Source of the DNA: Schizochytrium sp. TIO01
Lineage: Eukaryota; Protista; Bigyra: Labyrinthulomycetes
Assembly (NCBI GenBank): GCA_004764695.1
Contig: SMSO01000031.1
Coordinates: forward strand, 1,154,436-1,218,435
Direction: 5' to 3'
DNA length: 64,000 nt
The notes beneath the pieces were generated by a model that worked only from the letters and a program-made list of their open reading frames with translations, ran no database searches and was not told the origin of the DNA. Both the position numbers and the translations under genes were made by a program. Position 1 is the first letter of the stretch. Each line of letters opens with the position of its first letter. This document shows positions 1 to 64,000 of the stretch, in pieces.

Positions 1-228
1 TCGATCGCCTCGAAGAACAGAGATGGAGGAGCCTTAGTGGCCAAAGAGTGACGGCGGCCGTCCAGAGGCGTGGGAGCAATCGGCATCGGCCAGATTCTAT
101 CTGTACGTCTGCGGCGGTTCTGTTCCTCGCTTCAGGCCGCCCACCTGCCCAGACACGCTCAAGGTCGGGCGAAGGCGGCGTTGAAGAGGCCGGTCTCCGC
201 TAGCATTCGCATCATTATATGCGTGGTC

Positions 229-289
229 TATATATATATATATATATATAGACAGATGAATAGATTCTCTCTCTCTTTCTTTTTAGTTC

Positions 290-329
<40 letters not shown>

Positions 330-330
330 T
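229..330. repeat. (TA)n followed by (TC)/(TTTC)n microsatellites
   Basis: Directly visible short tandem repeats. Confidence 0.9.
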
Positions 331-542
331 TTAAAAACTGAAATTGCAATTAAGATTTGGTTATAGGTATGGTTTCGATGGCGGGCTCGATTCTACTGTT
401 TTCGCTCTGCCTGAAAGCTCCCTCCGCCTCTGCCTTGGGCGAAGAAGCAGCGCTCACAACAGCGTCAGACTCAGAAGCGCCAACTGCTGTTGATTGCTTG
501 GGTCCTCTTCATCGCCTCGAGGAAGTTTTCGCTGTGGAGGGG

Positions 543-752
543 TGTTTGTTTGTTTGTTTGTTTGTTTGTTTGTTTGTTTGTTTGTTTGTTTGTTTGTTTG
601 TTTGTTTGTTTGTTTGTTTGTTTGTTTGTTTGTTTGTTTGTTTGTTTGTTTGTTTGTTTGTTTGTTTGTTTGTTTGTTTGTTTGTTTGTTTGTTTGTTTG
701 TTTGTTTGTTTGTTTGTTTGTTTGTTTGTTTGTTTGTTTGTTTGTTTGTTTG
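543..752. repeat. (TTTG)n microsatellite, about 210 bp
   Basis: Perfect tetranucleotide array; it generates the spurious VCLF/QTNK ORFs. Confidence 0.98.
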
Positions 753-1154
753 CAAAATTGGAAAACATGAAAAGAAAGTAAAAAGCTTACTTAGTGCCGC
801 TGTTGTTGTTTGTTACTACCTTGCTTGTCATTTGTTATTTTTCATTTGTTATCCTCATTTGTTATTTTTCACTTGTGGTTTTTGTTATTTGCTGCTCTCG
901 CTTGGCGCTCCGGTGTCAGGGCATCAAAACCCAAACTCCAAGAGCACCAGCAAGCGAACTCAAGGCAAGCCTGCAAGCACCGAAGAAACTCGCAAGCGAA
1001 ACCTGCCTGCCAAGCAAACCTGAAACTCGACGCAAGCCGCGACAACTGAGCTCGCAACAGCCTAGCTGCAAGCCAAACAAACGAAGCTACACAAGCAAGC
1101 AAGCAAGCGACCAAGCAAGCGACCAAGCAACCAAGCAAGCTCAAGGACAAGACA

Positions 1155-1853
1155 ATGACGATCGCCATGACTGAAGGTATTGTAACCCCGCTCGGCACCA
1201 TGCTCGGTACGAGCATCTGGGCGCCGCAGCGACCCGTGGAAATTCACGAGCCCGTGCAAAGCTGGCCGCTCCAGCTGCCCCGCGTGGAGGCCTGTGCGCC
1301 GTTTGCGGAGACTTACAGCGTAGATGGTTCTTCTGACGGATCCTCGCGCTGCTTTGACCAGAACAGCGTCAGCTCCAGATCTTCGTACTCCATGTACGAG
1401 ACTGCATCCTCCTCGGGCGAATCTGAGCACTTCACTGAGGACGACGATTCTGAGGACGATGAGATCCGCAGCCTCGAGAGCAGCGACTGTGAAGAGAACC
1501 ACGGCAAATGCTGCGGAGGCGGACGCCGCGGGTTTGGCGGCAAGAAGCACTTCCACGGTAAGTCGCACTTCCACAAGCACGAGAACCCGTTCAAGATCAA
1601 GGGCCAGGCCACTCTGAACGAGCTCGACAAGAGCGAGAAGTGGACCTGCCCTTCCTGCGGCAACGAAAACTACAAGTGGCGCTTTGTATGCAACATCCGT
1701 CGCTGCCGCCAGCTCAAGCCCAAGGAACTCCTTGACTGCAAGCTTCCCAAGGATGCCTGGGTCTGCTTTGCATGCGGAAACCTCAACTTTGGCCACCGCA
1801 GACAATGTAACATGCGCAACTGCCGTGCACCGCGCGACCAGGTGGAGCTTTAA
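1155..1853 (+). CDS. RanBP2-type zinc finger (likely RNA-binding) protein with two C4 fingers
   Basis: WTCPSCGNENYKWRFVCNIRRC and WVCFACGNLNFGHRRQCNMRNCRAPR fit W-x-C-x2-C-x3-N...C-N-x-R-x-C. The N-terminus is acidic/Ser-rich and the codons are GC3-rich. Confidence 0.88.
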   Translation: MTIAMTEGIVTPLGTMLGTSIWAPQRPVEIHEPVQSWPLQLPRVEACAPFAETYSVDGSSDGSSRCFDQNSVSSRSSYSMYETASSSGESEHFTEDDDSEDDEIRSLESSDCEENHGKCCGGGRRGFGGKKHFHGKSHFHKHENPFKIKGQATLNELDKSEKWTCPSCGNENYKWRFVCNIRRCRQLKPKELLDCKLPKDAWVCFACGNLNFGHRRQCNMRNCRAPRDQVEL

Positions 1854-3085
1854 ATAGCTACTCCGCCTTGCCTGATCATCACAATTTCATCGGAAACTGC
1901 CTTGACCTCAGCGCGCTGGTTGAGCGAGATAATCCCACCATTTGCACTTTTACAACACAACATATCCACTTCGACACAGGAATGCACTGTATTTGACTCA
2001 AAGGAGATGGCCCGACTGGCGGATTGATTGACTGCGGTCCCATCATTAGACTACGGGTTTTTCCAATGGTTTTGCTCCTGTGTCCCTTTTGTTGGACAAA
2101 ATTAATTTGAGACATACATTTCTCCTCAGCGCGTCAAATTTTATATGCACATAATGATGACACATTTGCATACACCCGGAACGGATGCTGCCTGCCACAT
2201 TTTGTAAGTACTCTACTACTACTCTACTGATTTTACATACAGATTTTATCATAACGTACAATTTTCTATAATCTTCTATTCCTTCATTCATTTTACCAAG
2301 GTCATCCTCTTCATGCATGGACCGGGGATGCTGTTCATTATGAATGATTGTACAAAGTCCCCAACATGTGGCTCTTCTTCTTCTTCTTCCTTTCGTGAAG
2401 CGGTTCTATCGTGCTGCCCACCTCAAGGGTAGTACTTGATATCAAATCGGAAACGTCACCTAGATTCTGTTAGTTTTGGTCACGAATTATTTATTCCATA
2501 TAGGGCCAGACTAGGATGTACCTAGGTACTTATTGATTGATTTGAAGATTTGAGATTTATGTCATGGTCAAGATTGACCACAACCTTTGATCCCCCCCAC
2601 CCAACTCGTTAGCATACTAGGACCAAAGGAGCATTCAAGAAGCGGCAAAGCCAGCACAACACTAGAGTTTTCAGAACCATTGAGGCCAATAGAAGGAGGT
2701 ATTCTCTATTATGAAAGTTATTGTTATTTCCGTTATCGCTAATGATGAATAACTATTAAATTGCGAAGAAGATGTTTATGTGTATGAAAGCGCTTGCTTG
2801 AGTGTCCAATAAATTGAGGCCAACATTAGTGTGACCCGCCAGAGCCAAGAGTGAATTCATGTCAATTCTTTAGTACGTACTTTTGAAAAAACAAAACAAA
2901 AAAAGGAGATGATCAACAGTCTCGGCAGCGAAGATTGAGGCGATATTGGACGAGGAAAGTTTTCGGCGCACAGAGAGAAGAGAAGGCATATGATAGGGAA
3001 TGAAGAGAAGGGATTGGAAGGGCGAAAAGTAGAGTATCCAGTTGCTTGAGTACATCCAACAACTGCTTGTTTTTTGGTTTTCGGT

Positions 3086-5572
3086 TTACTTCTTTCGCGA
3101 AGCCTTTGATGACTTACCCTTCCACATTGCATTGCGGAAGAACTCTGTCATGCTTTCTTCGACACGCTTGTCTTGCAAGCGGGCCTTGCTCGAGTTTGTG
3201 GCATCGTCTTCGCCAGTCGCCACTGTGGCGTCAGAGTTTGCGTCTTGAGGAGCAGAAGCCTTGGACTTCTTTGCGGAAGGCGACTTCGCGGCAGGGGATG
3301 GCGCAGCTCGTTTCTTACCGGCCAACTGTTTCTGGGATCCACCTCGTGATGAGCCAGCAGATTCAGATGCACTGGCATCTTGGTCCTCCTCGCCATCGTC
3401 GTTCAAAAGCGACTGTGCGAGCTTAGAGATAGACGGAAGAATACTCGACGGGTACGCATCGAGCATGTCAAGAACTGGTCCGTGTTTGGCGAGCTGTGAA
3501 CCATCCTGGCCACGGCGACGAGGCAGATCCTCGAACTGGGTCTTGGCACCTCCGTTGTGCACCAACGCGTAGTTGCTCTGGCGCAGAGCCTCCGCCTCGT
3601 CGCCTTCGTTTTCCTGACGCTTGTGAGAAGAGGTACAAGCGACAAGCTCGACCTCATCCCGGTCTGTGAGCACTGCATAGCCACTCTTCACAGAGAGGAA
3701 CGACACGTCGACAGGTTCTCCAGTGCGAAGCTTGAGCACTTCGTGGCGCACTGGCACAGGCTTGTCCTCGAAGACCAACAGGTGGCGGTTCTGTGCAACC
3801 ACAAGAATCTGAGACTGGTGTGCTTGAAGGGCGTTCACAGTGCCAACCTTGACGGACCAGAGCACGCGTCCTTCGATGGTATCCCAAACGTAGACAGCTC
3901 CAGCAGAGGTCGCCACGGCCATGAGGGTCTGACGGAAAAATGCAACGTGTGTCACAGATGTCGCACCCCTTTCAGGGCGTGGGTGAGCGCAGACATCGAT
4001 CAAAGAGTTGGTCATCGGGTTCCAGAGGGTGACAAGGTCCTCGTAAGCGAGAGCCAGCACAGAGCCATCTTGACTCAAGTCTGCGGCAAGAATGGGGGAA
4101 GAGCGATAGAAACCCACGGAGCGGCAAAACCATTCTCCAGAGCCTTGCTTGCGCGACCACACCTTGAAAGTGGAGTCCTTGGAGGCTGTGATAGCCATGT
4201 CACCACGAGGGTGCATAAGGAGAGCCACCACAGGCTTTTTGTGTGGTTGTTGAACCTGGGTAGTTACCTCAAAGGAGGTCTGTGCACCGTTTCCGTTGCG
4301 CACAAGCGACCAGAACTTCAATGAGAGCGTCTCAAGGCGGCGCTCGACAGTGGCCATTCGAGATCCAGAACCTGGAACGAAAGCAACACGGTCCACGTTG
4401 GTCGGGATCACAGGGCGGTCAGCTTCTGTTTTGTTAAGAGAATTACGAGCCACGACATCAACAGAGCCCAATTGTTTCTCGCGAGCCATATCAAAGAACT
4501 GCAAGCTTCCCGGGGTACGCTGAATCAGAACCGCACCTGATCGCGGGTCCACAACGAGTCCAATGCGAGGGCGGCGTGCCACACGGGGTACAGCTGTGAG
4601 GGCCTGAAGAACACGAACCACACGGCGAGTGCGAGCATCGATAATCTTGATAGCAGATGTTTCCATGAGCACGGCGTAATGAGCTCCATCGGTACTAGCA
4701 GTAACGCGTGTGATTACGCCTCCGAGACGAGGCAGGAAGACACGAGCTCCAGTCTCAAGCTGCCAGACTACGAGCACGGACTCCTGACCACCACTGATGA
4801 AGTTATTGCCATCGCTGCTAAATGCAAGCGATCCCACCGGGTTCGCATGCCAGTGCAGAATAGTCCTCGCGGTGGACGCAAATGAAGTCGGGCCGTCCTT
4901 TCGAAACACAATAATTTGTCCATCAGTATCTCCCGCAATAATGATATCCTTCGTTGGGTGAATATCTGCGCACGTAAACGGAAGCGTATGCGATAGCTTG
5001 TACACCTCCCCATTAACTGTGTCATGAACCACAATGACCTGCTTTGTTACGCACACCACATAAGGGCCCTTTTCCTCGGCAGCCCGAGCGCAGCCTCCCT
5101 GGATAAGCTGCAGACACTTGGCACCGCGACTCTTATATACGTTGTTCAACACGCGGACCTCAGCCTTGCCCTTGGCACCCGGCACGATTTCAATCTTGCA
5201 GAGTCTCCACGGGTTGTTGTTGTTCCTGCTTGCGTTGCCATTCTGAGAGCTCACAGCAAATTTACGCTCCATAATGCCGTAGTTGCCAGCAATCATGGTC
5301 AGCTCCGACTTAGGCACGGTCTGAAGGCAGCGGCCGTTTTCGAGGTCCCAGACCTTGAGGCAGCCGCTGCGGTCGAGCGAGATGATCTGGGTGACGTCCC
5401 AGGCGCTCTCACAGACGGCGACAATGTCGGTTTCATGGCCTCGGAGCGTATGGACGACCTCGCCTGTCGCCAAAGCCACGAGCTTTACATCGCTCCCGCT
5501 TGCGTGAACAAGGGTCTTGTTCTTGGCCACGAATCGCAGCACGCCGCTAGGGGCGTTGTTGCCTCGGCCCAT
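3086..5572 (-). CDS. WDR75: WD40-repeat protein WDR75/UTP17 (SSU processome t-UTP)
   Basis: Multiple WD repeats and the family-typical LHWHANPVGSLAFSSDG...SGGQESVLVVWQLETG...FLPRLG, LKFW and WFCRSVGFYR segments. First in-frame ATG is at 5572; the ORF track starts at an upstream non-ATG codon. Confidence 0.88.
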   Translation of the reverse strand: MGRGNNAPSGVLRFVAKNKTLVHASGSDVKLVALATGEVVHTLRGHETDIVAVCESAWDVTQIISLDRSGCLKVWDLENGRCLQTVPKSELTMIAGNYGIMERKFAVSSQNGNASRNNNNPWRLCKIEIVPGAKGKAEVRVLNNVYKSRGAKCLQLIQGGCARAAEEKGPYVVCVTKQVIVVHDTVNGEVYKLSHTLPFTCADIHPTKDIIIAGDTDGQIIVFRKDGPTSFASTARTILHWHANPVGSLAFSSDGNNFISGGQESVLVVWQLETGARVFLPRLGGVITRVTASTDGAHYAVLMETSAIKIIDARTRRVVRVLQALTAVPRVARRPRIGLVVDPRSGAVLIQRTPGSLQFFDMAREKQLGSVDVVARNSLNKTEADRPVIPTNVDRVAFVPGSGSRMATVERRLETLSLKFWSLVRNGNGAQTSFEVTTQVQQPHKKPVVALLMHPRGDMAITASKDSTFKVWSRKQGSGEWFCRSVGFYRSSPILAADLSQDGSVLALAYEDLVTLWNPMTNSLIDVCAHPRPERGATSVTHVAFFRQTLMAVATSAGAVYVWDTIEGRVLWSVKVGTVNALQAHQSQILVVAQNRHLLVFEDKPVPVRHEVLKLRTGEPVDVSFLSVKSGYAVLTDRDEVELVACTSSHKRQENEGDEAEALRQSNYALVHNGGAKTQFEDLPRRRGQDGSQLAKHGPVLDMLDAYPSSILPSISKLAQSLLNDDGEEDQDASASESAGSSRGGSQKQLAGKKRAAPSPAAKSPSAKKSKASAPQDANSDATVATGEDDATNSSKARLQDKRVEESMTEFFRNAMWKGKSSKASRKK

Positions 5573-6139
5573 GGTCTCCTCGCCGTGAAGAGATGCAAAA
5601 ACAAACAACGACGACGACGACGAAGGAAAGAAGGCCGAGGAGCCACGCGAAGCAAGAACCACCGAAAAAGCGAGACCCTACTCGCTCGCAATGAGGCAGC
5701 GGTGGAGATGCCCAAAGCTTGTTTGCTCGCCACTCGTGAATTGTTTCATTTCCTTCAATTTAGTGAGTTCAATCACCTTTTTAATATGAAAAATGAGTGA
5801 CTAAACAATTAATTACAAGCTATCGAGACATCACCAATTCAAGCAGTCATATCTGCCTTCCATCCTGCATGCATCGAGCTGCCGATTGCGAAGCTTGATC
5901 AGTTCTCCAGCAGCTTCGCAGTCTCGCTTTATTTTGCTGCATTCTCGAGCGCCTTGCCGGCCAGAGCTTTCGCTCATGGCTCGAAGCTCAATTTGGCTGG
6001 CCCACAGCATTACTATGGAGAACACCGCCAGTTCTGCGCCACCCGTGTCTTGGCGGCATTTGCTTAACCAATATATATAAAGCGTATTGCCCTCATCCTG
6101 ATATCGCATTGTAATGACTCCTCCATTAACAGGCGATTA

Positions 6140-6155
6140 GCGGTCTTAGCTCAGG

Positions 6156-6188
<33 letters not shown>

Positions 6189-6212
6189 TGCGTTCGATCC
6201 GCGGAGACCGCA
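6140..6212 (+). tRNA. tRNA-Phe (GAA)
   Basis: Acceptor stem GCGGTCT/AGACCGC+A, D arm GCTC/GAGC, anticodon arm TCAGA-CTGAAGA-TCTGA, T arm CTGCG-TTCGATC-CGCGG; 73 nt with no encoded CCA. Confidence 0.97.
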
Positions 6213-6230
6213 TTTGTTTTTTTTTTTTTT
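6213..6230 (+). terminator. RNA polymerase III oligo-T terminator of tRNA-Phe
   Basis: Long T run immediately after the discriminator base. Confidence 0.85.
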
Positions 6231-6879
6231 ACCTCCTTATATATATATGTATTCTTTTTTTTTAATTCATTACTTTTAATTTCCATTCAAAGTAGCTTTC
6301 ATAGTGATTATTGTAGCACTCTCTACAGGCAAGAAAGAGGCGCCTAGGGATGACTCGGAGATTGTCAACTTACTGCTCGAGATGAGATGAAATGACGATG
6401 CGATTATAGAAAGAAGACGCGTGGAGTTAGGCAGGCAAGGTGTAGATGGGACGAAGTTTGAGACAGAGAAACTGCCTTTATTAGGTTTTCCTTTATCATC
6501 TTTGCTTGATTTCTTTTCTTTTTTAATAATGAAGAATTGCTCACCTTCACTTATTTATAAGGGTCGGAGATGTGGACTCATGAAGAGATATGGACTGTTG
6601 TACAGCCGTAGGACTTCAAAACTACTTCCTGCTTTCATGAAAGGGCTCTTGTAGAGGTCGGTGCTGAATAGAAATTCACCATTTCTGAATAAACAAGAAA
6701 ACCTAAAGTTCAATGAGTGATTTTCTGACTTATTCTTGGCCATTGTATTTTGTGCCAGCATCTTCCCAGCATTTAATATCGTGTCCATCTTTTCATAAGC
6801 CCCCCCCCATCAACCTTGGCTGTATGCGTACAAATGACAAGCCGTGCGGGTTTAGGAATTATGGGAGTGGATACACGTT

Positions 6880-7700
6880 ATCTCCCCACTTTCTCAAAAT
6901 CTTCTCTTGATGAATTGCCCGTGCTCGCTGTTTCGCGATCTTGCCAGAGTTGGTTTCTCTCACCTACGAGGCACAATAATTCGTCAAAATGCGCCATCAA
7001 CTCTTCTAAACTGTCTGTGCGATTTGGTATTCACTCACTCGCCCTGAGTGGTTATCAGGTACCCAGTTTTGTAACCAGCTCTGTCTCTAGAGCTATAATC
7101 ATACACCCATCGCTTGCGAAAGTCCATCTAATTTGCCAAGTTTTTCTGCCTAAAGCCTGCAATGCCAGCGCCCTCATCGATCTACTCCATCCCAGAAGTA
7201 AAAGGCGCAAGCTCTTGATGCTGTTCCAAAGAGAGCCACGAAAGCTCCTCAAAAAGCCTCGAGCTCTCGACTTGGCACTTTCATCGATCGAAGCCACGGC
7301 ATCTTTCTTCTTGAAGAGCCAAGAATTGCACTACATAATTAAGGATTTGAGTGTGTGCAGATTCAATGGCGGTGTAAGTGTGCACTGGGCTCCAACCATG
7401 ATGGTCGTGTGCAAATTGCTTACGTGTCTCAAGACCTCGAAGACGTTCATTCGATTGATTGATCTCCAGCAGCGACCTCAGTTCAGCTGCAGGGCCTTCG
7501 AGCTGCGCCTTGTCCAGCTGAGTTCACGGAGCGCGAAGGAACTCCAAAACCCCTCTCTTCGATTCTTCTTCTGTGATGTGCATACCTCCTTATTATTTTG
7601 CTGCTGCTTAAAGGCGCCTTCTTCACGGCTGTGTCAACCGTGCCAAGATGGTGGCCCTTGCCGATTGCCAGCAGAGCAGGCTGTCCACGCTTGGTAATTC
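6880..7700 (-). pseudogene. Degenerate coding remnant with ankyrin-like motifs
   Basis: Manual minus-strand translation gives protein-like text broken by several stops, including DHHGWSPVHTYTAIESAHTQILNYVVQF and, in another frame, GQPALLAIGKGH. Both resemble the ankyrin consensus. Confidence 0.35.
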
Positions 7701-7915
7701 AGCACTGAGAGACCTCCCGAAAGACGATGGAGATGGTGGGTCTCTCGATTTCTTCAAGTTGTGCTCGAAGAATTATAATAGAAGGTACCTTCTGCATGAC
7801 TCAATCAATCCCATTGCCAAACTTTACATCTATGATTTACATCATAGGCCTGATCTGGATTGCTATAGTTTAGGATAGCTGCGGCCTATTGCGCAATCGC
7901 ATTTGTTGCCGATGA

Positions 7916-7966
7916 AATAAAATTAAATAAATAAATAAATAAATAAATGAATAAATAAATAAATAA
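7916..7966. repeat. (TAAA)n microsatellite
   Basis: Directly visible. Confidence 0.9.
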
Positions 7967-8808
7967 GCAGGTCGGGAGTTCTGCTGAAGAGCCAAACCAT
8001 CGCTGGACTCCTCCTCCTTGAGCTTGCCCATGTCTTGAGTGCGGGTGGTGGCAGATAATGGGTAACTTGTCCTTTGGGATGGAGCAATTATGAAATCAGA
8101 AATCAGGGCCCCTTGGTCGTTGGTTCGCCTCGCTTGATCAAGTTGTGTTTTTATTTTTAACCAATATAGCTAGCCCACTACTAGTATTACCTATAGGTGA
8201 GGGAGCAATCATCGTTTGTTGGTTTATTATTTTATTTGTTTAGTTCGTTAGTTTTTTTGTTTCTTCTTAAAATTAAAATAATTTGGTTGTAGTAGGCTTA
8301 TTTAACTATTAAGTAGTAATCACTATTTTTGACTTCCTTTAAAAAAATAAAAAATATTTTAAATCTTATCATAGTTCGTCATCAAAACTGGCGAAAACAT
8401 CGCCGACGTTGCGGATTTTCAATCATCCCATATAAGTTGACTTAATTCCCTTTTGGCAGCGGCCTGACAGGCGCTGCAGTGTGGCGACCAACTGCAGCTC
8501 TCTGAGACGCATCGCTCCTGGGCGAGGCGGGCTCAAAAGAACTGCTGCTTTCAGAACTGCTGTGCCGTGTCGTTGGACGGTCGGAGTTTGGCGCCGTCCT
8601 TGAGGACAGATAACATTGTCATCGTCTTAAAGAGCCCCTTAACTGCTGTACCTTCCTTGTTTGCTTTTGCCTTTACGTCAAGCTCGAGTAAAGACCGCTT
8701 TGCCGAGACTAAGGTCTGATATTTACTCAAAGGAGCCCTGACAAGAAACTACTCAACCTTTGAGAAAATTAATTTGCCGGTCTCTCGTGCCTCAATAAAT
8801 AGACAAAA

Positions 8809-10365
8809 ATGGATGTGACCCCCGCAAAAGCAACTCAAAAGGCGGCCATGACCACCGCACCATCAATTATAGAATCCCGTAAATCGCTCATCCCTGCCGA
8901 TGCAGAGGACCAGAGCATTTTTACTGCATTGACAACCTACATGGGCTATATTGTGCTTTTCTTCTTCGGCCATTTGCGGGACACCTTCGGCAAGATTACC
9001 GGCCGATCTCGCTTTCGTGATGAGCTTCTTACCCGTCACTTTGACGAAGCACCTCTGCTTGAGCCCGGTGGTCCTGCCTTCTATGTGCGGCGTCTCAAGC
9101 ACCGCATTCAGGACTGTTTCTTCCGTCCTATTAACTCTCGTCCTGGAGCTTGGATTGATGTTATGGAGCAGCGTGTCGGAGCCGACGGCGTTCACATGGA
9201 GATCACTGGTGAGACCAAACACTGCCTTAACCTCGGCTCGTACAACTACCTTGGTTTTGCAGATGACTGGGACAACACTTGTGGTGAGTCAGTTCATGCT
9301 TCTCTTGATTTCTACGGACCAGCTACGTGCTCTTCTATGGCTGATGCTGGCACCATGCGAGTTCATCGAGAACTCGAGGAGGAGGTAGCTCGTTTTGTTG
9401 GCAAGCCTGCTGCTCTTGTATTCAACATGGGATTCAACACGAATGCCCTGACACTCCCGGCTATTGCACGCCCGGGCTCGCTCATTATCAGCGACAAACT
9501 TAACCATACCTCCATCGTCAACGGTTGCCGTGACTCCGGCGCCAAAACCACGGCGTTCAAGCACAACGATATTGTGGATCTTGAGCGAGTAATTCGTGCG
9601 TCTATCATTGAAGGCCGAGGTAAACCTGGCGAGGTGTACCGCCCATGGACAATGATTATGGTTGTTGTGGAAGGTATTTACAGTATGGAAGGAGAGCTCT
9701 GTAACCTTCGTGGCGTTGTAGACGTTGCCAAAAAATACAAGTGCTACACTTATGTTGACGAAGCGCACTCCATTGGTGCTCTTGGAGAGACCGGCCGTGG
9801 TATTTGTGAGCATGCAGGCGTGAACCCGGATGAAGTTGACATCCTCATGGGCACCTTTACAAAGAGTTTTGGTGGTATGGGTGGCTACATTGCTGCATCC
9901 AAGGACTTGATTGACTACATTCGTGCCACATCGGCTGGTGCTGTATATTCTGCTAGCCTCTCTCCTGTCGTGGCGCAACAGGTCTTGACTGCCTTTCGGA
10001 TTATCACTGGTGAAGATGGCACCACCGTGGGCCGTGATCGCCTGCGCGCCATTCGAGAAAACGCCAACTTCTTCCGTCACTCTTTGAAAAAAATGGGCTG
10101 CTCTGTTCTCGGTGATGATGATTCTCCTATCATCCCTATGATGCTCTTCCACTCCACAAAGATTGCTGCCTTCTCTAGGGAAGCCTACGACCGCAACCTC
10201 GCTGTTGTTGTCGTTGGTGCTCCCGCTGTACCCATTTATGGTGGTCGTGTCCGTTTCTGCATTTCTGCTGCTCACACTAAGGAGGATTTGAAGATGGCTC
10301 TTAAGAAGATCAAAGAGATCTCCAAGGTTTTGAATCTTCGTTACACCCAATCCATGTTTGGTTAA
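8809..10365 (+). CDS. LCB2: Serine palmitoyltransferase catalytic subunit (LCB2/SPTLC2)
   Basis: CLNLGSYNYLGFA, VEGIYSMEG, YVDEAHSIGALG and the PLP-lysine motif DILMGTFTKSFG; N-terminal hydrophobic helix. Confidence 0.96.
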   Translation: MDVTPAKATQKAAMTTAPSIIESRKSLIPADAEDQSIFTALTTYMGYIVLFFFGHLRDTFGKITGRSRFRDELLTRHFDEAPLLEPGGPAFYVRRLKHRIQDCFFRPINSRPGAWIDVMEQRVGADGVHMEITGETKHCLNLGSYNYLGFADDWDNTCGESVHASLDFYGPATCSSMADAGTMRVHRELEEEVARFVGKPAALVFNMGFNTNALTLPAIARPGSLIISDKLNHTSIVNGCRDSGAKTTAFKHNDIVDLERVIRASIIEGRGKPGEVYRPWTMIMVVVEGIYSMEGELCNLRGVVDVAKKYKCYTYVDEAHSIGALGETGRGICEHAGVNPDEVDILMGTFTKSFGGMGGYIAASKDLIDYIRATSAGAVYSASLSPVVAQQVLTAFRIITGEDGTTVGRDRLRAIRENANFFRHSLKKMGCSVLGDDDSPIIPMMLFHSTKIAAFSREAYDRNLAVVVVGAPAVPIYGGRVRFCISAAHTKEDLKMALKKIKEISKVLNLRYTQSMFG

Positions 10366-10574
10366 AACCACATGATTTTGCATATTTTACAAGGCAGTTA
10401 CAAAAATACTGAATTCTGTCAAGTTCCTTGTTTCATTTTTTCTCCAAGTGAAAAAGGGCCTGGGACAAACCCAGCTATAACATATGATCTTATTAAGTAG
10501 AAGGCCTTTGTGTCTCGCACTACCTTACGACGCTGTGCACGTGTGTTGCTGCTACGAAAATCCCTACCTGAAAG

Positions 10575-10628
10575 TAAACAAACAAACAAACAAACAAACA
10601 AAACAAAACAAAACAAAATAAAAACAAC
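10575..10628. repeat. (AAAC)/(AAAAC)n microsatellite
   Basis: Directly visible. Confidence 0.85.
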
Positions 10629-11515
10629 ATAGAATAGATTCAACCAAACTCAAATTAAATTACCTTTCGCTTCTGTTCATCAGATTTTACTATGCCTGAT
10701 GTTACCCTGGCTTTGGACTTGACCAAACACCTCATGTAGGCTATTTCTGATTCTCGTATGGCGGGCTATCGCCTTTGGTTTAGCCGGAATAGTGCCTTTC
10801 TTCTTCTCCCTCAAAACAAAGAAAATTAAAGTAAAGACGCTAGAGATATTCCATTTCCCCTCCTTTTTCCCTTAACCAGTGGCATCTATTTGCTCACACT
10901 ATGCAAACAGCACCTCCACACTGCTTACAGTAATGACCAAGACGTCAGTCAACCTACTCTGAAAAATAACACTCTTATTTTCCTCCTGACCATGGACAAG
11001 ACCACCTGCATTATGCAAGACAATGGAATTCACCCTTCATGCTCTGCCAGGATGCGTTGCAATTATCAGAACTGTAATTGCTTTCTTTCTCCATCCTGCA
11101 ACACTTAGGAGAACAGTGCACTTCAATTTTCTCAGCAAATTCTTCCATCATTATTAAAGTATGCTTCTTGATTATCTTCATCTTGTTTACAAAGCACCAC
11201 CCTTCAGTGACCCTGGGAGAGCAGTATCTCAAATAGGCCACCAAGTTCAAGCAAAGCCTTCGATGAAAATGAGTTAACAGAATTCTTCCCTTTGTCCGGT
11301 GAATCAAGGCTTTTAGGGCGATGAAGGGTCTTAATAATAAATAGGCGAGTCCTACTGTAACATGTTGTAGAATAAGACTAATGACAGCAAATAGCAAAAC
11401 TGTAAATCCATCGCATTGGTGTGGCACTCCTGTGCTCAGGTTTGCAGCAAGCCGCGGTAACTTTGCTAAAGACATCCTCGCAGCGGTTTCGCTGTGTGGT
11501 TTCGTGGTTGCTGAG

Positions 11516-13962
11516 ATGGCGAGCAGGGATCTGGAGGACAAAATCAGGCGCGCTCTGGCCTTTGATGACTCTTCTGATGAGGATAACGACAACCATAACG
11601 ACGACAGGAGTTACGAAGAAGACGACGACGACCAGGTGGGGAAGGACGAGGAGGGGGAAGATGACGAGGAAGAAGAGGATGCAGAGGAAGATGACGAGTT
11701 GAAGAATTTCTGGCTGAATCAAAACCAAGCGTGGAGGATGGGTTTGAAATAACTCTGAAATCTGGACATCAGGATGAAGAATACAGTGAAGATGAGGACC
11801 ATGACACTCAGGATGCATATAGCGCTCGGTCAATAGACCAAGATGGCAATGAGGATGCAGACCTAAGTCAGGGAGAGTCGAATGAAGATGGCAACGAGCT
11901 TGCAGCTCCAAATATATCGCCGCAAGATCCGTACAGAAATGACGAAGCTGAAGATTATGACGATTACCACAATAAACACATAAATAATGACGAAGGAAGC
12001 AACGAGGAAGAGGAGGACAAAGACTACCAACGGAAGAAAAATAGAGATGAAAATAACAGGAGGAGCTACCATGGGTTCCACCAGCAAAGTATATTCTCAC
12101 CTGAGCCCTTGAGCGCTGGAGAAAGTCTTATTGACGAAGAACAGCTGCCTCATAACAAACCCAAGGTGTACCTAGAGCCTCTAAAAGTAAGCCCAATGAC
12201 CGATGATGATTCTGATAATCAAAGTTACTCAAGTAGTATGATGGATGGTGCAAGTTCCTATGCTTACACACGAGAAGGAAATCAGCAGAAACTTTACGAA
12301 TCAAGATCCCTTTATGAGAAGCGTGCCCCAAGCTTTGAGACACGCAAACAATTCGAAAAACTTACTGCATCGCCTCGAGCAAGTCCGCAAGCCCCACCGG
12401 TAAGGCCTTTCTCTCCAAAGTATGCAGGAATTAAAGCGCCTTGGAGCCCCCGGTCTATTCAGTCGTCAATGGCACACTCTACGGCACATTCACAAGGGAG
12501 CAATGTCAACAGCAGTGGTGGCGGGTCCCCGGCAGGAAGTGCTCTTCGAAAAGCAGTTGCAGAACTTCGACAAGTGAAAATGGAACGTGACCAGCTGCGC
12601 CAAGCTCTGCAAGCATCCAATCCACAAACCATTGTGGAGCAAACAAAGACGCAGATGGATCGTGAATTCAGGCTCGTGATTAGAGCCATGATGGATGAGA
12701 AGGCGCGAGCTTTGCGCGCGGCGAACTCCAAAACAGATTTTATGCGAGAGCAATTAGAGACAGAACGCAACCGAACTGGTATGGCCCTTGCAGACATCGA
12801 ATCATTAGTATTCCAGCGACGTCCCGATGTACCAAGAACCTCTGCAACAATTCCTCGTCACCAGACGGTCCCAGTGCAAATCAAGTCTGGCCTAGGACCA
12901 CAGATGCGTTTTCGGCGCCCGCGAATGGAGGTCAAAGCGCCAACGCACGAACGTTTTGTTTTCGCTAGTAGTGATGATGATGAAGAGAACGAAGAGGATA
13001 TTATTAGCCGGGGAGTTGCAGTCGTAAGAGCAGCAAATAGTGCTCCTTTTGTTAGAAATAGTCGCAGTAGTGCTCGTAAGACTCGATTGCCTCAACCTGA
13101 GGTACCTCGCTTAGGAGCCTCACGGCCCAGCACCTCTACACCAGCTGCAGAGATGCTAGACACAAAGCCACAATCCGGTGCGCTCCCGCCGCCGCCACCA
13201 CCACAAGCAACTCTCGTTTCACAAACTAATTCAAGCAAAAACTCTCGGCGACAACTTTCTGTAGAACAGCACCGCCTCAGGCGGCCTAGCGCTCCCGCCG
13301 TTTTGTCTCTGTCAAATTTAACATTTTCATCGTCGAGATCATTAGTACCCACTTCACCCGGGTCAACATCGAAGGAAGACCTGCGAGATGAAAACAATGG
13401 CTCTGTGAGTGCCGCCCTCTGTGACTCTGCAGCGAACAAAACCGGGATTACTTCTCCGAGATCTGGCTCGGCACGGTCTGCAACTCCAGGTTCTCCATTG
13501 AGCAGTGATAACAATGCCGATGGGCGGCAAACAATTCCCAAATGCCAGCGGCCAGCAGAAGTTATATATGCATCACTGCTACAGGCACAACCTGGCAAAG
13601 GTACGAACGTTCAGGTTGGGCGCGTGCGTACATTTTTGAAGCAGTCTGAATTGCTGCCCCCAACCATCCAGCCAGCTGATCTTGATGTGTTGTTGGTCAA
13701 ACATTCGAAGCGAAGTTCAGTGATGACCTTGCCTCAATTTCAAGATCTTCTTGCTGATGTAGCTTTGGCTCTTATGAAGTGCGGTATAATCGCGGTTGAT
13801 GAACAGGAAAAAACACAAGAAACTAATGGCGAGCTTTGGGAATGGGGCGTCCGTGAGCCACGCACAAAAATCTCCAGAGGTGTGGCACTTCGAGCTTTAG
13901 GCAATGTCCTCTTTCCGAATGATGTGAATGATGTCACCTCGGAAGACAATTCTTTGCTGTAG
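11516..13962 (+). CDS. Acidic/coiled-coil, largely disordered protein with a possible C-terminal p25-alpha (TPPP)-like domain; frameshift near 11700
   Basis: The ATG 11516 frame (MASRDLEDKIRRALAFDD, acidic) joins the 743-aa frame (EEFLAESKPSVEDGFEITLK) if one base is added near 11700. There is a central heptad-like region. Confidence 0.7.
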
Positions 13963-14200
13963 GTTACTATGAAATGAGTATAGAGCTGTTCATGTTACTC
14001 ATCTGAACTTTACCCATTTCCGCTACCTTATCTATATAGGTAGTTCTTATTTTAGTAGGTATGTATCAATAAATTATCAAGACCAATTTGATTAAATCAA
14101 AAAGTATCATTTAAACAGTTTCAAGCTGAGAACATCAATCTGTTTGATACGTATGGATGCAAACATTGAATTTCTTCAATAGATACTTTATTTAAAACGT

Positions 14201-15233
14201 TTATATTTGGGATTTCTCCTTAAGATAGGCAAGAACATCCTTCATTGTTTCTTCAATAGGTCGGAGGGTCACCCCTAGTGAATCACGTCGTGTGAAGTCA
14301 AACTGAGTCGGCGTTTTGGGTTCTCCGTCAAACATGGGGGGGGGTTTTGTAAGAGGAGTCTGCGGCTGCGATGCTATCAAGAATTTCGGACCAAGGATAA
14401 CTTTTCTTCACGCCAAAATATCGGCCCGAAGCTTGGGGGGTTTCAGCGCACGCCACAAAAAGGGCAGCCAGGTCGCGAACATCGATAATACTCATAGAAT
14501 CGTTTGGGACCCTCTCGTTCATGCTCTCCCCACGAAAAATTTTGCCAAACCACGGCAACGAGTTGCCCGAAACTGGACCCGGGTCAAGCTGTCGACCGAG
14601 GATCAAGTTAGGATTCATGATGCAAAGGCGTGGGCTAGATGCCGCACGTACATCGTCTACGATTTCATTGCGTTGATTTCTTCCAACCTCTTCAAGGCTA
14701 CAAATCTCCATCTTCGTCTTGGCAGCTGGTGAGTAGCGCTCGTTCTTAATCTGCTGCTCTGGATCACTCCAATGATTGATTTCATCTTTGGGATCTTCAT
14801 CTTTGTGCCCAGGTGGGTTTGTGCTACCTCCCGAGCTGCCAAGAACAACTGTTTCTACGCCTTGGCGCCGAGCCGCGCGGATGATTTCAAGAGCAGAACT
14901 CACCATGAAATCAATTACCTCAGGTTTTTGATGTTCAACGCCTGCCAGCATGAATACCGAGCTACAGCCATTCAGGAGTTCATCGAGTTTTGGTGCTACC
15001 TTGTCGGGGTCCTCGCCCAAGTCAAGGTCGAAGAGCTTCACATGGTCTTGACTGGGTTCTTTCGTGCCATTCCAAGGGAGTTGCTGAAGCCAAATTGCTT
15101 TAGAGGCCTTACGAGACGCTCCACGAACTTGATGACCGTGCTCCAGTAGTTTCGCTACAACATGGCTGCCAACGAAGCCAGTACAGCCCACAACTGCAGC
15201 AACCTCCTTGCCTGCAAGTCCGCTCATCGCCAT
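14201..15233 (-). CDS. Extended SDR, NAD(P)-dependent epimerase/dihydroflavonol-reductase-like; frameshift in a G run at 14336-14344
   Basis: VVGCTGFVGSHVV Rossmann motif, NPNLILG and IIDVRDLA. Removing one base restores the typical C-terminus ...DSLGVTLRPIEETMKDVLAYLKEKSQI*, with the stop at 14201. Confidence 0.88.
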
Positions 15234-16510
15234 CGTCACCTTGACTTGTTTTTCTAAATCAGTCTGGACCCTGCCAGTAGTCCGTAAACTCGCGATTGCT
15301 GCTGGGCTTATCTTTCTCTCGTTGGACACGGGCCTTTGAGGGTTGAGGTTCTGTTGTTGTCTATACTCGCTTAAACTTAGATATTGTCGTTCACAGGAAC
15401 CAGATAATAGAGACTCCCTACGCAGAACTGTAGTACAGTGCCTAGTCCAAACAGTGAGACCTCTGTGGCCAACTTGAAGGTGCCACTGCTGTGCCTCAGC
15501 CTCTGTCGTTCGCCAAAGAGCTCTTTTGACACCCTAGAATTGTAATCATGCGGAAGGGGGGGGGTGGGGATCGTAGGGGGGACTTCAGCTCGCTCAAAGT
15601 CCTGCAACGAGACTGTCGTGGCAGAGCTTGTTTGGCTTTTGAACAATCAAATTAAACATAGAAAAGCTTTTTAGTTTTTCACTTTTCACTTTTCATTTTT
15701 TATTTTTGTGATTAGTGTAGCATGAGATGGAATAGATTTAAAAGCTTCGGCTACTTACTTCGTTGCAACTTGATGTACTTTAGGTTCTGATCTTAGCCCA
15801 ACCCCAATACAGATGCGCTAGAATCTATCAAGATAACCTCCAGCAACAATCGAAAACTTGTTCTCTTTTGAAGTGATGCTGAAACGATCTTCGGGCGGAT
15901 TTTTGTAATGAAGAGAACTGTGGCAAACTCAACCAGGGACATTTACTCATATGTCTATGAAGTAACCCCATCAAATAGATTTACCATGCTACATTATCTA
16001 AAATTCGCTTCACGTGTTGTGGCCGTAAGTGGCATGGCATGAGTATTGTTTTAGCTGCTCCAACTTCAGAATGTTAGTTTGGCGGAAGTCCTTCCTCGAA
16101 TTTTGAGTCGTAAACGGTCTACACCCGACAGGTTTAGGAGGGGCTGGCATTTTGGGTTTTACATAATTATTCATAGCTGGAGAAGATAAGCTTGTACCAA
16201 AGAGCGTGGACGCAACGGATTAAAGGATCCTTACAGCATTTTTTTCTTAAATTGTATAGCTCGCCATGATAGGGAACAGTTGAAATACGGATCGCTGTCA
16301 TTGTATCGATGTTCATGCATAATCAAAAGCGATTTCAGCGAACAAGGATTATGATGAAGGTAACAAAAGATATGAAGTGCAAGAGAATGGTTGATGCGCG
16401 AGAAGATCAAAACATCTACAGGTCCTTTCGCAAAGAAAGATAAGTTAATAGAAGAAACGAATAAAGCTAATAAGAAAGTAGCGAGCTATACTTCAACAAG
16501 TCACGCTATT

Positions 16511-18037
16511 TTATTTCCATCTTTCTTCTTGGGAGTCTAAAAATGTCTTAATGTGGCTCAGTACCCACTCCGGGTGTTCGATGATAGAAAAGTGAGTGGA
16601 AAAGTTATCGCAATGATGAGTAGCATTTTTCATACAGGACGCCATTTCAGCCATACGGTAAGGTGGAGTAAAGTAATCAAATCGGCCGGAAAGAAGCAAT
16701 ACTGGCTGCTCAATCTGGTGCAACAGGTGATAGACAGAGTGAGCATGGAGCTCTTGGAAAAACTGGCAATAGTTGCGCGCAGTTTTATCGTCTGCAGAGA
16801 CACCACCAAGATAGCGCTGGGTGACTTTGGAAAGGTAGTCGTCGCCTGCTAGTCTTTTCCAAGTCGCTGCTCCAACAACCTTCCCTGCTGTTCGCAAAAC
16901 AGTCTCGCAGGCAGCTGTGTTAATCACCTTGTGCCAAAATGCAAGGAACCGTTGTGGGTTATGGTTCATTATTGTATTCACCAACCGTTCACTAATCGCG
17001 CCTGCGAATGGGATACGGAGGAAGGGTTGGAAGGCCGTTTCGAAGACATGACCAGCAGCACCGTTCATTAAAATGATCGATCTCGCCATATCAGGATATA
17101 GCAACAGAGCTTCTAAAGCTACCTGGCAGCCCATGGAATGAGCTACAATTACTTCTGCACAAGAGTAACCCGACTTTTCTAGTACCTCTTTAGCATCCTC
17201 GGCGTGATCGCGAATAGACATACTGCGATTAGAATCTGGCATTTCTGATTCGAAAAGACCACGATAACACCACGTAAGAAGGGTGTATTTCTGAGAATAC
17301 TTTTCGATGATAGGCATGTTTGTGAAGAGGCCGTCTGCACCCAGTGGCAAGCAAAAGAGCATCACTTGCTCGGGCTGCTTGTCTGGAATGAGCTGGATTT
17401 TGCTCACCTTGACTCTAACTCCATCTCGCATTTCCAAGAAAAAATGCTCTGTATAAGCATTCAGAGCATCGATGTGCTCAATTCGTGGTACAAATCCAAT
17501 TTCATCTCGAGTGGATGATGCTGTGAATGGCTCCTCAAGATCGAAGTCATTGTCCAAAACCTTAACGTTGGAAGACGCTGTAAATGGTTCTTCAGATTCG
17601 TCAGTGTCATATTCAAGGCGAGAGCTCAAAGTTGTGTGGCTCGGCAGCGTAACATTTCTACCTTTGGGCGAGTCTTCAGGATGAAGCTCTTCTGACTTCT
17701 CCTTGCGTGACTTTTGAGATGCCGATTTCCCCTCATGCATGTTTTTACTTTTACTCTTATTTTCACAACACGCAAAGCTGTAGTTCGGTAATTTTTCCGA
17801 TTCAATATACAGGTTGAGGCCATTCCCCTTTTTATTATACACATTTTTCGCGTAGTCGGGAGGCGTGTGGCCAAACTCCTTTTCTTCCTCTTCCTCCTCC
17901 AAGGAGCTTTCTTCCTCCTCCTTAAAGCACAACATAGGCGGTGGCTTTTGTTGTTTCTTGGAGGTTTTCGCCGCTGGCTTGGCTGCTGGCACCAGTGATG
18001 GTAAAGTGTCTAGAGAAGGAAGGTCGTCGTCCTCCAT
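16511..18037 (-). CDS. Alpha/beta-fold hydrolase with a long disordered N-terminus
   Basis: WCYRGLFES, nucleophile elbow AHSMG, acid residue in SGRFDYFTP, His in STHFSIIEHPE; first ATG at 18037. Confidence 0.88.
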   Translation of the reverse strand: MEDDDLPSLDTLPSLVPAAKPAAKTSKKQQKPPPMLCFKEEEESSLEEEEEEKEFGHTPPDYAKNVYNKKGNGLNLYIESEKLPNYSFACCENKSKSKNMHEGKSASQKSRKEKSEELHPEDSPKGRNVTLPSHTTLSSRLEYDTDESEEPFTASSNVKVLDNDFDLEEPFTASSTRDEIGFVPRIEHIDALNAYTEHFFLEMRDGVRVKVSKIQLIPDKQPEQVMLFCLPLGADGLFTNMPIIEKYSQKYTLLTWCYRGLFESEMPDSNRSMSIRDHAEDAKEVLEKSGYSCAEVIVAHSMGCQVALEALLLYPDMARSIILMNGAAGHVFETAFQPFLRIPFAGAISERLVNTIMNHNPQRFLAFWHKVINTAACETVLRTAGKVVGAATWKRLAGDDYLSKVTQRYLGGVSADDKTARNYCQFFQELHAHSVYHLLHQIEQPVLLLSGRFDYFTPPYRMAEMASCMKNATHHCDNFSTHFSIIEHPEWVLSHIKTFLDSQEERWK

Positions 18038-20355
18038 TATTTGTTCGCCAACCGCAGGTCTTCGCAAATTAATACCCTCAACAATCTCAGCCCTCAAGTA
18101 ATACAGCACACGTCTCTTGGAGCGGCCTATATAAAAGAGAATGTCTTCTTATGCTCCTAATTGACGTTAACAAGTCAAGTTCACCAAGGCGGCCTCTCTT
18201 TGTTTAGACGAGGCAAGCGAGTGAGCAAGCTAGCAGGCGAGTATTTAAGCAAGTAGTTTGTCACCAATTGGAATCACCTTGGTCAATCTCTGCCTCACGC
18301 AGAACTCGTACCAACCTCAGGCACGCCGGGCAGACGAACTCGAAGAAACGCCTTGCACCAGGAACTCCGTGTTTCCTATGTCCCCTGGCCCGAGCCACGT
18401 GCCTAAGACGCCTTGACTCCACCGCGCAGGTTGAGGTTCTGTGCGCCTCGATAAGGTAGTACAGTCGTCAAAGAACCTGGTAGAAGCTGCTAAGAGTGGC
18501 TTAGAGTGTCGTCGCGCTGTTGTTGTTGTTACAACTTCGACGTCACCGAAAAACCTGCTCTTCAATAAGAGTCAGAAAAGTGAGGAAAACTAAAATGCTG
18601 CAATACCACAACACCTAACACTCTTGCGGTAGCTCTTGCTGTGTCCAGTGCTGACGAGGACGATGATGCCAGAGAACTGATCGCGCTGCTCAGTCTCCTG
18701 GCACCTGAAATACCTGAGGTTCTGGGCGGAAGTTCAGACCACCTTGCTTCGGAGTTCAAGCCGAGCTGAAGATTTGCAAATTTCTGCTTCTCGTCAAAGC
18801 AGCGAGCGAAGACCTTTATAGCAAGCTGTCCAGCCGAAGCAAGAGCCTGAAGCTGCTCTCTGGTTCCCACTGGATTACACTAGGCTTGAATTTAATTGAA
18901 ATGACCACTGCCAGAACAAGAATGACATGTACATATTACATATACCCCGGATCCTGCACGATTCGAAGGGTAAAGCCAACGAGTCGGGATGGACTTAATT
19001 TCCCGTGGCGTTTCCTTTAATGTCCATGTATTGCAACGCATCGAAACACCGGATGGTTGATCGGCCTGAGTGCTTATTCCCTTCAGGTTTTCAAGAAGCT
19101 TCAAGTTGCGCTTAGCTTCATAAGGATTGGCAAGGCGAAAAGCAGCGTCTTGAATGTCATCGTAAACATCGCATTACACTGCACTGGAGGCTGGAGAAAG
19201 AGTCATCGCTGTGCTATATAGTTCACCAAGAAAACCAGTACCAGGGAAATCACTTGACCGCTTATTACCTTTCTCAAGATGGACATGCATGGGACCCGCA
19301 CATTCTAGAGAAGGAAAAAGCAGGAAAAGGGAAAACACACTAAAGCAAAACATAGAACGAAAAAACTTAAGTACCCCTTCGAGTTTTTTTAAAGTTTATT
19401 TCTACCTACCTGCCTCCCTTAACTAGGCAGTAGAACCTATTTCTCTTCAAAGTTTAAAATAAATTAACATTATAAAATAAATAAAGAGGTCATTATAAAA
19501 ACTGCTAGGCAGTAGTAGTACCCATTTAAGGTTGTTTTTTTAATATAAAACTAACTTTAAAAACTTTGAAAGGTAATAAAGAAAATTGCAAATGGCCTCC
19601 ATCTTGGTTTCAGGCGCGTAATTACGCGAAGCGTTAGGAAGACTCTACTGCAGATACTCTCGGTCTGGTAAGTAAGCAGAAGTGATCATGGATCCTCTTG
19701 CTTCATTTGTTTCGTGATCAAAGCAAGCTTTGTGAATACAGACTTATGAAGCAGAAATGCACTGTGAGGGAAAGCTAAAGGTTTGATCTTCGTGGCTGTG
19801 GAGGTGAGACACTCATAGGCAGTATCATAGGCTAGTGCCTACTGGAGATCTGTATATAATTGAAATTGTGTGACTGTTTGATTCACTTGTCCATGAATAG
19901 CTAGGCACTGAGATTCATTTAACGGATCTCTAGCACAGTCGTGCTTGGTAAACGAAGCCCGCGCCAAATCGTAGCTTAGTGGTGTAAAGAAGCGCTAAGA
20001 GTTCTTTAGCAAATCATTCTCGCATAGACTCCTCACAATATAGATTGCACACACACATGAATATACGAGATGGAACATGTCCGCGCTAAACTTCGGGAGA
20101 AGGTCGTGGAGCAGGACTTAGCGAGCCTTGCCAAGCGCGGATTTGCAAACCAAATACTTTAATTACCTAAAGATGTCTTGGCGGCGCTTCATAACCATTC
20201 AGCATAAGTAATTAGTTGTATTGTTAGGGCGCAAGAAACGAACCCGGTTTCTGCTCTAAAAGTTTTAGCAACAAATCAGCAATCAGAAAAGATCACCGTG
20301 CTACTCGAACAAGGTGATCTTTTCTTGTCGTCGTCTTTCTTTTGTAAAAGATAAG

Positions 20356-21936
20356 ATGCGTTCAAGCAGCAATATGTCGTGGGTTGGCGTATCGTTTACC
20401 CTCTTTGCACTACTCCCGACGTTATCACAGGGCCGCTCTTGCTTTACTGGCGCGATGCGAGTACATATGGCTGATAAGTCTCTTAAAGCGATTAAAGATA
20501 TAAAACCAGGAGATCGTGTGCTGTCGTATGATCTTGAGCTAGAAGAAGTTGTGGAGGCCAACGTGATAGATCTAATCGCATCTGAAGCCAACGAGCTAAT
20601 GAAACTAGAAATGGAGACAGGTTCTTTCATCTGGTCAACCCCAGACCATCCCTATTATAGTTTTGAGAGCAAACAAGTCATTTCACTTCGACCAGATACT
20701 ACTGCATCAGCCTATCGTATGGAGGCTGTGCAAATGCGGCAGGAAAACGAGTCTCTCATGTCTGAAACAGGAAGCCTTGTCTTGGCTAACGTCACTGATC
20801 TAGTTCACATGCCTGATGCAGTTCCCACATATACATTACGCCTTGAACCAACGCATTGGTTCTTCGTTGAAGGTGTTCTTGTTCATAACAAAGGTTCCTC
20901 TGGAGGATTTTCAAGCGGCTCTTCTTCTCTTTCAGGCAGCTCGTCGTCTTCGAGGACATATTACACATCCTCCGGTGGCGGATCATACTATATTTCATCG
21001 AGTGGTTATTACGTTTCTAATTCTGGATATTCTTGGGCAACACTTGTGTATTTCAGGTCGTCTTACTACTCTCGAAGCTCGCGCTGCTCAAGCTACCCGA
21101 CTGACCCTGGCTGCCAACAAGGAACACAAGAAAACCTTATTTGCGGCTGCTCTGAAGGATTAGTTGTGGGAAACTCAGATAGCTTGGAGTTAGAAAGCTC
21201 GGCTGTAACAACCGCGACAGTGCAGACAGTGTATGGCTATGATCCATGCCCTGCAGACGCTAATGTTGGAGTCTGTATAAGCGAAGATTGGACTGGTTAC
21301 TGCGTCCCAGTAGGCCAGAATTTTACACGGGACGATGGTGGATGGGCTCATGTACAATACTATATTGACAATAACTGTCTCTCTGAGTATATGATTTGTG
21401 AGGAGGATGATGATTGCGTGCCTTATTTGAGCAACTCTACGAACGAAGCAAATTACTACCTTGAGACAGTGCTTGGGGCTCCAGCAAATTATTCTGCATT
21501 TCAAACCTGCATGAACACTAATTTGGAATGGTGTCCTTGCGAATGGGAGGTTTGTGACACTAGTGGAGGTATTTCATTTATTATGATAGCTGGAATTGTT
21601 CTCTTCGGGATTTGCTTCATCGCATTCCCTTGTATTGTCAAAATGTTTTGTGCCTGTGCAAGGCGCAGATTTGGTAAGAGCTCTAGGATTGTCCCAGTCT
21701 CGCAAAGGGCCCGACAGGTTATAGACTGCTTTGGAAACCGCTCACATACATATGAGCTCCAGACGCCGCAACAAATGGCTGACCGTCGAAACGACCAAGA
21801 ATACCTGAAGGGATACTATTGCGATCGTTGTGACGCTTTCCACGCCCCCCCTGCAGCAATGTATCATTGCAATATTTGCCTATTAGATTACTGTGCAAAG
21901 TGCTCGCAACAACGTGGTGAACAGCCACAGAAATAA
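20356..21936 (+). CDS. Type I membrane protein: signal peptide + intein-like Hint domain + G/S/Y segment + Cys-rich ectodomain + TM + zinc finger
   Basis: Hydrophobic leader, CFTGAMRVHMAD...IKDIKPGDRVLSYD, STPDHPYY, TYTLRLEPTHWFFVEGVLVHN, TM ISFIMIAGIVLFGICFIAFPCIV followed by RRR, and C-terminal CDRC...YHCNICLLDYCAKC. Start is ATG 20356 or 20374. Confidence 0.9.
   Translation: MRSSSNMSWVGVSFTLFALLPTLSQGRSCFTGAMRVHMADKSLKAIKDIKPGDRVLSYDLELEEVVEANVIDLIASEANELMKLEMETGSFIWSTPDHPYYSFESKQVISLRPDTTASAYRMEAVQMRQENESLMSETGSLVLANVTDLVHMPDAVPTYTLRLEPTHWFFVEGVLVHNKGSSGGFSSGSSSLSGSSSSSRTYYTSSGGGSYYISSSGYYVSNSGYSWATLVYFRSSYYSRSSRCSSYPTDPGCQQGTQENLICGCSEGLVVGNSDSLELESSAVTTATVQTVYGYDPCPADANVGVCISEDWTGYCVPVGQNFTRDDGGWAHVQYYIDNNCLSEYMICEEDDDCVPYLSNSTNEANYYLETVLGAPANYSAFQTCMNTNLEWCPCEWEVCDTSGGISFIMIAGIVLFGICFIAFPCIVKMFCACARRRFGKSSRIVPVSQRARQVIDCFGNRSHTYELQTPQQMADRRNDQEYLKGYYCDRCDAFHAPPAAMYHCNICLLDYCAKCSQQRGEQPQK
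20440..20889 (+). other. Hint (Hedgehog/intein) auto-processing domain, 150 aa, without a homing endonuclease
   Basis: Block A Cys1 (CF), block B TxxH (TPDH), blocks F/G ending in His-Asn; the +1 residue is Lys. Confidence 0.92.
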
Positions 21937-22552
21937 TCTGCTTCAACTTCAATCCTCTTCGATCATTGAATGTACATACAACCTGCCTCCTCACTACTGC
22001 TTATAATATTATACTATGTAAAGTAAACAATCATACTGTCCTTACAGTCTATGAAATCTATTGAAAGCCTTTTTTAACATGCTAATTCGAATTTCAGATT
22101 TTCCCTAAATTATCGTTTGTAGAACAGTTCTTTTTACCCACCAACCGCCGTCTGCCAACTCTATTGCTAATGATCAAATATATTAAACCTTAGTAGTAGC
22201 TTTGGTAAATTAGATTGATATGGAGAACATCAAAAGTTGGTATAACAGTCGCTGCCCATCCATCGCGCGATCCCCAATCCTTAAACCTGCGCACTTCGTT
22301 GACTCGCCGAAAGCATCGGTGACGTGACGATCTGATCGGATAGCTTTGATACTTTGTCGTCGAGCCCAGGCTTAGCTACACAGGGTTGTGTTGTCCGAGC
22401 GCAGCCCACGCGTTGTTGCCATCAGCATCGCCGTTTTACCCATTGTCGCTGGTGGCTTTGTCAGCCTTTGTTCTAAAGCCTTTTCGTTTGTATTTGTGCA
22501 AACCGAATAACAGATTGCAGTTGAAGGGTGAGGCTTGCAAGCGAATTTTACC

Positions 22553-24284
22553 ATGCCCCGCGAAATCATCACGCTTCAGGTGGGCCAGTGCGGTAACCAG
22601 AGTAAGTTGGATTTTTCCCTTATGCAACTTTCAAAGCTGACATTCGGACGCAGAATGTAAACAAGATCTTATAATCTATTTGTGCAGAAAGCTGTTCCAT
22701 TTGTAGGGAGCTGTTAGCCACGGTCTTGAAATTATGTAGACTAACTTTACTTGTCGTTGTCTAAATTGGTTTGCTGAAAATACAGTTGCGAGTGAATTCT
22801 GGAAACAAATTACTGCTGAGCATGGCATTTCCCCTGATGGTGTCTTGCAGCCGTATGCTATGAACGGCACAGACCGGAAGGATGTCTTCTTTTACCAGGC
22901 TGATGACGACCACTATGTTCCTCGTAACTTGATGATGGATCTGGAGCCCCGTGTGGTTGCAGGTATCTTGAGCAGCAGGTAAGTAGCACATGGCGATTTC
23001 CAGGCTTTGAGTGCAAAGAAAACAATAATTAACTTGAACAACTTGGGCCTAACTTTAAAATTATGCAATTGAAACAGCTACCGCAACCTTTACAATCGTG
23101 AGAATTGCTTCATGGGTGGCGGTGAATCTGCTGGTGGCGGTGCCGGAAACAACTGGGCATCTGGTTTCGCTCAGGGTGAGCAACTTCACGAAGAGCTTAT
23201 GGATATGATTGATCGTGAGGCAGACAACAGTGAAAGTTTGGAGGGTTTTGTGCTGTGCCACTCCATTGCCGGTGGTACCGGTTCTGGCATGGGTTCCTAC
23301 CTTTTGGAGAGACTGAATGACCACTTTCCGAAAAAGCTTATCCAAACTTACTCTGTTTTCCCCAATCAGTCCCAGGAAGGGTCATCTGGTGTTGGTACCA
23401 GTGATGTTGTTGTTCAGCCATACAACTCTCTTCTATCTCTTAAGCGCTTGGCTCTTAACGCAGACTGCGTTGTTGTGCTTGATAACACCGCATTGAACCG
23501 AATTGCCACTGAGCGGCTCAATATCACGAACCCAAGCGTATCTCAGCTTAACTCTCTTGTCAGTACAGTCATGGCTGCTAGTACCACAACCTTGCGGTAC
23601 CCGGGTTACATGAACAATGATTTGATTGGTCTTGTAGCCTCTCTTATCCCGACTCCGCGCTGCCACTTCCTTATGTGCGGTTACACCCCACTCACCTTAC
23701 AGTCCCAAACCAGCTCGGTTCGGAAGACTTCTGTGCTTGATGTCATGCGCCGTCTTTTGCAGCCTAAGAATTCGATGGTTTCAACATCCACACGCCGCGG
23801 ATGCTATATTTCCATCCTTAATATTATTCAGGGTGAGATTGATGACCCAAGCCAGGTGCACAAATCGCTTCAACGTATCCGTGAGCGTAAACTTGTAAAC
23901 TTCATCCCATGGGGCCCAGCTTCGATCCAGGTTGCTCTCTCGCGTAAGTCACCTTACGTCGAATCCCAAAATAAGGTTTCTGGTATGATGTTGGCCAACC
24001 ATACTTGCATGAAAGAACTTTTTCGCCGCGCAATTCGCTCCTACGATCGCCTGCGTAAGCGCAATGCTTTCTTGGAGAACTACCGTCAACAACCCATGTT
24101 TTCTGACAGTCTCGAAGAGTTTGACAGCGCCCGTGAGATCGTTTCAAGCCTTGCTGAAGAGTACCACGCAAGTGAGTCCCCGGATTACGTAAACTGGGGT
24201 CAGGACCCAATTGCTCAAGCTCATGGCCTTTCTGGCCCGCAAGAAAACGAAACAACAAGTCCAGGACTGGTTGGCGCCCTTTAA
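22553..24284 (+). CDS. TUBG1: Gamma-tubulin; exons 22553-22601, 22786-22978, 23078-24284
   Basis: [66 protein letters not shown]. Two GTAAGT...CTAAC...CAG introns keep the frame. Confidence 0.97.
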
Positions 24285-24981
24285 GGAACAACACAAACGT
24301 GCAATTACATACCAGCCTAGTGTAGCTGCCAGGCCCCAGGAAGAGTTTGTGGGCAGCCGTGTGACCTGAAACCAGAAGTTTAGTCAATTGTGAAGTGCCT
24401 CAAGTCTGCCTGGTTGCTTCTATTCTAATATTCGGCTATTCTTTACGCTTGTGCGCTCCCCCATACCTTCAATTCATCGTGACATACATTATACTAATAC
24501 TTTCTCAAAAAATTAAGCCCCCGACTGGATTCTGTGTGGGCAACGACTTGTTTTCCAATTGTTGCGAACAAGGGAAAGTGGTCTGATCTTTCTATTAGCT
24601 GCTTTCGGGAGTTTTTCTGAGAGATCCTCCGCACTTTCTAAAAGTGGCAAGCGGAGATGTTGCCCTTGTTTTTCAGAGAAAAATAAAAATATAAAAAAAT
24701 CCCTTTGCTTTTGTACCTACATACTACTATTCCTCGCTTCACAATTGAGAAGACCCCCTTAACATGTTTGCACCGAACCATCTCGATCCTTTGCACGAGT
24801 GTAGAATCAACCGCAACCTAGTCGTAGTCACAGAGTGGGTATTGCCTGCGAGCTAAGAAAAGGCGCTGCAGACACCATAAAATATTTTCATAGCTACCAT
24901 GGTACGTCTTTGACGCATCAGCGAGAACGGTCCCCGGGTTTACCCTACAAGCGGTTATGGCTTGTTCGCTTTCAAAATATC

Positions 24982-26539
24982 TTAGTCGACCCACTTCACC
25001 TTGAGGTTTGCACGAAGCAAGTTTTCATCAGCAAAGGTCCTCTCCTTCTTATCTAGAAGCGACTTTGGTGGGAATCCTCCACTTATATCGAATGGCTGTG
25101 TACTTGTCTCGGGAACCAATGAGTGAACAAGGGAGAACAGCTGGGAGATTTTCTGACTAGTAAGGAAAGAGCGAACAATCATGCGACCATCAAACAGGCG
25201 AATCCGAACTTGGGTAACTCCACTCTGCGATTTGTCAGGTTCATCTTCGAGTGGTTCGTAAGCGATGGCCAATGCAGGCGGAGGAGTTGGCGTCGAAGGC
25301 ACTGCTGCAGGTTCAGGACGCGAAACAGCAGGGGAGAGCATGCTTTGCGAAGCCGGGGGAGTAGAAGATGAGCCCGGTGCAGGTGGAGGGGTGACACGAG
25401 CAGTTGGCTCCATCTGATGGGAGCTAAGAAAAGAATCTGCCTTCTCAATGAACATGAACTGCAGATCATTTGGGTCCTTTTCGGCAGCACGTGTGTGAAG
25501 CTTCAAGGTCGAAACAAGCTCGCCTGTGCGAGGATCAATAATACCAACATGAGGGAATGTCTCTGGTTTGTACAAACGGATGTAGTTCTGAGCAACTGAA
25601 TCGTTAAATTCTCGCTGGAAAAAGATGAAGGATTCACGAACTAAGCTCTTGATAACGTCAGCACGCCAAAGATCTCGGTTGAGAACATATGAGAAGAACT
25701 CTCCGTCCTTTTGGATGTTAACCAGGAGCCATTTCTTTTGGGAGTGTGCTGCTGTGCGCGCTGCTTCGAAGTCTCCAGGAAACATGAGCTCGCGTGGAGG
25801 TTCGAAAATGGTCTGCAAGTTAGCATTACGACTCGTGTTGTCCTCATTCTCGTAGTCCATGTAGTTGCTTTCGTCCTTATCATCATCATCAGCATCGCCG
25901 TACATATTACTCTGCTGAATGGGGCCGCGCGGCATTGACTGTACAGGCACAGATGTGTTTCCAAGTCCATCACGAGCCCGGGCTTCCATTTCGCGGGCCT
26001 CCTGTTCGAAGTTGCGGAACGCAACCTGGCCTGGCGTACCATATGTCAGATTTGGATCCATGCCGAACAGAAATCCTGGATTGTGACTCTGGTCGAACAA
26101 CCTTCCCGTGGTGCGAGCGATCGGAGCGCGAACATCATCCTCCGCGTCAGCTGGTGCGGAGGGGCCTTGTGCCTCCGCAATGGCCCTGGCTGTAAGTTCA
26201 TCCACACCTTGCGATTCCATAATGCTGCGAACTTGTGCCTCCATCATTTGCGGACCCCCCTGTGCCTGAGGAAGTTGAACTTTGCTGAGCGCCTGATACC
26301 GAGGATGTCGCTGCTGCCGACGATGATGACGAAGATGAGGTTGCAGCAACCGGAGATGTAGCCATGGCAGCGGATGCAGCCATAGCAGCATTGGTGCGTG
26401 AATTTCCACCATCGAAAAATAAGCTTACAGCCTCTTCGATTTGCCAACCGCTCGCCTCGAGGTATGAGGTTGCCACCAACTCATCCTCCATGCTAGTGGT
26501 TTCCTGAAAGCTCTTGATGAGTGCTGCATGGTTCGACAT
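24982..26539 (-). CDS. UBX-domain p97/Cdc48 cofactor, UBXN7/Ubx5-like (UBA-like + UAS + UBX); frameshift at 26255-26260
   Basis: The UBA-like segment ATSYLEASGWQIEEAVSLFF lies in one frame. DDVRAPIAR, the UAS segment KKWLLVNIQ...LNRDLW...IIDPRTGE and the UBX segment RIRLFDGR...GGFPPK lie in the other. Removing one base from the C6 run joins them. Confidence 0.9.
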
Positions 26540-27655
26540 CTTGAATTGGTCTCACCGATCTAGTGTGAATTTCGAGAACAGAACAGAAGGCAAATCGACA
26601 CACACACAGTTAGATGGTGCACAAGAAGGTTTCAACAAAGTGCGATCGCCCAAACGCGGAGATGTGCGAGCCGAGCAAAGTATTTCCCGCGTCGTTAGGA
26701 AGAAGAACGAGAAAGATCTTTCGCCTCTCCCCGATTAAGGCTGGAGAAAGCTTCGCAGACACGCGGACGTACACACTGAAGGAATAAGAATGGCCAAGCC
26801 GCCTTAGAATGTCTCTTTGAAGGACCTCGAGCGGCAGAACGGTGACGGGAGTCTTGGTTTGGCACCTGATCAGGTGTATCTGTTTGTATGTTGATGCTTC
26901 GCTTCATCATCACAGTCCCGGAATTCCGATCTGGCCCATTTTTTAAAAAGCCGGAATTCCGTGAATAAATAAAGCTATCCGTTACAAGTGCCGCAAAGGT
27001 TCTCTGGGTAATCTAAATCAACCTGGCTCACAAAAGCACGTGCCGCGGCATATAAGAGGAGACTCAATAAAATAATCCTGGCAATGGAGTTTCGTTAATT
27101 TCTCCAATTGGATCTCGATTGTCCTGCAGAATTGTAGCAGTTTTTAGTCTGCTCTAAACGTTTCTTTCGTGGATCAAATCATAGTAGCACATGCAAATAA
27201 TACTTGTAGTGTAGAAGACAGAGCTCTTTGCTATTGTAGACCAATTGCGTATTTTAAAGTTACACGATGCTTGAGGTTTTGCAAATACTTACAACTTATG
27301 TTAGGACATATGCTCACACGAAAGGATAAATCAAGTGGAAGGCAGAGGAATGCACACAAAGAAACGTGTTGATTGTATGATCTAGATTTGGGCCTGTTTA
27401 TTAGGTTTTATGTTATTCCCTTAGATTGCACAAGGGAAAAAACTCCGCGCCCTAAGTGTGGCCAGCTGCATATTTCGTTGCTTTCTTCTTAGTACACAAT
27501 AGGCAATAGGCTTAGTGTACATTTGCTACATTCCCAATCTGGTTGCAAAATATTAGAAAAGTAAACACCGAATTTTGGCACTTCACATGGTAACTTATGC
27601 TCATGCATGCTGACCGTGAAGGCAAAGCACCCTTGTGAATTGTGGTAGCGCAAAA

Positions 27656-28441
27656 ATGAAGCGCAAGCGTTCGATTGATGTAGAATACCGCAATAGGTTT
27701 GAGCAGCCTGAGGGCTACCCAGCTGCAAGCGCCTGGAAAGGGCGCGAGGAGTTAGCTCGATTCGATCCTGTCGTGATGGCAGAAAGCAGGACCATAGAGC
27801 TCATTAAAAAACGCGAAAAGATCTTAGCACGATGTAAGGAGTGTGGACCTCGGGATGAAGTTCGATTTAAATATGCCATGGCTTTGAGAAAAGCCTCAGA
27901 GGATGTTTTTGCTGCGATTAAGTTATGGCAACAAGTGCGCTTTGCTGGTGGCGACTTAGATTTTGCTTGGAACGGGTTTTCATCGTATGGTGCGAAAATC
28001 TACGATGATGCTCAGCAGCTTAGCAAAAATTGGTCGGTTTCAGAGTCTAATTTTATTTCTCGAGAGCAGCGCATGCGATTTATGGCCAAGATCGCCACAA
28101 GTTCTCTTGTAGCAGAACAGACTTCATCTTTACCAGGTAGTCGTTACGTATATGCAATGAAGAGGTCGAGGAGCCTACCTAGTTTGGCGGGGGCTTCAAC
28201 CCAGGGTAAGAATCAAGCTCAGAATGCCTCGGGGGCATCTTATGCAAATTTCATTCTCGCAGTTGGAAGGATTGAACTAGATCCCCCATCCCCATCAGAA
28301 CATTTTCAAGCCTCCTGGGCCGATGACAAGAGACAAGATCAAAAAAAGCTATTGACTAGTTCAAGCCTCTTCAAAAAGGTACCTCTGGAGGAGCTCGTTA
28401 GCGCCAGATCTATGTCTTTATACTCTTTAAATCATGCATGA
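27656..28441 (+). CDS. Hypothetical protein, 3' end uncertain
   Basis: About 260 open codons with helical, protein-like composition (ALRKASEDVFAAIKLWQQV...FAWNGFSSY). No family recognised with confidence. Confidence 0.55.
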   Translation: MKRKRSIDVEYRNRFEQPEGYPAASAWKGREELARFDPVVMAESRTIELIKKREKILARCKECGPRDEVRFKYAMALRKASEDVFAAIKLWQQVRFAGGDLDFAWNGFSSYGAKIYDDAQQLSKNWSVSESNFISREQRMRFMAKIATSSLVAEQTSSLPGSRYVYAMKRSRSLPSLAGASTQGKNQAQNASGASYANFILAVGRIELDPPSPSEHFQASWADDKRQDQKKLLTSSSLFKKVPLEELVSARSMSLYSLNHA

Positions 28442-28829
28442 CAAAGTTGTCGGAGAGTGGATGAAAAGAATCATTGCATGATAAATTCTGCAGCATGGAA
28501 GCGCTTGGGACGCGCACACAAATTATGCTTCACTTATTTAAAGATGGCCAGGAAAGCATTTCAAAAGTAAATACTGGTAAAAGTCATTCCACATCTCGTA
28601 GGAAAATGCCGTTGTTATACGCTTGCTCAAAGACGCAACGCACACTTGGGTTAATTTGTACTCGTCAAAGTGGTGCATTGTATACAGGGCGCTACTGTCA
28701 AACCTTAAACCTTGGAGCTTTGCAACCAAAAACATGTAGACTATACTTTAAAGAAATGTTTTTTTAAAATTATCAGAAGAGAGAGCTAAAGATACAGGAT
28801 TTTATGCACTAACAGTCAGCATTGAAGCC

Positions 28830-29516
28830 CTAGAAAGATGTAGTAGTGGTGGAGGGCTTGAGATTTTGAGTGCGTCCCCGAATAAGCTCTTCACTGTCTT
28901 CATCCCAACTGATGATGGCCTTAGCACTCTGAATCTCGAGATGGAAATCACCCTCAAAGTCACTCGCTGAGAAGCCAAGTGCGTCGATGATACGGTAGTC
29001 GAAGCTCCGCTGGTCTTGCTTCACCAGACCCCTGCCCATAAGCAAAAAGTTGTCGAAGGGGAGGATGGCATCAAACCACTCACCGTGCATGGCTGGATTC
29101 TCTTGCATAAGGAAGCCTTGGTAAAGGTCATCCGGAATGATGCTGTCTGGCTTCACATTGACGGTATATTTGCTCTTGTCGAGTTTGATGCGCAGGCACA
29201 GCGCATCAAAGTCTGTCACGTCTCGAACTGCGTCTGGCATGACCAGCTGGACAGCTGCAAAGCCACTCCGGGAGGTGCCCCTGGGCACGTACTGTGAAAC
29301 ACTGCCCTTGAAGATGGCTTTCCCGCCTTCTTCTTCCGAGCTCTCGAAGGTACACGTAGACTTGCCTCCCATAACCTCATCGCTCCACACCCGCCATTTG
29401 CCCTCGTCCACTTCAGCCCGATCCTCAGGCGCACGGAAATCGAAAAGCGTCATTTCCCGCACGCGATCCAATCCCAACGTGCGAGCAGCTCTCGCTCTCG
29501 ACCACGCAAGCTTCAT
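28830..29516 (-). CDS. NDUFAF1: Complex I intermediate-associated protein 30 (CIA30/NDUFAF1)
   Basis: LFDF, WRVWSDEVMGGKS, RSGFAAV, DDLYQ, LPFDNFLLMGRG, GDFHLEI; Arg-rich leader resembling a mitochondrial targeting peptide. Confidence 0.9.
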   Translation of the reverse strand: MKLAWSRARAARTLGLDRVREMTLFDFRAPEDRAEVDEGKWRVWSDEVMGGKSTCTFESSEEEGGKAIFKGSVSQYVPRGTSRSGFAAVQLVMPDAVRDVTDFDALCLRIKLDKSKYTVNVKPDSIIPDDLYQGFLMQENPAMHGEWFDAILPFDNFLLMGRGLVKQDQRSFDYRIIDALGFSASDFEGDFHLEIQSAKAIISWDEDSEELIRGRTQNLKPSTTTTSF

Positions 29517-30521
29517 TCTTGAAGCAATTCAATAGCACTGGCACAACCACGCACGTCTCTGTTGCTTGGTTTGCCTTGATACGCTCCAGGCGCTTTGGTT
29601 TGCTCTTAGTGTGCTGCTTATCTATTTTGCTTCTTATTTGCTTCTTATCTCTTCTTGGCCAATTCGTGGTTTTTCATGCTTTTCAGCTTTCCAATCACTT
29701 CTCGCTTCTTTGAGATTGCAGAACCGGAAATCAGCGCTTGGCCGATTCGAGGCACCGAAAATCGGAGGCTTAAATTGCAGACAAACGCAAGCCGTCTCCA
29801 GCTGGTGTTCCCAGCAGCATCTGGTCCTGGCACTCGAAAAGCCTCGTAGACTTTTGCCTGCAGGCCAACAAAAACTCATGGCAAACTAAAAGTTGGCAAA
29901 TTCAGGAATCGCAAATTCGCAAATTGGTTAAAAAACTCAAGCAACAGGCGGGGAATTGCCGTCGTGCTTTGGCAAATACTCCTACCCAGGCAAACCAGAG
30001 CAGACGTCAAAGCCCACCATGACGAGCTTAGCTCTGGCCCAGCCTCAGCTCTCCAGCTTTGCAAAGAGTCCCTCCTTTTTCGCAGCAGAGCTCGCAAAAG
30101 ACAATGGAGACAGCAATTCTATGGCACCCGCACACCTATGAGAGCGATCAGAACAAACCACGACGCACGGAGCTCAGGCAACGTGGCGATTCACGGTCTG
30201 CAGATCGTGTTGAAGAGCACGATAACCACGATAATGACATGGCGACGGTGGCGATGATGGACTCGAATGATACAGTCAGTACCTATTGGGCACCACGACG
30301 TGGTCCTATAAATCATATGGAGTGTTAAAGGGGCGCGTGCTTGGGCTCCTGAGCGACAGTTGTCGCCTCGAATCCATGCCGGTGCCACGACTCCAACGCC
30401 CAGAGTCTCTTCGACAGGAGAAGACACCGGGTACGACCTTCCTTGGCCGAAGGAGCTGCTCGAAATTGGCTTTGGATGCGAAGAGCTCGCAAACGGACTC
30501 TAAGTTGGCCAGGTTCTTTCC

Positions 30522-30600
30522 ATTCATTCATTCATTCATTCATTTATTCATTCATTTATTCATTCATTTATTCATTCATTCATTCATTTATTCATTCATC
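30522..30600. repeat. (TTCA/TTTA)n microsatellite
   Basis: Directly visible. Confidence 0.92.
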
Positions 30601-31819
30601 GTTTATCAATGACTGTTTGAGAAGAAAGAAAGTGCACTATATAACTAATATAAACTGTACTCATCGTCTGCAAAAACTGACTAGTGAAAAATGTTGAAAG
30701 CCAGGACCCGAAACACCAAATTTTTATGAGACAAACTAAGTTTGATTGAAAACAAAGCCAACCAACCGACAGCAAAGACAAAAGCTACCAAGGAAGCTTA
30801 TCAGGAGGTCATTCGGCCCAAACCTTGAGCAAGCTCTCGCCAGACGATTCTTGTTGGGGCTTCGAGGTCGCATCGCACCCCAATTGCCGATTTATGATAA
30901 TTAGTTATTTAAAGTTATTTATTTATTCAAAGTTTTTTAATTTCAAGTTATTTACTATTTTGCGTTATGAAAAAGTAAATGAAACCATAGGCCCTTACAA
31001 TACCAACACAAAAACAGCAGCGAAGAGACTACCTTTGATTCGCAGCAAACGAATAGAATTGAATGAGCGAATTGAGGCGTGGAGGAACCCGCTAGGTAGT
31101 ATTCCTTCTCCATCTTTCATGAAGAGACCATAAGCAAAACCATCTCGATAACCACCATCAGGTAAGGATGCTGATCTGAAATGCGTAGGTACCTGCATTC
31201 ACGTGTGCCTAATAAGAACAGAACAACTTCTTCCGCAAATCGTTCAAGTTTCGACAGTTTATCCTCAGGTACAGTAATAGGTATTTGTAGAACCTAGCAC
31301 AGCAGAGACTTGGATCATAGTGTTCATTTCATTTTCAACAGCCACAACTTAAGAAAGGTGCCGCATTTCCTCTCTCCATGGCCACAGCACAAATGCGCAG
31401 GTGATCAGGCGTCCACAGAGAAAGGCGAACTCAGGAAACTGAAACCCAATTGAAGCATCGGTAAACAGCACGAGAAGCGGAGCCATGACAGCCTCTTGAA
31501 GTTTCAAGTTTCAACAAACCTTGTTTGTTTACAGGAAAAGGAATTTGCCTCGCTAGGCGGCTAATAGTAAATAGTACTAGTGTTTCTTTTGTTAAAGTTA
31601 AAAAAATATATATATAATTCTAAATTTGTAGCTTTAAAAAAAGTATGGTTATTGAAATTATACGGATAAAGTGAATTTAAAAAATTGTTATTTTGTTTTG
31701 ATCATGATCATGATAAACAACTTCTAAAAAAGAAATGAATTGAAAAACAATCAAAGCGAGAAAGAAATCCCACGCGACGGCACTCTGAATAGACAATCCT
31801 TCAACCGCTGCGGCCCAGC

Positions 31820-34800
31820 ATGGCGGAGCCTTCCGGCGGCTCGAGCTCCTCGCCCCTGGCACCCCCAGCCTCCATGGCTGCTGCTGGCCCCTCCAGCTCC
31901 ACTCCGCAGGGCTCGTTCGTGCTCGAAGCGAACCCAATTAACAGTGGCAACAGCAACAGCAACAGCACTAACGCTAACTCCGCAAGCTCCGGCAACAGCA
32001 TAAGTAGTGGATCTAATTTGCACATGCACCATCATCATCATCACATGCACCACCATAATATTGCCCAAAGCGGCGTTTCTGCCCGTTCGCAGGGCAGAAG
32101 CATCCCAGTACGGGCTATTCACCATCTTCACAGCACCCTCGAAGACGATACTTCCTCCTCGCAAATCCACGCCTCGAATCCCAATTTTGCAGCTCCAAAT
32201 TCAACCCACAACTCCGCTCCAAATCTTGCTGGGAATTCCCCAAACCCCTCAGCAATATCACCGACACCAAGTTTTCAGTATTACACAAACTCCACATCAT
32301 CTTCATCGACGTCTGCACTGCAAAACTTCTCAGCTTCATCTCAGGCCGCTTCATCCTTGAACAATCCATCTTCCGGACACTTGCCTGGCTCCACAAGCAC
32401 AACAAATTTTGCCAACAACACAGGCAATGCCGGGGTTTCAGGCGCTACCATTGTCAGTTCGCCAGCGACGAATGTGAACAATACTGGGGTTCCAACGATG
32501 GCGTCGACGACAATGACACCGAATGCGGCGATGCTGCCGGTTCCGCCCTCAACTGCATCATTACCATTGTCGTCCTCATCTTCATCTTCGTTCTCTTCTG
32601 CCGCTGCCGCTGCTGCTGCTACTGCTGCTGCTGCCGCTGCTGCTGCAAATGTTTCAGGTGCTGGTCGTCGAAGCGGTAATCCTTCGCCCGTGGCAGGCCG
32701 CAAGTCACCCCGAGGATCGCCGCGAACGTCGCCGATGCCGCGAACCTCCCCAGCGCACGGGAGGTCTGCCTCTCCTCTGTACGTGAGCAGAACTTCGCCG
32801 AGGGCCTCGCCCGTGACTGCCACGGCTTGGAGTGGTCTGACTAGCTCCGGCGCTTCTCGCAATAAAAGCCCCCATCATCACGTCAGTGGAAATAGCAATG
32901 GCAGTGGAGGCAGTAGCAGCAACAACAGTAAGTCTGCGTTTAACAAGGTCAAACCTAAAAGAGGTCAGGCAATCACTCCGCAAGGCAACGCGGAACTGCA
33001 ACAAATCCTGCAATCTCCGGATTCCAGCGCCTTCTCGGTGCCACAGGCACGAACAATCTCGGCGTCAACGGGGACGCCGACCGCCTCGAGAAGGTCCTCA
33101 AGCAGGAGCCCTGTATTAGTCTCTGGCGCGGCTCGCTCGAGGCTCTCACCAAGTAACAAGGCTTTCGGCACGTCTGTTTCGGCCTCTGCAGCAGCTGCTA
33201 CTGCGACTTTGGCAAACTCTTCTTCTTCTTCTTCTTCTTCTTCTTCTTCTTCTTCTTCTTCTACAACACCGACACCAACTTCAATTTCAACCTCACAGGG
33301 CAAAATCTCTGCAAGAGCTCTGTCGCAGGCGCCCCCATCTCCTTCGGTTTTGAGCACGTCGAGCGTCGTCTCTGCAAAGCCGAGCTACCAGCGGCAGGAT
33401 CCCACAAGTCGAGACCTCGAGTTTCTTCTGCGAGGCCGTGACGGTGAAGGGCGTGCGGACGCAGCGCCAGTCGATGATCCCGGCTTCGGTAGCGACAATG
33501 AGCTTATGATGTATTCATCAACAAGCTTTGACGAGCACGGGCACAGACGAAGACCCTCGAGTTCTGGGTCGACAGAACCACCTGCAGTTTTTGCAACATA
33601 TCAAGATCAGATGGGAAGTCAACGTGGTATGCATACCTCGGGAAGACCTAAGTCGTGTACGGGGTCCTTTTCGCGTCGCATGGCGTCTCCAACTTTTGAG
33701 GCTGCAGACAGAGCGAGATTGCATCAACTGCAGCACGCAGACAGTATTAACAGCATCAACAGCGCAAATATCAATAACAACCAGGTGCAAGATTATTTTA
33801 CGCAACAGCCGCATGGTACCACTACAGCAGAAACAAAGTATGCTGAACTCTCATCTTCATCTTCATCATTGTCATCATCGGCGTCCATATCCTCTTCGAC
33901 AGCACCAAGCCCTGCAAACTTTGATCAACTACCTCTACCTATTCAGGGATCCCAACAAATTGCAACTCAAGGACAGGCACAACATCGCGGACGTGGTCAG
34001 CTCAGTATGCACCCGCGCATGCGCTCCAATTCGCTGGACTCACCGCTCCGTGCAAAAACTGGACGTGGGAAAATAAACGCAAGTCAGAGCCAAAATCAAA
34101 ACATGGGTTGGACAGCGAATGCCCAGCAGCAGCTGCAACAGGCATCAGCACGCCGCCAGCAAATCAAGCTCAATCAACAGCATGCGCTTCAAATGCAGCT
34201 GCTCGAACATCAGCATAATCATCAAATGCAGCAACGTCAGATTATGCAGCAAGAGTCAGGTGGTGGGGACCAAATGCTGATGGGTTCAGCAATACCCCCC
34301 ACCAGCACAGCTAATGAGTCCCTGCGGTCCGGGCCATTTGCTGACGTAGATGAACTTACACTGGAGGAGATTTTTGAGTACGAACGTCGTCTTCACTCTC
34401 GTAAAGCACAACTCCTTCGGGAACGCGTTTTTGCTTCCCAACCTCAGGGATCTACATCACAGCACGGATCTGATCTGGTTCATGTTGACCCAGGCATGTT
34501 GCAACGTACCCGGGAGTACGGAAGTATGTCCTCTCAAGAGTTTGAAGCCCTTATGGAAATGGATTACCTTGCGGATCAAGCTCTTGGAGGCCATCCATCT
34601 ACTCTCCATGCTCGTGATCGCTCCAATAGTGGAAATTGTATTCTTGACGACATTGATGACGCATATATTGCAGGCCCTATGGATTTCGACGATGGGGAGA
34701 TGTATGCTGACATCCCGGACGGAGCTCGTGCTCCTAATGTAAAGATGTTTCGTTCATGTGATCGGAACGCCTCTGGGTATATCTCACCAGGTTCAATGGG

Positions 34801-35236
34801 CTCCGCAACCACACCGGTATCGGTCGAACTCGAAGGAGATACAGTTGAAGAATTACGTAACAAGATTAGCGAGGGGTTTAGCAAGAATCTTAGTCGTTCT
34901 CCAGGCAACATTTCCTTTGTTAGCCGCTTAGCTGTCAAACTCGACTCCCGCCCTACTGTAGCAAGACTCAAATCACCTTCATCGAGTCAAGTGGAAGCTA
35001 TGCGTCACCCTATCGAGACCAACACATTGTCACCCGAGCGTTCTAAAATAATTGGCAGCCTTCGCAGTCCACGTTCTGCCTTCAGTCGTGCTCAGAAGAA
35101 CGAAGGCGTCATCGCGGGGTTTGGAAGTGTCTCATCTGTTTCCTCATCCTCTTCATCGAGGTTGTCTGCATCTCAGCCCCAACAGTCTGCTCAGCGTAAA
35201 GTTTTACGCACGCAGCGGAGCACAGGCGTACAATAA
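31820..35236 (+). CDS. Large low-complexity (Ser/Ala/Gln/His-rich) intrinsically disordered protein of unknown function
   Basis: 1138-codon ORF with poly-H, poly-A, poly-S and Q-rich tracts and many SP/RxxS motifs; no folded domain recognised. Confidence 0.78.
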   Translation: MAEPSGGSSSSPLAPPASMAAAGPSSSTPQGSFVLEANPINSGNSNSNSTNANSASSGNSISSGSNLHMHHHHHHMHHHNIAQSGVSARSQGRSIPVRAIHHLHSTLEDDTSSSQIHASNPNFAAPNSTHNSAPNLAGNSPNPSAISPTPSFQYYTNSTSSSSTSALQNFSASSQAASSLNNPSSGHLPGSTSTTNFANNTGNAGVSGATIVSSPATNVNNTGVPTMASTTMTPNAAMLPVPPSTASLPLSSSSSSSFSSAAAAAAATAAAAAAAANVSGAGRRSGNPSPVAGRKSPRGSPRTSPMPRTSPAHGRSASPLYVSRTSPRASPVTATAWSGLTSSGASRNKSPHHHVSGNSNGSGGSSSNNSKSAFNKVKPKRGQAITPQGNAELQQILQSPDSSAFSVPQARTISASTGTPTASRRSSSRSPVLVSGAARSRLSPSNKAFGTSVSASAAAATATLANSSSSSSSSSSSSSSSTTPTPTSISTSQGKISARALSQAPPSPSVLSTSSVVSAKPSYQRQDPTSRDLEFLLRGRDGEGRADAAPVDDPGFGSDNELMMYSSTSFDEHGHRRRPSSSGSTEPPAVFATYQDQMGSQRGMHTSGRPKSCTGSFSRRMASPTFEAADRARLHQLQHADSINSINSANINNNQVQDYFTQQPHGTTTAETKYAELSSSSSSLSSSASISSSTAPSPANFDQLPLPIQGSQQIATQGQAQHRGRGQLSMHPRMRSNSLDSPLRAKTGRGKINASQSQNQNMGWTANAQQQLQQASARRQQIKLNQQHALQMQLLEHQHNHQMQQRQIMQQESGGGDQMLMGSAIPPTSTANESLRSGPFADVDELTLEEIFEYERRLHSRKAQLLRERVFASQPQGSTSQHGSDLVHVDPGMLQRTREYGSMSSQEFEALMEMDYLADQALGGHPSTLHARDRSNSGNCILDDIDDAYIAGPMDFDDGEMYADIPDGARAPNVKMFRSCDRNASGYISPGSMGSATTPVSVELEGDTVEELRNKISEGFSKNLSRSPGNISFVSRLAVKLDSRPTVARLKSPSSSQVEAMRHPIETNTLSPERSKIIGSLRSPRSAFSRAQKNEGVIAGFGSVSSVSSSSSSRLSASQPQQSAQRKVLRTQRSTGVQ

Positions 35237-35828
35237 ATTAAATATTCAACTAGGACTACACAATTAACAATTCCAAATATGTAAAAATCTTCATACCACT
35301 GCTTACCTACCACTCTGTCGTAAATAGTCACTAGTAAAATATCGCTCACACAATGTTCCAAAGCTGCATGTTTCTACATTATAAATGATGACCTGAATTT
35401 CTGCTTCAATTCCGTGCTGCTGTGTAGTACTAGTCACTGCTATCTAACTCCTATGCACATATAGGTCATAGACTGCATCCTTTAGATTGCTTATTATTCT
35501 GTCCCTTCTATCGACTTGAAGGCCCCAAACCATTTCATGGGAGAAGCAAAAAGCTCGTTCAACTGGTGTAGAAAGAGCCAAGGACTACGCTAAACTAGAC
35601 TTTCAGATCCCACTTCAGCAAGCAAAAGATCGGGAAAGGTGGTCTTTTACCATTGTTCACGTGAGCCCAACTGTCTGATTGCAGACTCGTTTCACCATCG
35701 TGTTCTCCTTTCCCATCTGGCTTGAACTGATTTTTACGAACACCTCTCCCCTTTGTGTGTTTTCTTTAGTTGGTCGAAGCCGGACAAAGAAAGCTGTGTC
35801 TTTCACGTTCTCGACCACCTCAGGTCCT

Positions 35829-38204
35829 ATGTGTCGTTTGTGCTGCATCCTGGCAGCGTTGTTGTTACTGATTTCAACAAGTGTAGCTGCAACATCCCAG
35901 AACGGAGCCCAAGAAGTTGTGGGCCCCTTGACTAGTGTCGACGATGTCAAAATGCAGCAAATTAAAGCGTTGCAAGCAGCAGCAAATCTTAATCTTAAAC
36001 GCACAAAATTTCACCTTGAACTCGTGAGTCCGTCTTCAGGCTCACAGAATGTCAGGAGTGAGTTATCTGAGGTGGTTTTCGCATTTTCCAACGTTTCCAT
36101 AGCTGAAGGAGCACCAACACCAGAGAACCCAATACTCATGAACTATATAGTAGAGCAAGCACGATTTTTTGCAGAGCAAAGTGAAAATGCTGGCCAGAAA
36201 ACCAATTTTACAGACGGGAACGCAAGCCCCAGCACTAATTTTACAAAAGCTACGTTTGCATACAAAAAGAATATGTGGCTTAAACTTGATGAAGTCAAAG
36301 ACGGGGGCAAGCTAGGTCTAGTTACACAGCACAGTCTAAAACTAGAAAATCTTTGGTTTTCTATGGAAAAGGAACTTTTCAAGATTCACATTGCTTTTAA
36401 TTTAACAAAGGGGCTCAAATATGATCACACGTATAAATTGGAGCTTTCCGACGCTGCTTTTCAGGGACTAAATAGGCCTGATTTAAGACTTAGTGACTGG
36501 CGCTTTTCCACTGAAACCAAACCAGACGATCCTGGGGCGAACACGAATGTTGAAGTTTCCCGAGTCCAAGTATATGGGATAGGAGTGTTTATGCTTGATG
36601 TTGGAGGCGTGGATCTTCGCAAGGGCCTCTTCAATGCAGATCTACAACTCTTTCTCCTCAAGTATTACCTTGACTTTGACAATGTCGAGACAGCTCGACG
36701 CGAGGCGATGTATGCTAACCGTACATGCAAGGATGCGCAACATGGCGAGAGATTCCAGTATTTACATGACGAATCTTCTGATTCACTCTTATCCAAATTT
36801 AATTTTATTAACACTGCAACAAAGACAGTACCGGAGCTAGTATTTGCTCATGAGGGCCTCGAAGCTTTCGACCACTATCGAGTGCGGTCCTCATGGACAT
36901 TTAGTCCCAAGGTGGCAAACTATCCTTTCCAGGACCAAGACATGGTGATTCAGCTCGAAATCGCTGGTCAGTCTGTTACGCGTGAGCCCACTGCTGTTCT
37001 TTGTGTTCTAGAAACATTTTCTGGCTTTGCACAGAATCTGTCATCACTAAGTCTTGTTGAAGCTGACACAAGGATTGGCCACGCTACATATACGAGCAGC
37101 TTTACAGTTTCAGAGCAGCGCCGCTGGCCACCTCTGTCTGGAAATTTCAAACCTCCTTATCGGTTTCCCCACGATGCAAACGTTGCACGTCAACCGATGC
37201 GTGGTTCTTCTCGGCTTCATTGGATCATAAGTCTGCACAGGCCACCCATCATCGGGGCGTTGGAGTTAGCCCCAGCACTCTTTGTCGCTGCGTCTGCGCT
37301 CGTTTCTTATTTCCTGCCAGTCTCCGAATTACGTTCACGTCTTACCACCTGCACAACTTCTTTGTTGGCTGCCGTGGTTCAGCACTCTTCTTTACGAAGC
37401 CGCATTCCAGAAAGAGCAGCTGTCACCAATGCTGACTTGGCAATGCTGGTAGTGTACACTCTGATTTTACTGTCTGTCGTGTCGACAGTTATTGTTCTTG
37501 TTGCAATTCATCATCGCCGGTGGTCCATATTTGCTGAGAGGATCAATACGATGTTGCGTACATTTGGCATCATGTCACCCCTCCTGTTCTTAGTTTTCCC
37601 ACTTGGTGGTAGTCGTGACGTGTCAACGTGGTTTGCTACGCTATTTTCAATCGCTCTTGGCACATACTTTCTTCATGCATGCATATGGGGTGGGGCAAAT
37701 AATTCGCTTCTCATCCGTGATGGAATTTCTTCATGTAATGTCTGGCTACGTCGGCTTTGCCGCCGATCTCCAAATGTTGATTACAACTACGCCCCTTTGA
37801 ATGTGCTCAAGAACATGGAGGTTAATATGTGGACAGCGACGGAGGTAGCAATATGGATCGAAACGTTGATTTTGCCAAGCTCTACGGAGGCAGATAGAAA
37901 ACGCTATGCCGACGCATTTTTTGCCGAACGGATAGATGGCCCTGTTTTACACCGTCTTGATCTGAGTGCTGTAAGAAGTTTGCGAATTCCTTTAGGTCAT
38001 AGTATGCGTATTCATGATGCAATTGCAGATTTAATGAGAGAGCAACAGAATCACGCATCTCAATCTGTGACTACTAGTATTGACGAAGATGATATAGATG
38101 CCGAGGACACCGAAGAAGATCAATTGGTAGAGATCCGTAATTTGCAAGCACGCTCGCGTGAAAGAAACAACTCCTCTAACGGAGTTGAAATGATCATTAG
38201 ATAA
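35829..38204 (+). CDS. Cys-less (Pro-loop) pentameric ligand-gated ion channel-like protein with an N-terminal Ig-like domain and a C-terminal SAM domain
   Basis: Signal peptide; beta1-2 GIGVFMLDVGGVDLRKGLFNADLQL; Pro-loop YRVRSSWTFSPKVANYPFQDQDMVIQLE; pre-M1 ISLHR; M1 proline; M2 RLTTCTTSLLAAVVQH; M2-M3 IPERAAVTNAD; SAM WTATEVAIWI...YADAFFAERIDGPVL...IPLGHSMRI. Confidence 0.85.
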   Translation: MCRLCCILAALLLLISTSVAATSQNGAQEVVGPLTSVDDVKMQQIKALQAAANLNLKRTKFHLELVSPSSGSQNVRSELSEVVFAFSNVSIAEGAPTPENPILMNYIVEQARFFAEQSENAGQKTNFTDGNASPSTNFTKATFAYKKNMWLKLDEVKDGGKLGLVTQHSLKLENLWFSMEKELFKIHIAFNLTKGLKYDHTYKLELSDAAFQGLNRPDLRLSDWRFSTETKPDDPGANTNVEVSRVQVYGIGVFMLDVGGVDLRKGLFNADLQLFLLKYYLDFDNVETARREAMYANRTCKDAQHGERFQYLHDESSDSLLSKFNFINTATKTVPELVFAHEGLEAFDHYRVRSSWTFSPKVANYPFQDQDMVIQLEIAGQSVTREPTAVLCVLETFSGFAQNLSSLSLVEADTRIGHATYTSSFTVSEQRRWPPLSGNFKPPYRFPHDANVARQPMRGSSRLHWIISLHRPPIIGALELAPALFVAASALVSYFLPVSELRSRLTTCTTSLLAAVVQHSSLRSRIPERAAVTNADLAMLVVYTLILLSVVSTVIVLVAIHHRRWSIFAERINTMLRTFGIMSPLLFLVFPLGGSRDVSTWFATLFSIALGTYFLHACIWGGANNSLLIRDGISSCNVWLRRLCRRSPNVDYNYAPLNVLKNMEVNMWTATEVAIWIETLILPSSTEADRKRYADAFFAERIDGPVLHRLDLSAVRSLRIPLGHSMRIHDAIADLMREQQNHASQSVTTSIDEDDIDAEDTEEDQLVEIRNLQARSRERNNSSNGVEMIIR

Positions 38205-38432
38205 AACTGACATGTGTCATATTCAATCATGCGTACCTAGTACAGTGGTGAATTAAACATGTTCATTGTAAATTTAGATTCAGTACATTTTGATAAAGAC
38301 TATCCCAGTAGATAATTGCTTTTTCCATTGATGTACAAAAAGTATACGTCCAAGTACAGTTTTGAATGACTCATGACATGAGCAAGGCGCATGATCTGAT
38401 ATTAATGAGTTAAGATAGATAATGCTGTGAAA

Positions 38433-40730
38433 TTACTGAAATGTCTGAGACGTGTCCGCAGCTGCTAGAAGTCTGTCCATACGTGGAAGTTGCTCTTCAT
38501 CGGGGACTGGCTTACGCAGGTTAGGGGAAAGCTTGAGAGAATTGACGCCGCCGCGATCATCACCAACCAAAAGAATGGGCGCAACAGTGGAGAAAGCAAG
38601 ATGTGTCAGCTTAGCACGCTTGACAACCTTTTGCTCGCAGAGGGGTTCATGCTTATTTTCGCTAAGATCAAATACGTGTACCTTGCCATCGCTAGTCACT
38701 GCTGCGAAAACAGTCGATGAGTACGGAGCCCAGGCCACTTCTCCAACCGGGTTTCCAAGGTCAAAACTCATGATCGGGTGTGGGAGGTTGTGGTCCCAGA
38801 GTTTTACTGTCCAATCAGCAGAGCACGAAAGGAAGACTCGAGGGTGGAATGGGTTCCACGCTACCGCGTAGACAGCCATGTGGTGCCCTTCATAGGTTTG
38901 CAAGTACTGGCCGCTGTACGACTTGCTGCATTTTGCAATCATGCCCTCCTCTGTGCCCACAAGGAAGAGGTGCTCGGATTTAGTGTTAAAGGCGAAGCAG
39001 CATCCGCCCGCGAGGCCTGACAGAGTGGCATCCTCGTCAGCTTCGTCCTTGTCATTCAGCATTAGCTTCAGTTGCATCATAGGCTCCATTTTAAGGGAGG
39101 ACTTTGACATGGACCAATTAGCAACCTGACCGTCTGAACTAATTGAGTAGAAGCTTGGTTCCTTAGCAACTTCCTCTTCTGTCCACTTCACTCCATAAAC
39201 AGGGTCTGAATCTGTGTTTGCAGAATAATTGAAAAGTAAATAGATATGAGAGTAAATAAATATTCGAGCAAATTGCCCACGCACATTGACGAGATAACGG
39301 GTTAGTACATGTGTCTGTCGTTTTCATCTGGATGTGTAATCGGTGAAATAACCTCATATTATGTGAAACTTACGTTTGCCTGTCTTGATTGTAGAAATGT
39401 AAATCGGTTTGTTAAGTTTGCTGCGTACGTCAAAGACCATAACAGTACCATCGTAGCAGCCTACTGAGAGCAGAGCACATCGTGCTGACTGGGGATGGAA
39501 ATCTACAGACATCACACCGGATTCTGTTGTGAAAGAGTACTCCGGAGCAGATGTGTTCTTTAGTGAATAACAGCACACCATACCACTGCCCTGTCGCATA
39601 AAGTCATAACTTCCATAGCCAACGGCGAAAAGGTCTGGGAGCGCGGGATTCCAACAAACAGCGGTGACCTGCTTGCGCTTGACGCGGTCATGTGTGAACC
39701 GCCACAGCGGCAGTAGACTTCCTTCGCCATCTCTGAACTGATCACTTTGATCCTCCCAGTACTTATAGTCTTCATAAATCTCCAACTCGGCATTCTGATT
39801 TACCATGCGCTCAAGAATCTTGAGCGACTTGCTCATATCCTCTCCGTGAACAAGATCGCTTTCCTTGCTTGATTTAGCCTTGTCCTCGCCAATACCGCCT
39901 TCGACAGTATCATATTCGGAGATAGAGGATGAAGTCATTGACCGACCATTCTTCTTTTTCTTTTTCTTTGCCGCTGCGTTCATGATTTCCTGGTCCTTAA
40001 TGTTCTCAAGAAACTTTGACACGTAAAGGTCATAAATCTCCCATTGTGTCACGGAGTCCTGATAGTGTCGTAGTTCAGGCGGTTTGGTGCTTACACCACG
40101 ATTCTTTTTCGGATTATTAAAGGTCTGTGCTGCGCGATCACTGTAGTTGAACTGATTTTTTGTGATTTCCTTGGCTGGCGCTTGACTCTGGCTAGGTGTG
40201 TTCTGCGCGATAGGATCCTGGGTAATAATGTCTCCATCGACGCCAGGGATTCCACCAACTGCTGCTGCAGCGACTGCAGTGGGCGATGCCAAGCCCGCAT
40301 TTGTGTCTTCTTCATCATCCTCCGCAGCTTTGCGTTCCTGTTCACGGCGCTTGTCGAGTGCCTCGCGCTCCCAAGCCTGTTGAGTCTGCGCAATTTGACT
40401 TTCCTTGTGCAATCTGCTGCCTCGCATGTCCAAATGCACCATAAGCTCTTGGTACTGAAGGGGGGGCTCCTCTACAAACTGGGAGCGAGAGTAATCATAT
40501 TTTTGCGAGTTCGTCGGCACGTTAGGGTTCTTATTGCGCAGAACTATGGGCTCCGCAGGCGTGTCGAGCTCCTCAGCAGAAAGTTGAAGCTGCTCTGCAG
40601 GAGCAATCCACTCCACGCGTGGTTCTTCGTATCCCATACCCCAATCTCCACCAGCATCGTTGTAGTCTCCCCCTTCGTCGGCGTCGTCGTCATGCTTGGG
40701 CTTCTTGCCCTTGTCCTTGCCCTTGGCCAT
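38433..40730 (-). CDS. DNAI1: Axonemal outer-arm dynein intermediate chain 1 (IC78-like); intron 39212-39373
   Basis: NQFNYSDRAAQTFNNP, KILERMVNQN, YKYWEDQSDQFRDGEGSLLPLWRF, DLFAVGYGSYDF, FLVGTEEG. Splicing GTAAGT...CAG restores GKHSDPVYGVKW. Confidence 0.95.
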
Positions 40731-41484
40731 CTCAGAACACCCAAGCTAGCTTGTAACGCTCTCTACAAATAACACCAAAAGTCTTATTCAAATCGCTCAC
40801 AATCACGACGCAGACCCCCCAGTTTCTGCGACGTCCGAAGCCGCGCCTTCGCAAGAAAACTCGCTCGGCGATGCAGGAATGGTCAAAGAAACTCAAGGCG
40901 GCTGTTGCTTAATGAGCCACATCCTCAATCTCAGTGATACGCTAAAACCTTGAACGTGCAAGTTGGGACACCTCGATCATAAATGTTAGCAACTCAAAGG
41001 TTCAGGCGTACTCAACGGTCAATAATGATAGTGCAATATAAGAAAAGGAATTATTTACAAGAACCAGGGGTTAATATTTGAAGAAAAAAAAAAAGGGTTC
41101 CTCTTTAATCGACACTCCAAGAATATGGGGAAAGGCGAGTAAGTGATAGCAGCAAACGAAGTTGTGATAGGCGTGCAAACGGTTTATACTTTGCAGATGC
41201 TTCCATGACAATAATCATAACAACAATAATCATGATAATTTTGTTTTTATTTCTATTTATTATTATTATTGAATTACATATATAGGCTATATATGATTTC
41301 TTCTTTTACTCAAGCATTGTTTTGTTTTTTTGGTTGCCCTTGGTCATTCCCGAACAGAAGAAAGAGTCAGCATTGATCTCGTTAAGGAACAATACATAAT
41401 CCATTATGGCTTTTGCGTTCTCGTCTTGCGATTCCACAGAGCGAGAGAAATAAGAAAGCAAAATACTGACGAGGAACAGAATAA

Positions 41485-42831
41485 TTAATACAGTTCGAAG
41501 ATCTTACAAACGATCGCAGCGAGGCCCACAGCCACGAAAAATGCGAGTTGAAGCGAAAGATTCATGATCGTGCTTACCTGGCGCGTTATTGGGCTCGCAG
41601 GGTCTGAAACTGGCAGGAGCTGGAAACTTAATGTACTGAGATAACCTGATGTACCCGCAAATATTGCGATTGCGATCGTAAAAATAGCATCATTACGAGG
41701 AAGAACGCAGTTGCCAAAGACATATAAGAAGAATAAGGGGACACATATTGCAAGTCGAATTACTGCAACAAGTAGCAAGACTGAGCGGCTGCGAATGATT
41801 TGCGGCAGTACCACCGTGGCAGGACGCGAAAGCGCATCAGTGAATGTCTTAGCATAGAACAAAATTGAGGCTAGTTGTGCTTGCGATGCCTCATCGCCGC
41901 CACTTGATGGTACAAAAGAGTAGAATGGGAAAACAAACATTGAAGCTAATACTGTAAGAAATACAGTAAGCGAGCACAATTCTGCTTGGCGAAATGCTTT
42001 CAACCAAAGAGCAGGAATGAAAATCCCAGGAATGGCTTCTTCACTAGAGTCGCTAGTGTTGCTACTGCCGTTTGAATCTGACGGAACCTCTTCCCCAGTA
42101 CTTTCCTCATGAAGAGGAGAGTCCTCGAGCATAGGCTCCTCTTCTGAAGATGATGCGCTACCCAAGGGCTGGTGGTAAAGTTTTTTTGCACATGTGACTG
42201 CAAAATAAAGCGTAGGAGCGATAAGCAGCAACGAGATTCCAGCAAGCGCGTAAAAGAAAGTAGTCACACCTTGTGCAGAAACAGGATCAAAGCCCGTTGC
42301 TAACTTCGCTCCGAGGCAAATCAAGCTTGAGGCTTGGTAACCAAAAAATAGCATGGCCTTCAGCTGTTCGCACCCCTGTGGATCGTCTCCGTTTAGCATC
42401 ACCATCTGTAAAGAGTACTCCATGGCAACAGCGCTACAAACGCTAAATAACGTACACACGGCCAATAATATCATCAAATCTGCCTTCACAAAAGGAGTAA
42501 TAACAAGTGCTCCAGCTGAGGCAACAAAAGTCACAATTATTGAGCGCGCGTCGCTTTTCAACTGGCCCAGACGATCCGCATGATGACTCTGACTCGATAG
42601 CTTGGAAAGGATCAGAACCATAGGCAAGGATGGCAGGTATAATGCACATGTGATGAGTACAAAAGAGCCTTCACCAAGGTGGACTGAAAAATATCCAACT
42701 GCTGACAAAACAGCATTTAGGCCTAGCGAAGATCCGACGCCGATGGCCAGGCCTGTTGCCTTCGCAAGTCTCCCTATGCGTCTCCCCTCTTCGGATTCAT
42801 GTTCGTCTATTACAGTTTCCATTGGTATCAT
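41485..42831 (-). CDS. Equilibrative nucleoside transporter (ENT/SLC29)-like
   Basis: About 11 hydrophobic segments with a central acidic loop; GVGSSLGLNAVLSAVGYF, MFVFP, FTDALSR, IFAGTSGYLST. Confidence 0.82.
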   Translation of the reverse strand: MIPMETVIDEHESEEGRRIGRLAKATGLAIGVGSSLGLNAVLSAVGYFSVHLGEGSFVLITCALYLPSLPMVLILSKLSSQSHHADRLGQLKSDARSIIVTFVASAGALVITPFVKADLMILLAVCTLFSVCSAVAMEYSLQMVMLNGDDPQGCEQLKAMLFFGYQASSLICLGAKLATGFDPVSAQGVTTFFYALAGISLLLIAPTLYFAVTCAKKLYHQPLGSASSSEEEPMLEDSPLHEESTGEEVPSDSNGSSNTSDSSEEAIPGIFIPALWLKAFRQAELCSLTVFLTVLASMFVFPFYSFVPSSGGDEASQAQLASILFYAKTFTDALSRPATVVLPQIIRSRSVLLLVAVIRLAICVPLFFLYVFGNCVLPRNDAIFTIAIAIFAGTSGYLSTLSFQLLPVSDPASPITRQVSTIMNLSLQLAFFVAVGLAAIVCKIFELY

Positions 42832-44330
42832 TCGCAAGGCAAATACCTACCGCCTTTTGAGCCTTCGTGTATAAAACCTCTTTCGCCTTGTCAGAAAAAG
42901 CACTCAACGATCTTATCACAATGAGTTAATAAATGCAATTCACAAGCACCACTCACGTCGGTTTCAAGCTCTGCTTTGGCATGCACAAGTCCAAACGCTG
43001 GAAATGAGCAAAACTCAAAGGAAGGATGGACCAATTGCCGCAACAGGTCATCAAGCGAGGGCTTTCTTAGCCTCACGGGTCTGCAAGCAAGCGTTTAGCA
43101 GCGGCAAGACCACCTGGTGTTTGCAATGCAATTTATGTTCTGCTTGAGTGAGTGTTGCTTCGGTGAAACGAGACTCTCAAGCCGTTGGCTGGCTGACCTA
43201 GGGAACTTCGATTGCTTGCTCGCGACACGGCCGAGCGCGTGCTGCCTCCCGCAGCCTGACGAACTCTGTGCTCGAGCTTCCTGTGACGCTGCGAGCTCAG
43301 TTTTAGGCCACAGCCGAAGCTCTCATTTCTGCTGCCAGCTGGGCGCGGCTTGGCTGCAGAGGCTCGGTGTATCTCTGCGTGGTGATGGGAAGCGGCGCTC
43401 TGATTGCGGGTCTGCTGGTCTCCTATATCGACAAGTCTGTTCAAAGTTATTATCAATGCGTTGAGGAAAATTATGGCAAAGAATTAATATCATTTTTCAT
43501 TCATTTTTGTGAAAGAAGAAAATGACTTTTCTAGTACCTAATACATCGCCAAGTTCCTGATGGACGAAGGTAGGCCAAGCGCATTCGAAGCCGGGACTTT
43601 GCACATTGGCCAAGCAGGTTCTCGCAGCTGCCACAACCTGCGTGAGGCGCAAGATAAGCTGCTATCGCTTTGCAGGTTCTGGCAAGTGAGGCTTCTCTTT
43701 AGACTGAAAGAAGAGCTTCTCTGTACCTTTGAAAGAAAGTATGTGCGACTTCTTCTGCCTAGAGTTTCGCATAGCAGGAGGGTTTTAGATGCCGGTTAAA
43801 AACTTGAGAAACGTGGTACTCCTCCGCCTCGAGGACATCTAAATCGGCGGTCTCATGGCTTGTATTTGAAAGTGCCCAGCTCGAAGGAAGGCAAATTGAT
43901 TGGGAATTTCAGATAGCCCACTAAAGTATTATAATAGTCAAGTCAAATGTATGTATATCGCAAGGGAGAATGAGCGTTTTCCAAGGTTAGTGGGATGATG
44001 CGGCTACAAACTAACTGAAAATGGAACTTTTGATTGGAACTTGTGTCACTATAGGTCAATGATAAATAAATTGTGTGATAGTACCCTACCTACCTAAAGT
44101 AGGCTGTATCCTAAAGCAGAGACTGCCTCTAGAGTAGGATGCGGATTGATGCAGACTAGAGTACATGTTGCTCGTGGTGTTCCATAAGGGGAAAATAAGG
44201 ATTGGGCACATCTTGGGCAATTTGACAAGGCATTACAAGCTTTCAACAGGTGTAATACATTGAAGAGTATCATGTAAATTAGATATAAAGTTAGGAAAGC
44301 GATCTACCTCAAGCGGTTGAACTTGATGAT

Positions 44331-46380
44331 TTACATCTTGGAGAGCTCACTTGCAGCGGGTTCTTGCACGAGGAAAGCGCGACCACTTTGTTTGGGGATC
44401 ACTTCGGAAAGAACATCCGTGTCTGCAGTGTTGCAGCTCACAGTCTTCACCGAAAATTTGAGAGAGACAATTTTATCCACAGACGTTGCAGAGCTACTCT
44501 CGAGTTGGATAACAGACCCGGCTACAGTATCAAGACGTAGTTTGAACTGATTGCTGCCTAATCGCTCAAGTTTTGCCGCGCGAACAAAGGTCACCTCTCC
44601 AGGTCCACCAAAACAAACGCCTTTACCGAAGCCCGCAGCATCAAGATGTACGGAAAACGTGGTGTTCGATTGGCCCAAGCGTCCACTTAAAGATTGTGTC
44701 CTACATAGTTGCCCATAATCAGATGGAGAACCCCATGTATGAGAGCGTACAGCCACTACACCTTGCAGTGGATTTCCAGCTCCTATTTCGTTAACATCTT
44801 TGGATGATGTTTGCGTGGTTGGGATTTGTCCTGTTACAGCGCAGGCAACCTCATATGACCCACTTTGGGAGGTCGGCTTGGCAAATGTCAAGGATGGACT
44901 TGTTGAGTTAAATACGAGGTCCAACCCTTGCTGCGCCGTCACCCGGATCTTCTGAAACGGTCTTTTGGTATCGACACGAACGCCGTCAGCCTCCCAACCA
45001 TTATTTGTTGAAATCTTGGGTGTTGAACATTGTCGAAGAACGGAACGGTTTTCTTTGTCAAAGACATAGACTTCACAGTTGGCATTGCCCTTTGGGCTAT
45101 TGTTGATGATGCGCATGTATGCGGCGACCCCAGGAGAGAACACAGCCGCAGCCGTGCATTCCAAAAAGTCAGCAGCATCAGAGGGGACTTTGTGGCAGTA
45201 TGCATCAGCAAACAATAATTTTGTTGAACCCACAAAACTAGGCAGAGGCGGAGGAACAAAGGTTTGCTCTAGACGATCAAGCAAAGTGCGAGCACTTTGA
45301 GCGAGCTGAATTGTCAAAGCCCCATAATCCCCTGCAGTTGACGAGCTTGCTTGGCCAGCAGCCTTGCGAGCCGCAATGCCCTGGGAAATGATGGCTCCTC
45401 GCCAGTGGTGGAATGCTTGATAAAATGGCCAAAATGGGTCAGGGTACGGCCGTCCCATTCGAGAAGAATAAGCCTGCATAAACTCCTCCATTGTGGGAAT
45501 TCCGCTGTGATCAAAGTTTGGCATACCGTTGACACCAGCATAGGTCGTCGGGCTCGGGTTGGAGGTCCATGGAGTATCATAAAGAGCTGTGAAATTAGCA
45601 AGATCTGAGCTTGGGTGACCAATCGTTGAGAGCTCCCAATCTAGAACAGCAATTACACGAGGCTCGGTAGAGTGAAGAATAAAGTTGTCGAATTTAAAGT
45701 CACCATGACATAGGGCAACCTCATCGTCGGGCAGGCACTTGCGCATGCGTTCGACAAGCCGCTTCTGGTCCTTGATTCGCGGAACCTCTTCTGACACGGC
45801 TTCTTGCCGTTCGCTGACATGGGACAAACTAGAGAGCTGCCGGTCGTACATTCCGCCACATTTGCCATAGTCCTCGAGGCCAACGTGACGCCAGTCCACA
45901 GAGTGGATGCGGGCAAGGGTCTCGATCACGCTATTATAAGCCATGGTGCGCTCAGGAGGAGTCATTTCATCTAGGGACGCCCGTTTAAAAATACGACCTC
46001 GTACAAACTCCATGACGTAGAATTCTGAGCCCAAAACGCTTTCATCAGAGCAATAAGCGTACATTTTAGGTACAGGGACATCAGTGTTATCCGCGAGACA
46101 CTTCATAACCCAGTACTCTCGGTCAGTGCGATGCGCAGTTTTGTTGGACCTTTGGCCAGGAGGTTGCTTACGAAGAACATAGATTCCATTCACAAGGTAC
46201 GTTGGGTTTGATTGGCCAAGCGCAAACTTGCGAATTTTAGTGGGGCCTTCGTAGCCCGGCACCTCTTTTTTTAGAAAGGCATCGAGCTTGTCGATATCTA
46301 GCTTATGTGACTCTGGGACCTCGTATGTCTCCTTGGCCAGCAACCTCCTGTTGTTCAGCAGCCTCTTTCCTTTGCTCCAT
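44331..46380 (-). CDS. ACAD10/11-like APH phosphotransferase domain fused to a C-terminal beta-rich domain; frameshift near 46332
   Basis: [46 protein letters not shown]. The long frame has no upstream ATG, but ATG 46380 ([16 protein letters not shown]) joins [12 protein letters not shown] if one base is removed. Confidence 0.85.
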
Positions 46381-49286
46381 GGTCGCAGTTCCTCTAAGCC
46401 CACGTGAAAGCCCAGGTCAACACAGGGGAATCTTTTTCCAAAGCGCTCAGTCGCCCCTCGCCCACAATGCGTACACCTCGCCAGCCACCTCCTCGAAACA
46501 GAAAACAACGAGTCAGGTCTTAGAGAAGGATGGTGTAGAAGCTCAAGGTGACTTGTTCGAAGTCACAAAACAGTTTTGAAGAAAGCGCTGTAGGTGCTTT
46601 CGCGCACAAGGTTCTTAGCGATGAGGGTTTGGACTGTTCGTGCCGGACTGCGGCAAAGTCCGACACGGGACACATGACATTAGTCCCGTATTATGTTTGG
46701 CTAGGATATCCTGGATTTAGGATTTTGATGCGAAAAGGGCAGTAAAAGGGTTGCCTGGCGGGTCTGGTTGACGAAGGATTGATCTGCATTCCCGTATCCA
46801 TCAATTTGTTGGTCTATAATTTTGCAAACGGTTTGCGACGGATGCTTAACATTGAGAATTGGTGTAATAATCTTAGACAGAATGTGGAGAGAAAAGTAAC
46901 ATTGCCTTTTAGAATTGCGAAAATAAACTTGATGCGAAGGTTGCTCACAAGGTGATGGGATGGAAGAGGATGTTCTGGTGAAAAGAGCGAGATCTAGTCA
47001 AGCAAGTGTATTCGGAGAAATAGAAATTAACGACCATGTTCCTGGCATAAGTTAATGGCTTCAAATTGATGGTTAAATGTTTTTTCGCAGAGAGGAGTCT
47101 CGGCAAGAAAAAATACCTCTGATTTCCACTTTAGCAGAAAGTAGAGCATCAACTTTTAAAGCCTGGGTATGAAATAAGCGTTCCCTCAAAACCTCGTTTG
47201 CTCAATGTGTCGTTGTTCGCCTTTAATTACAGCGATTGATTTAAAGTGTAAGGGAAAACGCGCTGTATTTTTCCAATTCATCTACTATAGATTTGGGTGA
47301 TAAAAAAGCAAAAAACGTTCAGGCTTGAAGGGTAAAATTAAGTTTATCGCAGCTTACATGCTCCTTTCAAAGAACACCGTCAAAAGGAAACACGAATGAA
47401 ATCTGCTTGAATTGGTATGAATTATAATTGGCCCAGCCCTGGGGAGGAACAAAATTACAACACACTTACAAACTGCCACCGAAATAAAATGACACCAAAA
47501 TGTACACGAGTTGTGCGACGGTGCTTATCTCTCGTCCTTGCGAGCTGAGCCGAAGTCTTTTACTATTTTTAAATTTATTTTTTATACTACGGCATGATCG
47601 CTTCCATGGTAAATCATAAAATATAACGGACTATCCTTGCTTCATCGGAGTTTGCCTGTTCGAACAAAAGGCGCTTAGCATACTTTACTTAATCATTCTA
47701 CAAACAGGAATACCTGTCTCCCCCTCGCGTCGTTGATGGTCACTTCCTATTCCCATGTTTTCTCTAACCTATTCAATGAATGCAGTTCTATCTCGTCAGT
47801 TATATATTTCGCTTGTCTTTTAAGAAAACAGGCTGTCCTCAAAATATCTTCAGTTATACACCACATAGTAGACCAGAACTCCTTCATGGGCAATTTCATA
47901 GCCAATAGCTAGCCGTTATTGATTGCCTGAAATGCCGCACAAAGCATTCCAGAGCATGCAAGGATCTCATATTTCCGTCCTGTTGATCATTTCACTAAGA
48001 TATAAAACACCAAAGCTCATGAGCACTGTCCATCCTCCAGCGAGTACGATCGAATCCGCATTCATTCATTATTACAACACATTTACATATATTTAGTAGG
48101 CACCTGGACCGTCAAAATCCCAATCTGGCTTCACTTATTATGCCCCAATTCTGCGTCTATCGGAGAATCCACGTGAGCTATCCACGAAGGATGGCTCGGG
48201 AGATCGGTCTCTGTTGCCTTCCATTCTTCAACGTCGGATTTCGCTCCACTGCAGCGACGGCCATTTCGATTTCGATGCTTTCCTTTTAGTTTTAGTACCT
48301 AGGTAGTACTATGTACTCCGTCGAGAAATCCATAAAACATCCGAGTCTTCGGTAGACTCAACCACCTCAATGTCTTTCATTCAGCACAATGAGCTCAACA
48401 CTATACTTTACAGTGCACAAGTGAAGTATTTCTATACGTCACTGTAAGTGGATGAATGTACACTGCGTGATAATGGAGTAAGTGAGGTAGTTGGTACCGT
48501 AGGGGTCAGATAGACACGATTAGGAGTGTGCCTGAATAGAAGAGAAATGAGGGAAATGAGTGAATGAGGGAGCACATGGAAATAAAAAGGAATGCAATCG
48601 ATTGTTGCCAAGCCTGTTTGCGGAGCCTTGGCAGAGCCCTTTCGGGATCTTCGCGGCGTGACGCGTGCGGAAGGCGGGCGTTGCTGTCGTGGGGGCCTCT
48701 GTCGCGAGCTGTGCGACTCCCTCTCTCGGGGCGGGACAGGGTCGTGGAGAAATAGTCAAGCAATAAGAAGGAAAAACTTATAGCTGCAGCAACGTTGGTA
48801 CACGAAACTGCGTTTGAAAGCGCCAAAGACGAGGACCTGAGGTGCTGCAGCAACTCAAGACCTTGCACAGACTACTGGAGCAGCCTAAGGTCGAATCTCC
48901 ACGCATTCAGAGCTCGTTAAGTGAAGGGGTGTGGACCAACGGCGGCAGATTTGCAAGCTTAAGACCTTCAGACCAAGTTCTACGACTTGTGGCGTCTCAA
49001 TTGCAGTGGACTTTTCAGCAAATCTCAAAAGAGTTTTGTGGAACAAGAAGAAGTCTCTTCAAGATTCTTGGTTGAGTCAAGAAGGCAACGAGCGAAGTAT
49101 TTTCGCCAGAGAATCAATAGGTCTGAAGATTCTATCGAGGAGGGTTTCTGCTAGCTAGGTGCCCTCATTTGACGAGCGTATTACCTCTTTGTGTATCTTT
49201 TGCCTATTCATCTAGTCAGCTTCGTGTTATTGAATTGTGACCCAGAGCAGTTAGTTGTGTGTATGAAATTTTGAGCCATAACCCAA

Positions 49287-52200
49287 ATGCCGCGCGGAGT
49301 TAAAAAAAGTGAAGTAGGCCCGAAGCGTGGGGTCAAGCGTAGCGCCCGGGGTGGGCGTGCTGGCACGTCTACGCGTGGTCGCAAGCGGAAGTCGCCTGGA
49401 AGATCGGAAACTCCGAAGAGGGGCACAGGCAAGCGCCCTGCCTCAGCAGATTCCAAGCGGGAAGATGAAAACACGAACGTCAAAAAGGCGGAGCAGCAGG
49501 AGCTCCTGTTGAAAATGCCTCATCCCAAGCAGCGGGACCCTTACATTTCCACGAGTGGCTACAAGCAGCACATTGATAACAATATCGTGCGTGTGGAGAA
49601 TGACATGGATGCCTCCGAAGCTGTAGTGAAGAGTGAAGAGGAACTTATTCAGGAGACATGCCGCCTACGTGCTGAACGTGATGCATTGATTACCATGGAA
49701 GCTCGAAGGTTTATTTGGACCATGAATATTGAACCGGTCTTGCAAAGCCTGAGCCGAGACACGGCCAAGGCTGCGCAGCGTAAGATGCAGGTTACGCCTT
49801 CCACATGTGGAGGCTGGTCCGGCAAACGGTGAAGCGGCCAATGGCACTTCTACAGATACCAGTAGTGAAGCAGAAGTTGGAGAAGATGCCGCCGAAGAGG
49901 AGCTTGATGCTAAATTTACCGCATTTGCAGCAGAGCCTTTTCAGGTTGGCATGGAACTTGAGGTGTTTCAAAAGAAGTGGAAAACGTGGTTTGAATCAAA
50001 AATTGAAGAAATTATATCTGTACCTGACAAGGATTCCGTGGAAAGTATTTCTAAGGATGGTGACCCAGATGACAAGTTTCGTGTCCACATTCACTTTTTT
50101 GGATGGGCCAAAAAGCATCGTATTTGGCTTGATATTAAACGCGGTGATCTGGAGCCTGATAAGATGCGCGAACTTGCTCAGTTTGCCCCTCCTCGAACCC
50201 ATACAAGCGGTGTCAAGTTTGGATCTCGGCGCAGTGCAATGCTCAAAGAGAAGCGGCTTGAGCGAGAACGTGCCCTGGCTGAACGTAAGGCATTAGACAA
50301 TAGCGATGATGAAGATGATGACGACAGCAATGAGGATGAGGATGAGGATGAGGATGAGAATGAGGATAGCGATGAGGATAGCGATGATGATGATGACAAT
50401 GACAGTGAAGATGACGACGAGGAGAATTCTAGCAGTGGAAACGGAGATGGTGCCTCTTCTACTCCATCAAAGCGATCTGGACGTCGATCAGTTCAAGAGG
50501 TCCGTCTTGATGTGGATTTGTCAAATGTTGTGGATGGGCCACGTCAGCGACGCCGCGCATTAGACAAAAAAATTGCTGTTCCGGTCGCTTTCAAAGAACA
50601 ATCTGTCTGCTGCTTCTGTGGTGAAAAGCATTATAAGCGAGATCTTAATAGTACCGAGGAGCTATGGGTGTGTCAGCTCGGGTGTGGTCGTGCCTTTCAC
50701 GGACCTTGCTACAAGGAGATTACCGAAGAATCAATTGAAGCTGCAACCGTGCATGGGTCCTTGGAGTGTGCTCAATGTCGCAAAAACTCCCACAATTGTT
50801 ACGCATGTGTTATGCAAGAGGACGCTGATGAAGAGGAAATCGATGCTGACCCCATGGAACTAGGTAGTAGTTCTAATGAAAAGGAAAGAGATGATGAAGA
50901 TAGCAGCGGTAATGACAGCGATGATGATAGAAGTGAAGATCGAAAGAGCGAAGCGTCTGACTCGCAGGCGGCGTCCAAAGCTAGTGGACGCGCAAGTGCA
51001 TCCACGGGCAGCAAAAGCCAGAATGGCGTCAAGAAGATCGAAAAGGAGGAGCAAGAAAGCGATGATGACGATGAGGAAGACCCTGAGGACAAACCTATCA
51101 AATGCAGCGTTTCTGGATGTACGCACTTTTATCACCCATCCTGTGTATGGGATTTAGGAGCCCGCTGTCGTGTTATTGCACCAAATGGCAAGACCTACCC
51201 CGCAACAAAGGAGAACTTTAAGCGTGTAGCAACAAATTTACCAAATGGAATGATCTGTCCACAACACGGTTGCCGTGCATGCTACGACCGGAATCCAAAC
51301 TCGGAACAAGCTTTCAAGAAACCGCACAATTTGGTCCCGTGTATCACCTGCAACAATGCTTTCCACGAGCGCTGTCTTCCTCATGGTGGTCTTCAGAATG
51401 GACTCGGGCTTGTATGTAATTCATGTGCTCGTGAATATGATGCACCATTGAGCGGAACTACCGACACACATTTCTTAATGCAAAAAGCTGGACGGCGCTC
51501 AGGCCTGACAAAATTTGATCCGTGCCGGCATTTGCAATCCTTGTATAAGAATATGGATATGAGTGGCCCGTTGACAGCCCGCATGCGGCTTCCTGAATTA
51601 CAGGAGTGGCACAATGAGATGGCCGAAAAGAGCGGAATCAAAACAAAAGAGCCTGCTCCAAAGAAGGTTAAGGTGAAGAAGGAAAAGCCCTCCAAAGCTC
51701 CCGGCAAGTCACGCATGCCCAAGTACAACCCCATCAAGTCCAACCTCTATGTGACACCTTGCAAGCCTATTCTCAATACCGACCTACTTGAATCCACCTG
51801 CAAGTGCAAGGATGTGTGTGGCGAAAACTGCGACAACCATATGCTCCGTATTGAATGCGTTCGTGAAGGCGACCGAGGATCAAAAAGTATTCCGGTGAAT
51901 TGTACAGCTCGGGCGTGCAAAAATCAACAATTTCAACAAGGTAAAATCAAAGATGTCAAACCAATTGAAACCCCGGGTCGTGGTTGGGGCCTAGAGCTTC
52001 GCGAACCGGCTCATGAAGGTGATTTCATCATTGAATATGTTGGCGAAGTCCTCACAGCAAAGGATGCACGCCGCCGTATGGAGCAAGCAATGGCAAACAA
52101 CGAACCTCATGTGTTTCAGTTGGACCTTGGAAATGATCAAATCATTGATGCCCGGCACAAGGGAAACCTTGCTCGTTTCGTCAACCATTCCTGCGACCCG

Positions 52201-52763
52201 AACTGTGCACTTCAAAAATGGAACGTTCGTGGTGTCACACGTGTAGGAATTATTGCTAAGCGCAGAATCGAGGCAGGTGAAGAACTCAGTTTTGACTATT
52301 CATTCGAGCAGAGCTCCGACTTACATTTTCATTGCCTGTGTGGTGCACCCAATTGTCGTGGTACGCTAACTGCAATCTCTTCAAAGTCAAGTCAAGCTAA
52401 GTTGGAGTTAGAGCGCGTATGCCAAGATATTAATCGTCTCAAGAACCTTCGTGCGGATGTGAGAGGCGGTTTACTCCCTTGTCGCCAGTTGCGGCACTTG
52501 GTCAAGCAAGCCCGTTCGGACTGGGAGGATCTCCGAGAAAACAAGCCGCATACGAACGTCGTGTGAACTTGCGCATTAAACGTGCGCTACCTGCATCGCG
52601 TACTATGCTAGACGTATCGCGTATCACTTCTATGCAAAAACAGTCCACAGATGGTTACCCTCGTACCGAGACTGGTGCATTGATATTTTTGCACCGTAAT
52701 GTATCCACAGGAGCCGACATGCAACGTCGTGCCAAGCTATTCAAAGCTCACAAAAATAAGTAG
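49287..52763 (+). CDS. NSD/ASH1-like histone lysine methyltransferase (chromo-barrel/Tudor-knot, PHD fingers, AWS, SET, post-SET); frameshifts near 49805 and probably 52478
   Basis: GRGWGL, FIIEYVGEV, IDARHKGNLARFVNHSCDPNC, GEELSFDY, CLCGAPNCRG; three PHD-like Cys/His arrays. The flanking ORFs 49287-49832 and 52479-52763 read as continuations. Confidence 0.9.
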
Positions 52764-53429
52764 CTTGCCGAACCACGTGATTGTGTAAGCTTTTTTGAAA
52801 TGACATGCCAGCATTTTTTAAAATCTGCAATTAAATATGTAGGTCCACCTTATTTTCTGATACTATTCTAGATAATCAATCTAACCAATTTTCTTATTTT
52901 CAATTCGACTCACATCCGCGACACAGATCTTTTGCGAATTTATAGCAGAAATTAGTCGAAAATAATCATTTAGGGAGAAGCAAGAAAGTAATGGCAAACA
53001 GATACCCACAGCGAAAAGATGACAATGATGGTTTGTTGAATGACCTTTATAGAATCTACATAGTCAGCCCCAACATTGATAACTTCGTGAACATTATATC
53101 AAGGCAAGAGGAGGAAAAGACAGGGAACACGTTTGTCTGGGAGATCAAGGATCCAAAATCTAAAGAGTAAAACGACATGATACACTTCATTTCCTAAATT
53201 AAAAAAAAGAAGAAAAGTACAACGCAGTCCAAGCTCACAGACGCGTGCGGGTCCAGGGCCTACGACACAACTTTAAGAAGTGGTTTCGAGAACATTCTCG
53301 AAACAAACCGATTTCAGTGCTCCGGGGGCGAAACAATTTCATAGCAGTTGAAAGATCTGGAGACCAGCGAACAGGCCTCGTGATAATGTACGAATCAGTA
53401 GCTTGCTTTTTTGTTTTTTGTCTTTTGTT

Positions 53430-55859
53430 TTATCTAGATGCAGAATCCTGCTTAGAAAAATCTGATGAAGATGCTGTAGCACCAGTTCCTGTGGAGTTAA
53501 CACGGCAAATATTGGAGTCTCTATCGGTACTATCCTCATCCTCATCCTCCAGTTCCAAGCCCCGGTTCTCCTGGATTTCGATAATAGGAGGTGGGGTATT
53601 AAGGTCCACAATTTTATTCTCTGCGTAGTAGACGGCATGGTTCATGGTCACATACTCTTGCACACAAATTCCAGAGCGTTTAAGAATATCACGGAAATGT
53701 CCACGGCAGTGGCACATGATAAGCTCAACGCCCATCTTGTCGAGTTCACGTTGAATTTTGGCAAGAGTTTTCAAACCCGAGGTATCGCAATCGGTGATAG
53801 ATGATGCATCAAGAACAACTGAGTGAACCTTTGTGCGGCGCAAGTATTCCTCTTGTGCCTCATTATCAGGAAAACGACCTTCTTCAACCATGTCCTCAAA
53901 ACGGTCACTCTCGGCGACAATGCGCTCCTCAACAGCACCCATAAGGTGCACACGAAGGTCCTCACGGTTAGCAAAGTGCAGGGCACTGTCAAAGCGAAAA
54001 ACAACAACACCAGGCACCGGTACTGCCTCCCCAAATCGTCGTAAATCCTTGAAAAGGTTTGGCATTTTCGGGAATCGGCCCATAACCGCGTAATGAGGAT
54101 GAGATACTGTGTAAAGAAGCACAATAATGGAGTAGCCAACACCAACCGCTAGACCGTATGTGATACCGGCCAAAAGTACAGCAAAGAAAGTAACAAGCCA
54201 AATGGATAAGTCACGCTTGTCTGAGCGCCAGAGCTCACGGACTTCCTTGACCTGCATAAGCAACCCCTTGAGAGAGTCAAAGATAATTGCCGATAAACAG
54301 GAGTATGGCAGGTTCTCGAGATAGGCAGTCATCACGTAAAGAACGAAAATAATAACACATGACGAAACAACATTATGAAGAGGTGTTTTAGCTCCAAGCT
54401 CGTGAACAATAGCGGTTCGAGAAAGTGACGAGAAGGCAGGGTGGCCATTGAAAATACCGCCTAGAAAGTTTGCGATTCCAAGCGCAAAGAGCTCCTGGTT
54501 TGAAGAAACTTCGTAGTTGTTTTTTGCAGCAAAGGTCTTGGACGTTGCAATCGACATTGCATATCCAACAATCGAAATCACGACAACAGGTACAATGAGT
54601 TCTCCTGCAATGTCAAATGCTGTTGGAAAGTGAGGAGCAGGGATACCAGACTCCACTTCGCCAAGTACCTTTACACCATATTTATCATGCAAGTCAAATC
54701 CCCAGGTGATAACTGTCGAAACAACCATAACAATAAGCGCGATCGGCAGGTTGCGAATGTACATGCGACGAGCGAGGTCGGTGGTTTTGAACTCTCGAAA
54801 TGCAGTGAGAACAATATAGCTAATAATACCAATCAAGAAGGCTGCAACATTGGTATTTTTCAACTGCTCAAAAATATGCACCCACTCTGGGAAAAAGTTC
54901 CCGCGTGGAATTGTGATACCAAAAAAATGGCTCATTTGAGATGTGACAATCAAAAAAGCACCACCGGTAGTCAGGCCCGAAATCACTGGCATGGCCAAGA
55001 AGTTGACCAGTGAACCAAGCTGAAGAAAGCTCAGCAATGACAAGAAAATGCCTACAAGAAGTGAGCATGTGAGAACTGCCTCGATATAACGGTTTTGATC
55101 CTCATCAGGATCAACGATATCACCGACGGTACTAGCAATAAGAAGAGAAATGATAGCGAATGGTCCAATTTGGAGCTGGACACAGGTTCCGAGAAGACCG
55201 TACACGACAGGTGCCACGAGACAAGCATAGAGTCCGTATTGAGCGGGGAGATCTGCAAGCAAGCCATAACTGATTCCTTGAGGGATCAGAATAATACCGA
55301 CAGTAACACCAGCGATTACGTCGCCCTTGAGGTTTTCCTTAAAATCATATTTTGGCAACCACTCCACAAAGGGGAAAAAGCCCTTGGCGTGTTTTTTGGT
55401 CTGGTATGAACATGATTCTTCCTTTCGGCGGCGCCTCCTGGTGCTCTGGCTTTCAGTGTCGAAGTCATCGTCAAAGTCGATCTTGCAGCAGCAGGAGCAC
55501 ATTTTTGCGCCTGGGACTTTCTTCCAGGCCTCTAGGAGATGGTTTTTCTTCGGGTGAGTCTCTTCGTAGAGCATTGCAACCTCCTGCTCCGTAACGACGT
55601 TCTTCATGAGGGAGACGCTTGCATCATTAGAGTTACGGCGTATCACGCTCACATCTGACAGAGTCTGCCGAGCACGAACGTGATTTCCAGACTCAAGCCC
55701 ATTTTCGAGTTGTCTAGGAGTTTGATTGCGCATTTCGGTTGAGTTACCACTGTTTCCGCTGCTGCTGCTACCCATGCCATTGTATGGAATGTCTACGACC
55801 TCAAAAGTTCCCCCTGAGGTCCCCTCCTCCTCATGGTTGTTGTGCCCATTTGAGAGCAT
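53430..55859 (-). CDS. SLC26/SulP anion transporter with STAS domain
   Basis: GDVIAGVTVGIILIPQGISYGLLA, YGLY, IGPFA, NQELFALGIAN, SLSRT; STAS motifs FRFDSALHFAN and VVLDASSITDCDTSG. Confidence 0.95.
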   Translation of the reverse strand: MLSNGHNNHEEEGTSGGTFEVVDIPYNGMGSSSSGNSGNSTEMRNQTPRQLENGLESGNHVRARQTLSDVSVIRRNSNDASVSLMKNVVTEQEVAMLYEETHPKKNHLLEAWKKVPGAKMCSCCCKIDFDDDFDTESQSTRRRRRKEESCSYQTKKHAKGFFPFVEWLPKYDFKENLKGDVIAGVTVGIILIPQGISYGLLADLPAQYGLYACLVAPVVYGLLGTCVQLQIGPFAIISLLIASTVGDIVDPDEDQNRYIEAVLTCSLLVGIFLSLLSFLQLGSLVNFLAMPVISGLTTGGAFLIVTSQMSHFFGITIPRGNFFPEWVHIFEQLKNTNVAAFLIGIISYIVLTAFREFKTTDLARRMYIRNLPIALIVMVVSTVITWGFDLHDKYGVKVLGEVESGIPAPHFPTAFDIAGELIVPVVVISIVGYAMSIATSKTFAAKNNYEVSSNQELFALGIANFLGGIFNGHPAFSSLSRTAIVHELGAKTPLHNVVSSCVIIFVLYVMTAYLENLPYSCLSAIIFDSLKGLLMQVKEVRELWRSDKRDLSIWLVTFFAVLLAGITYGLAVGVGYSIIVLLYTVSHPHYAVMGRFPKMPNLFKDLRRFGEAVPVPGVVVFRFDSALHFANREDLRVHLMGAVEERIVAESDRFEDMVEEGRFPDNEAQEEYLRRTKVHSVVLDASSITDCDTSGLKTLAKIQRELDKMGVELIMCHCRGHFRDILKRSGICVQEYVTMNHAVYYAENKIVDLNTPPPIIEIQENRGLELEDEDEDSTDRDSNICRVNSTGTGATASSSDFSKQDSASR

Positions 55860-57515
55860 TCTACGCAGTTTCTGCAAAACCCTTATTCTTCCTGCGATCT
55901 AGGAGCTACTAATTTGCTTTGCGTGAGTTTTCAATTCAGGGCAACAGCAGAATGACTTATTTCTCCTTTTACTTCGGAAATCTTTTTTGCAGTGTGTTTT
56001 TCTACACCTCCGCACGCGTCGCGACAAGCCAAGCTTTACACAAACTTTGTCGGGCTCAACGTTACCTGCCTAGGTATCAGCCAGTATCTAATGTCGCAGC
56101 AAGTCAACAATCTTACTCTCACACACCTCACGATACGAACCTAAAGACAGTCAGGAAGCCACAGCGTCTCCACCCTGACACAGCAAACCGCCCGGTCTTT
56201 TGGCTCTCGTAGGTTGGTTTGAGTTTGCAGATATGGTTTTGCCGCTTCTTAGCTTTTGGATCCTAATAGCCACGCGTGCTGTCTGGCTTCTTCCCGTTGC
56301 TCAGGTCCTGGTCCCTCAAATGAAGTCGAGACTAGCTCTTTCGACTCCTTGAAACTCCAGTAAGCTCAGACGCACTCACAACCAGGCCGCCCTCGTCTAC
56401 GTATGCTGGCCAGGTGACACCTAAGCTACTCTCCGTTTTGCTGCTGGTGGCGTTGCGAGGGCTTGAAGCGACGTAAGCTTTGGAGTTTGTCCAAATTTCG
56501 ATGAACTGATTTTACTGTGATATGTCTGTTTGTTGGTTTTCAAGATTCAGGTGATGGAATGAATCCGTGGCGCGGTTCTATGCGGCCGCCAGATAGACAG
56601 AAACGGGTTTGCCCCAGTCCGGCTCGCTGGTTGGATTGGTACCGTCTGCGAGCTCGTTTGTTGGTCTGGCTGGTTGCCCAGTAGGTTGGTTTCTTCGTGT
56701 GTTTGTTGTTTATTTTTTGTTTGTCTGTCTGGGTTTGCTGTTCGCATTTGAGAACTCTTCGGAAAGAATTTGAGACATAAAAGCGTCGCCAAAAACTTTA
56801 ACTTTCTACGTAGAGTAGGCAAGTACTACTACTTTTTCTGTTCATCATAAATAACGAATGGTTAAAACACATTTTAACACGCTATCTCCTCCTTTGCAAA
56901 CTGCCTTTTCGCAGATTTTATTATTGATTGATTGATTGATATCATAAAATTTACATAATTAATTAAAAAAAGCAAAAAGAAGAGAAGTGAACAGTTCACT
57001 ACGAAGTAATAGAAAATATAACTAAAAATCAATCAATCTAAGCAGAAACAACGAAAGAACTTAAAAGAAACTCTCAAGAAAATTTCAAACTCCATCCAAG
57101 CTCAGATATGACATGATCGATTGATCGATTGACGCAAAGGAGCATTTCTTCGCCAAGCCCCCCGCTTCGATCGAGGCGCGGGCCCAGCGGCACCCTCGCA
57201 GCAGGCTCGAGGCGCCCGGCTGTGCTCCGCGGGTCTCGAGCTCGAGGGCTCCGCAGCGCTGGCCGATGGAGCAGGCTTGCTTTCTTCGAGGGACTTACTT
57301 ACTCCGAAGACTTTGGCCCGTCGAACGCCGAACGAGGCGGACCCGGGCAATCTGCGGCACGAGTTTTTGCCCGCCCAGGCCCAGTCAGCTGGAAGAGGCA
57401 GCGGACCACGCCACGCCACGCCACGCCTCGCCGTCCGACCTGAGGCCGCCGCTCGGCTGCGGAATCCGTGAAGATCCCGTTGAAGCCATAATATCATTCG
57501 ATGTTTCGAGAGATC

Positions 57516-58605
<1,090 letters not shown>

Positions 58606-59200
58606 AATTTTGGATTGAGAAGGAAAGTAACGTAGCGTGTCATAGTAGTGTTTACTTAGGAGCGCTTCATTCATTTAATTTAATGTAGAACAACAGTTAA
58701 TAATGGTGATGATGATAATGATAAGGAGAAGAAGAAGAGAACTTCTTTATTCCTTTTGATCCTTCGAATTCTCTGCCTATGGCAATGAGAGAACACAGAC
58801 AGGCGGAAGGATGCGGCTTCAGGGTTTCCTGGAAACTCGAGATTTGCGAGTCGACCGCCAAAGAAAAGGCCCGTCGCCGAGAAGGGCAGGTCCAAGGTCT
58901 CAAGATTCGAAATGTGGGTGCAAGAAACTAACTGGTGATGTGATAAGTCAGTACTCTGCCACTCCCCGTTTTGTAATGAACACAGCTGCCATTTCATTTG
59001 TGGCTTACTTTGCTTCAAGTTCTGCTTTTTTCTTTCTTCTCGCTTTCCTTTCATTTGTTTTACTTCTTCTACAATTAATTTTATTCTAAAATTAATGTTA
59101 ACTTAACTTTAAAACTAAAACATAATATCTCAAACTCTGTTACGGCGACCAACACTTCACTGTACTACGGCCCGTGTAATGTTTAGGATAGTACACCCCC

Positions 59201-59201
59201 A

Positions 59202-59231
<30 letters not shown>
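59201..59231. repeat. (AAAG)n microsatellite
   Basis: Directly visible. Confidence 0.85.
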
Positions 59232-59232
<1 letters not shown>

Positions 59233-62200
59233 TTGAAAGGTTTTCATTCATTTTAAACGAAGATAAACATTGGAAAAGGCGGCGAAAAGCAAAAGTGAAA
59301 GGAGAGAGAAAAAGGTTCCCAAAGGAAGCACGAGAAGCGAGAAATGCGTTAAAGCGGATCTCTGTGTAATTGCTGCAAATGCATGGGTTGCAAGCGACGT
59401 CAAAAGCAGACATGGCAGTCAATATGGCGCCAACTTGAAGGACGAACTGTAGGCGGATCCTAAGAGCAGCGCAGTGTGCGGCGCGGCGCCAAGCTTTGCG
59501 AGTGCTGCGGGAAACGAAAGCGTTGCAAACGGTCTGGGCGATGGCCGGGGTGGTTCTTTAACGAGGAACAACGCTCAGGTTTCGCTTTGGCAAACTTATA
59601 ACGTTGCTGTCTCGAACTTGGTTCTATCAATGCACCTTTCATCAGCCTAAGGAGGCTCGAGGTATGGAAGAGAGCAAAAGCAACAGAAGTCCACTCGAGA
59701 TCTCGGCATGCATTCAGCACTGCTAGCGTTTAGGTTAGTGGGCGAGTAGGGTGCACAGACTTGTAAAACCTTGGCACAAGAAAACACTCGCTTGGGCTTA
59801 CGGAGGAGCACCAGCGCCGCGCTGGAAAGCCACGCCTCGAGCAAACCCGCACGCGAGGGCGACATGGGAAATGCAGGTGCCACGTTCACCGTGTAGAGAG
59901 GCCACAGCACCAAGCAGAGCGGCACCGGTGGCGCTTGGAGAGGGGTCGCACGGCCAAGTGCGAGGAGGCTTCCCGGGCGAATCGGAACACCGTGTCCAGC
60001 TGTGCAAAAGGGGTGGCATACACAGAAGCTATTCGGAGAGACTGCGACCTCGAATCGAACGAAAAGAGATTTTCACGCATCGAACTCTCGCTCGCTCGCA
60101 GAGACTTCGTCACCAATGGCCGTGGAAGAGGATGGGATTTAAGGCTGTGCTCGACGATGTTTTGTTTGATGCCCGCAAAGAGCTGCCGTGGATAAGCAGC
60201 GCATCTCACCGCTGCAGTGCCTGAATACAATACTCGCATCGCTCACAGTCTCGTGGTGTGGTGCTCTCAAGATCGCCGAGAATCGTATCGATATCGCCAT
60301 CGTGGTCGATTCCCCCCTCGGTGAAATGCGCCCAAGCACGCCAGCTGAAAGTCCAGCACTGAAGAAGAAACCTAAGCACGCCTTGGAAGAGCCCGAGCTT
60401 TAAAAACTTGTATGCAAACCCTCATCCACTTCTTCATCTTCATCATCATCATCATCTTCATCTTCATCATTATCTGCTGCTGCTGCTGAATGAAGTCGGG
60501 AGCGACCGGAGCTTTTCAACTAAAAGCTTGCTGCTGAACTGGCGAAAAGCTGCGACCCAAATGTGCGAAGAAGCTGCTTCCAAATCGAGGCACACCCAGA
60601 ACTCGCAGAGCGCACCTCGCGTGGCAACATAGATCTATTTGACCGGGCTTGGAGCTCCGAGATCTGAGTGGATGGAGGTTCTTGCGATTCCACTTAGCGA
60701 GGCTCCCCTTTTAAGCCTCTGAGGCCCATTACACCGAGCGCAACCCATTTTGATCCTACCACGCGGCCTAGTGCTCCCCTAGGCGTGGGCTTAGTTCGGA
60801 GATTTGTGGACGAAGTGGAGAATACTTAAGAATGTCCCAGGTAGGTAGGTAGGTAGGCGCTGGCTATAGCGAGTTGAGGAATTTGGCTTGTGATAGATAA
60901 GCTCGCGAAGGAAACCCTGGCGAGAATGGGAGGTGGCTGGAGGGCTTGGAGCACCGGAGCGGTGACGATAGACCGCATGCACTTCGAATCGATGGTGACG
61001 CAGCGAGGAGGAGATCACAGTCGCCACAATTTTAATCCTAGACACACTTCAAGTTCCATCTTCATCGCAGTCTCTGCGCTCGAATTGAAGAAGGTATTAC
61101 CGCTACTGAATAGGTAAGTACGTAAGTACCGACTGGCTGTGAGAGAATATTATTATTAATGAAAACTTTTACTTTTGAACCATTTGTTTTGTTTGGTAGT
61201 CCAAGTAAAAAGGGCCTATTTGTCGGGGCTTTCTTTTCTTTTCTTTTCAGGGCAACGCAAAATAGAGCGATTTTGAGTTCTGATAAAAGCTGAGAGCGGG
61301 AAAGAACTGCGTCACGCTCAAGCAAAAAAAAAAAACTCTCTCCAGTTTCGATACACGCGTTTGAGCTTCACTCCGTCACAGAAATCGAGTCAGAGAATTG
61401 TTCAGGGGTTTGGGGGTCTGGGTAGATTTATCATGCGTAATTCTCCGTTGTCGCAAATGAACATTTGGAGGTTCTTGCTGCGTGTCCAGGCAAACCCAAA
61501 GTTCTGTCAGCGCATGTAGCCTGGAAAGGAGAAATGGTGGATGATTTGGCGTTCCGAGAATTCGTCGCATCTCGAGACTAGGCCTTGAACTAAGGGGTTT
61601 CTTAGATTTCATGAGAAAACGTTGGCGTTCTCTATGAATTTGCTAGAGACAACTGGTGGATTGGCCTCCAAAAAACGACTTTTTGAGGTCCAGGTGCACC
61701 AAATACGATGCATTCTGTCAATCACACTTTGATCCGCTCCCTCATATAGGCTCGTGTGCCTTTTGGCTTTCCCTGAATGCAATATCAATATGCCTTACGC
61801 ATAAAAACGGCAGTTGCTCTCTTTTTGTGTCAACAAAGGCACTTTTAGCTTCTCAGGCGCTTTTTCTGTTTTAAGCGTTCAGTCCGGCAAAGCCTGAATA
61901 AAATTGCAACACTAACTAGCTGGCAGGAGATCATAAAGAATGAGAAAAACAGAGAAACGAGAAAATACGTAGACGAAGTTCGAGAAAAAAGAGCAATCCT
62001 ACAATAGTCTTTTCGTCTCGTGAGCAACGCCTTCGACATTTTGAAAGATCTAAAGGAGAATATTGTGATGAACTAGATACGCTCGATAAAGCACTCCTTG
62101 GGCAACACAAGGGGTATTCATCAACCACAACGACCCGTGTCAGCTGAAGCATAGAAGATGCTTCGGCGATCATCTGTTTTATTTTCCAGTCCAGCAATCC

Positions 62201-63749
62201 ACCCATGTACCACACAATAGGACTCACGATCGCACGTAATCCCTCGTGTTGTTGTCTTACTATCTGAAACAGGTTGCTACACTTCAAGGTTCAACTTTAC
62301 GAGACCGAGTCGGGCAAACATTTTATTGTTCTGATTTTCCCTATGGCCGACGTGTATGGATGTCATCAAGTTCTAATATTATCTCATAGTTACTTGAATG
62401 GCAAACTAGTTAGGACGAGAGGGAGATCTTCAGACTTTTTCTTGTTTTCTTCTCCTGGTGCCAATTCGGCAAACCAGGAGTCTTCTTGGCGACTTTGACA
62501 TAAATAAAGGAGTTTATTTAATCCTAAAAGAGATCCCTCTTTCGAATTAAAATGAACACGAAAATGGAAAAGGCTGACAAAACGTAGAAAGTACAGGACT
62601 AAAGAAAGTCACATTCGAGATATAAATATTGCCCACTGAAGTGCTCAGAGATCTCACGGTAAATAACGATTCGCTTCGTCCACTGGCACCATCTTGCTCT
62701 ACACGAACCAGTACCTACAGGACCTAACAGAGACTTTTAACAACATGTTCCTTTCCTGTCAAAATAAAACATCCTGCATGTTCTGACACGAACCAGTAGC
62801 CCTTGTGAGTACTACAACGTATCCAACTGTAAGACCCTGGAGTTGGTATTTGAGGCAAGTTTTTCCATACCCACTGCTACCGCTTGCTATCTACTTCTAC
62901 CAAGGTCTCTATGATGGGCTGGTACGGGAAAAAACTAGGGAGAGTATAGTTTATTTAGTATGTCTGATTTCATCGTTGTTGTTTTTCCCCCTATCGCTAC
63001 GAGGGACAACTTGAACTTCATCCAAGTAAGTATTGGCCATACTCTCATGCTGCCTGTGGCATGCAAGCTGCCAGAAGCTTCGGGTCTCCAGCACAGCACC
63101 CAAAGACTGCCTTGGCTTCGTGTTGGTGGGCTTAAGGCCGAAAAGCACCTACCTGCCTAGGAGCCTGAGGTAGTCGCAGTGGAAAGACCAACCTTCGTGA
63201 GCAAGTGCGAAAAGAGTCAACCAATAGCTAGCTAGCTAGCTAGCTAGGTAGTTAGTATAGCCTACTGTTAGTGGCCTTGAGATAAATGCGTATACTATAG
63301 AGTAAACGCCATCGCAAGTGGGGTATAGCTCGCGAAAGAGAGTTATGTGGCACAGCAAGTGGGGTATAGAAAGCGAGAAATGAAGAAAGGAGGAGAGTCG
63401 GGAGGAAAACAAGGAAATCAAATTCAAATCGTGACCGCTCTGTGGCAAGCAGCTGTCGACGCATCTTTGTCTTTGCGCCCGCGAGAGCCTCCGGGCAGTA
63501 CCGAGAGGGGTTGCCTGCCCCTCACCACCTGATACTGCACCGACAGCTTGCGGAGCGAGCCTGCTGTGCGGCCCGGTTCCGCCGGCGGCGCCATCTGTTA
63601 TTGTCTGGCACTTAAGCTGGCCTTTGAATCCTTGGCGGACTCGGAGTACGAGGGAAACTGCGAACCATCGTGACGATCTCTGGCCTTTGAAACCCGTAGA
63701 GGCCCATAAGCGTGGAAGCTTCTCTTCTGGTGTTCAAGCGGCCCTCGCA

Positions 63750-64000
63750 ATGGTCGCAGCTTCCAAAGCGATCGCGAGTAAGAGGCCTGCGAAAAGTCAA
63801 GAGCGCCCTCAAGCAGTCTTGAGCTCCAGGTCCGTAAATGCTAAGTCACCATCGAGAGCCTCTTCGAAGGCAAAATCAGATGCAACCTCCTCTTCGTCCT
63901 CATCGTCCTCTTCACCACCAGCTTCTGCTGGCGCTGTCGATGGCACGACTTTGAGGGATGAGGATAAAGAAAACTCAGGCAAGCAAGTTCAGTTGCTGTA
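63750..64000 (+). CDS. 5' part of a gene running off the window (Ser/Lys-rich N-terminus with DKENS, a possible KEN box)
   Basis: ATG 63750 opens MVAASKAIASKRPAKSQERPQAVLSSRSVNAKSPSR...DEDKENSGKQVQLL with no stop before the window end; not in the ORF track. Confidence 0.5.
   Translation, partial: MVAASKAIASKRPAKSQERPQAVLSSRSVNAKSPSRASSKAKSDATSSSSSSSSSPPASAGAVDGTTLRDEDKENSGKQVQLL

What the first reader, a model, noticed from the sequence alone, without database searches (positions are those of the whole stretch)
20356..21936. Candidate self-processing cell-surface receptor: signal peptide-Hint-ectodomain-TM-zinc finger
Seen: a hydrophobic leader is followed, only two residues (RS) past a plausible SQG cleavage site, by a complete 150-aa Hint domain with Cys1, TPDH and terminal His-Asn. 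Then come a G/S/Y tract, a Cys-rich ectodomain with N-glycosylation sequons (NFT, NST, NYS), one TM helix with an RRR stop-transfer, and a cytoplasmic Cys/His finger. Established: Hedgehog-type Hint domains lie C-terminal to their payload and cleave at their own N-terminus, whereas the HN end is typical of inteins, bacterial intein-like domains and pretoxin-Hint domains, which release what follows by Asn cyclisation. Inference: here the Hint acts as an N-terminal auto-cleaving pro-domain on a eukaryotic type I membrane protein and unmasks a new N-terminus, conceptually like GAIN/SEA autoproteolysis but using intein chemistry. I do not know of a described system with this architecture.
Basis: partly seen in the sequence, partly recalled or inferred. 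Interest (0 to 1): 0.88.

Follow-up and report, generated by a model that had tools for sequence, protein, structure and literature searches.

The report
Self-removing intein-like cap, protist membrane proteins
A eukaryotic gene, likely from a marine protist, encodes a predicted cell-surface membrane protein that opens with an intact intein-like domain followed by a lysine unchanged in every eukaryotic relative found, so the domain likely cuts itself out and likely uses that lysine to cap the protein's new end, a reaction we did not find described for eukaryotic surface proteins.

Summary
ORF 20356-21936 encodes a predicted signal peptide, a 2-residue stub (RS), a 150-aa Hint (Cys29, T95xxH98, His177-Asn178), a G/S/Y tract, a 14-Cys ectodomain, one TM helix and a C1-like finger. 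Its modelled fold is closest to Tetrahymena BIL2 (TM 0.88). RNA-like runs cover it unspliced.

It is not a one-off. Relatives occur in Hondaea, Parmales and dinoflagellates, with 1-4 tandem Hints and different payloads; their Hints form one clade. Lys-Gly follows 57 of 57 eukaryotic Hints, 197 of 197 in bacterial Tim44-like proteins and 33 of 33 in phage tail-tip J, against 0 of 25 control Hints. Some relatives end at that Lys. So Lys+1 likely belongs to the chemistry, not the payload.

Best reading (0.45): self-excision resolved by the Lys179 side-chain amine, leaving the stub isopeptide-linked. No activity was tested.

This scan noted the Gly-Hint-Lys module before on other DNA (bacterial Tim44-like and phage tail proteins). 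The eukaryotic membrane-protein clade was not among those notes or in 10 paper searches. Verdict: new variant of A-type BIL-like Hints; interest 0.72.

The parts
20356..21936 (+). Single-exon ORF, 526 aa (P0001), including stop codon
   Evidence: covered without a joint by contigs of RNA-like runs
20356..20433 (+). Predicted signal peptide, residues 1-26 (Met7 is an alternative start)
   Evidence: hydropathy; -3/-1 rule (inference); same leader|RS-C in P0128 and P0134
20434..20439 (+). Two-residue N-stub Arg27-Ser28 (would-be N-extein)
   Evidence: sequence; stubs in relatives are RS, KG, KGG, or end in AG/SG
20440..20889 (+). Hint domain, Cys29-Asn178, A-type-BIL-like, with block B T95xxH98 and terminal His-Asn
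20890..20895 (+). Lys179-Gly180, the invariant +1/+2 dipeptide
   Evidence: 57 of 57 eukaryotic Hints, 197 of 197 Tim44-type, 33 of 33 tail-tip J; 0 of 25 controls
20890..21084 (+). Gly/Ser/Tyr-rich low-complexity tract, residues 179-243
   Evidence: sequence; present after the last Hint in most relatives
21085..21555 (+). Cys-rich ectodomain, residues 244-400; 14 Cys, three sequons; no Pfam family
   Evidence: conserved in P0084, P0086, P0087
21577..21639 (+). Predicted transmembrane helix, residues 408-428, followed by a Cys-rich stretch and RRR
21727..21903 (+). Cytoplasmic C1/ZZ-like Cys/His finger, residues 458-516
   Evidence: transitive hits; shared with Hint-less P0093

Best explanation
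The gene encodes a predicted type I membrane protein whose N-terminal BIL-like Hint domain likely cuts itself out in the secretory pathway, with the side-chain amine of Lys179 likely acting as the +1 nucleophile. Inferred steps: signal peptidase leaves Arg27-Ser28; Cys29 with T95/H98 converts the Ser28-Cys29 bond to a thioester; the Lys179 epsilon-amine attacks it and forms a branched isopeptide intermediate; Asn178 cyclises and frees the Hint. The mature surface protein would start at Lys179 with a free alpha-amine and the RS stub on its side chain. In relatives with tandem Hints the same steps would chain the short KG(n) linkers into an epsilon-linked, positively charged cap. Shown here: the domain, its fold, its catalytic residues, the unspliced message, the family and the invariance of Lys+1. 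Not shown: any cleavage or ligation, or the role of the mature protein.
For: Lys+1 behaves like the +1 Cys/Ser/Thr of inteins. KG follows 57 of 57 distinct eukaryotic Hints with a readable end, 197 of 197 HN-ended Hints in 80 Tim44-type loci picked by Tim44 patterns, and 33 of 33 Hints in tail-tip J loci fetched with the non-Hint part. No Arg swap occurs in these three sets. Controls: Lys in 4 of 25 and KG in 0 of 25 other HN-ended Hints. The host does not need the Lys: 11 of 36 non-redundant Hint-less J alleles have no KG in the tract. It is kept at internal junctions of arrays whose Hints are mostly 25-39% identical within one protein. It is kept where nothing follows: 18 proteins end His-Asn-Lys-stop, and 24 of 29 Hints with tails of 15 residues or fewer have Lys+1. 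Cys1 is present in 49 of 49 eukaryotic Hints with a readable start; block B His is invariant in 115 aligned Hints. Cys29 is the only Cys in the Hint and the ectodomain has an even 14, so Cys29 can stay free. The nearest solved fold, BIL2, is reported to splice through a Lys epsilon-amine isopeptide (PMC8616854 section 2.4, passages).
Against: No activity data. BIL domains are reported to give mostly cleaved products (PMC7664689, passages). Cys1 is also kept in most control Hints that lack Lys+1, so it does not single out ligation. Arg, which cannot be the nucleophile, stands at +1 in 13 of 62 internal or long-tailed Hints among other prokaryotic and viral hits; the three such Hints placed on the tree form one subclade. 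Counts are not independent: Hint-bearing J alleles form only 2 clades, most Lys-stop proteins are one family, and a Hint-independent re-fetch of that family gave only 1 new complete case among 6 loci. Searches used words or patterns containing KG, so their Lys share is inflated. A two-residue stub has no obvious use once attached. The geometry of Lys179 in the model could not be inspected.
Confidence: 0.45

Rival explanations
1. Cleavage only. The Hint is a self-removing pro-domain: Asn178 cyclisation releases a protein with a free Lys-Gly N-terminus like the one signal peptidase leaves on Hint-less relatives, and the thioester, if formed, is hydrolysed. Lys+1 helps catalysis or is needed at the mature end.
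For: A-type BILs are reported to cleave at His-Asn and mostly not to ligate (PMC7765530 and PMC7664689, passages). The Hint is flanked by like motifs: RGGGG^KG in Tim44-type proteins, KG^KG in several eukaryotic members. 15 of 17 Hint-less Tim44 homologues shown start with a similar Arg-Gly motif after the leader. Hint-bearing J alleles carry one KG unit more than Hint-less ones, so cleavage alone would regenerate the tract. Arg+1 cases exist.
Against: Does not explain Lys as the last residue, Lys at every internal junction of old arrays, the absence of Arg in 287 Hints of three families, or repeated tandem expansion when one Hint would suffice.
Confidence: 0.33
2. Linear splicing by aminolysis. 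After Asn cyclisation the freed alpha-amine of Lys179 attacks the thioester and gives an ordinary peptide bond (RS-KGSS...), so the domain works as a mini-intein that restores a Gly-rich tail.
For: A-type BILs are said to splice by an alternative route in some cases (PMC5874633, passages). In J proteins the Hint sits at one fixed site, 46 of 80 loci lack it, and the leader upstream is conserved in both kinds.
Against: Alpha-amine attack does not by itself require a Lys side chain (inference), yet Lys is invariant. No Hint-less orthologue of this ectodomain was found.
Confidence: 0.12
3. The Hint is inactive in the oxidising, glycosylating ER and stays as a structural or binding domain, or is a tolerated passenger with no role.
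For: Two N-glycosylation sequons lie inside this Hint. The annotated Hondaea orthologue starts inside the Hint, so its Cys1 cannot be seen.
Against: All catalytic positions are kept across stramenopile and dinoflagellate members at 31-40% Hint identity. All 5 other full ectodomain relatives found carry Hints (P0084, P0086, P0087, P0106, L003).
Confidence: 0.1

Closest known systems
A-type bacterial intein-like (BIL) domains, e.g. C. thermocellum BIL (PDB 2lwy); Pfam PT-HINT PF07591
   Same: Mini-Hint without endonuclease, Cys1, block B TxxH, terminal His-Asn, no Cys/Ser/Thr at +1.
   Different: Eukaryotic, at the N-terminus of a predicted secreted membrane protein, often in tandem, with invariant Lys-Gly at +1/+2 where control Hints vary.
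BIL2 of the Tetrahymena thermophila BUBL1 polyubiquitin-like locus (PDB 6tmm, 6y75)
   Same: Closest solved sequence (E 1e-8) and fold (TM 0.88); eukaryotic; reported Lys-isopeptide splicing (PMC8616854).
   Different: BIL2 lies between ubiquitin-like domains; here the flanks are a dipeptide and a Gly/Ser tract on a predicted surface protein. The +1 residue of BIL2 was not checked here.
Hedgehog/Hog and Vint proteins of protists (Burglin 2008, PMC2362128)
   Same: Eukaryotic Hint proteins, some with signal peptides.
   Different: In the sections read Hog and Vint domains lie C-terminal to the payload; none has a Hint right after the leader followed by a TM payload.
Class 1 mini-inteins
   Same: Blocks A, B, G intact; in phage J relatives the element is present or absent at one fixed site.
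   Different: Lys replaces the +1 Cys/Ser/Thr; sites are flexible Gly-rich ends rather than conserved catalytic cores.
GAIN and SEA autoproteolytic domains (recalled, not from a call)
   Same: Self-processing ectodomain of a membrane protein.
   Different: Different fold and chemistry; here the cutting domain would leave entirely.

Membership tests
A-type BIL | Hint fold without endonuclease insertion | tested here: met
   150 aa; model pLDDT 95.9; TM 0.80 to 2lwy, 0.88 to BIL2
A-type BIL | Cys1, block B Thr/His, terminal His-Asn | tested here: met
   C29, T95, H98, H177, N178
A-type BIL | No Cys/Ser/Thr at +1 | tested here: met
   Lys179
A-type BIL | Variable flanks in hypervariable regions of bacterial proteins (PMC7765530) | tested here: not met
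   eukaryotic host; KG invariant in 57 of 57 against 0 of 25 controls
A-type BIL | Autocleavage at the termini | not testable with these tools
   needs expression and mutants
Class 1 intein | Cys/Ser/Thr nucleophile at +1 | tested here: not met
   Lys179
Class 1 intein | Element-free alleles of the same host protein | tested here: inconclusive
   none found for this ectodomain; present for phage J relatives, 46 of 80 loci
Hedgehog/Hog | Hint C-terminal to the secreted payload, followed by a sterol-recognition region | tested here: not met
   Hint is N-terminal, ends His-Asn, and is followed by a G/S tract; Hog structures rank lower, TM 0.65-0.66
Vint | VWA domain upstream of the Hint, no signal peptide | tested here: not met
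   no VWA hit; leader present
BUBL | Ubiquitin-like domains flanking the BIL | tested here: not met
   no such Pfam hit
Polymorphic toxin with PT-HINT | Toxin domain after the Hint and an adjacent immunity gene | tested here: not met
   payload is ectodomain, TM helix and finger; neighbours are gamma-tubulin, an alpha/beta hydrolase and a UBX protein
GAIN/SEA | GAIN or SEA fold | tested here: not met
   listed fold hits are all Hint-fold proteins

The most novel reading that the evidence does not exclude
Lys+1 Hints are a distinct class of self-splicing domain that uses a lysine side chain as the +1 nucleophile. One lineage entered stramenopile and alveolate protists once and was then duplicated in tandem again and again on unrelated surface proteins, where each array writes an epsilon-linked (Lys-Gly)n branched peptide cap onto the protein's N-terminus without ATP or any separate enzyme.
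Probability: 0.3. Interest if true: 0.92.

Novelty: new variant of a known kind. Interest (0 to 1): 0.72.

Why it matters
BIL domains are described as lacking a +1 nucleophile and mostly cleaving. A class with an invariant Lys there, in bacteria, phages and protists, would add a way to finish protein splicing and give stable isopeptide links with no enzyme or ATP, of use for protein ligation. For protists it adds a self-processing surface-protein family beyond Hog, Vint and BUBL. This single-Hint, intron-free member is a simple test case: Lys179Arg, Cys29Ala and Asn178Ala plus mass spectrometry would separate the three mechanisms.

Tried and rejected
Single-sequence AlphaFold2 of the whole protein failed (pLDDT 34.7) and was not used; the ectodomain has no model. 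No whole genome is held for the window, so paralogues could not be counted. The word-indexed search with residues 236-526 found nothing (0 of 571 candidates); the HMMER search of representatives found the family. The Atlas gave no usable hit for the whole protein and only leads under 0.9 for residues 8-215. The run search listed no holder on record as RNA; expression rests on the spliced neighbour. No DNA-run check of genomic contiguity was obtained; it rests on the window and on one contig spanning 19488-22601. Direct transfer from the bacterial Tim44-type Hints was considered and is not supported: the eukaryotic clade sits among other prokaryotic and viral Lys+1 Hints, with weak deep support and midpoint rooting, so no donor is named. 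An mRNA intron removing the Hint: rejected. Strain differences in the ORF were 6 silent and 3 replacement changes, only 1 (silent) in the Hint; too few to test selection. Four Tim44-type ORFs first scored as Hint-less have Hints in another frame upstream. Supplements of a thraustochytrid proteome paper (PMC12221091, 4 files) held none of five Hint terms; this says nothing about the protein. PMC1779556 passages do not mention Hint domains in tail genes.

Full report
OBSERVATION. The ORF at 20356-21936 is 526 aa. It reads: leader (1-26), Arg27-Ser28, Hint (Cys29-Asn178), Lys179-Gly180 and a G/S/Y tract, a 14-Cys ectodomain (244-400), one TM helix (408-428), RRR, and a Cys/His finger (458-516). 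Pfam finds Hint (E 1.7e-9) and PT-HINT (E 9.3e-9) above cut-off. A model of residues 27-182 built on 115 related Hints has pLDDT 95.9 and matches Tetrahymena BIL2 best (E 1e-13, TM 0.88), then C. thermocellum BIL (TM 0.80); Hedgehog structures rank lower. The finger has no Pfam hit itself but matches C1_2/ZZ proteins. The signal peptide and TM helix are hydropathy calls, not SignalP or DeepTMHMM.

SETTING AND EXPRESSION. Neighbours are ordinary eukaryotic genes: gamma-tubulin, a thioredoxin-like/UBX protein, an alpha/beta hydrolase, SET/PHD, a sulfate permease. The closest named relative is from Hondaea fermentalgiana (42% identity), so a thraustochytrid-like host is inferred. Four runs from four studies, guessed by the tool to be RNA, skip two GT-AG introns of gamma-tubulin. 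X4 (20079-22044), X12 (20208-21985) and X1 (19488-22601) each hold one contig across the whole ORF without a joint; X20 covers 20537-22067 in two pieces. X4, X12 and X20 have no cover over 18500-19906, as expected of RNA; X1 also holds intronic pieces and may contain DNA.

EUKARYOTIC FAMILY. Searching with the non-Hint part (residues 235-526) against 1.84 billion representatives gave 11 hits. The 3 that match the whole ectodomain carry 1, 2 and 3 Hints. The other 8 match only the TM helix, the finger or a C-terminal fragment. One of these, P0093, is Hint-less with a leader, a KG/Gly tract, a different Cys ectodomain and the same TM-finger tail (probability 97.6). A metagenome scan with patterns that do not contain KG gave 12 loci, all with eukaryote-clade Hints. 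A profile search added members named as Biecheleria cincta (4 Hints), Tripos fusus, Prorocentrum cordatum (2 genes) and a Parmales alga. Of 40 proteins scored as eukaryote-type (many near-duplicates or fragments), 14 have one Hint, 15 two, 9 three and 2 four. Among distinct Hints, 57 of 57 with a readable end are His-Asn|Lys-Gly and 49 of 49 with a readable start begin with Cys. Payloads differ between groups. The 35 eukaryote-type Hints put on a tree with 81 others form one clade (SH-like 0.98). The set was defined by a profile score, so this is partly by construction, but every member with an organism name is a stramenopile or dinoflagellate. Tandem copies group by lineage, which suggests repeated duplication. 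No Hint-less orthologue of this ectodomain was found.

THE SAME MODULE ELSEWHERE. The first search returned 82 hits, matched through the Hint region; 78 of 82 carry a Tim44-like domain. They read leader-R(A/G)GGG-[Hint-KG(G)n]-G/S tract-TM-Tim44. A genome scan with Tim44 patterns found 271 loci and kept the best 80. In their ORFs 198 Hints were detected with a model lacking KG; 197 end His-Asn and all 197 continue Lys-Gly. Hints within one bacterial Tim44-type protein are mostly 25-39% identical (one pair 55%) and group by position across phyla. LemA lies upstream in 46 of 80 loci and a DUF350-like gene in 14. In 301 genomes searched with the Tim44 part alone, the 13 close-type loci examined had Hints in frame (11), in another frame (1) or were cut (1). 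The 17 distant homologues examined were Hint-less, and 15 of them start with a similar Arg-Gly motif after the leader. In phage central tail fiber J, 80 of 160 loci fetched with the post-Hint part were kept: 33 have a Hint at one fixed site in the N-terminal Gly/Lys tract, all 33 followed by KG (29 His-Asn, 4 Ser-Asn), 46 lack it and 1 is cut. Non-redundantly, 26 of 26 Hint-bearing alleles have KG while 11 of 36 Hint-less alleles have no KG in the tract; the Hint-bearing alleles form 2 clades, so they are not independent. As control, 28 other Hints from the best 27 non-family Planctomycetota loci were read: 25 end His-Asn, 4 have Lys+1 and none has KG.

MECHANISM. Lys+1 is kept at internal junctions, where hosts can do without it, and where it is the last residue: 18 proteins end His-Asn-Lys-stop, mostly one family. 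That points to a role in the Hint reaction itself. No Arg appears in 287 Hints of the three families, which favours amine chemistry over mere charge. The nearest solved relative is reported to form a Lys isopeptide (PMC8616854). I therefore rank epsilon-amine resolution first (0.45). Against it: BILs are reported to cleave mostly (PMC7664689, PMC7765530); Arg+1 occurs in 13 of 62 internal or long-tailed Hints among other hits, though those placed on the tree form one subclade; cleavage alone would regenerate a basic-Gly N-terminus; two searches were biased toward KG; and a Hint-independent re-fetch of the Lys-stop family gave only 1 new complete case among 6 loci. Cleavage only (0.33), linear aminolysis (0.12) and inactivity (0.10) remain. 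Under the first three the Hint leaves and the membrane protein begins at or next to Lys179. What the mature protein does is untested; ectodomain, TM helix and C1-like finger suggest sensing or adhesion (inference).

COMPARISON WITH THE KNOWN. It works like an A-type BIL and meets the motif tests, but fails the 'variable flank, bacterial host' feature. It is not a class 1 intein, Hog, Vint, BUBL or polymorphic toxin by the tests listed. Papers seen: PMC2362128 (abstract, sections 9 and 12); PMC8616854, PMC7664689, PMC7765530, PMC3417536, PMC1779556, PMC5874633 (passages); PMC12221091 (supplement search only). Amitai 2003, Dassa 2004, Aranko 2013 and Chiarini 2021 were not read and are known only through those passages. 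Ten full-text searches listed no paper on a Lys+1 Hint class or on leader-Hint-TM proteins of protists; one search showed only 40 of 482 papers, and the library lacks most subscription journals, where the original BIL work appeared.

EARLIER NOTES OF THIS SCAN. A sequence look-up found nothing. Word look-ups found unchecked AI notes on the Tim44-type cassette and on Gly-Hint-Lys modules of phage tail proteins in other genomes. I saw them after reaching the same pattern; they are not independent support. None shown concerns eukaryotic membrane proteins.

VERDICT. Real feature; new variant of a known kind; interest 0.72. The eukaryotic clade and the invariant Lys are shown; the chemistry is inferred and directly testable.

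Noticed in passing
window 22555-24284 (+): Gamma-tubulin-like gene with two GT-AG introns (22602-22785 and about 22976-23074) that are skipped in all four runs laid.
   Followed up: partly
window 21968: All four runs carry an 11-base insertion just downstream of the stop codon relative to the window.
   Followed up: no
L013-L092: Bacterial LemA - DUF350-like - (Hint)1-4-Tim44 gene cluster in Desulfobacterota, Planctomycetota, Verrucomicrobiota and others.
   Followed up: yes
L205-L284; L159:179-1417: Phage central tail fiber J with an optional Hint in its N-terminal Gly/Lys tract, and a tail assembly protein with a C-terminal Hint-KG.
   Followed up: yes
L163:1579-3849; P0114-P0121: Family of unknown function with 2-3 C-terminal tandem Hints ending His-Asn-Lys-stop; the first Hint often has Arg at +1.
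   Followed up: partly
P0179, P0181, P0190, P0192: Large surface-type proteins, two named from Bacteroidota, ending in a Hint with a Lys-led tail of 5-12 residues.
   Followed up: no
L149:1366-2226: Planctomycetota lipoprotein-like leader followed directly by a Hint with Lys+1 but not Gly+2.
   Followed up: no
L004:1-2400: High-GC eukaryotic locus with several Hints spread over frames, probably interrupted by introns; copy number not resolved.
   Followed up: no
window 11695-13962 (+), 31793-35236 (+), 6777-7697 (+): Three long open frames (755, 1147, 306 aa) with no Pfam hit at E 0.1.
   Followed up: no
window 35679-38204 (+): Open frame with weak hits to a neurotransmitter-gated ion-channel TM region and a SAM domain, both just under cut-off.
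   Followed up: no
window 56001-60000: Low-GC stretch (33-38% against about 46% elsewhere) with three overlapping long open frames at 57125-58635, possibly a repeat.
   Followed up: no
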